Source of the DNA: Octopus sinensis
Taxonomy: Eukaryota
Direction of reading: 5' to 3'
Length of the DNA: 64,000 bases
Assembly (NCBI RefSeq): GCF_006345805.1
Contig: NC_042999.1
Coordinates: forward strand, 169,632,001 to 169,696,000
A program made the translations under genes and the position numbers. Each line of letters opens with the position of its first letter. Position 1 is the stretch's first letter. Shown piece after piece: positions 1 to 64,000 of this stretch. The notes under the pieces were generated by a model, which ran no database searches, was not told where the DNA came from, and saw only the letters and a program-made list of their open reading frames with translations.

Positions 1-365
1 CACATCAGTAGCATAGAAAGAATGTATTTACATTCTTTGTTCAACCACAGAGAGGCTTTGTAAATTTTAAATTCCTTCCAGTTCTGATTTACACTACATT
101 GTGCATAAAATAGAAAGATCGATAGTTTAAGCCAAGTCAGTTCTAGCTTTCACATCTTAAATACAGCAGATTATTCTACTTGCTAAATGCTAAGGCTTTC
201 ATTTTACAGTTACAATTACGTATTTCAAAGACTATCAAGTTATATATATACACTTGTTCCCACAAGATGAAGAATTATATTTTTAAGAATTAGATTTTTT
301 TAAAAATTCATTTGGTTTGTAGTTGTATTAATAACATGTCTTTGATTTTCATTTTTTTTTTCCAG

Positions 366-497
366 CGTAAATTTGGTAGCTGTGAACATGGTGGCTATGG
401 GCTTGGTCTGGAGCGGTTCCTCTGCTGGCTTCTCAATCGATACCATATCCGAGATGTGTGCCTGTATCCACGTTTCATTGAACGATGCAAACCTTAA
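366..497 (+). CDS. NARS1: Last coding exon of cytosolic asparagine--tRNA ligase
   Basis: Polypyrimidine acceptor (tttttttttccag, AG 364-365), then [43 protein letters not shown] and TAA at 495-497. This is class IIb aaRS motif 3 (GxGLGLER) and closely matches the recalled human NARS1 C-terminus. ATTAAA at 531-536 is a possible poly(A) signal. Confidence 0.95.
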
Positions 498-684
498 TTC
501 TGACCTGTTGACTATAATCTTTTCTACATAATTAAAATGTAATTCTTAACTTGAAATGCAGCGCTTCATAGAGAACTTTCCAAACCTTACCTTTTATGAA
601 CTTCATTTATTTAACCGTAATCATTTCTTTTCTGTTTTTATTAACCAATCTGATAAATACTTCTCAGAAATTATTGCCTTGCTA

Positions 685-686
<2 letters not shown>

Positions 687-723
<37 letters not shown>

Positions 724-757
724 TATTATCATTATTATTATTATTGTTGTTGTTGTT
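687..757. repeat. (TAT)n/(TGT)n microsatellite
   Basis: Directly visible. Confidence 0.95.
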
Positions 758-3285
758 AAGGTGGTGAGCTGGCATGCGGACAAAAAGGCTTAGCATTTCG
801 TCCATCTTTAAAATCCAACTTCAAATTCTACCAAAGTCAACTTTGCCTTTCATGCTTTCAGGGTCGATAAAATGAGAGCCATCTGAGCACTGGAATCAAT
901 TCAAATGACTAGCAGCCTTTCTCCCAAAACTTCAGGCTTTGTGTCTATAGTAGAAAGAATTATTATTATTATTATCATTATTATTATTATTATTATTAAG
1001 GCAGTGAGCTGGCAGAACCATTAACAGCAAACTGATAAATCAAGTACCAGTCACGTACTGGGGTCAATGTGATTGACTATCTCTCCACCACCACCACAAA
1101 TTGCTGGCCTTGTGCTTATCATAGAAAGGTTACTACGACTACAGTATTTTTTTTTTTGGCTCTTTAAATTGTCATTTCAAATTCTGCCATGGTCAACTTT
1201 GCCTTATGTCTTTTGGGAGTTGATAAAATAAAGTACCAGTCAAGTACTGGGGGTGATTTAATTGGCTAAACCCCTTCACCAAATTTCTGGCCTTTGTCTA
1301 TGTTAGAAACTATTATCATGATTGAGCTTAATCCCACCCGGGTTGATAAAATGGGTACGAGGTTAATATAATTGACTTTTCTCTCCCCAGAAATGTGTAA
1401 TCTTGTGCTTAAGATAAAAATCAAACACTTGACATTCTTTTCAACAAACAAGAACTTAATTTACAATAATTAGAAACAGTTAATTAGCAATAATGTTCAC
1501 ATTTTAGCACTGATGGAGATTTGATAGCCAATTAATGCATTGACAGATGAGTGTATATGTATGATTTTAAACAAGCGCATGTTGAGTTAAATATTAGTCT
1601 GACATGACATGCAGCTATGGCAGTTTACTGCTTGGGTAGGATGGAATCAGTGAATTCCATTCCACTTAAAGAGCAAAATATGGCATGGTGAGAGGTTAAG
1701 CATCAGAAATGTCCCAGTCTAACTCTTCGATGTTTTAGGACAGCATTGCATTTGAATAAACCTTGTTTCTTGGATGCAAGTCTGCCAAGCCTACTAAATT
1801 AAATTACACAAAAGACTGCATATAAAATATACTTCAAAAATATATAATCTGATTTAATAAATTTTGTGGTCATTCTTAATAAAAATTTTGGTCTTAGAAT
1901 GGTAGGTAAAAAGAAAATGTTGGAAAAAAACATTGTTATTTCTTAACTGATAAAGGCAGTAAGCTGGCAGAATTGTTTGCGTGCTGGACTTTGCAGTTTT
2001 ACATTCTGAGTTCAATAACGGGATAAACGGGATTGATGTTATCAACTAGCCCTCCCCCCCCAAAATTTCAGGTCTTGTAGAAAGAATTATTTCTTAGCTC
2101 ATAATTATAATGATAATAACATATTTGACCAGAAATGTATTAAGAAAACAATTAATTTAAATATAAATGATAAAGGAACCAATTAATCATTTTGCAAAAA
2201 AAAATAAAGGTAGTAACCTTGACTATTTTTGGCTGTCCTCTTTCAAACCCAGTTGTTTCTGACGTGTAAATTGAAATACTAATTATTTCTAGCATCAAAA
2301 TATGGTTCTGTATGACTCCACACCAGAATGTATGACACTCACTAGAATCACCTTAGTAACGAAATGTAATGCATACATCCTTGTCCAATGTTTGCTTATT
2401 ATTCTAGGTTTTCTTCTTCGGTTAGCTATGCCCATTATCAGTGTTAATGCTAACAAGGTTTGGTGGTCCATTGTTTTTTTCTTTTTCATCTCACTTTCTC
2501 TCTTCTCCATTGGGTAAGTGATGGAAATATTGTAACAAAGAAATGTAAAAACGATTTTGAATGAATAAAGAATAATTTCTGATCTAAAGTTACTATTGTT
2601 TTCTGACTAAAAATAAAAACACAACAAACGTAGACCTAACTGCACACTTTCTCATACACACAATATTTGGGATCTTTTCCTTTTGATGGACGGAATTTTC
2701 TAGTTAACTAAACAATTTGTAACAAGGTCTCAGGTGGACAAACACAAAGGTAGGCAGTGAGTGATGGGAAAGTAAAAAAGAAAAAGAAAATTTCAAAAAT
2801 CTTTTCAAGGATCCAGTTAAGGATCAGTCAAGTACAAAAAAAGAAAACCATCCAATTTATTTATTGATTTAAACTAGTTAAAAAGAAGATTGAAAAAAAT
2901 GATATTTATATAAACTTAACATGAGTTACTGTACTTGTGTATTTATAAATATAGTTAGCATTAAGCAAAAAGGGGGTGTATAGAGAATGTTACTTAAGAT
3001 CCTAATCAAAAACATTTCACTTTATAGTTTCCTCGGTTCTGTACCAATATATATGTCCAATAAGGTGGTGAGCTGGCAAAACTGTTAGCACGCCGGGTGA
3101 AATTCTTAGCAACATTTAGTCCATCTTCATGTTTTGAGTTCAAATTCTGCAGAGGTTGACTTTACCTTTCATCCTTTCAGGGTTGATAAAATGAGTACCA
3201 GTTGAGTACTGGGGTCAATGTAATCAACTTACCCACTCCCCTGAGCTTGATGGCCTTGTGTCAAGATTTGAAACCAATAGATATG
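757..3285 (+). mobile_element. Cluster of family C SINE copies (AAGGTGGTGAGCTGGC head) downstream of NARS1
   Basis: Copies or fragments at ~757-960, 998-1130, 1180-1320, 1955-2090 and 3061-3285 share GAGTTCAAATTCT and GTTGACTTT(A/G)CCTTTCATCC...GATAAA. Other copies at ~8335-8500(-), 42540-42745(-) and 61385-61590(-). Confidence 0.75.
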
Positions 3286-3479
3286 TCCAACAGTAACATC
3301 TTCAGGTAAAAGAGTATTTATGAAATAAAAAGGTCTACTTACTACAAATTGATATATAATGCACTCTCTGGTACCTATTAAAGAAAAAACACTTACCTTG
3401 CTGCATCGGAAAAAATACTTCTGCTAAAAGCATAGCTGGTCATCACAACATTGCAGAAAGAACTGATATTTTAAGTACA

Positions 3480-4130
3480 CAAAACCCTGATATAACATTA
3501 AATGACAACAAACCAAGCATTTCATATGACCACTGGATTGAAACTGATGTTGGAAGTGTAATTAAATCTATAAATGATTCCTTTTCTACCATTAATCACC
3601 GATCTCCATTACAATTCTTGAACAATTCTTTTTCTGTAATTGAATAAAAATGTCACTTTTTCAGTTTGATAACTACAATGATATTCTTCCATCCAACCAC
3701 AAGAAAATACTCAGTATTGTAATTATGTGAAATTGATAACAACATTGAAACAACTGGCCATGAAAACAATCTTACAAAAAAACATGTATTCTTTAATTAC
3801 ACAGCAGGGATAAAATTGGTGAAATGGGAATACACAACTTTTTGACATTAGTATGGGTGCCAAGAATGCCACTGATGTTAGCAACTTAGTTGGCCTTTAT
3901 AATTATTGATTGAAGTTCCCACAAATATCTTTAAGTTTTTATAAAGATGATGGTCTCATCATACTTAGAAACTATGATATACAAAAACACAGTCCAAAGA
4001 GATTTTATAGCTTTTTTAAGAATTAAGTTTCAAAACCACTACAGAAAATCAACTCAAAAAATACAATGCATTAAAAACATTCTCTAACCACCCAAAGAAA
4101 ATTATTAGTCTCATCCATCAGAATCTCAAC
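3480..4130 (+). mobile_element. Degenerate Penelope-like reverse transcriptase fragment
   Basis: FDISMGAKNATDVSNLVGLY (from 3841) and FYKDDGLIILR (YKDD from 3940) resemble the FDVTMGS...ELVGLY / YRDDGL motifs of PLE RTs; stops and frameshifts present. Boundaries approximate. Confidence 0.65.
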
Positions 4131-6045
4131 TATCTTTAAAGAAAGTGTACATAGTTAAATGGCAGTGCCCCAGCATGGCCACAGCTCATGAGCTGAAACT
4201 AGAATCAATCAATCAATCATAGTTATGATGAAACTCAAAAATGCTATTTACAACTGGTTTATTTACAGGAAAGGGTTAAGTGTGCTGCTCTCAGCTACCA
4301 TCTCTAGCTGTGTGTGTTGTGTAGTTCAGGCTCCGTTAGTGCGGGGACATTGCCTCTGCAGATAGACAGGCAGAAAGCCTCGGCCAGTGATGGTCTTCAC
4401 AAAGAGGCACCAAAAAGAGAGATTTGAATCGGGTTTTCCCTTTACATGGTTCTCCATCACAATCCTCGTTGTGATCTCGCGCATGGCAAATGGATGCGGG
4501 TGAGGTCTTGCTCCAGTCTCGGAGATGGCAATGGCTGCAGCGAGATCTCATCCAATATGACGCTGACTGCTTGTGCTGCTACAACTTCATTAGAGTCTCA
4601 TTTCACCTGGCTATTCCACTAACTTACCTTTGCAATCATCCAGTTAACGTAACCAACCAACCGACTGACTAGCAACTACATTTGTCCAACTGTTATTTCA
4701 CTGAAAAATTATTGCTATGAAGAGATTGAAAAGAAAGAGGCAACACATGAATGTTTGGACCTTCAATCGCTCCATAAGCTACAGAGAAAACAAAATAGCA
4801 CACATCATGGAAGCAGGAGTGTAAGAGTTAGCAGTTCCTTCTCTAAGCTTGGATTCGAAATCGAATCCAAGAATGATCGGTCGTCAAATACCAATGCACG
4901 TTTAGGCGCGAAATTAAGATTCCTTTGTTCTGACAAAAAGTGATTGATCGTTTCCCTTTGACCTCCGACTTGAGCCATGTCAGGCGAAGTTCAAGTGGAC
5001 GAACGATGACCTACTTAAACAGTAACTTTGTTGCGATATATCTACTTTTCTGGCTGTTTGAGATTTTATAAATAGAAAGGGAAAAACGACTAGAGACACA
5101 GACAATCGGAGCTGACGCTCAAGCAGACACCCCGCGTTTTGGAGACGACTAGAGAATATGCCTACAGGTTACTGTCCTGAATGATTTACTCACACACGCA
5201 AACATATTCTTCTTTAATATGTATTCTGTACAAGCAATGCGTAGCATTGCTTACAAAATTTATGTAGTGTAAATAAATCTCTATTTAATCACAAAACAAC
5301 TTAAGTATTTATTAATACACACACACATCCACTACAGGAGCAATACACAAATCTATTTTAATACAAAAGATGTGTGTACATGTACACACACACACAAGTA
5401 ACTAAGTGCATATGTTTACAATTTACAGTTTACAGATTGTGACAGGTTTTAGCTGAGCTACAAGCAACGATGTTGCTGGAATGCAACTGGTAACTTTTCC
5501 TCTCAACAAAATGCTGCTTGCTCAGTGGATATTCCTCTAGCTGTGGATATTTGAATGTTTCTTCAATATCTTTATTTAACCTAATATGTGTTCATTAACA
5601 TGGTTGGAGATGGTTAGTGTCATTCTTATGTAAACTAAATGAAGAATATCCTTTTTTAAAGTCTCCAAGAGGAATAGCCCAGTGAAATCACACAAATGAT
5701 CCCATGTTCACATTGGCGGTACCCTCTGGATTTGGCTTTTTTTCTTACCTAGGCTGCATCCTTATCAAAGAGTAGGGTTTTCCTGGTATAGTATATGAAG
5801 GCATATGACCCAGCGGTTAGAGTGTTGGGCTCACAATCATGAGGTATTGAGTCTGATTCCTTGAGCAAGACACTTTCACATTGCTCCAGTTCACATTTTG
5901 GAAACCTGCAAATTAGATAAAATTCTTCAAAATCTGCTTCATGTGTGATTTTATATACCCATCCCTTCATGGTTTGAAAGAATTTGCTCATTCACATTAA
6001 AGCTAAACTGTTCTCAGCATTTTGCAGTGGATATTTGCTTAGATT

Positions 6046-6415
6046 GTGGAGGCACAATGGCCCGGTGGTTAGGGCACCGGACTCGCGGTTTTGATTCCCA
6101 GACCGGGCGTTGTGAGTGTTTATTGAGCGAAATCACCTAAAGTTCCACGAGGCTCCGGCAGGGGATGGTGGTGATCCCTGCTGTACTCTTTCACCACAAC
6201 TTTCTCTCACTCTTACTTCCTGTTTCTGTTGTACCTGTATTTCAAAGGGCCGGCCTTGTCACTCTTTGTGTCACGCTGAATATCCCCGAGAACTATGTTA
6301 AGGGTACACGTGTCTGTGGAGTGCTCAGCCACTTACACGTTAATTTCACGAGCAGGCTGTTCCGTTGATTCGGATCAACCGGAACCCTCGTCATCGTAAC
6401 CGACGGAGTGCTTCC
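6046..6415 (+). mobile_element. tRNA-derived SINE (family A) with 12-bp TSD
   Basis: A-box TGGCCCGGTGG and B-box-like GTTTTGATTCC; TSD ATTTGCTTAGAT at 6033-6044 and 6416-6427. Confidence 0.88.
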
Positions 6416-6673
6416 ATTTGCTTAGATGAAATCTGAGATTAAGGATAGACTCTTGTATTTGTGAAATGCATACAAAAGCCTATGAATTGGTCTCATATAG
6501 TTTACTGTAAAACACCATGTGTAATTTTGCTTTTCTTTTCCTTGTTTCAGTCATTGGACTGTGGCCATGCTGAGGCACCACCTTGAAGGGTTTGACCGAA
6601 TAAACTGACCCCAGTACTTACTTGTTTTTGAAATCTGGAACTGCCAGTTGTCAAGCTGTGTGAAGACAAACAC

Positions 6674-7447
6674 GATGATGATGATGATGATCATCATCAT
6701 CGTTTAACGTCCGTTTTCCGCGCTAGCACGGGTTGGATGGTTCGACCGGGGTCTGGGAAGCCAGGGGCTGCACCAGGCTCCAGTCTGATCTGGCAGAGTT
6801 TCTACAGCTGGATGCCCTTCCTAATGCCAACCACTCTGCAAGTGTAGTGGGTGCTTCTACATGCCACCTGCACAGGTGCCAGGGAGGTCCGGCATCGGCC
6901 ACGATCGGTTGGAGCTTTTAACGTGCCACCGGCACGGAAGCCAGCCAAGGCGGCGCTGGCAACGGCCACGTTCAGATGGTGCTTTTTATGTGCCACCGGC
7001 ACAGAAGCCAGTCGGGGCGGCGCTGGCATCGGCCACGTTCGGATAGTGCTTTTTATGTGCCATCGGCACAGGTATCACAACTACTATTTCCATTGATATT
7101 TATTTCGATGTTCATGTACTTGACTCAACAGGTCTCCTCAAGCACAGCGGGACGTTCTGGAATCCAGGGTACTTTGAATGGGCAGGGGCTATGCAGAACT
7201 GGTACAGGAAGCAGCCTGGATCTTTGCAGTGACAGCATATCTCCAGAGATCTCAGTCCTTCGCCATTGCCTCAGTGAGGCCCAACGCTCTGAGGTCATGC
7301 TTGACTACCTCATCCCATGTCTTCCTGGGTCTACCTCTCCCCCTGATACCTTCAACTGTTTGGGAGTGGCACTTCTTCACACATCTCTCCTCATCCATCC
7401 GCAGCACATGACCATACCATCGCAAGCGTTGCTCTTGCACACCACAT
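6674..7447 (-). mobile_element. 5'-truncated RTE LINE (RT C-terminus, 3' UTR, (ATG)n tail)
   Basis: RRLRWYGHVLRMDEERCVKK...RGRGRPRKTW; near-identical to 21569-22320; CGGACGTTAAACGATGATG tail. Confidence 0.93.
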
Positions 7448-7560
7448 AAAATAAAAGGCAAAAGTTTCAAATAGCTCAGTGGTTTCCTTAATTCCATCGT
7501 TACATAACTAATATATTTAGATTATGAACCATTTGTGAAATTTATGCTTTACAGCGGGGC

Positions 7561-7929
7561 TGACTTATTAACTGAACTCTTAATTACAGTGGATATATAT
7601 TTTTATGTTTTGTATATCAATTCTGTCGTTCTCTCTCTCTCTCTCTATATATATATTATACACACACATACAACAGGGTGCTGAAAAGTTCCTGGCTTCA
7701 GGGTGCCACAAAAGGACTTAGGAAAGCTGAGGAGCTGCTGCAATAAGTGTGTGGAGTTGGGAGGGTGAAATTATGCTTTCAGCTTCTTATTCTAAATATG
7801 CTGTTCTTTTAAAGATTGTTTTAGCTGATTATGTAAGTTTTTCCACCTGGATTTACAGCAATGACTTATTAACTGAACTCTTAATTACAGTGGATATATA
7901 TTTTTATGTTTGTATATCAATTCTGTCGT

Positions 7930-7961
<32 letters not shown>

Positions 7962-8066
7962 CACACACATACAACAGGGTGCTGAAAAGTTCCTGGCTTC
8001 AGGGTGCCACAAAAGGACTTAGGAAAGCTGAGGAGCTGCTGCAATAAGTGTGTGGAGTTGGGAGGG
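7561..8066. repeat. Direct duplication of ~205 bp (7561-7765 and 7862-8066, period 301 bp)
   Basis: Near-identical copies differing mainly in (CT)n(TA)n length; each contains CAGGGTGCTGAAAAGTTCCTGGC, resembling a mariner-type terminal repeat. Confidence 0.93.
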
Positions 8067-8840
8067 GAATATGTTGAATATAATCAGATGTATAACAACA
8101 TCTGATAGTCTGATTGGTCATGTGATCACATGGCATATATGATGAGCTTCTAATCAGTTTTTGTCAACCAAATTCACTCATACTGTATTAACCTGCCTAG
8201 GGCTACAGTAGAAGGACTAAACCTGAAACCACACAAACATGCCTGCACCTTACACTCTTTTTCTATTCCAAAATCAAGATTAAAATTAGAGTGGAGTTTA
8301 ATGGGTTCAAATTCTGGCAGACGGCCAGTAATTTTAGGTGTGTAGGGGTGGGGGGTGTAAGCCTACATTGACTCCAGAGCTCAACTGGTACTTTATTTCA
8401 TTGACCTTAGCTGCATTTGAACCAGAATATAAAGAGCTGCAAGAAATGCTGTTAAACATTTTGTCTGATGTGCTAACAATTTTGCCAGCTCGATACCTTA
8501 GAGGGGAGTTTAAGATATGATTTCTTATTTTTTAGACTTTGGATTTGATCAATATCTTATTTATAAAAAGCTAAAAACTAATATATTAGATTATCCCCTT
8601 TTGTAACAGTTGTGCAACAAGCATATTATATATGGGATTTTAAAAGTTTTAAGAAAATGTTGACCCCCAAAATTGGGATGTGTATTACACATAATCATCA
8701 TAGTAGTTATGTGAATAAGTGGCTAATAATTTAATTAAAATTACTCATGTAATGAAAATAACATTCATTAGCTTTACTGATTAATTTTTGTAAAAAAGAA
8801 AAAAAATGGTATCTCGGCAATTGAAATTTATTATGGAGTG

Positions 8841-10424
8841 TGTTGTAATCCTCTGTTGGAGTTATAACGCCCACTCCAGTATAGCAGTATAGTTAGTTAG
8901 GCAAGACATGACTATTTAATGACGGACACTACAACACAGTATTTATAATGACTAACACATACCACTCATGTGGGAGGGGTGTTCCATTATTACTATTATC
9001 CCCATAACATCTCCCTTTTAAGTTTTTCTTTTTTCTGAGGGAGTGTAATTTTATCTCTTTTATTAGCAACACATTTTTTGCCACCCTACTTCCCTTTTTT
9101 GAGGGTTTTTTTTCATACAGTTACACAATAATTTTTTTCATTTGGCATCGTATCCATTACTTGTTGAAATATAGAATGAGCCACTTTTACACCAAATGGA
9201 AGCCACTTGAATTTAAATAAGCCACAGTGTGTATTAATGGCTAATAAGTGTGAGCATTCTTATTCTACTTGGATTTATAAACATACCCCCGAGAGGTCTT
9301 CATTTTGAGAATTTCTCTCCATTCCATTTTACGAACACATCCTCAGGACTCGGCATTAAGCAATCATTTAACCCCGTTGAAAAATCTGCACAAACTCTTC
9401 ACTCATTTTTTTTCTCTTTTATGTAGACCCAATCTGAGTGGTCCATTTTCTTGATTATTCCTAGGCTTTCAAGTTTCTTATTTACCTGTTCTAGCACTGC
9501 GAAAGTACATTCCATTTTGGCTTAAATATAGGTGTTGCATTTTGTTTTACTATAATTTTTGCCTTCTTTTTCGTGCAGCAGCCCAGTTCATCCGAGAAAA
9601 CATCTAGAAACAGATATTTTATTTATTGCTTTAATCCCTCAGTCACACTTGAACCTTTGACTAAACCAACTATATTCCCACACAAAACACTTTTGGGCCT
9701 ATTTGACAATTTCAACAGTTCTATCCAATCGGTGCCGAATAGATTTACTCAATTTTTTGGACATACTTTTGCTTTTTCATTTGGTCACGAAATGTCACAT
9801 TACACACAAATTCACTTACAAAATACAATCTTTTACCCGTAACACCATAAGCTACTTTTGTAGATTTACTTAATTTCGGTTTACCAATATACTGCCAAGT
9901 TTCTTCATTCACATTACTAATATCATTTCCAGTATCTTACTAAATTTTTACTCTTATATTTTAAATTTTCACATTTACAAATTTCCTCTTTGTCACCATT
10001 TTCCTTCGATGACAGCTTGTTTATTCTTTTGTCTTTGCTCCAACATTTTGTTGTCTTGGTTTCCATAATGGAAGGATTCTGCTTCCTTAAATGGTCAATT
10101 TTTTTCTCAAGTGTAGATCTCCACATGCAAAACATGGATTTGTTTCCTGATTTTTGTACTGCATTTTAGTACACACTTAATTTCTATTCTGCCTGTTTCG
10201 TGTTTTCCGACACACTTGTTTCATTTGGGAGCAATCTTTTCGTTCAATTTCCTCCATGTTGTCTTAAATTTACTATTCTTTCGCACTCTTCTGACACTTG
10301 TTGTAAGATGACTATCTAATCACCAACTACTCGACTGACACAACACACAGTATTTATAATGACTAGCACATACCACTCATCACGTAGGAGGGGGTGTTCC
10401 ATTATTACTATTATCTCCATAACA
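8841..10424 (-). mobile_element. Internally deleted Ty3/Gypsy LTR element with both LTRs
   Basis: TG...CA direct repeats at 8841-9009 and 10299-10424; polypurine tract AAAAGGGGAGA next to the left LTR; AGTGTCAGAAG PBS-like motif next to the right LTR; RT remnant AINTHCGLFKFKWLPFGVKVAHSIFQQVMDTM (~9147-9250); flanks gagtg/gattg. Confidence 0.85.
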
Positions 10425-11777
10425 GATTGATACGTAAGAGTATGCAGTGGGGAGCAAGTCTGATCTTTGGAAAGTACAATAATTCTAAGCATACTTCAAT
10501 CTTATTAGATTTCTTTAGTGAATCAGTCTTACTCTTATGTATCAGATCAAAGTCAAAATGTATCAGTTTAACTTTTCATCATGAGAAGACATGTGAAGCT
10601 AAGTAAAACCATGGCCATTCATACCTACAGGCATGTCCTTTATGGACATTCCCTCTCCCAGCTGAGAGGTCTTTGTCTTGCAGGTGCCACTGCCATGTAA
10701 AATGCACTCCTGCTGGTGTCATGCAAAATGCATGCATGATGGTGCTATGTAATTGCACCTGTGTTGGTGGCATAAAAAGCACCCAGCACATTTTGTACAG
10801 TGGTGGGTGCTAGGTAGAGCATCCAGTCATAGAAACCTTGCAAAAAACCAGTCAACTGGAGCCTGGGCAGTTCCTGTCAAACCGTCCAACTCATGCCAGC
10901 ATGCTAAAATGGATGATAAATGATGGAGGTGATGATGATGAATCAAGAAAAAAAAAAATCCAAATTTATTACCATTGTTTTAACATTTGTTTTTCCATGT
11001 CCGCATGATTGAATGGCTTTGCAGATAGCAAACGTCTGCATGTCTCAAATCCTGTGTCACACCATTTTAAGATACAACCTCACTCCTCCTTTCAACATGT
11101 GCAAAGTTAATCAAAACATTTTACATTGTAGCACAAAATGCTAAAAATAGCAACCAAACCTACCTCAATTCACATCTTACTACCTTAAGGGAAGGCTGGA
11201 TACTGTGGTCCTAGTTTGCTTATGGACTCCTTTGATTCCTATTTTACTTGGGTGGAGCCACACAGCTATTCAAGGTTTAAAAAATCCAATTATATTTTTA
11301 TAATTAAACATTATTAAGAACTGTATAAAAAATTGTTAAAATATTCTGTGTAAGGTAAAAAGTATAACCAGTTTATTGTACATAAATTTTAATAACAAAA
11401 TCTTATATGGACTCCAGTGCAGAACCACTGCTACAAGTGATAAAAAGATGGGATGGTCACATTTGGAACCACTTTGATCATAAATTTGCTTGTTTAACAT
11501 TCACCTGGGAGTCAAGAACATCAACAAACTTCTACCACTGGTACCCTCAATTCACCCAGCAGTCACTATCTACTGACTCACAGAGCCGTACCAGCACAGT
11601 GGATTCTCCAGTGTTATTGGCTGGTAACGGACATAAAACATCCAGGCACAGTTGATTCCCCATTGGCCGATGGAAGCCTCTTATGACCCTAACACTTTCT
11701 CACCTCATTTGAGGTCTGCTGTCATGCAAGTTAACACGAAAAATCCAATGACTGATTGTACACAATTCCCGTCTCCC

Positions 11778-11878
11778 TAGCCTTTACGGGTAGCCTTTAC
11801 GGGTAGCCTTTACGGGCAGCCTTTACGGGTAGCCTTTACGGGCAGCCTTTACGGGTAGCCTTTACGGGTAGCCTTTAC
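11778..11878. repeat. 13-bp VNTR (T/C)AGCCTTTACGGG x7.8
   Basis: Seven full units plus 10 nt; units 4 and 6 start with C. Confidence 0.97.
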
Positions 11879-12307
11879 AACCCGGTGTTTCATGTCTCAT
11901 TTCCATACAGCTTCATATTCTTTCAAAAAGGAAAAAAATTTCAATTAAAATTAAAATTTAGGAAATTCCATGGAGGAATACCATGGCTCAACAATTCTTT
12001 ATTTTGAAATGCCAAAATGGCAACGATATATATATATATATATATATATATACGAAATAAAATAAAATGATAATAATAATAATTTATATAGAATAATGAT
12101 GAGTGTACAGTTGCTTGTAATAAATGAGTAACAAGTGTATTAGATCAGAAATTATAACAGTAGAGCCAAGTGTTTAACAAATATTGGCTTATTGTGGAGA
12201 GACTGACGAGGCAACAAACGAGGAGAATTTCATTAAACATCATGCACAGAATGAAATCAAAGAGAAAGTGAGTGGAGGTGATCGAAGGGAAGTCGGTTGT
12301 TGGCAGG

Positions 12308-12400
12308 TCATTGATCAAAACACTTCAGAATTGTTTCAGTCTCTCTTAATCCACTCCAATAAGCACCAGCCAGTGACTGTGGAAACTGCCGGCAGGTGGC
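12308..12400 (-). CDS. KDM1B: KDM1B terminal coding exon (ATCRQFPQSLAGAYWSGLRETETILKCFDQ*)
   Basis: tttcag|GCC ... TGA (plus tca 12308-12310); matches human ATNRHFPQTVTGAYLSGVREA. Minus-strand AATAAA candidates at 11998-12003 and 11372-11377. Confidence 0.96.
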   Translation of the reverse strand, partial: ATCRQFPQSLAGAYWSGLRETETILKCFDQ

Positions 12401-15400
12401 CTGAAATAGATTTTCAAATAATTAGCAACCACTTATAAAAGGAAATAACTCGATAATTTGATACCTACAAAGCTAAGACTGCCCCATCAGTTCTATGCTA
12501 TAAAATTGTTTGTTTCCAGGTGTCCATATTTAAATTGAAACTTTGGTCCATAATTATTCATGAAAGACTATTTATAAAGGAAGTAACAATGATTTAAATC
12601 TTTAGACAGCAACCAATCTAAGACTGTTCATCCAGTTCTATGAGATAAAATTGTTCATTTTTAAATATCCATATGGAAACCTTGGATCATAATTCTACAT
12701 GAAAAGCATTTCTGAGAAAACCAGTATGCCAAATTTAACCATATTTTCATTATTTTAAAAATTAATTCAAACACATAGGTAATGTGTTTCAATAGAAATA
12801 GCATCATAAAGATACTGGATTATGATAGACACTAACTGGTATAGCTGCCTGCCCCCCTGGTATGAACAAAGGGTCAGAAATAGGTGCCTTGCAGTAAAGG
12901 AGAGAGAGGTGGGGGAGATGTTGAAGATGTAAAGAATGGGTCCATTCAAGTTACAGAGAAATGCATATAAGTGGAGCCACGGATTGGATAGGGTGAGTGG
13001 ATGGGTTGAGTTTGTGAGATTACGAAAGCGAAGTGGGAGATGGGAAAGCAGGGAGAAACTAATTGTGACTGCACAACACAAAACCGTCCATTCTATAAAG
13101 TGTTCATATTTATATTAAAGTAAGAGTAACATCCAGAAGTCAAAGAAAGTGATTAAGGCCTGCATCGTCAAGAAAAACAAAAATTAAATTTACAGGAGAG
13201 TTTGTTGTATTTAATTACTTCAAAGCACCAATATTCCACACTCCATCTAAGGGCCTGTAACTTAAAAATGCTATTCCCTTATCCCTGGTCCCCACTCCTT
13301 CACCCAATAACTGAACTTATTACTGCAATAATCTTGCCTTTTTTATTTAAATTAAAACCTTCTGTCATAATTTTAGAAAGAAGCTTCTGTTAAATTCTGT
13401 CCCAAGCAACAAAAAAATATAGAAAATGTTACTTTACTTTATCTTCCAAATTCTTGATTATTTTAAAAACTAATCGAAACACACACACAGGCAGTATATT
13501 TCATTGAAAATAGGATCATGATAGGGTTAAACTAGGCAAATATCTTTTAAAAAAACAAGGTTATCACAACATGAAAATGTAGTACTTACTTCTCCAGCAA
13601 AAAAAATCTTGTCATGGAGCTGTTGTGCAATGTGTGTGTAAACAGAAGCGTCTACACCAACCGGGACATAACTGTAAGACATACGATTGGAACTTTCTTT
13701 CTGCCAGTGACTTGTGTAATACTGCTCAGGTTCTGGGATTTTCTGCAGTCAAAACAAGAATATTTGAAAAGACTTTCTTCTGATAAAATATTGAACTTTG
13801 CCCAGGCTATTCTTATTCTAGCAGCTACACTTTCAGAGCATCCACCCCCACTACTGACTTGGTCACATAGGTAACAGAAGCTATCAATTACTTGTAGTTT
13901 TTTCCCCTGGAATGTGACGGAGGCTGTTTTCTGCACATTTTCAGTGTTTATTGCTCCTGAGCATTTGACACACACAAAAACTATCTTCCTAGTTAGCCTT
14001 CTTTTGATATTGCTGCACCTCTTATGTGTCCATGGCTTACACTGGGAACATCTTATGGAGTTTCTACCTATGCCTTTGCTACAGATTGAGCAGGGCCATC
14101 TACCTGAAGGGACTTATCGTTTGTCTACCTTCCTACTTATTAAGACTTTGGTTTTAGCTAAGTTGACTCTAAGGCCCTTCGATTCTAATACTTGCTTCCT
14201 TACCTGAAACTTCTCCAGTTCTGATAGTGACACAGCAATTAGAGCAAGGTCATCAGCATAGAGGAGCTCCCAGGGATATCCTGTCTTGAATTCCTCTGTT
14301 ATTGCCTGGAGGACTATGATAAATAGGAGGGGTCTGAGGACTGATCCTTGGTGGACCCCTACCTGGAATTCTTAACTGTACTCATTGCCAACCCTCATCT
14401 TACTGACAGCATCCCTGTACATGGCTTGTACAGCTCTCGCTAACCATTCATCTATCCCTAGTTTCCGCATTGACCACCAGACAAGGGATTGGGGTACTCT
14501 GTCAAAAGCTTTCTCCATGTCAACGAAGGTTAGGAACAGAGGCTTATCTCTGGCTAGGTATTTCTCCTGCAGCTGTCTTACCAGAAATTGACTATACGGG
14601 TGACTAGATTACAGCTGACACTGCCAGATATTTCAAGCATCTCTGCAGTGATTCCTGATGTGCCGGGGGCTTACCCTGTCTTCATACTCTTAATTGCTTT
14701 ATCTATCAAGGTACTGTCAATTCAGATAGCTGGTCCCTCTATTGGGTCGACATTTGGCAGACTCTCTTTCTCCCATTCATTCTCTTAATTTAGCAACCTT
14801 TCATAGTGGCATCTCCAAACCTCTCTCTTTGCAGCCTCATTTAGCGCAAGTGAACCGTCATCCTTGCGAACACATTTCTCTCCTACCACGTCACGATTCT
14901 CTCTCACACACTGTCTTGCAACACGAAATACCTCAAGTCTTTCATCCTCACAGCACAGAACATTGGCAAATTTTTTCTTATCTGCTTCCCCTCTGGCTAA
15001 ATATACCTGTCTCCTAGCTTCCCTTCTGGCAGTCTGATACACTTCCCTGCTCCCACCGTTCTTCCAGTCCTTCCAAGCTTGTTTCTTTTGTCTAATAGCC
15101 CTGTCAACAATATTGTTCCACCACCACGTTATTTTGGGTCTTGAGGGGACTTTGCACCAGCCACAGATCTGGACAGTGGCTCTCAGCAGGTTGTCCCGTA
15201 GAAACCTCCAGTTGTCTTCCACATTATCTGATGCTATATCTCCCTCTATTTCATCTAAGGCTTCGAGTAATACGTCTCTAAATCTCTGTCCATTTGCAGG
15301 ATCCTTAAGCTTCTAGACCCTTCTTCTCCATATTGGTCGTCTTCTGGGCATCCATTTAGCCCTGATCTTGAAGTTGCTAACTACTAATCTATGTTGTGGG

Positions 15401-16544
15401 GTGCATTCTTCACCTGGAAAAGTTTTGGCACTTATAAGTAGCCATCTTTTCTGTTTCCTGGTGAAGGTGTAGTCAATTTGACTAGTGTGTCTACTAAATC
15501 AGCAGGTGAATAGGTGGCTGGCAGGTTTCCTGAAGTTAGTATTAAAAAACATAAGATCATTTGCATCGCAGAACTTCAGCAGCCTGGTTCCTTCCTCAAT
15601 GTGGGAACGAAAACCATAACCTCCTTAAATCACATCTTGCCATCTTAAAAGCATCTCTACATACTTTGTCTTTCTGAATGCCTTTGATAATAGGTTGGCT
15701 GCTCTATGAACAGAGGACAGGGCTAAACAAAGATTACCTCCTTTACATTAAGTAACAAGAGGTCCACCACTGCAAGCAGTTAGATAGACCAATCCAGTCA
15801 GTGACATACAGGAAGGACTCTTCAGTTTTGATGGAGGAAACCGCTCCGATAGCGGTGGCATTAAATGCACTCAGTGCATGCTGTAAAGTAGTTGGTGATA
15901 GCAAGGACACCGAGGTGTAAAAACAAAAAACAAACAAAAAAAAACTATAGCAAAAGTATGACATGAATAACAAGAACAATTATGTTTCTCCATGTATCCT
16001 ATGAAAAAGGACCATGATGAATGAAAGACACTTTCAACTCATGCTGGGGTGGAAAAGTAAACATAAATTTTGAGATATGTGTATAAATCATTGTCATTTT
16101 CATGTTCACATAGGTTGATTAGAATTTGCTGAGACAGATTTTTCTATGGCAGAATGCCTCTCTGACACTAATCTTCATCTTTTGATAAGTGACATATTTC
16201 CCCATGACCAGAAATATTTTTTACAGAAGACTTCTCACTGAATTCTTGTTAATTGATTAATGGATAAATCATATCATTATATAAAAAAAAAAACATCTTC
16301 AGATGAGTACACAAACCACAATATTAGGAACATTTAACAATTTTCCAAAGTCCATGGCAAGTGCGTATTTAGTGATTTCACAACCTTCATTGTGCATTTC
16401 TGGATTCACCCCAGAGCTAGTAATAAACTCAGTAGAGTTCAATTAATTGTATACATAACCTGAATATCTTTCTGCCTGTATTTGGTACCAATGTTTGTAT
16501 TTGCCTATAGTTGCTGTGTATGCATTTTCATTTTAACCTGACCT

Positions 16545-16580
<36 letters not shown>

Positions 16581-19500
16581 AGGAGTCTTTTACGATAACA
16601 TGGTGGACCAGGTCAGTTTGAGCTTCCCTACTACTAAAATGTAAACTTTTTTGAACTTATAATATTCTGTTTTTTGTATGTATATACAGATACAATACCA
16701 ATATTCCACTGAACTTTTTAATAATTCTTTCTGGAAACTGTCTTTAACATTTTCTTGAGAATGTATATATACATTGTAATCTTTTGTGCCCAATATTTTA
16801 ATGAACTTGTTAAACTTTTTTATGTTCTTAACATGTTCTTGTTTCCAAAGACCGTATATATGTATTGTAGCATTTTGTGACAACCAATAATTAACACAAC
16901 CAAACTTTTACATGTTACTTTTGACAATATTTTTCTAAAAAGTGAAACCGGTAAAGTAAATAAACATCTTTTAAAATTGCATTTTCAAACCTTCTTTCAT
17001 ATATTAAAGCATTTTTTTTCTAGTTTTCATCTACCAAATCCACTTATAAGACTTTGGTTAGTCTGGAGTTATAGAAGACATTTGCCCAAGATGTCACATG
17101 GAAGGGTTGACTCTGGAACCATGCTGGGAGGAGTAAACATACACATACATGTATATTAAACTTAATTTAAATATAAATACTAACCTGTTCTGGGAACAGC
17201 TTACTCAAGACATCCATACACGCTTGTACAATTTCTTCACTTGATTTACCCATCACTTTTTTCAGACCATTCCCAGCAATATAGGTCACTAAAACGTGAG
17301 TCTCTTTGCCAGATTTCTGACAAGGGACAGAATAGGAAGTAAAAAAGTACAATTAATACAAGAAATTGCATGTGTGTGTGTGTGTGTGTCAGTGTGTATG
17401 TATGTATCATCATCATCATCATCATCGTTTAACGTCCGCTTTCCATGCTAGCATGAGTTGGACGGTTCAACTGGGGTCTGGCAAGCCCGAAGGCTGCACC
17501 AGGCCAGTCAGATCTGGCAGTGTTTCTACAGCTGGATGCCCTTCCTAACGTCAACCACTCCGTGAGTGTATGTTTAAAGTAAAATGCAAAGTAAAATATT
17601 TATCCAGACTCAATATTGAAAATAATGAAATGCTTAACAATGCAAAAACAAGATTTAAATAAAAATGTCTCCAAGGTCTAAAATTATGGAAAATGATGGA
17701 TATATAAAAAAAGATTAAAAATTGACGTTGAACAATTTCTTGATTCTCACCTGGACTTTTGAGAGATCATAGAACACACTGAACAGCCCCCGGCAGCTTT
17801 CATCAGAGGCAATATAACCAAAGACATCAACATCTTTCACCTTCTCACGCCAAAAGTTCTTCTTGAACTGCAAAACAATCTGAACAACAACAACAGCAAC
17901 AGTTTAGAAACTTGGAAACATTTCAGCTAAAAATCTACAAACAACAAAAATAAACAATTGGATTCACCAATTTAGAACATTGTTAACAAAACTCTACTGT
18001 AAATCACACACACACTGCTTTGAGTCAAAGATCCAAAGAACTGCTGGTCACAGTCAACTGATATTTCCTCACACAGACAGACAGACATACAGACACACAG
18101 GCAGTAATCAGCTAAAGCATGAAAAAGACAAAACTAGTAGGTTATATTACCTCATTGCCCCATCCCCACCTCACAGCCCTCTGAGGGCTAACATCCCCTT
18201 CAACATACCCAGCACCACCTTGGGAGTGGTACCTCCCATGTTGAGAATCTCTGCTCTATGTGCTCACTCAGCCTTACAGAAATAGCAGCTATATCTCTGA
18301 CTGGGGTTAAATAATAACAACTTCAATGTTAATTCTCGTTTTCTTATAGATGTAAAGAAATACCACAAGGAATTTTGTTCATCCTTCAAAGGATTCTGCA
18401 CCCACCCACCTACTTTGCAAGAAACATTAAAAAGAATTCTAATTCTCAAGACTTACCATTTCAATAACACCAGCACCAAGCGACTTAATTGCTTTAGTTT
18501 TCTCTACTGGCAGATGAGGCACAAAATCAATAACATCTTTTTGTAACACAGATAAGGGAACTGTAACCAACACCTGGTAATGTAGAAAAAAAAAAACAAT
18601 TTACTTTACATACTAATGTTTCTGTGGTTGCGTTTTGTGTATCTAATTATGTTGCTTTATATAATAGAGAGAAAATGGGAAGCTATTAACAATGTAAAGT
18701 TGAAGGGAAAATAAATATTACAAGCCTGGCAAAAGTTAACCACTATATTTACTGATAGACCCTCCTATCACTACTTTGGCAGGTACAGTGAAATCTATTG
18801 ATTTGCTAATAAGTTTATAATAAGACTGAAACAAGTCAAGAGTTGTCAGTCATTGATTACATGTTTTCTTATATTCTCTCATTATAAATATTTCTAACTA
18901 GCTTTGTAATTTTCCTTGTATTAAATATGTCAATCTGATTCTAACTTCTTCTCATACAAAAGCATCTCTGAGTAATTTACTCTACATTACATGCTATAAT
19001 GTTTTTATAATTAATGTAGAGAATGAATAGCTTTGTGCTCCAGGTAACAAAACTCTAATCTGAACAGGTAGGAGTTCGAGTATTGTTTGTTAGTAACAAC
19101 CATTAATTACTAATTAAAGATGATACTTGAAGATGGCAAAGGTTGATGATGACCTTCAATGGACAATAACTAACTGTCATTATTGAAGCTGTTCCACAAA
19201 AAACAACAACTAAATGTTGACCATTTTATAGCTTTAAAAGTCAAAGATGTCTGGTGAATGGGTAAAAATTAAAAAAATTAAAAATTTTCAACTTTAAAAA
19301 AAAAACTTCTATTCTCAATTACAACCTAGTAAGGATGAAAAGCAAACTCGATAAGGAGTAGGATTTGAACTCAAAATGTAAAGCAACGTAACCAAATACT
19401 AATAAATACTAAAAGGCATTTTGGTATTTGTTCTATCAATTTTTCTAATCTACCACTTTAGCATTAACCAAACATATTTTGACATTTTAACCTATCATAA

Positions 19501-22500
19501 TTTGATCCCTCTCTCCAGAACATTAGGGTCCCAGCTGACTGCTTTGCCCAGTCAATTTAGATGAGTCTAATTATTGAAAGAGAGAGAGAGAGAGAGAGAA
19601 GGCAACATTAACTATTTGAAGTTGAGAATCAAAAGTGCTACAAATAACTGTAATTAAACATAAATAACGATTAAATAATTAGAAATGTTGACTCTAATTA
19701 ACTTAAAAAGCTAATAAGTCATAAAGTGTGATTGAACAGACCTTATTGGCTCGGAAAACAGCTCCAGATGATGCATGCACTATCACATCAGCTTCACTAT
19801 AGTCAATCTTTACAACCTGAAAGCCAAAGAGGTTTTAGTCAAAGTTAAGCAAATTTAATATTTGTATGAAGCCCCATTCCTACAAAACGTACATTCATAT
19901 TAAGTTTTACTGAGTGACCATTCCTATAAATGGTCACTAATGCTAATCAACTCTAAATCCTTATTTATGCTTATCTGCTAAATCCTTATTTACGTTGACC
20001 ACAAAGACATAACTTCAAACTTAGTTACTGTTTGCTTTTGTCTACTTAGCTGTAAAATAAGTATGATTTCCGCTTCATGAGGGAGGAGTTAGCTGTAGAA
20101 TGGGACAGATGCCCTCTTGGACCAGCAAGTCATCTATAAACATTTAAATTTACACAAGCCAACCCACTTGTTAGCATAACTTGTTCATCATTTTAATGTC
20201 TAATTTTCCATGCATGCATGGGTCGGATATGTATGTTGGAACAGGGTTTTCTTTGGCTGAATGACCTTGTTTCCAAGTGGGATAACAATCTTTCAGTCTA
20301 ACAAATAACAAGCAGCCTGGACATATTTAATGCCAAGGACTGGAAACAAATGACACTGTATGAATGAACCCTTTGCTTACAAAGAAATACAAGCCCATTC
20401 ACTCACACACACACACAATGGGGTTCTTTTAGTTCCTGTTTACCAAATTCTCTCACAGGGCTTTGGTTGACTTGGGGTTGTAGTAGAAAACATTTGACTA
20501 AGGTGCCAGACAGTGGGACTGAACTCAAAACCATATAGTTGTGAAGAAAACTTCTCAACCAAATAGCCATGCTGGTACCTATAAATTTAATAGGTGTTTC
20601 TAGCATAGGCATAAGGCCTGAAATTAGGAGAAAGGAATTTAGCTGGTATTATCAACCCCAGAACTTGACCAGGATGGAAGGTAAAGTTGCTCTCAGCAAA
20701 TCTATTTTGACTTTCATCCTTTCTGGTTATAATCAGAGAAAATATTTTGTTTTATTGGTTTACTTAATTTTTTATCTCTCCACAAGGCTTTGCTTAATAC
20801 TGGGGTAGAGTAGAAGCCACTCGCTCAAGGTACCACACAGAGGCACTGAACTCCAAACCACTTCTTACTCACACCATCACACCTGATCCCAGAAAAAGAA
20901 TTATTTCTAAAGAAAATATCCACAGACCTCAACATTATATTGAATATCTAAATCTTTAGAGAGAAGACATAATAGTTCTGATAGTCCTTGACATAACATT
21001 ATGCTGGAGCTGCCGAGCTGAGGAAAAGCTTCATGTTGATCCCAATGCATTGATGATAAATCTTCAACACTGCAACCACTGACCAACTCCATGTGACCCA
21101 GATAATACTCAAGGATCTTTTCTTCGTCCTAAAGTAAAAAAAAAAAAAAAATAATAGTCAAATAATAGCCAATGATAATTCCATAAACACAGTAACACAA
21201 AACATTTCATATTGATTTTGGAGCATTTAAATCATTAATTCCTTATTTCCTTTAAAAAAAGTTTGTCTAGTGAAAAACTTCACACAACAAAAGTCATCCT
21301 TAGCTTATTGTTTCTTTTATTTCTGATTCGAAGTCTTGACTAGAATACAAGAAAATAAAGAAACGGTTTTGAGAATTTAGATCAAATTGAGACAATGATC
21401 TTAAATGCTTTTTTTTTAATTGAATAAATCACCCTCAGGACTAATAGTCTAAAGCCTAGTACTTATTGCACTGGTCTCTTTGCCAAACTGCGAAGCTATG
21501 GGGATGTAAACACACCAACACTGGTCATCAAGCAGTGATGGGGGGACAAAGACACACACAAATATATATCATCATCATCATCGTTTAACGTCCGTTTTCC
21601 GCGCTAGCACGGGTTGGACGGTTCGACCGGGGTCTGGGAAGCCAGGGGCCGCTCCAGGCTCCAGTCTGATCTGGCAGAGTTTCTACGGCTGGATGCCCTT
21701 CCTAACGTCAACCACTCCGCGAGTGGAGTGGGTGCTTTTTACGTGCCACCTGCACAGGGGCCGGGGGGTCCGGCATCGGTCACGATCGGTTCGAGCTTTT
21801 AACGTGCCAGCGGCACGGGAGCCAGCCAAGGCGGCGCTGGCAACGTTCGGATGGTCTTACCGGCACAGAGTCCAGTCGGGGCAGCGCTGGCATCGGCCAC
21901 GTTCGGATAGTACTTTTTATGTGCCACCGGCACAGGCATCATAACTCCTATTTCCATTGATATTTATTTCGACGTTCATGTTCATGTACTTGACTCAACA
22001 GATCTCCTCAGGCACAGCAGGACTATCTGGGATCCGGGGTACTTTGAATGGGCAGGGGCTATGTGGAACTGATACAGGAAGCAGCCCGGGTCTTTGCAGT
22101 CACAGCATATCTCCAGAGATCTCGGTCCTTCGCCATTGCCTCAGTGAGGCCCAATGCTCTGAGGTCATGCTTGACTACCTCATCCCATGTCTTCCTGGAT
22201 CTACCTCTCCCCCTGATACCTTCAACTGTTTGGGAGTGGCACTTCTTCACACATCTCTCTTCATCCATCCGCAGCACATGACCATACCATCGCAAGCGTC
22301 GCTCTTGCACACCACATCTGATGCTTCTTATATCCAGCATTTCTCTCAGGATGCTTACACTCTGTCGTGCGTGCACACTGACACTACACATCCAGCGGAT
22401 CATGCTAGCTTCATTTCTTTCAAGTCTACGCATGTCCTCTGCAGTCACAGCCCATGTTTCATTACCGTGAAGCATGGCAGTTCGCACACATGCATCATAC

Positions 22501-24524
22501 AATCTACCTTTCGCTCTGAGGGAGAGACCCTTTGTCGCCAGTAGGGGTAGGAGCTTTCTGAACTTTGCCCAGGCTATTCGTATTCTAGTGGTGATACTCT
22601 CTGTGCATCCACCTCCGCTACTAACTTGGTCACCCAGGTAGCGGAAACTATCAACTACTTCTAGTTTCTCTCCCTGGAGTGTGATGGAATCTGTTTTCTG
22701 AGTGTCTGTTGTGTCTATTGCCCCTGTGCATCTGCCGCACATGAAAGCTATCTTATCTGTTAATTTCCCTTTAATGTTGCTGCACCTCTTATGCGTCCAT
22801 AGCTTACATTGGGTGCATCTTATGGAGTTTCTACCTGTACCTTTCCTACAGATTGAGCAGGGCCACCTACCCGAGAGGGTGTGTGCTGAGTACGCCTTGC
22901 TGCTTACTATTACTTTGGTTTTTTGCTACATTTACTCTAAGGCCCTTTGATTCTAACCCTTGCTTCCACACCCGAAATTTCTTTTCTAGTTCCGGTAGTG
23001 ATTCTGCTATGAGAGCTAGGTCATCAGCATAGAGGAGCTTCCAGGGGCATCCCGTTTTGAATTCCTCTGTTATTGCCTGGAGGACTATGATGAATAAAAG
23101 GGGACTGAGGGCTGAGCCCTGGTGCACACCTACTTCTACCTGGAATTCTTCACTATATTCGTTGCCAATCCTAACCTTGCTGACAGCCTCTCTGTATAGA
23201 GCCTGTACAGCCCTTATTAGCCATTCGTCAATCTCCAGTTTCCGCATCGACCACCAAATAAGGGAACGGGGAACCCTGTCAAAGGCTTTCTCCAAGTCCA
23301 CAAAAGCTATGTAGAGGGGTTTATCTTTAGCTAGGTACTTCTCCTGCAGTTGTCGGACCAGGAATATAGCATCAGTGGTGCTTCTACCTGGTACAAAACC
23401 GCATCTAAGCAAATTCTCTCCCTAATGAGATGGGTTATGACCCTCTCTGAGACCTTCATCACCTGGTCCAACAGTTTGATACCCCTGTAGTTATTTCTAT
23501 CTAGAGCATCACCCTTACCCTTGTAGCAGTTGACTATGGTGCTGCTGCGCCAGTCATTGGGTATGACTCCATTGTGAACTACCTGGTTTACAATGCGGGT
23601 GACTATGCCATAGCCCACATAACCAGCTGTTTTAAGCATCTCAGCAGTGATTCCTGATGGGCCGGGGGCTTTGCCTGGTTTCATATCCTTAATTGCCTTA
23701 TCTACAAGGGAGCTGTCTATTCGAGTAGCTGGTCCCTCTACTGGGTCAACATTTGGCAGGCTCTCTTCCTCCCATTCATTCTCCTCGTTCAGCAGTCTTT
23801 CATAATGGCTTCTCCAAGCCTCTTTCTTTTCACCAACATTAAAAGCAAGTGCCCCATCATCCATGCAGACACATTTCTCTCCTGTAACATCACTATTTTC
23901 TCTGACACACTGTCTGGCAATCCGAAATACCTCAGCTCTTTGGTCCTCATACACATATATATATATACATGCCAGGCTTCTTGCAGTTTCTGTCTACCAG
24001 ATCCACTCACAAGGCTTTGGTCAGCCCAAGGCCATAGTAGAAGATACGTGCCCAAGGTGCCATGCAGTGAGACTGAACTCGAAACCATGTGGTTGGGAAG
24101 CTAGCTTCTTACCACACAGCCACACCTAACCTAATAAAGTGACACAGATTAACTTGAATAAGAGTATCAATTACTTTGAGTAGAAAATATAAAAAAAACG
24201 ACAGGCAAAACTTGTTCAGTGGGAAAGCACCACTGGAAAGTGAGACTTAAGTTATTTCATCCAGGTTTAAATCAGAAAAAATATCCTAAAATATTTTTAT
24301 TTTTAAAAGGATTTGGTTCAAACTCTTTTACTTGTTTCAGTCATTTGACTGTGACCATGCTGGAGCACCGGCTTTAGTCAAGCAAATCGACCCCAGGACT
24401 TATTCTTTGGAAGCCTAGTACTTATTCTATCGGTCTCTTTTGCCGAACTGCTAAGTTACGGGGACGTAAACACACCAGCATCGGTTGTCAAGCAATGTTG
24501 GGGGGACAACAAAAAATAAACACG

Positions 24525-24563
<39 letters not shown>

Positions 24564-25697
24564 GACGAGCTTCTTTTCAGTTTCCGTCTACCAAATCCAC
24601 TCACAAGACTTTGATCAGGCTGAGGCTATAGTAGAAGACACCTGCCCAAGGTGGGACTGAGCACGGAATCATGTGGTTGACAAGCAAGCTACTTACCACA
24701 CAGCCACTCCTGCGCCTATATATAATTCTTTAAACAAATTTCAAAATTTTGTGTAATAAGACAACTGTGTGCCTGTATGTGTGCATAAACATGCACTCAC
24801 ACAAAATAGATTGAACAGCAGAGTTTCAAAATATTTCATCATAATGAGTATTCACAATAATTTCTATGGCCTGAGTTTCAGTTGTGTTTTACAATATGGG
24901 AAGAACATGAATGATTGGGACGAAAGGTTGAATGTTCACAGCTCCTTTAAAATATAGGAACTGAGAAGGATTGGTCATGTATGGTTAACATTTAAGGTTG
25001 GTACATGTAGGGCATTGTGGGGGTGCAATGGCCCAGTGGTTAGGGCAGTGGACTCGCGGTTTCGATTCCCAGACCGGGCGTTGTGTGTGTTTATTGAGCG
25101 AAAACATCTAAAGCTCCACGAGGCTCCGGCAGGGGGTGGTGGCGACCCCTGTTGTACTCTTCCGCCACAACTTTCTCTCACTCTCTCTTCCTGTTTCTTG
25201 AGTAATGCTGCAATGGACTGGCGTCCCGTCCAGCTGGGGGGAACACATATGCCACAGAAACCGGGAAACTGGGCCCATGAGCCTGGCTAGGCTTGAAAAC
25301 GGCGACATGTAGGGCATTGGATAAGGAATAAAGTCTTTTGCTGATATAAATACTTTTTCACTGTTCTCATTCTGTCAATGGTTAGGTGTTCAGGCAAGTA
25401 TACTGGCATTGATGTGGCAACATCTGAAATATTGTCTAGGTAAATGCAGCTGATGAAGACCGATCAAATTTACCTTGTCAAACGTATTTGAAGAATCAGA
25501 AACCGGTCCTGCATTATCCGATTCTGAGTTGTCCATTTATCAAATGTTCTTAGAGGCAAGACAAATTTTTCATGTTTGTTGCACACACACGTCTTTGCCA
25601 GTATATACGCAGTGAAGCTTTACAATAGCATTGTATTTGTATCGATTGCTATTTTCCAGTGAATATTGGTGCCTTGTTGTACCACTCTGATTTTATA

Positions 25698-25746
<49 letters not shown>

Positions 25747-25936
25747 TGGTAAAAACGGTAAGATAATAAAAGAAAGAAAGAGACCTCAATATTATGTAAA
25801 TAGAGGAAATTTTTTTTTTCATAGAGTTTTTCAGATGGCCAGATAACCGAAGAGATGGTGTTGTAGATTTCCACCTCAGCATCCGAAACTCAGAGGTTTA
25901 TCTTGGCTATTGAATAATTGTCACATATTATTTTAC

Positions 25937-25996
<60 letters not shown>

Positions 25997-28900
25997 TATA
26001 TATAAATATGAGATTTAAATTTCAGAAGTTGTGAGCAAATTAGCATATCTCAAACATTTAAGAAATATTACACTGTATTACAAAATTCAGCTTTGGGAAA
26101 CTGAGGATTGTATGTGTATGTGAAGAGTATAAATATGGTGAATGGTTAACTGACGTTATGTAAGGCACATCCCACCCTTGTTCAGTCTCCATGTTAAATA
26201 AAAATGGTTCAAATCCATAGAAAACCATTCGATATTCAACTATGGAATTTATTTGCTGTGTTATAAGAAGTACAAATTAAAGAATATGGTGACCAAGAAA
26301 CCTGACCCAATGCTGTAACTTTAGGTAAGTGATTACAATTTAAGTTAGTAGGTATTAGATGATGATTATAAAAATAAGTATTTTAATTAGGTGCAGGAGT
26401 GGCTGTGTGGTAAGTAGCTTGCTAACAAACCACATGGTTCCGGGTTCAGTCCCACTGCGTGGCATCTTGGGCAAGTGTCTTCTGCTATAGCCCCGGGCCG
26501 ACCAATACCTTGTGAGTGGATTTGGTAGACGGAAACTGAAAGAAGCCTGTCGTATATATGTATATATATGTGTGTGTGTGTGTGTCTGTGTTTGTCCCTC
26601 TAGCATTGCTTGACAACCGATGCTGGTGTGTTTACGTCCCCGTCACTTAGCGGTTCGGCAAAAGAGACCGATAGAATAAGTACTGGGCTTACAAAGAATA
26701 AGTCCCGGGGTCGATTTGCTCGACTAAAGGCGGTGCTCCAGCATGGCCGCATTCAAATGACTGAAACAAGTAAAAGAGTAAAAGAGTAATTCTAGATGAA
26801 AACAACTTGAGGATGACTTGGTACCAGCAAAGTAGAGACTAACAAGAAATTTATGTTTTATAAATTTTCTCATTTCTATTTTGATAAATACATTCATAAA
26901 TCTTCATAATAATGCTTTGTTATATTAAAGAATCTGATGACCTCTTCAGTTCCATTTCATAGTTAAAAAGATTGCTTAAAGCAAAACACATGAAATTATT
27001 TCATTAATGTTAAAGATTTCAATTATCTCTTCAATTTCATTCCATCTTTTATCTTTTGATTTAGTTATTGGACTGCAACCATCCTGAGGCATTGCCTTGA
27101 AGGGTTCAGTGGAATAATTCCACCCCAGTATTTACATTTTAAGTGTGGTACTTGTTACAGGGACGTTAACACCCCCACCCCCACCACCAGTTGTCAAGCA
27201 TGGGGTGGGGACAAACAAAAACAGAAAGACACATATATATATGTGTATATGATGGGCTTCCACATACCAAATTCACTCCCAAGGCATTGATCAGCCAAAG
27301 TAGAAGGCATTTATGCAAGGAGCTATGCAATGGAACTGAACTTGTAAGTACATGGTTGCAAAGCAAGGTTCTTAAAACCAAAGCCATGCCTGCACCAGGG
27401 TCAAATGGGTTCAACATTTGAAGGCAGAAACACGGAGACAAGCAGAAATATCAAAAGATATTTCTGATTTCAAAATTAGTTTTAAAGAATCTGAATATCT
27501 CACCAGAGAAAATTCTATTTGGGACTGCTCCAAAAATTGGTCATGGGCTTCTCGAAACTTGCCTGTAACAACACAAAACTACAGTAAAAGAAATATATAT
27601 ATGTGCGTTTATGTATAAATGTGCAACTTGTATAATTTTCATTTTAATAAAGAACCTAAAATAAAAGTATACGAAAGATGTAATATTTAGAAGGAACCCA
27701 AGAAATATCTGAGTATTGAATGATAGCATGTGATCTGTATTAGCTTTTAATTAATGGGGGGGGGGGAGAAAACAAAAAGACAATATGTCTGACACCTTTC
27801 TGAAACTAAAGAATAAGAATGTGGTTAATTTTCAGGTTGGATTGTGGCAGGGTTGGAAACTAAACAGAGAAGCAGTTCTTGGAAAAAATATCTGCCGAAA
27901 TGTTTGGTACAGGACTGAAAAATAATGTATATTAGGAAGGGCAGAAACAGGTGAGGTGAAGGAATTGCAGTTGTTTTAGGTTGTGTACAGAATCAGTAGG
28001 TTCAGAGAAACAGAAATGGTGCAGAAAGAGAGAGAGGATAGAGGTTGACAGGAACATTTTCCTTAGATCCTTTCAAGAATCTGAGAAAGAGAGAGAGAGA
28101 TACTGTATAGGAAATGTATCGGTACTGGTCATATTTTAACTAACTGCTGTTCAGGTTGGGAATATTTCCTGACCCTAAAGGGGAATAGGTTTTGTGATGC
28201 TGTCTTATGTAATATAAAAAGAAAAAAATGTGGAGTCACCGTAAAAGGTTAATGTCATCACTGTTGAAGAAAGAAAACAATAAAGTTACTTTAAAAATAC
28301 GTAAAACCAAAACAAATTCTGAACACAAAAATTTATTACTAAACTTAAATGGGTTTCTTTAATGGTTTGATCTGGAGAAAGGAACTGTAAGAGCTGTACC
28401 AACAGTCTTAATGGGATCTCTCTGATTGGTGAGATTGATAGAATTCATGTTCCTCTTGAATAATTACTGGAAAAAAAATGGGCAGGATGGGATTTCAAGG
28501 GCCTGTTGGGGAGAAAGGACTGGGTGATGTGGTTAGTGCAGTGATGGAAAGGACATAATATGAGTGATGAAAAGAAGAGAAAGAGGCAAATAAGTTAGGA
28601 GGGCCTAAGTGCATGTGGCATGACACCACCCAACTCTTGGGAACAGCAGCCACCATAGTAGCAGGCTTAAGGTAAGGTAACCTTCTTTGGAGATGGGCTT
28701 TTAGCACTCCATTATTGTAGTCCTCACTTAAGCTTTGTAGAGTAAGTAGTTAAGGAGGAAGAGGCTGTATTTTTAACCCCAGAAGAAAGATCAGTCCTTG
28801 TGATGTAGTCTTTGCTAAGTTGATGCTAAGAGAGCAGCAAGAGAGATCTTTATTGGTGGTGGTGGTGAGGCCTAAAACTTTTTTGAGTGAGGTGTAGTGA

Positions 28901-31900
28901 TTATATTTTTGTTTATTGTTGATGGAGAGAAGATTGATATGGCCTCATCGGAGAATGCTTTTGAGGGTTTTATGCACGGGGTCGGTATAGATATGACGTA
29001 TAGCACCGAGTTGACATGGAGATGACACTTGAACACAGACAGTTGGAGAGGAATGACAGGTCAAATCATCTGCAGTCAGCAGCACCGCAAGAGGAAATTT
29101 CAAATAGGTTGTTTATATAAAAGTGTGGAAGACTGAAATGAAACCATGGGGCAAACTATGGGTTGCAAAAGTATGGGTCAGAGAGAAGGCTTAATCATTA
29201 CATAACATCATGGTGTGATCTGACTGAAAGCACCCTAGCCAAGAGATAATGAAGCCTAGTCTAGCTAGGAGATTTGCATTCCAGACATGTCATGTAAATA
29301 CATATGTTCTTATTAAATTTTTCAAGAGTGAAGGTCCATTAGTGAGTGACACAGGAGAGCAGGTCTCCAGAAGATTATTGCTGTAGGTCTCCAGAAGTTA
29401 TTGATGGTCTTTGAAGAAGGAGAGGAATTTAAGGTGTTGGAGGTGTTCTTTTAATGACTGTCACCTTCCCATCAACTTTGAGATATTAGGAGTGCAAAAG
29501 ACCAGCAAATAGGAGGGTCCAAGGGATTTTCATTGAGATAGGAAGAAATTGAAAAGTTTTGTGAAGATAGGAGTTCACTCTGGGGCTAAGAACCAAATTA
29601 AACATAAGCTAAAGCATATAAATAAATTATGCAGACTATTTAACATGGGAAACACTTGTAACAAATGTACTTACTTAATAAGCCTGTATCTTTTGCCAAA
29701 GCATTATCTTTCCTCCATTCAGCAATAACATCGAGAATAGCATTAAAGTGGAAATTCAACCGGCGACAAGATTCTGGCAGTGCCAGCTGACCATTTTCAA
29801 AGATTAATTCATATTTGTCTCGAATAATTTTCATATCTATGTCTGCCTGAAAATAAAATATTCAAAATCTACACTTTCTCACTACTTATGAAAGGTTTTC
29901 GTTTTAAATATATTCTATGGTTAATCTTATCTGCAAGACGTTTTGTTAGCTTAGTAAATTTCTGGTTGAAACCCATGGCAAACAGAGAATACCAAATCAG
30001 AGTGGCTGGTGTTGATTAACAGCTTCTGCAGCAACAAGGAGGGCAGAGACACATTTTTCTCCAGAGAAGAGCCAAATCTATTTGCTGTCAGAATATTACT
30101 GCAGCTTATATTACTGATCACAAAAGAATGAAATGCTAAATTAAATACTAGATGTAAACCAGTAATCACCAAAGTTAAAAATATCAGCTCCCATACAGTA
30201 TGTTCAGATATTAAAAGTGCCTTTGATAGGATGGAAAGAGAAACCATATTTCCTCCAATACACATTTCTTAAAGTTTCCATATTTGTCATACTAATATAG
30301 GCTGAAACTGAAATAGCTATGATATTCAACCACAAACTTATAGTTTCATGTGTGCATATGTGTAGAATGGGTTGCATTATAGTGCAATTGGGCAGTGTCA
30401 TAATTCTACATATCTCAATTTTCAAACCTGTTGGATTATCTGGAATTGTTGCCTGTAACAGATTAGCATTATATCTGTAGAAGATATATTTTTTCCATAT
30501 GTTTAATGTCAAAAGACCAGCACTATGTTCTAACCCTAATGTCATAAGGCCTGAATCAAACCAACCATAATCCCACAAAACCAGCATTAAACTCTAATTC
30601 TTGATGCCATGAAACCAAAGTTAAGCTAAAACCTTTAAAATCTACTCACACTTTAGAAAACTTTTATATTATGATAACAAGGGTTGGAATTTAGAATCTA
30701 TTTGCTTGCAGGAACTGTTTGAAGCAGTGTTTTACAGATAGCTGCCCCTTCTTATTATCTATAGGAAAATGAGAGTGATAAATATCTAACAAAATAATCA
30801 AAGCAAAAACACATGTGTCATAGCTAAGGGAACAATAGAATGATTGAACCAAGGTTTAACATTTCATTTATAAATAAAAAGTTAACGTGTCATCCATGAA
30901 ACTAAAAAAAAAAAAATGCTAAAAATGATAACCACATATACTAATGCAACTGGACTGGCGAGATGGTAATTGCTTTTTCCCTGTTGATCAAAGCCACAAA
31001 CTCACCTGCATGCACATCAAACAAATTGGGTTATTAACACAGTTGTTGATTATTTGAGTTCCTTGGCCCAAACACATATCTCCAATATTACTTGCTTCAT
31101 CAACCCTGCCTCCTAAACAGTTCTGAGCCTCCAATACAGTCACCTGATCAGTAAAAAGAAAAATATTAATCAGAAAATAGAAATAAGATATAAATTAATA
31201 TAAAGTCTTAAGTGATATCAAAAATACAACAATTTATTTGCAAGAATTTACAGTCATTGGTTTCAAGTTTATATAATTCAGATAATAATGTAAGTCACTT
31301 CATAGTGTAAACATTTGAAAAAGGTGAAGATCTACGTTGATAAGATACAGCTGCTTGAGGCTACAATTAAAGGATATTTATAAACAACTTATAAAAGTCT
31401 TATAAAAATATGAATTGAATGAAAGAAAATCCAGACAGTAGAGAAATCTATCATCAACACTCATTGTTATAATGTTTACAGGCAGTTATCACAATGTATG
31501 TCATAAATTTCAAATGTCTTACCATTTCTCATGAAGTCTTTTAATTTCATCTTAATTCTTAGATAAACTTAACACTTTTACAACCACAGTTTTGCTGAAA
31601 TACACTATGTGCTTTTATTAATTTTGAAATTAATCACCAATTTCAAGGAATATAGTAAAAAATAACTTCTACATTATTAAAGTTGGTGCTTGTTAGGATG
31701 ACCACCTCAGGACGCTAAACTTTTGGATGAAATGACAAAAGACCGAGACACCTGGTGCCTTGCTGTACTCAAGAAGACCCATCCGCCACTACAGAAATAT
31801 TCAGGCCAGATCCCCTTGGTGAAGAGGATTGGCCTGTAAGAGTACTGTGCTGGGGCCACATAAAAAGCACTTATACCAATGGTATATCAATGTGCTTATG

Positions 31901-33303
31901 CCACATTAAAAGCATCTAGCACACACTGTAAAATGGTTAGCATTAGGAAGGGACACCTAACCATAGAAACCAAGTGAAATCAGACTGGAACCTGATGCAG
32001 TTCTCCAGCTCTGGTCAAACTGTCCAATCCATGCTTGCATGGAAAATGGACGTTAAATGATGATGATGATGATGATTAGAACCTAGCTGAACAAAAGTTT
32101 CTTACACGAAATTATAATGCATGCCTTAAAATGAAGCTTTATAGCATAGGATGAGAGGCAGTCTCATAACAGTTTAAAGATCTTTAAAGGGTTCCATCAA
32201 TATCCAGGCTTTCAAAAACTCTATGTCAGCAAAAAAAAAAAAAAAAAAAAGGGTCAATCTGTTTCTCTCTGAATCCTGTGCAACTACTGTCACACACACA
32301 CTGTCTGTCTGTCTGTCACATAGGCGCACACACACACACACACATTCTAAGGTTGTTCATCATTTATAACAATCAGACCAAATTACATATTTTAAAGGCT
32401 GTAATTTATTTCAGAGTCAATTATGTGAGACAACATTTCAAAGGTCAACTTGAAAATGCTCCCCAAATTGTCTTCTCCAGGCTTTCCTTGTTTATCCAGC
32501 CCATTTCTCCTACTTGGATCTGTCTTATCAACTCTTAGTCACCATCATCTTTCTTTACACAACCACGTATTTTTGCTATGTTCAGAGTTTAAAAAAAAAA
32601 TGAAACAAATAAAGTCCAGCGAAACAGTACATCTTTATGGCTGCTAAAAATGCTAGAAATAGCAACCAAATCTCCATCAAATAACACATTAAAAATAATG
32701 AAAGACAAATTAATCTAGTGTTATGCAAAAAAGAAAAAAAATGGGATGGGTTATTATCATCATCGTTTAACGTCCACTTTCCATGCTGGTCTGGGTTAGA
32801 CGGTTTGACTGAGAACTGGCAGCATCAGTCTGATTTGGCATGATTTCTACAGCTGGATGCCCTTCCTAACATCAGCCACTCCGAGAGTGTAGTGGGTGCT
32901 TTTTACGTGCCACTGGCATGGGAGCCAGTCAGGTGGCACTGGCATCAGCCACATTCAAATGGCACTTTTTACATGGGAATAACTAGAAAATCTTTAATTG
33001 AAGGTCTATTTAATCAGAGATGACCTGGAGCTAAACAACAATGGCTTTATGGGGAGTTGAATAGGAAGAATAACGAATGAATCTAATTTCTGTTCTACAT
33101 TAAGTGTTTTTGATTTGCTATGCTCCAGCATAGGCATAGTCCTATGACTGAAACCATTAAAATAGGCACAAGTGTGGGTGAGTGATTAAGAAGCTTGCTT
33201 CCCAATCAATGTGGTTTTTGGGTTCAGTCCCACTGCATGGCCCAGACTGACTAAAGCCTTATTAATGGATTTTGTAGATAGCAACTGAAAAAAGCCTATT
33301 GTG

Positions 33304-33364
<61 letters not shown>

Positions 33365-36300
33365 CAATTTAGATGATCATTTATGCAGTCATCTAATTTG
33401 TTATAATGTCTTTTTGTTGAGATAGGTTCTCTTTCTTTCCTGATGAGAAGATAATATTATTTTACATCGTTTATTCCTTTGGAATAAAAACAATGTTGTC
33501 TTTGTTGTCCATTTACCTCAAACTCTTTACCGTATCCTCTTCAGAACATGCTCCTCACCCCTCCTCAACACATGCACATACCACCAAACTCCATTCACCC
33601 TTGCCAGCCGTTCCACTGATTCTTCCAACCCCAGCATCCCCATCAAATCCTCAGTGCTCTTCTTATCAAACAGCCTCATGCAACACATTACAAAATATTG
33701 GAAATGAATGACTATGACACCCATTTACAACTATTACACAATGTCCAGGCATGGAAACACAATCACACACACAACAAGCTTCTTTCAGTTTCTGTCTACC
33801 AGATCAACTCACAAGGTTTTGGTCAGTCAAGGTGCCATGCAATGGGACTGAACTTGAAACTATGTGACTGGGAAGCAAATTCCATAACCCCACGGCCATG
33901 CCTGCACCTATATATTAAGATAATAATACTGGTTAAAGTTAGATTAAATCAGTGGTATTTATGTGAATCCTGCCTTTGTCGGTGACTAACGCAGACGCCT
34001 GTAGCAAAGATATCAACTGAAAAGAAATACTTTAATCTTTTTGCATTCAAAAGTTATTCTGTTAAATATGCTGTTTATTCATTCACGTTGTTTTGAATTA
34101 ATCATGAATTGTGTTGTAGCTTCAAGATTTTGATAATGTGACTATTTTTAGAATGACATTATAGGGTAGGTATGAGAGGCCAGAGCCAGTTAGTCTGATT
34201 GTAAAGCAGACAGAGAATATTTTGGCCAGAGATGGCCAGTTTAAATGCTAAAGGATTCAGAACTAACCTTCACTCCAAAATTAGATAACTGTCTCGCTGC
34301 TGCTAGTCCAGTAATGCCAGCCCCAACCACAATAACTGAATGCTGTAACACAAAAAAGATATTGAATTAGAATCCAACAAGAGATAATAAACTGAAAAGA
34401 GATATATTGACAACTACAAGATTTGAAATTACATCTTAAAACTGGATGCAACTAGCAGGTACTTCTGAGAGATCAATTTGGTGATATATTCTCTCATTCT
34501 TGTTAGATATTTAGCATTTGTAAAGTATACAATTTCATTGTTTCTATGTTGTCTTATGCTTGTATAAATAAGAAACAGTATTTCTGGGAGAATAATTTTG
34601 CTCTACTTTCTCTCATTTTTACTGGATATTTGATAGTTTTAATATTCGTAAAACATGCAATTTACTTTAATTACCCATTCTTTTTCCCTTCTTGATTTTA
34701 TGTTGTGTATGTTGTATCAATCTTTATAAGCTTTTACCTAAACACATGCTATTCTTCACAATGTAACCATCAAATATGTATCATCATAACTACTAGATGA
34801 CACCATCAGATCTGCCCAAATTTAAACTCTCTTCTTTCTCTTAATTGATTTTTAAAAATTTTCATATAAATACCAACTTTATTTTTATAATTATTTTAAT
34901 GTCATAATTTTAAAAAATTGTTTCTTAGTGCTGGAATAGGATTGTTGCTCTGTAGTGTTTGCGTTACATGCTGTTTCCCTTTTCTTTTTACTCAGTTGTA
35001 TTCTCTTCTTATTTCTATATAACTTTCTTGTGACCAGGACCAGACAAAACGTGTGTGTGCTGGCGAAAGCCATAGTAAATTGAATGACACTTACATTTTC
35101 ATAGTTTACATTTGGTAGCAATAAGCTAGTTGGTGGATCATGCAGCAAACCAATGTTAATAAGACCTTCCCGAGTAAGATAGTAAATAATCGACTGTAAT
35201 AATTCAACACACTTAATTCTTGAAACACCTCTATAAATCAGATAATTAGCACACCGCTGCCAAGTCATCCATTCCTACAAATATAAAAAGAAAAATAACA
35301 CAAAACCCATGAAGCACATTTCAAATATATAAACTGTTCAAAAACTAAAGAATAGTAAACTGAAATTTCAGCCTCAAAATACTTCATTCATGGCAAGGAA
35401 GACAAAGGAGCAATAATAAAGTTCGATCGAGTCTGATCTTAATTTTACCATTCAGTCCTGCTCTGAAATCTAGCTTTTGTGGAATGAAATATCTAACCAG
35501 GCTCCCCCCATCCAAAGGATTCTAATGACATTTGCAAGCATCCAGTTGAGTAATATGAGAATCAGAGAAGGCAAAAAAATCACTGAGAACCACTGCTTTA
35601 GATCATGTAGTTTATTCCAATATAATATCTTGGACTAAAAGACCACACAATCGATGGAATATCACTGATCAAAGGTCTGCATGATCAATACTGACAAGGA
35701 AGTAAACAATATCAACCATAACCTCATGGCCTGTGCCAGGAGCGTAAGCAGCCCATTTATGGTACCTTTTCCTTCTTTGGACACTAAACTCTGCTTGCAA
35801 AGACCTGTTGAGGCAAGTGAAATCGAAATCAAAGTAAAATTCAATGATGGGCACCTGTGCTAGCGGGGTGCAAAGAGCACCATACGAGCATGATTGTTGA
35901 CAGAGCAGCTAACTGGCTTCTGTGCCAGTGGCACATAAAAGGCACCATTCGAGTGCGATCGTTACCAGCGTCACCTTACTGGCACTTGTACCCGTGCTAG
36001 TAGGGTGCTAAGAGCACCATCCGAGCATGATCGTTGCCAGAGAGGCTAACTAGTTTCCGTGCCAGTGGCATGTAAGAGGCACCATTCGAGCGGGATTGTT
36101 ACCAATGTCGCCTTACTGACACCTGTGCCGGTGGTATGTGTAAAAAGATTTGAGCGAGGTCGTTGCCAGTACCACCTGACTGGCCCCCATGCCAGTGGCA
36201 CATAAAAAGCACACACTGCACTCTCAGAGTGGTTGGCGTTAGGAAGGGCATCCAGCCGTAGAAACTCTGTCAGATCAAGATTGGAGCCTGGTGCAGCCAT

Positions 36301-39300
36301 CTGGTTCGCCCACCTTCAGTCAAACCGTCCAACACATGCTAGCATGGAAAGCGGACGTTGATGATAATGATGATGATGATTTCTCTTCAAGTGACAGCTA
36401 GACTGTGTAAAACATGATTAAAGAAGTGTGACATGACACAGAATGTGATGAAGTAGATATATGATGAAAAGCATTCCAGTTATAATCACCCAATCGTTAC
36501 TTTTTCAAGATGCTAGGTTGCAATATGAGGGAAATTTGGCTGCTGTTTCCGGTAGGAAGAGGAACCAAGTAGAAGGTTCTTCTTTGGTTTTATGCTGAGG
36601 TGAAAAGATTTTGAAATTTAAGTCTGTCTGAACATTGATACGACCATATCAACTGAATAGAATTAGTATGAGTGAGACAGAGGGAGGTGTGGTGTGAAGG
36701 GGGGAGGTGTGGTGTGAAGGGGGGGTGGTGGTGTGAAGGGGGGAGGGTGGTGTGAAGGGGGGGTGAAGGTGGAGGTGTGGTGTGAAGGGGGAGGTGTGGT
36801 GTGAAGGGGGGGGTGAAGGTGGAGGGTGGTGTGAAGGGGGAGGTTGTGGTGTGAAGGGGGGAGGTGTGGTGTGAAGGGGGGAGGGTGGTGTGAAGGGGGG
36901 GTGAAGGTGGAGGTGTGGTGTGAAGGTGAGGTGTGGTGTGAAGGGGGGAGGTGTGGTGTGAAGGAGGGAGGTGTGGTGTGAAGGGGGAGGTGTGGTGTGA
37001 AGGGAGGGAGGTGTGGTGTGAAGGGGGGAGGTGTGGTGTGAAGGGGGGGAGGTGTGGTGTGAAGGAAGGAGGTATGGTGTGAAGGGGGAGGTGTGGTGTG
37101 AAGGGGGGAGGTGTGGTGTGAAGGGGGAGGTGTGGTGTGAAGGGGGGGGTGAAGGTGGAGGTGTGGTGTGAAGGGGGAGGTGTGGTGTGAAGGGGGAGGT
37201 GTGGTGTGAAGGGGGGTGAAGGTGGAGGTGTGGTGTGAAGGGGGAGGTGTGGTGTGAAGGGGGAGGTGTGGTGTGAAGGGGGAGGTGTGGTGTGAAGGGG
37301 GGGTGAAGGTGGAGGTGTGGTGTGAAGGGGGAGGTGTGGTGTGAAGGAGGGAGGTGTGGTGTGAAGGGAGGTGAAGTGGAGGTGTGGTGTGAAGGGGGGA
37401 GGTGTGGTGTGAAGGGGGGAGGTGTGGTGTGAAGGGGGAGGTGTGGTGTGAAGGGGAGGGGGGGGTGAAGGTGGAGGTGTGGTGTGAAGGGGGGAGGTGT
37501 GGTGTGAAGGAGGGAGGTGTGGTGTGAAGGAGGGAGGTGTGGTGTGAAGGAGGGAGGTGTGGTGTGAAGGGGGGGTGAAGGTGGAGGTGTGGTGTGAAGG
37601 GGGGGTGAAGGTGTGGTGTGAAGGGGGGAGGTGTGGTGTGAAGGAGGGAGGTGTGGTGTGAAGGGGGGTGAAGGTGGAGGTGTGGTGTGAAGGGGGAGGT
37701 GTGGTGTGAAGGAGGGAGGTGTGGTGTGAAGGAGGGAGGTGTGGTGTGAAGGGGGAGGTGTGATGTGAAGGGGGAGGTGTGGTGTGAAGGGGGGGAAGGT
37801 GGAGGTGTGGTGTGAAGGAGGGAGGTGTGGTGTGAAGGGGGGAGGTGTGGTGTGAAGGGGGGTGAAGGTGGAGGTGTGGTGTGAAGGAGGGAGGTGTGGT
37901 GTGAAGGGGGGAGGTGTGGTGTGAAGGAGGGAGGTGTGGTGTGAAGGAGGGAGGTGTGGTGTGAAGGGGGAGGTGTGGTGTGAAGGAGGGAGGTGTGAAG
38001 GAGGGAGGTGTGAAGGAGGGAGGTGTGGTTGGAAGGGGGAGGCGTGGTGTGAAGGAGGGAGGTGTGTGGTGAAGGGGGAGGGTGGTGTGAAGGAGGGAGG
38101 TGTGGTGTGAAGGAGGGAGGTGTGGTGTGAAGGAGGGAGGTGTGGTGTGAAGGGGGAGGTGTGGTGTGAAGGGGGGGTGAAGGTGGAGGTGTGGTGTGAA
38201 GGGGGGTGAAGGTGGAGGTGTGGTGTGAAGGGGGGAGGCGTGGTGTGAAGGAGGGAGGTGTGGTGTGAAGGGGGAGGCGTGGTGTGAAGGAGGGAGGTGT
38301 GGTGTGAAGGGGAGGTCTGGTGTGAAGGGTGGGGAAGGTGGAGGTGTGGTGTGAAGGAGGGAGGTGTGGTGTGAAGGAGGGAGGTGTGGTGTGAAGGAGG
38401 GAGGTGTGGTGTGAAGGGGGAGGGTGTGGTGTGAAGGAGGGAGGTGTGGTGTGAAGGGGGAGGTGTGGTGTGAAGGGGGAGGTGTGGTGTGAAGGGAGGT
38501 GTCGTGTGAAGGAGGGAGGTGTGGTGTGAAGGAGGGAGGTGTGGTGTGAAGGGGGGAGGTGTGGTGTGAAGGGGGGAGGTGTGGTGTGAAGGAGGGAGTG
38601 GTGGTGTGAAGGGGGGAGGTGTGTGTGAAGGAGGGAGGTGTGGTGTGAAGGGGGGAGGCGTGGTGTGAAGGGGGAGGCGTGGTGTGAAGGAGGGAGGCGT
38701 GGTGTGAAGGGGGAGGTGTGGTGTGAAGGAGGGAGGTGTGGTGTGAAGGAGGGAGGTATGGTGTGAAGGAGGGAGGTGTGGTGTGAAGGGGAGGTGTGGT
38801 GTGAAGGGGGGTGAAGGTGGAGGTGTGGTGTGAAGGGGGGAGGTGTGGTGTGAAGGAGGGAGGTGTGGTGTGAAGGGGGGAGGCGTGGTGTGAAGGAGGG
38901 AGGTGTGGTGTGAAAGAGGGAGGTGTGGTGTGAAGGGGGAGGTGTGGTGTGAAGGTGGAGGTCTGGTGTGAAGGGGGAGGTCTGTGTGTGAGTGAGGAGG
39001 GAGGTGTGTGTGAAGGGGGAGGTGTGGTGTGAAGGGGGAGGTGTGGTGTGAAGGAGGGAGGTGTGGTGTGAAGGAGGGAGGTGTGGTGTGAAGGAGGGAG
39101 GTGTGGTGTGAAGGAGGGAGGTGTGGTGTGAAGGGGGAGGTGTGGGTGTGAAGGAGGGAGGTGTGGTGTGAAGGAGGGAGGTGTGGTATGAAGGAGGGAG
39201 GTGTGGTGTGAAGGGGGGAGGTGTGGTGTGAAGGAGGGAGGTGTGGTGTGAAGGAGGGAGGTGTGGTGTGAAGGAGGGAGGTGTGGTGTGAAGGAGGGAG

Positions 39301-42300
39301 GTGTGGTGTGAAGGGGGGAGGTGTGGTGTGAAGGAGGGAGGTGTGGTGTGAAGGAGGGAGGTGTGGTGTGAAGGAGGGAGGTGTGGTGTGAAGGGGGGAG
39401 GTGTGGTGTGAAGGGGGGAGGTGTGGTGTGAAGGAGGGAGGTGTAAAGAAGAGGCACAGTGCAAAGAAGAGAGATGTGGTTTAAAGTGGAGAGACGCATG
39501 GTGTGAAGAAGGGAGACAGGATATGAATTTGAAGCATGCACTGTAAAATACGAGATCTGATCAAAAAGTATAAAGACAGTTACTATGGTTACAGAGCTTA
39601 AGTACTCAAGAGTGAAACCACTCGGCACAGTATGGTCTTGAACACTAAGTTATAACATTCTTGCTTACTTCTGCTGTTTATAGCAGTGCTTGGAAGCAAA
39701 GCGTGTAGAGTGTGGACGTCTGACTATACCAGACGTTCCATCAGTGACCATGGCAGAGAAAATGTGTGCATGTGTGTGTGTGTGTGTGTGCATGGAAAGA
39801 GAGAGGGTTTGAAGGTTATTAGAGCTAAGAGTCTTTCCAAAGATGAAATCCCACTTGAGAGGAACAAGATTTTAAGATGTTGAGGAAATACAAGAGAAGG
39901 AGAAGAGGCAGCTGCATGCTATCCCAAAAAAGAAGTCTGGGGAATGCTTCCATCGATGGAAATGGCGTTGGATAAAGTGTGTGGTTTCAGAAGGCAACTA
40001 CTTCGAAGGAAATTGAATATTGATGATATGTGTTGTGGTTTGCTTTTTACAGCACCAGTCCGAATACTTTTTGATCAAATCTCTCACCATAAAGTTTTCA
40101 AGTGTTTAACTTCATTTGATTTCACTCTACCTAGGTCTATATTGTCCTTAGGAATGGTATAAGCATAGAAACTTCTCAATGTTTACCTCTACTCTAAATT
40201 TGAGGTTTTGTATTCATGCAAACTTTAAGAAAAATGTAAGAAAATTATGAAGAAAGATTACCTTTATGCTAAGATTCCATAAACTTATAATGAGATTGCG
40301 TAGACTGAGAAAGATTTTTGGTTCTCTGGCTAAATGCGGAAAGTAATTGCGTTCTGATTCACTCATTTCATCTGCTTTAACAGTTCCAGCTGTATCCGTT
40401 TCGTGGCTGTGACTGAAAGGTTGACCAAACATCTCCCATACTGAAATAGATCAGATAAGAATGAAAAGCATGGGAAAAGAAAAAGAACAAAAAATCAATT
40501 TTCACTGAATCTTGTAACATTAGTATGTTCATTCAAGCTTGACATGGGGCCATGCAGTAATATGAGAAACATATCCACTCAAGCAGTTTTGACACAGTGC
40601 TAAAAAAATTGGCACTCTGTCAGTTGTGATGATGAGGGCTCCAGCTGATCCAATCAACGGAAATTTATGTTAAAGCGGCTGAGCACTCCACAGACACGTG
40701 TGCCCTTAACATAGTTCTCAGGGGGGTTCAGTGTGACACAGAATGTGACAAGGCTGGCCCCCTTTGAATTACTGGTACTGCTCCCTTTTGCCACCTGAGT
40801 GGACTGGAGTAGTACAAAATAAAGTATCTTACCCAAGGACACAACATTCTGCTAGGAATCGAACTCATGAGCCAATTACCCTAATCACTAAACCATGTGC
40901 CTTCACCAGTGCTAAACAATATGAAAAAAAGAGAAAAAAAAGACTTGGCGTTAAGTGCCATCATGACATCATGACATCATATTTACAAACATTTTCCTGC
41001 TGTCCGATTGGTTAAATGAGGAAAACTGTGAAAGAGATTGCAAAGTGCCTATCTGCTGTCACAGCCTCAGACTGACCAATGGCTTGGGAGTGAAATTAGT
41101 GGACAAAAGCCATATGGAAACTTGTTTTGTGTGTGTGCGCATGAATGCTTATTTGGCCATGTCTTTTGCAGTGATACATTATGTTTACATCTGTAAACCA
41201 TGTTCCATAGTACAGCAGTTTTGACTAGAAGACCAATAGTAAAAATATCTTACTTGAAAATCAGCCAAAAAGGGTATCCAGTCAAAGGATACGGCCTCAA
41301 GAAGTGTCCTTCAAGCCATGCCAATATGGAAAAAGCAAACAGGATATCGACAATGATGTTAGAAATATAACATCCCAAAAAGAGCTTACGTGAAATTACA
41401 ATGGAAGCTACTAATTAAAATCTGAACACTTTAAAATGAGAGATGTTATTATCAAAAGACATAAAAAGGTTTCCTCAGTGATTACAATCGGAAACATTCT
41501 TATTTTATAACATCTCGAAGATGCAGGCATGGCTGCGTGATTATAAAGTTTGCTTCCCAACCACATGGTTCTGGGTTCGGTCCCACTGCATGGCACCTAG
41601 GGCAAGTGTCTTCTACTATAGCCCCAGACCAACCAAAGCCTTGTAAGTGGATTTGGTAGATGGAAACTGAAAGAAACCAATTGAGTGTGTGTGCAAGTGT
41701 GCATGTGTGTGTGCACGTGTGTGAGTGTTTGTGTCTCCTTGACATCATGTGACTGCCATAAATGAATGCCTTTCATTTCCAGTATTCTAGGAAAATATGT
41801 CTAGTCAGGGTGAAAGATAACCTTACTTGGAAGCAGGTAGGATCTGATGCCAGGAAGAGCATTTGGATGTAGAAAATTTGCCCCAATAAAATCTGTCCTG
41901 CCTATGCAGGTAAGAAAAAGTGGATGTTATGATGATGATGATGATGATGATATCACATCTCAGACATTTAATCAATTCAAATCAAATCTACTCACCTTTT
42001 GTTTTGGTTGATGTATTTTCCGGCTGAAGGTAAGTTGCATCCAAAGGACAATGTCCTATGGCATCTGAAGAATAATCTGATAGGAAGTGTAATGATGGTG
42101 ACATCTTCAGCCCTACACTAGCTGTCAGCTGGCTAAACCACCAAGGAGAACGACACATTTCTACTCTCTAGAATATAAGATAACCAGGACAATCTAACAA
42201 TTCAGCTAATAGGAAGATGATTCTAAATAAAATTTACAATATATTTATTTGGCAATACAAGAAATGATCTTTTTGACATAAAGGTTTTGAATAGTTTCAA

Positions 42301-45300
42301 TAGAATTGTTCAATATAAGCAGTACTGTACACCTTGCACACAAAATATCTTTCAAGATGAGGGGAATATGTTATGATGCTATTGTTCTGGCTGATGAACA
42401 CCAGATCAGCCATGACTGAGCAAGCCTTGAACATCCCACCTTTTTGTTTGTTTAGGACTACATTGTTCAATGTATCCTTCCTTATGTAAGAAAGAATGAT
42501 TTGAGGGAACTGGTAGTTACTTCTTATTTCCTTACTACCCACAAGGGGATAAACACAGAGGGGACAAAGGGATTAAGTCGATTATATCGACCCCAGTGCG
42601 TAAATGGTACTTAATTTATCAACCCTGAAAGAATGAAAAGCAAAGTCGACCTCAGCGGAATTTGAACTCAGAGCGTAATAGGAAACAAAATACCACGAAG
42701 CATTTCGCCCGGCATGCTAACCACTCTGCCAGCTTGCCCGCCTTCATGGCAGTTACTTTTAGTAAATCAAAGTGCCCTAGGCTTTCTTGTTGGCTAGATC
42801 AGTTAGTCTAGATCAGGGGTTTTAAACCATTTTTTACCTACTGACCCCTTCGATTACTATTTTATTCTGGTAAACCCCAAAAGCCATTCAATGTTTAAAA
42901 TCTAGTCTTATAGAAACTTTTTTCAAGATTCCTATTTTGTTTTTCTCACATACCAATACATACATCTAAAGCAAAATATTTTCAGAGGCCCTTAAAATGC
43001 TATTGTTGATCCCAAATTTACATATTTTGTTTCATGAATCCTCAAAAATCTTATATGGACTCCCAGTTGAGAACCACTGGTCTAAATCAATGGTTCTTAA
43101 CAGTAGTGCTCTCTTAGGGCATTGTAAGCTCACAAAGGCGTGGCAAATGTCAGGGGACACTGGGTATCTAAAAGAAGCTGTAAATATTCTCAGAAACGAT
43201 ATTTAACCCTTTAGTATTCAAATTACTCTTGTTTAGTAAAGTTCTTTATTCATATTATTTTGAATCAATCATCTCAAAGCTTCAAAATTTCAATGATGTG
43301 ATTGTTATTTTTAGAAATGATATTGTAGGGTAGGTGTGAGAGGCTAAAGATGGTTAGTTTGAACATAAAAATGGGAAAAACATTTGGGCTTGGTATGGCT
43401 GGTTTAAATGCTAGAGTCAAAACAGTTACAATACTTTAAACACATTTTCAGAAAAAAAATCAGTTAAGACTGATTTTTGTGAATAGGACATTGATTTATC
43501 ATTGAGTAAAAATATGACTGTTTTAAGCAGAAGGTAGCTGATAGCTATGTTTCAATTATTAAATCTTGTTTTTAGAATATAATTTGTTGAATACCATAAA
43601 TTATTTTACATTTGTTTTTGTTTCTTTTTAGATTTTAAAAGGTAGCCAAATACTGATATATATGTATTTGACTCATTTATTCTAATAGTACTTTATTTAA
43701 AATAATGATGTACTTTGTTATAAATTATCTTATGTGCAGCATTAATATGAATTTAAAATATCCTTTCATTATAAAAGTCCTTGCCTTCTTTAGTACTTTC
43801 AATAGGGGATACTAGCCCATGCAAATATCTAAAAACAGGCACATGCTGGATGGCATACTATATGAAAGTATGGATAATAAACCACTACTTGGTCTTTATT
43901 TTACAGAACAAAAAGGGTTGGGTTGTAAAATGCTATTCGATGAAAAGGACTGTTGAGTTAGAAAAGGTGAAGAACATTGATCTAAATAATGTATTTGTAG
44001 AACTTGGCAGACTTTACACATACTTGATAATCAGTCTTCTACGTTTCCAAAGATGTAGCAGCCGGAATTTTGAAACCATTGACAAGATGAAGTACAGAAG
44101 TCAAACTGGGATACCCAACAGCCAGAGACAAGCTGGTGACATTTGTTACATTAGTAATGACCTACTAATGGACATCATTATCAGTATTGTCAAGGAAAGC
44201 ACGTACCGGTTTCTACCATCATTTCTGTGAGAGTGCTTAGCATGTTTAGTGTGCATATGTTAATAATTTGCGAATTCTATCTTCTACCCAGATAAAAATA
44301 CACAACAGAATTTTTAAGAGATGTTCTCAAGCTCTACTCTGCTTCTGCAATGTATTAGTCATGTAATGTTCATGAATGCTGTTCTAGTGTTTTGTTATTG
44401 AATCTAGCACCTGAAGATTTAAAACTAGGACCAGATTCACTCTGCTTTATGTAATAACAGTTATAAACATGAAGCCTTATTACTTACAGTGTACCTATGC
44501 ATAAACAAAAATTATGTACATAGCACTAAATATGTATCTACAGAGTCACATATCTATCTGCCATTACAATAGTCATTGCATTTACCCTTTAGTATTTAAA
44601 CTGGCCATATCCAGCCGAAATATTCTGTTTGATGTTCAAACCGACCAGAGTCAGTCTCTTGCTTACAATGACATTCTAAAAATAAACAACCACATCACTG
44701 AAATCTTGAAATTATAAGATAATGCGTGCTTTATTTAAAATTAGTGTGGATAAATAAGCATCATATTTGACTTAATGAAGGCACTTGGCTCTGTGGTTAG
44801 AACATCAGGCTCACAATCATGAGGTAGTGAGTTTCATTTCCCAGACCGGGCTGTGTGTTGTGTTCTTGAGCAAGACTCTTCATTTCCTGTTGCTCTCCAG
44901 TTCACTCAGCTGTAGAAATGAATTGCAATGTCACTGGTGCCAAGCTGTATCTGCCTTTGCCTTTCCCTTGGATAACATTGGTAGCATGGAGAGGGGAGGC
45001 TGGTCTTCCATAAGCAACCTTGCCCGGACTTGTACCTCGAAGGGTAACTTTCTAGGTGCAATCCCATGGTCTGTGTCGTGACCGAAGGGGTTCTTTACTT
45101 TCTTTTTTCATATTTGACAGAGAAATCTAAATACTAAAAGTTTAAAGTCTAATTATTCATGCTTATAACTTAGGAACTAAAATTTAGTCGGCTGACAAAT
45201 TCCTTTATGTTTGAAAAATTAAGGCTTTCAGAGTAGCAGAATGGCCTGGTTTTGTAAAATACTCACATGATCTTCTGGTACAGCACATGCTTCAAGTTGT

Positions 45301-47467
45301 CTTTCTTTCTAAATAAAGAAAAATGCAAAAAAAACAGTTGAACAACGAGTCTTTAAATTTTTATTATGTAGTGTTAGAGGATTCTGAAAGTTAACAATGT
45401 GAAGATACATCATCATCATTGTTCTAATGTCCATTTTACCATGCTTGCATAAGACAGATGAAATTTGTTGAGGCAAATTTTTCTTTGGCCAGATGCCCTT
45501 CCTGTCCCCAACCCTCATTTGTTTTCATGGAATTCAAAAATGAAGGACTCCCTTGTACAAGTGATACTTGTTTATAACTAACCCTATGATATCAAGACAC
45601 AGACACATTTTATATATGCATGTATATACAATGGACCTCTTTCAGTTTCTGTCTACCAAATTCAATCACAAGGCTTTGGTAAGCCCAGGTCTGTAAATAA
45701 GACACTTGCCCAAGGTGCCTTAAAACAACATGGTTGGCAAGTGTAATTCTTAACTGCACAGCCATGCCCATGCCTATTGAGACTGTTGAACATATTAAAC
45801 AACATAGTGCAAAAAATAACCAAAAATCTGAACAATGGTAGTAACCTGACCTCTAACTGAGCTAAAATATAAGTGTGTATAAATATCAAAGATGTGTAAT
45901 CACCATGAGAGATTCTTAGTGGTAGTGAGGCCTAGCATTTAGATCAACCTTGAGGACTGTAACCAAGTGTTCATGTTTAGGAAGTGGGATATGATATTCT
46001 TTTCCTGGTTTGTGTAGTGATTGTGTCTTTGTGCTGTTTGAGGAAGCAAGATTAGCACAATTTCGTATTAGAATGTGCTTAAGTTCCACTTCATAAAGAT
46101 TGGTGTGAGGTGTCTAGGTTGCATATAAGTGGGACTTGGCACAAAAGATAAAGAATAGGTAGGAATAAAGGGTGGTATCACTATATCAGTGTGGTTATAG
46201 TTAGAGATGACAGCAAGTACATTGTTGAAACGAGGAAGAATGTGAAGGACAAAACTGAACCTTGGGGTACACCAGAATTGATGACATGGGTTGGAGAGAA
46301 GTAGATCAGAGCAGCAGAGTTCTCTCAGTTTTATGCTGTTCCTAGCAAGAAAGGTGCTTCATCTTTGACCCATCAAACATCAATAAGTAGGGGACCAAAA
46401 TTATCCTTCTAAACATGTCACTTCAAATCACAGGCACTACTAAAGCCCAAAACTACCGAGTGGTTTTCCATACTGTGTGAAAAGCATTGCATACAATTCC
46501 TGGGTGAAGTCACTGAACACATGCAAACCACAATCATCATGATTTAATGTCTTTTCCATGCTAGCATAAGTTGGATGGTTTGGCAGGAGCTGGCAAGGCC
46601 AGGAACTCCACCAGGTTCCATTGTCTGTTTTGGCAGGATTTCTACAGAGCTGGATGCTCTTCCTAATTCCAACCACTTTGCGGTGTGTACTTGTTGCTTT
46701 TTATGTGGCACCAACACTGACAGGGTCACCAAGTACCTTGCAAGAGAGGTGATAAGAGAGAGATGTTATGAATGTGGGATGAAGGTTAGTCAAATAACTG
46801 CTGGTGGCTGGAAGAGTGGGTTGGTGGGTGCAAAAACAACAGATAAAGTAATTATGAAATCCACTGAGTAAAATCATAATGGATTATTAAACAAATGAAA
46901 TAAATTATATTACCTTTTTCCCTTCTGATGTCATCCCACAGGTGAAGTTACGAATAAAATCTGGATACAAGTCAAAATCTCTGGAGAGCTGCCGCCACTT
47001 GCAACACTCAGGCCGCGTACACTGAACCCAGAATGGTAACAATTTGTCAGCCATGAACACACAGACCGAAGCCTCCATCTTGGCTTTTGATGACCATTCA
47101 CTCTTCCATTTGCAGAAGGTTTCATAACCGAGTTTATGACTGAAATACAGACAACAGCTAATGCAAGTAAAAACACCGAGACATTTACTTTCTTTGTAGA
47201 TATTAAGACATGTGTGTCAAGTAGAGCAGCAAAGAAAGATAATGTTGATAGTTATTTATCAATCACTCTTTTACTTGTTTCAGTCATTTGACTGCAGCCA
47301 TGCTGGAGCACCGCCTTTAGTAGAGCAAATCGACCCCGGGACTTATTCTTTGTGAGCCCAGTACTTATTCTATCGGTCTCCTTTGCCGAACCGCTAAGTG
47401 ACGGGGACGTAAACACACCAGCATCGGTTGTCAGGCAATGCTAGGGGGGACAAACACAGGCACACAA

Positions 47468-47502
<35 letters not shown>

Positions 47503-50500
47503 CATATATACGACAGGCTTCTTTCAGTTTCCGTCTACCAAATCCACTCACAAGGCATTGGTCGGCCCGGGGCTATAGCAGAAGACACTTGCCCAAGGTG
47601 CCACCCAATGGGACTGAACCCGGAACCATGTGGTTGGTTAGCAAGCTACTTACCACACAGCCAATGATTCCAATATGCAATAAGGGTATCAATTAAGTTG
47701 AAAGCTTGACAGAGTAGTTTAGTGGTTCATGAACCAATTTCAACTCTACTGGAACAAATTAGTGAAGTGAGAAGCTTTGAGAAATTGACTTTCTTTGTGA
47801 TGTTGCTACTGAGAGGAACATAAAGAGAGTAGATTAAAAAAGAGAGAAGACAAAAAAAGAAACGTCACCCTTTTCAAGCCTAGCCAGGCACATGGGCCCA
47901 GTTTCTGTGGCGTATGTGTTCCCCCCAGCTGAAACGGAAAGAGAGAGCGAGAGAAAGTTGTGGCGAAAGAGTACAACAGGGGTCGCCACCACCCCCTGCC
48001 AGAGCCTTGTGGAGCTTTAGGTGTTTTCGCTCAATAAACACACACAACACCCGGTCTGGGAATCGAAACCGCGATCCTCCGACCGCGAGTCCGCTGCCCT
48101 AACCACTGGGCCATTGCGCCTCCCATAAGACATCAAACAGACATTTATCTATCAGTGAATCTTTAAGATTTCTAGTGAAATTCTTAAGCATTTTATAGAA
48201 GAGAATGCAACTTACCTTCTGTAGAAATATTCAAAGCATTCATTACAAAAATGCTCTCCGGCTGATATATGATGCCAACGAGAAGTATAACCACTGCCAA
48301 CACATCTACGAAAAAGGTAATTCACAATTACGCTTTTTCTAAATTGTTTATAGTCAAACAAGTTCATAGCAGAGACAGAATTTATAAATTTCTTCAGTAA
48401 AATTAAGCATTAATGGATAACTGGTTGTTTTCAATAACTTGTGTGTAAAACAAATGTAAATGAATTATGGGATAAAGAAACTGAGAAATGTACCAAGACT
48501 AACAATGTTTTTAGTTCTGCATTTTTAATGCCAAAGCCACAGAATGAAGGGCAATGCCCACGACCTTTTACGGAGCTTCTGGTATTGGGAAAAGAAAGAA
48601 TCTTTAAACCAGAGATCTGATAACAATGTTTACAACAGGACAGACTCCACTTAAGGCACTCAAGTATCAGGTGGTGGTGGTGGCATTAAACAAGGTAATG
48701 GATCACATCTACCATGTAAGTCTACTAGCTCCTTCTAAATTGACTTTAACTTTCAATAGTCATAATAAAATCAAATACCAGTTCAACTGGTATTAGGAAT
48801 GCACACCAACCAGTTGCCTGCGATTTCAAAAAAACTCCTCCATACAAAATAGAATATTCTTCAATGATACATTCAATAGATTTGTGAGCCCTTTACATGT
48901 GTGACTTTTGTACCCACTGACATGCATCTAGCTTTCAAAAATGATTTCATTCAAAACTTACAGACATCTGAACTCATCATCAGTAAGGCGACGCTAGTAA
49001 TGATCACGCTCGAATGGTACTTTTTATGTGCCACTGGCACGGAAGCCAGTTAGCTGCTCTGGCAATGATCATGCTTGGAGGGCACTCTTAGCGCTCCACT
49101 GGCACGGATGCCAGTCATCGAATATGATTTCTGAACTACCTGGTATAATTTGGTAATTAGATAAAAGACACAAACTCCAAAATATATGAAGACTATACTT
49201 AAAAAAAAAGGCCATACCTCTCAGTGGAATTGGCAAAACAGATGGGGATTGTTGCCGGGCAACCAGATCTTTCGCATGCTCGCACAGGTTTCTTACCGGT
49301 GCCACTTACATCCCATGTTTCATCAAAGAATGACTTTCTTTTAATTCCACGGGCAGAACATCTGTCAAGAGATAAAAAAAAATTCAAAATCAGATAAACC
49401 TTTAACCAAATAATTTTGTTCAAATAACGTCCTAACCCTTACACACTGCCAAACGGATGGTTTGGGTCATTTACTACAAATGTATCATCATCCTCATTGT
49501 TTTAACATTCCCTTTTCCATGCTCACAGACGGAATTTGGCTGGGGCAGATTTTCTACAGGCATACGCCCTTTCCTTTGCCGACTGTCACCCGTTTCGAAG
49601 GTAATATTTCTCCATGACCAAACAGGTTCACACAGAAGATTGGCAGTGACACTCATTCATCACTATTGTGTAATATCAAAGCAAGGAGATAATAACACAG
49701 AGTTTCGATTTATCAAATACACGCACAAGGCTTTGGTTGACCTGGAGCTATAGTTGAAGACACGTGTCCAAAGTATTGTGCAGAGGTATTGAACCCAAAA
49801 CCCTGCAGCTGCAGGGCAAGCTTCTTAGCCACACAGCCATACCTGCACCTATACAGTCCAGTCTATTTCAATGAGTTTACAATTGTTTCATTATTAGCAG
49901 TGGGGGGGGGGGTCCGTTAAAAATGCAAATATTTGTATTAAGCTACTGAGACGATATATTAGAGCAACAGCATGTCCATGCTTGTGGTGTGTTTGTGTTG
50001 CTTCCAAATTGGCTTTTAGATCTCTTCATAACTTGCATTGTAGAAACAATGTAGTTAAGTGGTAAAGTAATCAATTACCCAGGCACAAGTGTGGCTGTGT
50101 GATAAGAAGCTTGCTTCCCAACTACATGGTTCTGGGTTCAGTCCCACTGCATGGCACCTAGGGCAAGTGTCTTCTACTATAGCCTTGGGCCACCCAAAGC
50201 CTTGTGAGTGGATTTGGTAGAAGGAAACTGAAAGAAGCCTGGCATGTGTGTCTGTCTGTCTGTCTTTGTCCACCACCACTGCTTGATAACCAGTGTTGGT
50301 ATGTTTACATCCTCATAACTTAGCAGTTTGGTAAAAGAAATTGATAGAATAAGTACCACGCTTAAAAAAAAAGTACTGAGGCCAATTCATTGGACTAAAA
50401 ATTCTTCAAGGCAGTGCCCCAGCATGGCCAGTCTAATGACTGAAACAAGAAGAAGTTAAAAGATAAAATTACTTGCTCACAAGTAGGATTTCACATCCAA

Positions 50501-53500
50501 CGAAGGCATTTTGTTGTCATTTAGTCGCAAGTTATTCCTAACAGGGCAGACCTTTGTCTCCAAAGTAATTCCAGCTGTGAACTGATGGCTGTCTTTCTTA
50601 GGACAATATAGTTATAATTTGAAAGTTGTCTATTTTTGAGCTGGTTCAGTGATAACATACGAGGGGTCATTAAAGATTTCCCCGGACCCACTTCCCAAGG
50701 ACTAGGATAAATGAAACTTGGCATAATTATTAATCTTTCTGTACATGGTTGGGTGATGTATGGGGGGTCCAAATAGTCACCAGATGCTGGTTTGGGCAAG
50801 CACCATACTGGGCTAAAATTTTCACAGAGTGATGCAAACTCCAAGTCCTATTCCAACCTCCTCATGGTACCAACTGGATCTAAACCAACAGGAGAGGATG
50901 ACTGTGGGTATTTGGCATAGTATAACCAGGCTGCTCTGAGCAGATGGGGCTTGTTAGACATGATCAGCAGCTTGTCTAGGAGAAGGATACTCCAATATAA
51001 AAGATATGACCCAAGGACCTCTCTGCTATAGTCTGAGCTTGCTAGGCCATAGCAGATGAACCCCAGGTATAAAGGGTGGGGCCAGTTCTCCACACCAAGA
51101 CTTCCTCTTTGAAGATGATAACACATTTGTTGCACACACAGAAAGAGCCCTGCAGTGCACCATATGCTGCTTTACAGAGGCCACCTAGCTCTTTGGGCTG
51201 GAAGTAAGCTTGAAAATGACTGAGGTCCTACACCAACTAGCTCCTCTGGATGAGTACTGCTCACCTCACATCACCATTGCCGAAAAAGAATTGCCGAAAA
51301 AGAACTGAAGTTAGTACAGCAGTTCACTTATCTTGGGTGTACCATTTCATTAGATGCAAGTATTGACAAAGAAATTGACAACAGACTTGCAAAGGAAAAC
51401 AAAGTCTATGGCAGATTGTACAAGCATCTTAAGATCAGCACAAAAGTCAGTGTCTACGGGGCCATCGTTCTCACGACACTCCTATATGACTGGGTCCTGG
51501 ATGCCCTACTTCTATCATCTCAGACTTCTCAAACGTTTTCACGAATGCTGCCTCCATACCATCCTCAACATTGACTGGAGTGACCACATCACCAACACTG
51601 AGGTCCTCGAGCTAGCAAAGGTCACCAGTCTGGAAGCCATTTTACTTAAGACACAACTGCATGGGGCAGGGTATGCTGACAGGATGAAAGACCACCTTCT
51701 ACCCAAGATCACCATGTGTGGTGAGCTCACCACTAGACACCACAAAAGGGGGCACCAAGGAAGCGTTACTAGGACTGCCTGAAGTAGTCCCTTAGCATTT
51801 GTGACATTGATTATCGTGAGTGGTCCACTCTAACAGCTGACCGTATCAGTCGGTGCCATACTGTCAGTGATGTTGTTTCCTCCTTTGAGATCTCTGGCAG
51901 TGCCTCTCCTGAAGACAAACAATACATCTGCATCATCAGACCTTGAATGACCATACCCCTGTCATCACAGAAACTGGATATGTCAATCCCACGTAGGCCT
52001 TATCAGCCATGAATGAGCATGCCAACAACGTGGACAACAGCCTTCCTAATCTTCATCAGTGAAGCCAAGCCAATACATCTACATAGCCATCACCAATGGA
52101 GACAGTTCTGCCATCGCTTTATGCAGCTGTGAAGATCTCATCTGTAGAAGTCAGTTGGTTGCGTCTGGAGCCAAGACTTTACTTTGGAAATAAGTTCATC
52201 ATCATCATCTGAAAAGTCCTTCCCCTTCAAAAAAAGACTTCATGATTGGAAAGTTAAATGGTGCGAGGTCAGGAGTAGTAAGAGAGATGAGGCAGGATTT
52301 CGTAGCTGCAGGAGTGTGGTTTCATCTGGGCAAAATGTGCATTATGAGCTGGGGCATTGTCTTGGAGGAGGTGGGCTCTTTTGGTCAGCATGCCACGCCT
52401 CTCTGTTTTGATGGTGTCCTGCAATTTCTGCAGCAGAAAAGCATATGTCCCATTAATTGTAGTGCCCTTTGTCAGAAAATCCATCATCACTATTCCATGC
52501 TGATCGCAAAAGACTGTGAGCATTACCTTGCCTGCTGAGGGTTGGACACAAGGCTTCTTTGGAGGTGGTGAGTTATCATGCTTCTATTACTTCAACTGGT
52601 CTCTAGTCTCAGGATCATAATGATGGACCTATATTTCATCCTGTGTGATAAGTCCACCGCAAAAGCCCTAATTTTCTTGGCACTTTGCTAAAAGAGCCTG
52701 GGAGCAACTGACTCATTTCTGCTTCTGAAAAGGTGGAAGCACCTGGGGAATCCATCGTGCAGACAACTTCCACATGTACAAATGGTCGTGAATGATTTTA
52801 TTCCATGGACCCTACACTTAGCTTCACTTCTTGGGCAAATAGTTATGCAGTGATCCTCCAAAATGGTGGCTTCCTCTTTATGGATGGTGTCATCATCAAT
52901 GGTGGAATGTGGTCATCCAGGAACAGGAGCAGTTTCCACCAATGTCTCACCACATTTGAGCTGGCAATGCTAGTGCTTGACTATGTCGTATGATGGTGCA
53001 TTGTCACCCTAAACTTCTTTCATCTCATTGAAAGTCTCTTTCGGTGTACTCTTTTCAAATATAAGAACCTGATCCCTGATCTGCATTCAACTGCCTCCAT
53101 TATAACACCTCAGTCCACTTCAGCAGCCATAAAAGACAAACAAACACTAGTGGAAAGCTGCAATTTACAATGTAACATGTAGAGACATGTATGATTCTAC
53201 CTGTACAAGTTACATTTCCTGCAATAACCGGAAGCGGGTCAGGGAAAATCTTTAATGAACGCTCTTCATAACGGCTCCCTCGTGAGCTTCATGCAGCCAT
53301 TTTTGTTGTTATTTCCAGGCAGAACATTATAATCCAAATCACCTCAGTTCAAATAGCTGTCAAGGATAGATACCCAAAAATCTCTGAATCATCATCATCA
53401 TTTAATGTCTGTTTCTCATGCTAGCAAGGGTTGGATGGTTTGACAGGGGTTGGGCAGGCAGAGGACTCCACCAAGCTTTACTTGTCTACTTTGGTAATGG

Positions 53501-54109
53501 TTTCTACAGCTGGATACCCTTCTTAATGCCAACCACAGAATGTGCTGGGTGCTTTTTATGTGGCATCAGCAGCAGCAGTAATGTCACCAAATAATTTACA
53601 AGACAACCCCTCCCACTTCAACTGAGGGTGGGGGAAATGGTATTAAGAAAGGTGGTTTAGGACTAGATGAGAGGTTAGAGTATGAGTGAAGGACAAAAGA
53701 AGGCATCTTGCAGTAAAGGAGATACGTGGCTATAATATATTGGCATCCAACTCATGAAATCAAAGCAATACTGACTCTTAAAATTTTTTCTACAGTTTTA
53801 TGTAGCTTTTACATATATTACAAGCAAACATGACTTCAATTAATCTGTATAATCCCTGTGAAAATAAATGGCATTACCAGTAACATAAAATAAAACGGAT
53901 ATAAAAAGTATTCAAATAACATAACTACTGTGGTATGATAATAGAATCATAGCAAATCTAGAAGTAGATTGAACAAATTTTCAGACTTTCTCTATTTCTG
54001 TACCTCTTAACAAATAAGCATCAAACAATGATTATTCGATTTATTACCTGGATGATGTTGAAGTGTCTTGTGATGTTTTATTTGACTGGACAGCCTGAAC
54101 ACTGGTCAT
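12308..54109 (-). CDS. KDM1B: Lysine-specific histone demethylase 2 (LSD2) homolog, spliced CDS of 19 exons, 812 aa, catalytic Lys replaced by Met
   Basis: Exons joined through GT-AG sites with matching phases give one open frame of 2439 nt. Domain order is C4H2C2 zinc finger, CW, SWIRM, amine oxidase with no Tower insert, diagnostic of LSD2 rather than LSD1. Confidence 0.96.
13590..13742 (-). CDS. KDM1B: KDM1B coding exon 18 (KIPEPEQYYTSHW...MSYSY...IFFAGE)
   Basis: tgcag|AAA ... GAA|gtaagt, 153 nt; carries the conserved W, SYSY and FFAGE amine-oxidase motifs. Confidence 0.96.
13792..15625 (-). mobile_element. Degenerate RTE LINE internal fragment (endonuclease end, linker, RT)
   Basis: ORF fragments such as WWWNNIVDRAI...WRCHYERLLN and DLEKAFDRVP-like/GVHQGSVLSPLLF segments; collinear with 22560-23950 but with deletions. 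Confidence 0.92.
17185..17316 (-). CDS. KDM1B: KDM1B coding exon 17 (KSGKETHVLVTYIAG...CMDVLSKLFPEQ)
   Basis: gtcag|AAA ... CAG|gttagt, 132 nt, phase 0-0. Confidence 0.95.
17751..17879 (-). CDS. KDM1B: KDM1B coding exon 16 (IVLQFKKNFWREKVKDVDVFGYI...RGLFSVFYDLSKVQ)
   Basis: ttcag|ATT ... CAG|gtgaga, 129 nt, phase 0-0. Confidence 0.96.
18457..18573 (-). CDS. KDM1B: KDM1B coding exon 15 ([39 protein letters not shown])
   Basis: accag|GTG ... ATG|gtaagt, 117 nt; the last codon (human K661 position) is ATG. Confidence 0.97.
19742..19816 (-). CDS. KDM1B: KDM1B coding exon 14 (VVKIDYSEADVIVHASSGAVFRANK)
   Basis: tttcag|GTT ... AAG|gtctgt, 75 nt; aligns to human VQCIDYSGDEVQVTTTDGTGYSAQK. Confidence 0.93.
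20928..21128 (-). CDS. KDM1B: KDM1B coding exon 13 (DEEKILEYYLGHMELVSG...WDQHEAFPQL...LDIQYNVE)
   Basis: tttag|GAC ... GAG|gtctgt, 201 nt, phase 0-0. Confidence 0.95.
21569..23950 (-). mobile_element. 5'-truncated RTE LINE, 2.4 kb, frameshifted RT ORF
   Basis: NYRGIKLL, FVDLEKAFDRVP, GVHQGSALSPLLF, YADDLA and LRWYGHV motifs across ORFs 23331-23954, 22867-23412 and 22059-22742; 3' UTR and tail at 21569-22050. Confidence 0.96.
24318..24718 (-). mobile_element. tRNA-derived SINE (family B)
   Basis: Reverse complement of the 26393-26788 copy. Confidence 0.9.
25018..25304 (+). mobile_element. tRNA-derived SINE (family A) with 15-bp TSD
   Basis: TGGCCCAGTGG...GTTTCGATTCC head; TSD ACATGTAGGGCATTG at 25003-25017 and 25305-25319. 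Confidence 0.9.
25939..26004. repeat. (TA)n microsatellite
   Basis: Directly visible; similar tracts at ~12027-12052, 16548-16577, 24531-24562 and 33309-33362. Confidence 0.95.
26393..26788 (+). mobile_element. tRNA-derived SINE (family B) with internal (TA)/(TG) spacer and AAAGAGT tail
   Basis: GTGGCTGTGTGG...GGTTCAGTCCC head, CTTGGGCAAG core and TGACTGAAACAAGTAAAAGAGT tail. Related copies at ~24318-24718(-), 47266-47663(-), 50085-50455(+), 63243-63635(-), 61800-61963(+), 41525-41690(+), 33165-33300(+), 23950-24125(-) and 20405-20570(-). Confidence 0.9.
27504..27562 (-). CDS. KDM1B: KDM1B coding exon 12 (S/KFREAHDQFLEQSQIEFSL)
   Basis: gttacag|GC ... CTG|gtgaga, 59 nt, phase 1-0; aligns to human EKIEEIYKAFIKESGIQFSE. 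Confidence 0.9.
28880..29340 (-). mobile_element. Highly degenerate CR1/L2-type RT remnant
   Basis: Minus-strand FI*TTYL...LLTADDLTC resembles the FINDL...ADD.T RT motif; the remnant probably extends over ~27830-29580. Confidence 0.4.
29675..29846 (-). CDS. KDM1B: KDM1B coding exon 11 (ADIDMKIIRDKYELI...RLNFHFNAILDVIAEWRKD...GLL)
   Basis: tttcag|GCA ... A|gtaagt, 172 nt, phase 0-1; matches human RMDFHFNALLDVVSEWRKD. Confidence 0.97.
31006..31143 (-). CDS. KDM1B: KDM1B coding exon 10 (VTVLEAQNCLGGRV...GQGTQIINNCVNNPICLMCMQ)
   Basis: atcag|GTG ... CAG|gtgagt, 138 nt, phase 0-0. Confidence 0.96.
34268..34342 (-). CDS. KDM1B: KDM1B coding exon 9 (FAD Rossmann motif HSVIVVGAGITGLAAARQLSNFGVK)
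   Basis: tacag|CAT ... AAG|gttagt, 75 nt; GxGxxG dinucleotide-binding motif intact. Confidence 0.97.
35095..35274 (-). CDS. KDM1B: KDM1B coding exon 8 (SWIRM C-part: IYRGVSRIKCVE...YLTREGLINIG)
   Basis: tgtag|GAA ... AAT|gtaagt, 180 nt, phase 0-0. Confidence 0.95.
35850..36380 (+). mobile_element. RTE 3' UTR-derived fragment with modular internal repeats and (GAT)n tail
   Basis: Ends in GTTAGGAAGGGCATCCAGCC...CGGACGTTGATGATAATGATG, the same tail family as the RTE copies. Confidence 0.75.
36681..39444. repeat. G-rich minisatellite, ~19-20 bp unit GAGGTGTGGTGTGAAGG(A/G)GG, about 140 units
   Basis: Directly visible tandem array of 2.76 kb in KDM1B intron 7; source of the spurious 1012-aa and 933-aa ORFs. 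Confidence 0.98.
40262..40440 (-). CDS. KDM1B: KDM1B coding exon 7 (SWIRM N-part: GQPFSHSHE...FLSLRNLIISLWNLSIK)
   Basis: tttcag|TA ... AAG|gtaatc, 179 nt, phase 1-0; matches human YLALRNLILALW. Confidence 0.95.
41996..42167 (-). CDS. KDM1B: KDM1B coding exon 6 (RVEMCRSPWWFSQL...DYSSDAIGHCP...)
   Basis: tctag|AGA ... G|gtgagt, 172 nt, phase 0-1; aligns to human RVLEVSNHWWYSML...YYPDCVGMSP. Confidence 0.9.
45267..45308 (-). CDS. KDM1B: KDM1B coding exon 5 (KERQLEACAVPEDH)
   Basis: tttag|AAA ... CAT|gtgagt, 42 nt, phase 0-0; supplies the fourth CW Cys (human HCSLPEDL). Confidence 0.9.
45950..46330 (-). mobile_element. CR1/L2-type LINE RT fragment
   Basis: Minus-strand INSGVPQGSVLSFTFF motif (~46240-46285), degenerate downstream. 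Confidence 0.65.
46914..47139 (-). CDS. KDM1B: KDM1B coding exon 4 (CW domain: PFWVQCTRPECCKWRQL...FTCGM)
   Basis: tttcag|T ... AAG|gtaata, 226 nt, phase 2-0; carries the CW-type zinc finger Cys/Trp residues. Confidence 0.97.
47266..47663 (-). mobile_element. tRNA-derived SINE (family B)
   Basis: Reverse complement of the 26393-26788 copy, very high identity. Confidence 0.9.
47863..48124 (-). mobile_element. tRNA-derived SINE (family A)
   Basis: Reverse complement of the 25018-25304 copy with high identity. Confidence 0.88.
48216..48305 (-). CDS. KDM1B: KDM1B coding exon 3 (CVGSGYTSRWHHISAGEHFCNECFEYFYR)
   Basis: cgtag|A ... AG|gtaagt, 90 nt, phase 2-2; matches human CAKNGYTSRWYHLSCGEHFCNECF. 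Confidence 0.97.
49218..49361 (-). CDS. KDM1B: KDM1B coding exon 2 (zinc finger N-half: RACERSGCPATIPICFANSTER)
   Basis: gacag|A ... AG|gtatgg, 144 nt, phase 2-2; matches recalled human RKCEKAGCTATCPVCFASASER. Confidence 0.95.
50085..50455 (+). mobile_element. tRNA-derived SINE (family B), more diverged
   Basis: Same head, core and tail motifs as the 26393 copy. Confidence 0.85.
50658..53270 (-). mobile_element. Mariner (Tc1/mariner) DNA transposon, degenerate, interrupted by a nested RTE
   Basis: TA-flanked inverted termini (tacgaggggtcattaaagatttccccggaccc at 50658; reverse-complement homolog ending at 53270); transposase remnants MLTVF.DQHGIVMMDFL...LLQDNAPAH...YSPDLAP...GDGYVE between ~52080 and 53130. 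Confidence 0.88.
50745..52078 (+). mobile_element. RTE (BovB/RTE-1-like) fragment nested in the mariner
   Basis: LFEDDNTFVAHTERALQ, FTYLG, LKRFHECCLHTILNIDWSDHITNTEVL and GELTTRHHKRG motifs; ends in a GAAGCCAAGCCA tail at the mariner GYVE codons. Left boundary approximate. Confidence 0.85.
54048..54109 (-). CDS. KDM1B: KDM1B coding exon 1 (MTSVQAVQSNKTSQDTSTSS/R)
   Basis: Acceptor AG at 54117-54118, AAG-ATG context, donor CAG|GTAATA, phase 2 matches exon 2. The sequence is not conserved, so the start codon is inferred; an upstream exon must exist. Confidence 0.7.
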
Positions 54110-56558
54110 CTTCACTCTGTCAACAGAAATAGGAAAATAATTTTAAGTAATCCTTATTCTCAGTAAGGACAATTAAAGAGTATCATCACCATTATTATTT
54201 TATGTCTCTTTTACCAATGCTTGCATGTATTGGACAGGTTTTCTCGAGCGCAAGATTGCAACACTTGTTGCCAATAATTTGGCATTTTCTTTGTGAGATC
54301 CAGTCTCCTGAAATCAGCTTTCACTTTCCATGCCAACCTTGATCCACTTTCATAGGTTCCTTCCATATGGATTACCTGGCAAATCATTACTCAACTCTCA
54401 TCCTCCACATGCATCACATGTTGACACCAGCTCAGTTTTCTCTCAAGATCTCCATATCTGATTCTTCTTATGCTCACTTTTTCTCTCAGCTCATTCGTGT
54501 TCTGTGGCTTGCTCACTCACAATAACATACATCCATTTCTATCTGGCCTTTGCATATCATCTGCATTCAACATATTTTGCTACCGTGCAACATCACATAT
54601 TGTGCACAAGCATTGTACAATCTGCCTTTTGCTCAGAGGAAAAAAAGCCTTTTGATGCAAACATCTGGTTTATTTCTATAAAAGCTACTTCAACTTTTCT
54701 GCCTCAGTCTTACTCTGGTTGCTTTGCCTCAAGAACATTCTCCACTATTACTAATTAGATAACAGAAGTTATCAACCAGTTCTAAGGAGCCTTCTTAATA
54801 TTCAAAGTATTTTTCTATGGGTAATCTTCTAGGTTCAATATAATGAAGTACCCTTTCTCCTCAAATCTGAAATCTTGTATCAGTGTTAGAATAAATATGT
54901 TTTCTTTCAATACTCTCTTAGTAATTACCACATTTTTCTTTAAAGGAATTAAATATTTCTTCTCAGTGTCATGTGGACTTGTTTTATAAGGCATAGTGGT
55001 AGTATGTTTAATTATTTTTGCCAAGTTTTGGTAGAAAAATCCTTTTGAATAGTTTGCATTCAATAGTTTTTTGTACACAACACAATGGTAGCAAAACCCT
55101 TCAAAAACAATAAAACATTTCTGAAGAAAACCAAATAAAAATGCAAACAAAATCCTTTTGCAGAAAGAAGGAGCAATAAGTTTTTACTAAATGCATTGAC
55201 AGTAGTTTTGGAAATTAGTTTGGCAACAATTCAAAAGAACTTGTTGATTCATTTGAGAACATACATGGAAATAGAAAAACCGATCTACGTTTGTTTCACA
55301 GAAGGATTCTTTATGATCTGAAAAGATCAATTATGGTACTATTTACTTGACCTTCAGGACAGAGGGTGATGCTCAACATCAAGTGGGTACAGTGCATAAA
55401 ACATATACCTACAGGCTCACACTCCAAGTTACGAGTCAACTTAACATCAAGGTAATAGTTGTGGGCATTAGCAATGACCTTTGGTTTGTTCTCTTTTTTT
55501 TATGCATTGCAGTACAGGTTGGTGCTAAGGTATCAAGGAATGATGTATGGTCAGGAAGGTCAGCATGGATTTGCAAGTCCTTGTGAGCCTTTAAAACCTC
55601 AAGGCCACTCCAGAGTTGTACCCATCATCAGTGCAGAAACAAAGATTTTGGAGGCTGCTTTTTCCCAATGCTATTGGTCAATGCTCTGGAAATAAGAGAT
55701 TGAACCAGATTCAGTTCGTATCAAAGTTCACCCCACCCAGCAGTACCTATTCACTTATGAGGATGGAGATCCATATAGAAATTGAGGGGAACTGGTAGTC
55801 CATAATGGGAGGAGAAAGCCAACTCTGACAGAAAGCTACCAAGAGACTGCAGGAAACGCATGTCCTCTGAGACTCAAAAGACAACCAATGAATTAATATG
55901 AACAGTGGTCGGGAAATGAAAACTTGGAGCACCCAAAAATAAGGTTTGGTCAAAACCACTCAAGAATGAATAAAATACCTTAGCTCAGATGTGGAAAATT
56001 TCAGGAATGAACCCACTAAAGAAATGCTTAGATATATTTTTGGTCAAATCAGGAACAATATGAATGGTTAGCAGTAGATTTGCGGGATACCTGACCCAAC
56101 CTACTTAAAATGTTCTCATTTGCGTGTGGGTGTGTTACCCTAAATGCCTTTTTTTTATAATTAATAAAAAGCTGTATATACAGTGCTCTGATGCACTACA
56201 ACTCTTCACTAATGTTATGTCCAGTTTTAAATATTGCATTTCTGATAAATCTATGTTTAAATTGTATTTATCAAATACGTCCATTGTCTGGCGTGCTTCA
56301 ACAATCTCCTCGTTTTCAAATAACTTTCTCTTGTGATCCCCATGTCCTAAAAGTTTTATTGCATACAGGAGCGAATAAAGAAACAATAATAATCGTAATC
56401 ATTATAATTATTAAAAACAGCAATCAACATAGATCCCTCATTAAACCAAAACATGAAATAGTGTCATTGAACAGAATAGTATGCTGCAGGGTCGGTCGGG
56501 GCCTAAAACGAGGGGAGGCAAAATGACAACAAAACGGGACAAAAAGTGCGTCGTTAAA

Positions 56559-56612
56559 GGCGGGTCACGTGACGAGCTTAGCACCGGAAAGTAAACATGG
56601 CGGCCTCCGGAA
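56559..56612. promoter_or_regulatory. Housekeeping-type, probably bidirectional core promoter motif cluster
   Basis: Within ~50 bp: GGCGGG (56559-64), palindromic E-box GTCACGTGAC (56564-73), ACCGGAAAGT ETS-like (56583-92) and AAACATGGCGGC YY1 consensus (56593-604), in a locally CpG-rich patch 2.4 kb upstream of KDM1B coding exon 1. Confidence 0.7.
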
Positions 56613-58550
56613 TGGAAAAAGTCAACAAAAGATGAAAACAAGAGAATCCTCTGAGATTATTTGGCTGAATAAAGAGGAGACGAGAGGAGTGGAGCAGTCG
56701 GGAGGCTTCTGGTGGGAAGACGTCCGAATTGTACTGGTTGAAGACCAAAGAATAAAAACCGATTAACGGAGAGCAGCAACAAACATCAATAAAAAATGTT
56801 TTAAAAGAAATTAGGGAAAAAACAATAAAAAGAGTTTTATTGGCAATAAAAGTTGTAAAGGAAACTCTATGTTTCAGATAATATTGCAATACACACGCAT
56901 ATCCAATAACAAAAATATATACAAGCAGCAGATTGAGCAGAATAAAAACATGAACCAACTCAAATTATAAGAAAACATTTTTTAACATCAAATTAAATAA
57001 AAATGGAAAAGATCTAAATTATTGTTACTAATTATTTCTATGCTCTCTCTCACACACAGATATATATATAGAGAGAGAGATAGATAGATAGATAGATAGA
57101 TAGATAACAATTAACAATTAAGGAAGAAAAGTATTAGGTATGATTAGTGTAATTTTGGTAGTAATGACTTTTGTCCCTCTTAGTGTGAGGCATTTATGTG
57201 TAATAATGCCCTCTATACAATATAAATATATATATATATATACAGATATGGACCAAGAACTAATTAGTTACTAGTAAATTTAAAGGAAGAGAGAATAGCA
57301 ATAAGGAAATCAATTTTGGAAATTCTTTGCTAAGTAAAAACTAAGAAAAAAAAAAACACCCCCGAAATTCAATTTTAACTAAAACAGATTTTACAATAAG
57401 AGGCGGTTAGTTGTGTGCATGGAATAAGTTTGGGATAAAACCCAACGAATTCCCAATGGAAACGGATTGAGATTTTCGGAAACAGGAAATTCACATCCAC
57501 CCCAAGTTTCTGACAATCAGCAAAGCTTTCAATGTGCCAACAAGCTGGAAATAAACTTTGCAATTCAGTCGGGTACGGTTTCTAAATGATGCACTACTTT
57601 ATCGAAATAGAGTATTTAATTAAAAAAATTATCTCGTCTAATTAAACAAAGTGCTGGCTTCCTCAGCGATTAATTAATTACGTCTGTTCAACACATTTAT
57701 GTCAACAGTGAAGCATTCGATCTTTACCACTAAAATTACTGCTACTTTCTGCGCAATTGCTTTATAACTCTTATTTATTACTATAAACATTTCCCCTTCG
57801 ACATTATACATAATGTAGCCTAAACTGAGGGTTTAATAACTTCTCAGGAAATTAAACAGATCAACAATAATCGTTCAAACATTAAAATAATGTTAATGTG
57901 TTGCTCCCAATATTATTTCCTTCGTTTCAGTCGCACATGGCGAGATTCAACCTACGACCACCACAATGTTTGTTAACAATAACAAAAAGTGAAGCAGCAG
58001 AATCCCTTCGCTTCCAGTCAAACCAAATACTCATGTTTTTATATAAATATTTATGTGGAATGCCCGCAGACAGAGAACTGTGACGGCTGAGCGAACAGAG
58101 GAAGCAATTAACTCTACCAATTAAGACAATTTCGAAGAGAGGAAAACAGCAGAAGACACTTTTTAAAAACTATTCGACTTTATTAACAAATCCAAATGCA
58201 TGTTTCTTATTTCTTAAAACCTTAGCTTACTACAAAGCCTTAATAAGTCACAAATTAACAATAATATGTAGGGTCGGGGTATAATAGTCAACATTAAACA
58301 TTAAAACATTTCCTTTCCTTAATAGATTCGACCATAAAAATAAATGTATTGTTTTGTTTTGTTCTGTTTTTTCGGCTTTCTCCTGCAGAAATGGTTCTGC
58401 CAAAAGTTCAACATGTGTACAAAGGCCCCAAATCCCTCGGCCTCCACTCTACCACCATCGCTACAACACTCCAAACTCTCTTCTCTTCCAAAACACCAAA
58501 GCTTTCCCAACTTTACACTTAATTAAAAAAAGGCCATTATGCAGATTAAA

Positions 58551-58558
58551 TGACGTCA
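58551..58558. promoter_or_regulatory. Perfect CRE palindrome TGACGTCA
   Basis: Exact 8-mer in the CpG-enriched 57.3-59.1 kb region; function untested. Confidence 0.35.
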
Positions 58559-59150
58559 TCGTTCCTAAACAGGGTTGCTGTATTTTTTTCTCTCCTCCCC
58601 AATCTATTTCCCTCTCTTTTCTTTTGTTTTAGGCGTCAACTGTGGAAGCAAACAAGGATTTTCAGAGACTTACCACAGCAAAAACAAGCTCCTCAGCTGC
58701 CTGACTCTTGGCATTGTTAACAGAGGAGCCTGATGGGAATTCAGAGCAAAGCCTCGCTTTCACCTCACAGCTTTCTCTAATTATTCTTCCTATCTTCCAA
58801 ATCAATTTGGAAACTGGGCAATTACTCATAATTAAACCTGCATTACGTGAACCACAGTCTTTCACACTTGTTCTTTTATTTTATTTTAATTTTGCTCACC
58901 TCCTCCCCACTTTTTTGGTGTTGATGGTGGCGGTAGTGGCGGTGGTGGTGGTGGGTGTGGTATTGAAATCTAGGTTTGATGGTTATAAAAAGCAAGTCAA
59001 TGGATTTCTGTTTGTTTCCACGATTAGGGAATATTCCAGTTGTTCGATCAGAAGAATGACAATCATTGTAGAAGAGTGTAAGAGATTGCGTATACCACCA
59101 GATGCGTGTGATGTTAACTTTCAGGTAGACGCACTCTTGCATCCCTCGTA

Positions 59151-59168
59151 TACATATATATGTATATA

Positions 59169-59204
<36 letters not shown>

Positions 59205-59219
59205 CATTTATATATATAC

Positions 59220-59280
<61 letters not shown>

Positions 59281-59287
59281 CATATAT
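59151..59287. repeat. Interrupted (TA)n/(CA) microsatellite
   Basis: Directly visible; produces the YIYIYI pseudo-ORFs. Confidence 0.95.
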
Positions 59288-60330
59288 GTCATGTGTATGT
59301 GTGTGTGAACTTATAATAAAGACAAGCTTATATTTGTTGCCTACGTACGTTTCGCCCGTTGGGATCGATTGGTTGTTTTGAACCTCTGCATTGGATATTC
59401 CAAGTGGAACTGGAGGCTTAACCCCAATGGATCATCAGGGGAATACTTTACTGCGTTATGTATTTTTGTATATTGACATCTACACATACACACACATATA
59501 CATGCACACATACGATACGTACATATATATCTACATCTATTTATTTATATACACACACACAGAGGCAAATCCAAGAACAAAAAAAGCAAGAATAACAACA
59601 AAACTCAATTGTACATACATAGTGAATGCATTAGATTAAAGTTCTGTGAAAGCTTTAATTCGTGGATTATACAGTCATGTCCTTTATGGCCATACACCCC
59701 TGCTGCCCGCCCTATCTGTCCTCTGTCAAAACTCCCTCATCAGCCCAATAACTACTGCATGCCCCTTGCCTCCATTCTCCTTCATGTGCCCCATTTACTG
59801 CAGCCCCTCCAACTCTCTCTCGTGTACCTATCTGCATCCTCTCCCTGCCCTCACATATCAATCTTAATCCAGCCACTCCTATTTCTTTTATCGGCATTTG
59901 CTTCAGTCATATCTTCCCCATCTCTTAACATATCCCCTCACACTCTTATGGAACATGCTTTGCTATCCCCTCTGTACTACTTATACTCACCTCCTGTCCT
60001 CTGTTTATAGCCCCAATATATCTCCAACACCATCTATTTCTCTCTCTCTCTAACTATCTCTCTATCTTTTCTCAGTAACTCTCTCCCACCTTCCTTCTTC
60101 CTTGTCCTTCTGGGGTAACCAAGCATCTCCACCATAGCAAGACAACTATCTCTGTCCCTCTGTTATACTCTGACCTCTTCCCTGGCACACAGCCACTTCC
60201 ACTCCCTCTCTCAACTTAGAGGTGTTTGTCTTACAAGTTATTTGGTGACACCCGCCCCGCTGGTGTTGTTCCATGTCAAAAATCCCTGTGCTGGTGCCAT
60301 GTAAAGAGCACCCAGTCCACACTCTGTAAA

Positions 60331-61016
60331 GTGGTTGGCATTAGGAAGGGCATCCAGCCATAGAAACCATATCAAAACAAACAACTGGAGCTTGGTGCAG
60401 CTGTCTCCCAGTACACACTCTAAGGTGGTTGGCATTAGGAAGGGCATCCAGCCATAGAAACCATATCAAAACAAACAACTGGAGCTTGGTGCAGCTGTCT
60501 CCCAGTACACACTCTAAGGTGGTTGGCATTAGGAAGGGCATCCAGCCATAGAAACCATATCAAAACAAACAACTGGAGCTTGGTGCAGCTGTCTCCCAGT
60601 ACACACTCTAAGGTGGTTGGCATTAGGAAGGGCATCCAGCCATAGAAACCATATCAAAACAAACAACTGGAGCTTGGTGCAGCTGTCTCCCAGTACACAC
60701 TCTAAGGTGGTTGGCATTAGGAAGGGCATCCAGCCATAGAAACCATATCAAAACAAACAACTGGAGCTTGGTGCAGCTGTCTCCCAGTACACACTCTAAG
60801 GTGGTTGGCATTAGGAAGGGCATCCAGCCATAGAAACCATATCAAAACAAACAACTGGAGCTTGGTGCAGCTGTCTCCCAGTACACACTCTAAGGTGGTT
60901 GGCATTTGGAAGGGCATCCAGCCATAGAAACCATATCAAAACAAACAACTGGAGCTTGGTGCAGCTGTCTCCCAGTACACACTCTAAGGTGGTTGGCATT
61001 TGGAAGGGCATCCAGC
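60331..61016 (+). repeat. 94-bp tandem array (7 full units plus a partial) inside an RTE-tail-derived element
   Basis: Units start at 60331, 60425, 60519, 60613, 60707, 60801, 60895 and 60989; the element body continues on both sides and ends in a (GAT)n tail at ~61150. Confidence 0.96.
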
Positions 61017-62489
61017 AGTAGAAAACATGCTAAAGCGGCTGGCACTGGAGCTTGGCACAACCCTTTGGTTTGCTATATCCTGCCAAATCATCCAACCCTT
61101 GCCAGCATAGAAAAGGGATGTTAAACGATGTTGGTGATGATGATGATGATGAGTGTGATGATATTAAAATGTCCCCAACATTTTCAAGAAGGTAGAATGT
61201 AATTTGACCGAGGATTGGTTGCTATTTCAACAACTTCATGGAGGCTCCTTTGTATGTTTGTATACTCTGATGGTAGTAACAATGGAAGCAGGCATGGGAA
61301 CATGATCGGAACATAATAGAATTTCCCCATGGATTCTCTTTTACTTGTTTCAGTCATTCTATCAGGATGATAAAATATTAAACAATAATCCTTTCTGCTA
61401 TTAACACAAGGCCTACAATTTTGGGGGAGGGGTCTAGTCAAATCCATGGACCCCAGTGCTCAACTGATACTTATTTTATTGGCCCTAAAAAAATGCAAGG
61501 CAAAATCAACCTTAGTAGAATTTGAATTCAGAACATAAGGACCCGTTATTTTGTTCAGCATGCCAACCATTCTACCAGCTTGCAGCCTTTTATTAGAAAA
61601 TAATAAAAACAACATTAAAGTCTGTTAAGAAACGTTACTAGAAATTGATCCAGAAACTCAAGTTGCCCTCACTGTTTCACTGATAATGTTGTGCCATAAA
61701 TAATATGGATGATGCAGTTGGTTTTAATAAATTCTTAGTAAGTGTAGGATCAAAACTAACACAGAAAAATCAAGAGTCTAGAAACAACCAATGCTGACAA
61801 CTGATGCTGGTGTGTTTACGTCCCTGTAACTTAGCAGTTCGGCAAAAGAGACCAATAGAATAAGTACTAGGCTTACAAAGAATAAATCCTGGGGTTGATT
61901 TGCTCGACTAAAGGCGGTGCTCCAGCATAGCCGCAGTCAAATGACTGAAACAAGTAAAAGAGTTTGTGAACATTTATTCTATTATAGTGTCACAATGTGA
62001 TGTAATACTGCTAGGTCTTGTGATTTGGGGATACAGCAAACCCATTGCACTGCTAAACTCTTCATTCATTTTTGTGTTTATTTAAATTCAGCAGGTATAT
62101 ATTGAGGTCCCCACCAATGAAAACGATTAGCAAACCTTCCTATCATCCAATCCTTAAATATTTCAATATTAAATCTATGTGAGTCAGTACATGTCCCTTC
62201 AACTCAAAACCTTCACTGTTCTCAGGGTTGATCCAAGTCTCTGATATGGTTATCATTATTGTCATGTCATCCTCAATAGACTTCCACCAAGCAGCTCACT
62301 TTTAAGATAGATACGAGAGTAAAATTACTAATAGAGAAACGAAAATAAACTTTGGAAACAGCAACGCCACCGTAGGTTATGTGGAAACGATAAACGTGTT
62401 TTCAAGGGAGATAATCAAAGAACGTGACATTGTAATACTTCATGTAAAGTAAATACAACAAATGAAAAATCCTTCAGGAATCCATAAAA

Positions 62490-62655
62490 ATTCCCGGATC
62501 ACTACAAAAATTTCATCATCTGTTCGTTGTGTCATTACCAACTTTTCCTGCAAGTTTCATCAAATACCGTTCACAACTTTTTGAGCTATTTTGCCCACAG
62601 ACGGATAAGCCAACGCCGATGAAAAGATAACCTCCTTCCTTGGCGGAGGTAAAAA
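62490..62655 (-). mobile_element. Helentron-associated (HINE-like) element terminus
   Basis: Minus strand TTACCTCCGCCAAGGAAGGAGGTTATCTTTTCATCGGCGTT...GATGAAACTT, a subterminal ACCTCC/GGAGGT hairpin typical of HINE ends. Confidence 0.5.
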
Positions 62656-62779
62656 GCTCACTGACTTGTTCTGCATGAAAACGAAATGGTAACATCAGTG
62701 CTAACATACTTAATGCAGAGAGACTCTAAATTTTAAAAAATTATAATTACACCTGAAGCAAGGAGAAAGAATCATTAGT

Positions 62780-63066
62780 TTAACCCTTTTGATACCAACC
62801 CACCTGATACTGCCTGTTTCTATGATTAAATTTTACTGTTCTAAAGTGATTTACTTCTTTAGCATTTAAACCAGCCATATCCAGCCCAAATACCTGTTCA
62901 AAGTTACTAGAGCTGGCCCTTCACACCTACCCTACAATGTCATTCTAAACATAAGCTTCATTATCATCAAAATCTTGAAGCTGTAAGACAAGTCATGATT
63001 CATTCGAAACAATATGAAAAAATAAGCATTACATTTAACGGAATAATCTGAATGCTAAAGGGTTAA
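62780..63066. mobile_element. TTAA-flanked CCC...GGG MITE (piggyBac-type termini)
   Basis: TTAACCCTTT at 62780 and AAAGGGTTAA ending at 63066. Related copies at ~34020-34258, 43203-43400 and 44580-44780. Confidence 0.65.
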
Positions 63067-63242
63067 ATGAAAGCTCGCTTTCGAAGTTTCATGTTCATCT
63101 ATGTTCCAAATTCCAGTTTAATATTGACAAAATGATTTTAATAAATTCTTCATGGTTTCAAAATTAATTAAAACAAAAGCAGCATATTTTAACAGAAATA
63201 TGGTAATGAAAGGGGTTAATAAAGAAAAGCAAGGGATATACT

Positions 63243-63635
63243 CTTTTACTTGTTTCAGTCATTTGACTATGGCCATGTTGGAGCACCACCTTTAGTCGAG
63301 CAAATCGACCCCAGGACTTATTCTTTGTAAGCCTGGTACTTATTCTATCGGTCTCTTTTGCCAAACCGCTAAGTTACAGGGACGTAAACACACCAGCATC
63401 GGTTGTCAAGCGATATTGGGAGAATAAACACAGACACACAAACATATATACACACACACACACACATATATATATATACATACATACGATGGGCTTCTTT
63501 CAGTTTCCATCTACCAAATCCATTCACAAGGCTTTGGTTGGCCCGAGGCTATAGTAGAAGACATTTGCACAAGGTGCCACACAGTGGGACTGAACCCGGA
63601 ACCATATAGTTCATAGGCAAGCTTCTTACCACACA
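63243..63635 (-). mobile_element. tRNA-derived SINE (family B)
   Basis: Reverse complement of the 26393-26788 copy. Confidence 0.88.
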
Positions 63636-63874
63636 ACAAGACTTTAATTAAGAACAGAATGTGTACAATCAAATACCTTATCACCAATTTTATAATACTG
63701 GAATCCCAGGATTCAAATCTCTTTAATAGCATTCAGGTACACTCCATCGAGAAAAAGAAAAATAGGCTGCCTAATGAAATAGAATTTTATGTTTCTGCAT
63801 TGTCACTTGACCTGCTAGAAATATCCTAATCACACATGCTACAGTCTTTAAAAAGAAGGACATTAGATAGATCT

Positions 63875-64000
63875 TTATTGCAATCAGACCTGGACATGGG
63901 ATCATGGACTGGCAACTCAAGCTGGCTGAGGACAAACGGACCACCATGCATTTTGGGAGGAAAAACCCAGTGACTACTTACTCTCTCCATAACACTAACC
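63875..64000 (+). mobile_element. CR1 LINE RT fragment running off the window end
   Basis: LQSDLD...DWQLKLAEDKRTTMHFGRKNPVTTYSL, the typical CR1 RT C-terminal segment. Confidence 0.7.

What the first reader, a model, noticed from the sequence alone, without database searches (positions are those of the whole stretch)
18457..18459. LSD2/KDM1B has Met in place of the catalytic Lys661: candidate pseudo-demethylase
Seen in sequence: exon 15 ends CTT GGT GCT GGT GTT ATT GAA ATG|gtaagt = LGAGVIEM, where human KDM1B has LGAGIIEK (Met644 of the 812-aa product). The rest of the 19-exon ORF is intact, with no stops or frameshifts. Established: this Lys (K661 in LSD1 and LSD2, K300 in maize polyamine oxidase) anchors the Lys-water-flavin N5 motif. 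K661A is the standard catalytic mutant, and K300M strongly impairs maize PAO. Inference: this lineage may keep LSD2 as a catalytically weak or dead chromatin reader/scaffold, or with changed chemistry. A-to-I editing cannot restore Lys, since ATG edits to GTG (Val). Caveats: AAG to ATG is a single base, and LSD1 K661A is reported to retain some nucleosomal activity.
Basis: partly seen in the sequence, partly recalled or inferred. Interest (0 to 1): 0.88.

Follow-up and report, generated by a model that had tools for sequence, protein, structure and literature searches.

The report
Cephalopod LSD2 lacks its catalytic lysine
The octopus version of the chromatin enzyme LSD2/KDM1B really does carry methionine where every other animal examined has the lysine next to the flavin, the change is shared by octopuses and cuttlefish-like cephalopods and is hundreds of millions of years old, and the gene is still tightly conserved, so it is a natural candidate for an LSD2 that works without, or with altered, demethylase chemistry.

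Summary
Confirmed. The window is the Octopus sinensis KDM1B/LSD2 gene on the minus strand. It has 19 GT-AG coding exons and encodes 812 aa identical to XP_029633555.1. Codon 644 (window 18459-18457) is ATG, the last codon of exon 15. It aligns to the Lys of SLGAGIIEK in solved human LSD2.

It is neither an assembly error nor a private variant. The codon is ATG in O. bimaculoides and in two decapodiform transcript contigs, one 99% identical to Sepia pharaonis KDM1B. The O. vulgaris protein has Met. Argonauta hians has ACG (Thr). All 112 non-cephalopod LSD2 orthologues have Lys.

The loss comes with coleoid-wide replacement of otherwise near-invariant substrate-pocket residues: N542H, L543M, Y545L, A546V, N562H, F568L, G570S/N. 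The FAD-binding motifs are kept, except that Argonauta has GGR changed to ETQ.

The amine-oxidase domain evolved faster than in most other molluscs in octopods (weakly in the one decapodiform tested). Within coleoids it is under strong purifying selection (dN/dS 0.03-0.11, and 0-0.04 in the remodelled pocket).

The best reading is a conserved LSD2 whose H3K4 oxidase chemistry is impaired or re-specified and whose pocket still matters. Activity is untested. Nautilus and octopus LSD1 could not be examined.

The parts
18457..18459 (-). Codon 644, ATG (Met), at the position of the flavin-N5 lysine (K661 of human LSD1 and LSD2). It is the last codon of exon 15 and is followed by the donor GTAAGT.
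   Evidence: PDB alignment; LSD1 to LSD2 to coleoid mapping.
18457..18573 (-). Coding exon 15 (117 nt): VLVTVPLSVLQKDVIDFVPHLPVEKTKAIKSLGAGVIEM.
   Evidence: Exact spliced reconstruction. It is the only copy in the window.
17751..17879 (-). Coding exon 16 (IVLQFKKNFW...). A phase-0 junction directly follows Met644.
   Evidence: The same phase-0 intron follows the AAG Lys codon in Ostrea edulis.
20928..21128 (-). Coding exon 13, encoding the remodelled substrate-pocket motifs. HMELVSG replaces NLEYACG, and WDQHEAFPQLGSSS replaces WDxNExFxQFxGxx.
31006..31143 (-). Coding exon 10, carrying the LEA....GGR FAD-binding motif. It is intact here and changed to ETQ in Argonauta.
34268..34342 (-). Coding exon 9, carrying the GxGxxG dinucleotide-binding motif (VVGAGITGL).
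12311..54109 (-). The whole coding span of the O. sinensis KDM1B/LSD2 gene, from the ATG at 54109 to the last codon at 12311, followed by TGA. There are 19 coding exons: 54109-54048, 49361-49218, 48305-48216, 47139-46914, 45308-45267, 42167-41996, 40440-40262, 35274-35095, 34342-34268, 31143-31006, 29846-29675, 27562-27504, 21128-20928, 19816-19742, 18573-18457, 17879-17751, 17316-17185, 13742-13590, 12400-12311.
   Evidence: the translation is identical to P0124. Pfam finds zf-CW, SWIRM and Amino_oxidase.

Best explanation
The gene is the single, expressed, selectively maintained LSD2/KDM1B orthologue of Octopus sinensis. In the common ancestor of octopods and decapodiforms, the lysine that holds the water bridged to flavin N5 was replaced by methionine through one transversion (AAG to ATG). 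In Argonauta it later changed to threonine (ATG to ACG).

On the same stem lineage, residues lining the H3-tail and flavin pocket were replaced. FAD-binding motifs, the Tyr lining the substrate lysine, the zinc fingers and the SWIRM domain were kept.

Inferred mechanism: the protein still folds as LSD2 and probably still binds FAD (not in Argonauta, or more weakly). Its flavin-dependent H3K4me1/2 oxidase cycle is strongly slowed or lost. What selection now maintains is a non-oxidase role of the re-shaped pocket and of the N-terminal modules. That role could be binding of a histone tail or another partner, scaffolding, or the reported E3-ligase and zf-CW-dependent activities.

Shown: the substitution, its phylogenetic spread, the pocket remodelling, retention of the FAD motifs, the LSD2 fold, expression as mRNA, and purifying selection. 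Inferred: loss or weakening of catalysis, and the nature of the retained function.
For: The codon and gene model are exact.

Met644 aligns to the Lys of human LSD2 in solved structures and to LSD1 K661.

The codon is ATG in two Octopus genome sequences (this window and O. bimaculoides) and in two decapodiform transcript contigs. The O. vulgaris protein has Met. Argonauta has ACG in genomic DNA and Thr in both of its protein records.

The column is K in 112/112 other LSD2 orthologues. Across 132 representatives of the wider family at 50% clustering it is K in 125, R in 5, Q in 1 and S in 1.

One search found 18 ultra-conserved columns changed in all coleoids. Nine of them lie between Octopus residues 525 and 553. 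This stretch corresponds to LSD1 N535, L536, A539, N540, D555, F560 and G562, which is the substrate region listed in PMC10821146 and PMC5453194.

Argonauta replaced GGR by ETQ through point substitutions with no frameshift.

Tajima tests show acceleration of the amine-oxidase domain only, with chi2 up to 21 in Argonauta and none in the N-terminal half.

In the literature, K661-type mutations impair stabilisation and oxidation of reduced flavin and abolish activity on peptides (PMC9803847). Lys300 is strictly conserved in all polyamine oxidases (PMC7576179). LSD2 has demethylase-independent functions (PMC11118440, PMC11241480).

No coleoid-specific Lys or Arg gain occurs at any known cavity position. 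There is no second KDM1B-like protein from a cephalopod among the top 120 hits.
Against: Activity was not measured.

LSD1 K661A keeps about 20% activity on nucleosomes (PMC9803847). From my own knowledge, Lys-to-Met in mouse polyamine oxidase affects mainly re-oxidation. Met therefore need not mean a dead enzyme.

FAD motifs are intact in Octopus and the decapodiforms.

dN/dS of the amine-oxidase domain (0.03-0.11) is close to that of scallops that keep the Lys (0.056). The remodelled pocket is almost frozen within coleoids (0-0.04). That pattern is what one would also expect from a still-catalytic, re-tuned site, possibly using the two new histidines H525 and H545.

Enrichment of coleoid changes in the literature active-site list is only marginal: 4/11 against 12/98, one-sided Fisher p=0.055.
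Confidence: 0.6

Rival explanations
1. Compensated enzyme. Coleoid LSD2 is still an H3K4me1/2 demethylase of roughly normal efficiency. The pocket substitutions (for example His525 and His545, replacing N542 and N562) co-evolved to take over the role of the lysine.
For: FAD motifs and the Tyr lining the substrate lysine are conserved. Purifying selection on the amine-oxidase domain and the pocket is very strong. The pocket changes are fixed in all coleoids alongside K to M. K661A LSD1 retains about 20% nucleosome activity (PMC9803847).
Against: Met changed to Thr in Argonauta, so no particular side chain is required at the site. Argonauta also lost the GGR FAD motif. The Lys is invariant in 112 orthologues and in 125 of 132 family representatives. 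None of the new residues is Lys or Arg. Several replaced residues (equivalents of LSD1 N535, A539 and D555) are substrate-binding positions (PMC10821146, PMC9803847).
Confidence: 0.22
2. Changed chemistry or substrate. The protein remains a flavoenzyme but acts on a different amine substrate, or passes electrons to an acceptor other than O2, using a re-specified pocket.
For: FAD motifs are kept, the pocket is coherently remodelled, and it is then frozen by selection. In this enzyme family the Lys is linked to oxidation of the reduced flavin (PMC9803847).
Against: There is no direct evidence for any alternative substrate or acceptor. The loss of GGR in Argonauta argues that FAD itself is dispensable in at least one lineage. 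Zinc-finger, CW and SWIRM chromatin modules are unchanged.
Confidence: 0.13
3. Artefact, private polymorphism, or a gene on its way to becoming a pseudogene.
For: A single-base difference from AAG at the last codon of an exon could in principle be a sequencing or assembly error.
Against: The same non-Lys state is seen in genome-derived sequences of four species (three Octopus species and Argonauta), plus the annotated Sepia pharaonis fragment, plus two independent transcript assemblies. The 812-codon ORF is intact with canonical splice sites in three species. dN/dS is 0.03-0.09. KDM1B mRNA is reported in Octopus maya testis (PMC6341066).
Confidence: 0.01

Closest known systems
Human/vertebrate LSD2 (KDM1B, AOF1), e.g. 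PDB 4HSU, 4GUS, 4FWE
   Same: It has the same architecture: N-terminal zinc finger plus zf-CW, SWIRM, and an amine-oxidase domain without a Tower insert. Sequence identity is 43%. The predicted fold superposes with TM 0.92-0.93. The GxGxxG, LEA..GGR and FFAGE FAD motifs and the Tyr lining the substrate lysine are conserved. It is a one-to-one orthologue, and the intron after the Lys codon is shared with oyster.
   Different: K661 is Met. N542H, L543M, Y545L, A546V, C547S, N562H, F568L, G570S and H572S alter the substrate and flavin pocket.
Engineered Lys mutants of flavin amine oxidases (LSD1 K661A; maize PAO K300M)
   Same: The same position is affected, and in the maize case by the same substitution to Met. 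These mutants fold and bind FAD and substrate but are strongly impaired (PMC9803847; Polticelli 2005 and Fiorillo 2011, as cited in PMC7576179).
   Different: Those are laboratory point mutants in an otherwise wild-type pocket. Here the change is natural, ancient, fixed in a clade, and accompanied by many pocket substitutions.
KDM1B-like protein of the mite Tropilaelaps mercedesae (OQR75056.1, P0156)
   Same: It is another annotated LSD2-like protein (SWIRM plus amine oxidase) with a non-Lys residue (Gln) at this position, retained GxGxxG and GGR motifs, and a degraded pocket.
   Different: It is a single predicted protein and has not been verified. The hit to the octopus query covers only residues 246-806, so the N-terminal zinc-finger/CW part was not matched. 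Its pocket is much more decayed (WDHNE changed to YAQYA). The event is independent.
Demethylase-independent functions of LSD-family proteins (LSD1 scaffolding; S. pombe Lsd1/Lsd2; LSD2 E3 ligase)
   Same: These give precedent that LSD proteins carry essential roles that do not need amine oxidation (PMC9803847, PMC7226997, PMC11118440, PMC11241480).
   Different: In those cases the catalytic residues are still present in the natural protein.

Membership tests
LSD2/KDM1B orthologue group | N-terminal zinc finger plus CW-type zinc finger | tested here: met
   Pfam zf-CW matches residues 135-187 with E=4.7e-8. The Cys/His columns C50, C55, C62, C70, H81, H87, C89, C92, C139, C144 and C166 are nearly invariant and are present in Octopus.
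LSD2/KDM1B orthologue group | SWIRM domain followed by a contiguous amine-oxidase domain with no Tower insertion | tested here: met
   Pfam SWIRM matches 268-345 and Amino_oxidase matches 375-807 as one stretch. Foldseek gives TMt 0.92-0.93 to LSD2 against about 0.74 to LSD1.
LSD2/KDM1B orthologue group | Orthology: best hits are LSD2 of other animals, the gene is single-copy, and gene structure is shared | tested here: met
   All top hits are annotated KDM1B/LSD2, and only one cephalopod cluster per lineage appears. The gene has 19 coding exons in Octopus, Argonauta and Ostrea, and the phase-0 intron after the Lys/Met codon is shared with Ostrea.
Flavin amine oxidase (MAO/PAO/LSD) catalytic class | FAD-binding motifs: GxGxxG, acidic residue at the end of beta2, GGR, and C-terminal FxGE | tested here: met
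   G372/G374, E395, G401-G402-R403 and G781-E782 are conserved in Octopus and the decapodiforms. Argonauta has ETQ instead of GGR.
Flavin amine oxidase (MAO/PAO/LSD) catalytic class | Conserved Lys hydrogen-bonded through a water to flavin N5 (LSD1/LSD2 K661, maize PAO K300) | tested here: not met
   Met644 in three Octopus species and three decapodiform sequences, and Thr in Argonauta.
H3K4me1/2 demethylase (functional class) | Conserved H3-tail pocket residues (LSD1 N535, F538, A539, D555, D556, H564 and their LSD2 equivalents) | tested here: not met
   N542H, Y545L, A546V, N562H and H572S are changed in all coleoids. E563 and D560 are kept.
H3K4me1/2 demethylase (functional class) | Measured demethylase activity, with or without NPAC/GLYR1 | not testable with these tools
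   This needs recombinant protein and enzyme assays.
Pseudoenzyme (catalytically inactive homologue kept by selection) | Loss of a key catalytic residue together with evidence of purifying selection and expression | tested here: met
   K to M/T. dN/dS is 0.03-0.11. Transcript contigs L001 and L003 exist, and KDM1B mRNA is reported in O. maya testis (PMC6341066).
Pseudoenzyme (catalytically inactive homologue kept by selection) | Demonstrated absence of catalytic activity | not testable with these tools
LSD1 K661A keeps about 20% activity on nucleosomes (PMC9803847), so inactivity cannot be assumed.

The most novel reading that the evidence does not exclude
Before octopods and decapodiforms split (hundreds of millions of years ago), coleoid cephalopods converted LSD2 from an H3K4 oxidase into a flavin-containing but non-oxidising chromatin factor. 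Its re-specified pocket reads or holds a ligand, and that pocket is what selection now preserves. A parallel loss in a mite would suggest that the conserved core role of LSD2 in animals is demethylase-independent.
Probability: 0.35. Interest if true: 0.75.

Novelty: new variant of a known kind. Interest (0 to 1): 0.66.

Why it matters
K661 mutants are the standard tool for separating catalytic from scaffolding roles of LSD enzymes, and they are known to be leaky. Here nature has run the experiment. A whole, old animal clade keeps a tightly constrained LSD2 without that lysine and with a re-built pocket.

If the protein is inactive, cephalopods provide a clean system to define what LSD2 does apart from demethylation. 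They would also show that H3K4me1/2 removal in gene bodies is handled differently in these animals.

If the protein is active, it shows how a flavin amine oxidase can work without the lysine-water-N5 motif. Neither outcome is in the literature I could search. The cephalopod epigenetic-machinery survey PMC9476566 does not mention KDM1 or LSD in its main text.

Tried and rejected
1. Alternative splicing or a duplicated exon that could supply Lys. tblastn of octopus, human-type and oyster-type exon-15 peptides finds only the one exon. The donor is unambiguous, and the decapodiform cDNA contigs read ...EM|VVLQF directly.

2. A second KDM1B paralogue with Lys. No other cephalopod protein appears among the top 120 hits. 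A canonical copy should have scored like oyster, at about 670 bits.

3. A compensating Lys or Arg elsewhere in the cavity. Coleoid-specific K/R gains fall only at positions equivalent to LSD1 592, 672, 713, 714 and 758, or in loops, never at listed cavity residues. The tools return no 3-D coordinates, so distances could not be measured.

4. Finding Nautilus or further cephalopods. The unnamed Logan hits turned out to be bivalve-, echinoderm- or vertebrate-like. The higher-identity representatives were Tegillarca, Branchiostoma, Menidia and others. A second homologue search with a 221-aa fragment returned nothing at all, which I take to be a tool quirk.

5. Identifying the two SRA runs by literature search. 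No paper mentions them.

6. The primary LSD2 structure papers (PMC3567815, PMC3625064) are not held. Residue roles were taken from reviews instead.

7. The first MAFFT --add of LSD1 misaligned because of the Tower insert. It was redone with the Tower removed and checked against published LSD1/LSD2 residue pairs.

8. I ran no further search on octopus LSD1, because a human LSD1 query would probably fill the 120-row list with vertebrates.
Full report
**1. The observation**

The gene lies on the minus strand. Window 18457-18459 is CAT on the + strand, so it is ATG in the coding sense. The text there is CTT GGT GCT GGT GTT ATT GAA ATG followed by GTAAGT.

I rebuilt the gene by exact matching of a database protein to the window, requiring GT-AG (or GC-AG) splice junctions. 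This gave 19 coding exons, from 54109-54048 down to 12400-12311 followed by TGA. The CDS is 2436 nt. Its translation is identical, residue for residue, to P0124 (Octopus sinensis XP_029633555.1, KDM1B isoform X2, 812 aa).

Exon 15 is 18573-18457. Exon 16 begins at 17879 behind a pyrimidine tract and CAG. The junction therefore reads ...LGAGVIEM|IVLQFKKNFW, and the Met is residue 644.

No other copy of exon 15 exists in the window.

**2. Is it the catalytic lysine?**

phmmer against all PDB sequences aligns slgagviemivlqf to SLGAGIIEKIALQF of human LSD2 (4fwe and others, E=1e-211).

I also aligned human LSD1 with its Tower removed.

The alignment reproduces the published LSD1/LSD2 residue pairs T335/N440, V333/I438, F538/Y545 and A809/Q803 (PMC5453194). 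It places LSD1 K661 on the same column as the LSD2 Lys and octopus M644.

In that numbering the LSD2 residue is K661. One paper labels it K666.

**3. Is it real, and how widespread?**

The homologue search found only three cephalopod clusters. Their members are:
- O. vulgaris, O. sinensis and O. bimaculoides.
- Argonauta hians, with two records from two contigs.
- A decapodiform cluster containing Sepia (Acanthosepion) pharaonis KDM1B and several Logan assemblies.

From the DNA:
- O. sinensis has ATG and O. bimaculoides has ATG. The O. vulgaris protein has M.
- Logan contig SRR9970004_9581 has ATG. It is a 1.9-kb intron-less contig, so it is a transcript, and it is 99% identical to S. pharaonis.
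- Logan contig SRR27666067_4070 has ATG. It is a 3-kb transcript from a second decapodiform, 91% identical to the first.
- Argonauta has ACG (Thr).

All 112 near-full-length non-cephalopod orthologues have Lys. These include bivalves, gastropods, a chiton, amphioxus, echinoderms, a hemichordate, a priapulid and vertebrates.

In Ostrea the codon is AAG and is followed by the same phase-0 intron. In scallops it is AAA.

The simplest history is AAG to ATG before the octopod-decapodiform split, then ATG to ACG in the Argonauta lineage. Assembly error, private variant and RNA-level rescue are excluded. A-to-I editing of ATG gives GTG (Val), and of ACG gives GCG (Ala).

**4. What else changed?**

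Among 161 columns that are at least 97% identical in the 112 other animals, 18 are replaced in every coleoid with data. Octopus deviates at 23 of the 161 and Argonauta at 30. The most deviant non-cephalopod deviates at 12.

Nine of the 18 lie between Octopus residues 525 and 553:
- NLEYACG becomes HMELVSG.
- WDxNE becomes WDQHE.
- F..G becomes L..S/N.

Mapped onto LSD1, these are N535, L536, A539, N540, L547, D555, F560 and G562. Position F538/Y545 also becomes Leu.

PMC10821146 lists the inhibitor-contacting residues of the LSD1 substrate region as T335, N535, F538, A539, D555, D556, H564, L659, K661, W695 and P808. Six of these eleven positions differ in all coleoids: N535, F538, A539, D555, H564 and K661.

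The statistical enrichment is only marginal: 4 of 11 ultra-conserved literature sites against 12 of 98 others, one-sided Fisher p=0.055.

By contrast, several features are intact in Octopus and the decapodiforms:
- The FAD motifs G372/G374, E395, G401-G402-R403 and G781-E782.
- The Tyr equivalent to LSD1 Y761 and the Trp equivalent to W751.

Argonauta has replaced GGR by ETQ through several point substitutions without any frameshift. No coleoid-specific Lys or Arg appears at any listed cavity position.

**5. Selection**

Nei-Gojobori dN/dS within coleoids is low everywhere:

| Comparison | Whole gene | Amine-oxidase domain | dS |
|---|---|---|---|
| O. sinensis vs O. bimaculoides | 0.034 | 0.034 | 0.12 |
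| Octopus vs Argonauta | 0.090 | 0.107 | 1.1 |
| Two decapodiforms | 0.076 | 0.074 | 0.6 |

Octopus-decapodiform comparisons are saturated at synonymous sites.

As a control, two scallops that keep the Lys give 0.056 for the amine-oxidase domain. Oysters are saturated.

The remodelled pocket segment (residues 505-560) has dN/dS of 0 to 0.04 within coleoids.

Tajima relative-rate tests used three outgroups. The amine-oxidase domain of Octopus and Argonauta has accumulated significantly more unique changes than oyster, limpet, abalone or scallop. Chi-square is 3.3-10 for Octopus and 9-21 for Argonauta. Against mussel the excess is not significant for Octopus and modest for Argonauta (chi-square 4.2-5.9). 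The N-terminal half shows essentially no excess. In the decapodiform the excess is weak.

The picture is a burst of change confined to the catalytic domain, followed by tight conservation of the new state.

**6. Fold and domains**

Pfam finds zf-CW, SWIRM and one uninterrupted Amino_oxidase domain.

An AlphaFold2 model built with 55 sequences has mean pLDDT 83 and pTM 0.85. M644 sits in a confident strand (643-649). Confidence is low only at the N-terminus, at 406-418 and at 546-552. The last of these is the loop equivalent to the acidic H3R2-binding loop of LSD1.

Foldseek places the model on human LSD2 structures with TM 0.92-0.93, and on LSD1 at about 0.74.

**7. How unusual is this in the family?**

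An exhaustive HMMER search of 1.84 billion cluster representatives returned 150 best hits. Of the 146 new representatives examined, 132 could be aligned at the Lys column. That column is K in 125, R in 5 (short amine oxidases plus one 701-aa ENA protein of unknown source), S in 1 and Q in 1.

The Gln case is annotated as KDM1B-like from the mite Tropilaelaps mercedesae. It keeps GxGxxG and GGR but has a strongly degraded pocket. This is a possible independent parallel, based on one predicted protein.

**8. Interpretation**

Established knowledge:
- The Lys-water-N5 motif is a hallmark of this flavoenzyme family, and Lys300 is strictly conserved in all polyamine oxidases (PMC7576179).
- K661A-type mutations interfere with stabilisation and oxidation of the reduced flavin. 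They abolish activity on peptides but leave about 20% on nucleosomes, whereas the pocket mutant A539E leaves about 5% (PMC9803847).
- LSD2 has roles that do not need demethylation: E3 ligase activity towards OGT, and zf-CW-dependent repression (PMC11118440, PMC11241480).

Putting this together, the most likely reading (about 0.6) has three parts. Coleoid LSD2 is a well-folded, probably FAD-containing protein. Its H3K4 oxidase cycle is severely weakened or lost. Its re-shaped pocket and N-terminal modules carry the selected function.

The Met-to-Thr change and the loss of GGR in Argonauta fit a site that no longer does flavin chemistry.

The main rival (about 0.2) is that the pocket changes, including two new histidines, compensate and the enzyme still works. 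The strong constraint on the pocket is equally compatible with that. A changed substrate or electron acceptor is a further possibility (about 0.1). Artefact or pseudogenisation is excluded for practical purposes.

**9. Limits**

- No enzymology was done and no coordinates were available, so no distances to N5 could be measured.
- No Nautilus, Vampyroteuthis or named squid sequence was found, so the change is dated only as older than the octopod-decapodiform split.
- Octopus LSD1 and GLYR1 were not retrieved.
- The species behind the two SRA runs are inferred from similarity only.

**10. Novelty**

I found no mention of this substitution in searchable papers. [quoted passage not shown] The only octopus-KDM1B paper reports expression in testis.

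I class this as a new variant of a known kind: a natural, clade-wide LSD2 without the catalytic lysine.

Noticed in passing
window 36682-39444 (intron 7 of the gene): There is a 2.8-kb array of about 140 copies of a 20-nt G-rich unit (GGGAGGTGTGGTGTGAAGGG). GC rises to 0.57 and GC skew to about +0.8 on the + strand. The array creates spurious stop-free frames of about 1000 aa in all three minus frames.
   Followed up: partly
window 60311-61028: A 94-nt tandem repeat of 7.6 copies at 98% identity lies upstream of the main start codon, between the two alternative 5' exons.
   Followed up: no
window 22059-23954 and 13655-15312 (minus strand, introns 12 and 17): These introns contain reverse-transcriptase-like ORFs of non-LTR retrotransposon type, with related copies in both. 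A further fragment lies at about 7255-7521.
   Followed up: no
window about 57396-57420 and about 62036-62069 (minus strand): Two alternative 5' coding exons are present. MHTTNRLL(L) matches O. sinensis isoform X1 (P0121). MNEEFSSAMGL(L) matches the longer O. vulgaris record (P0123). Both would splice into the exon just upstream of the ATG at 54109.
   Followed up: partly
L002 23097-23234 (Argonauta hians exon 10): The FAD-binding GGR motif (GGA GGC AGG in Octopus) reads GAA ACA CAG (ETQ) in Argonauta. This is in frame and seen in both protein records. The lineage also has the fastest-evolving amine-oxidase domain.
   Followed up: partly
P0156 (OQR75056.1, Tropilaelaps mercedesae KDM1B-like, 875 aa): Among the LSD-like representatives, this is the only one outside cephalopods with a non-Lys residue (Gln) at the N5-lysine position. 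Its FAD motifs are retained and its pocket is decayed (NLEYA becomes LIETS, WDHNE becomes YAQYA).
   Followed up: partly
AF2 model of P0001, residues 406-418 and 546-552: The only internal segments with pLDDT below 50 are the loop after GGR and the loop equivalent to the acidic H3R2-binding loop of LSD1. Both are regions where coleoids diverge from other animals.
   Followed up: no
cluster of P0232 (Menidia menidia): At least 21 annotated 'LSD2-like' C-terminal fragments of 228-528 aa are spread over many contigs of the Atlantic silverside genome. This suggests amplification of a partial KDM1B copy.
   Followed up: no
L008 (Mizuhopecten yessoensis) compared with L006 (Ostrea edulis): The phase-0 intron directly after the Lys codon is present in Octopus, Argonauta and Ostrea but absent in the scallop, which has 18 coding exons rather than 19.
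   Followed up: no
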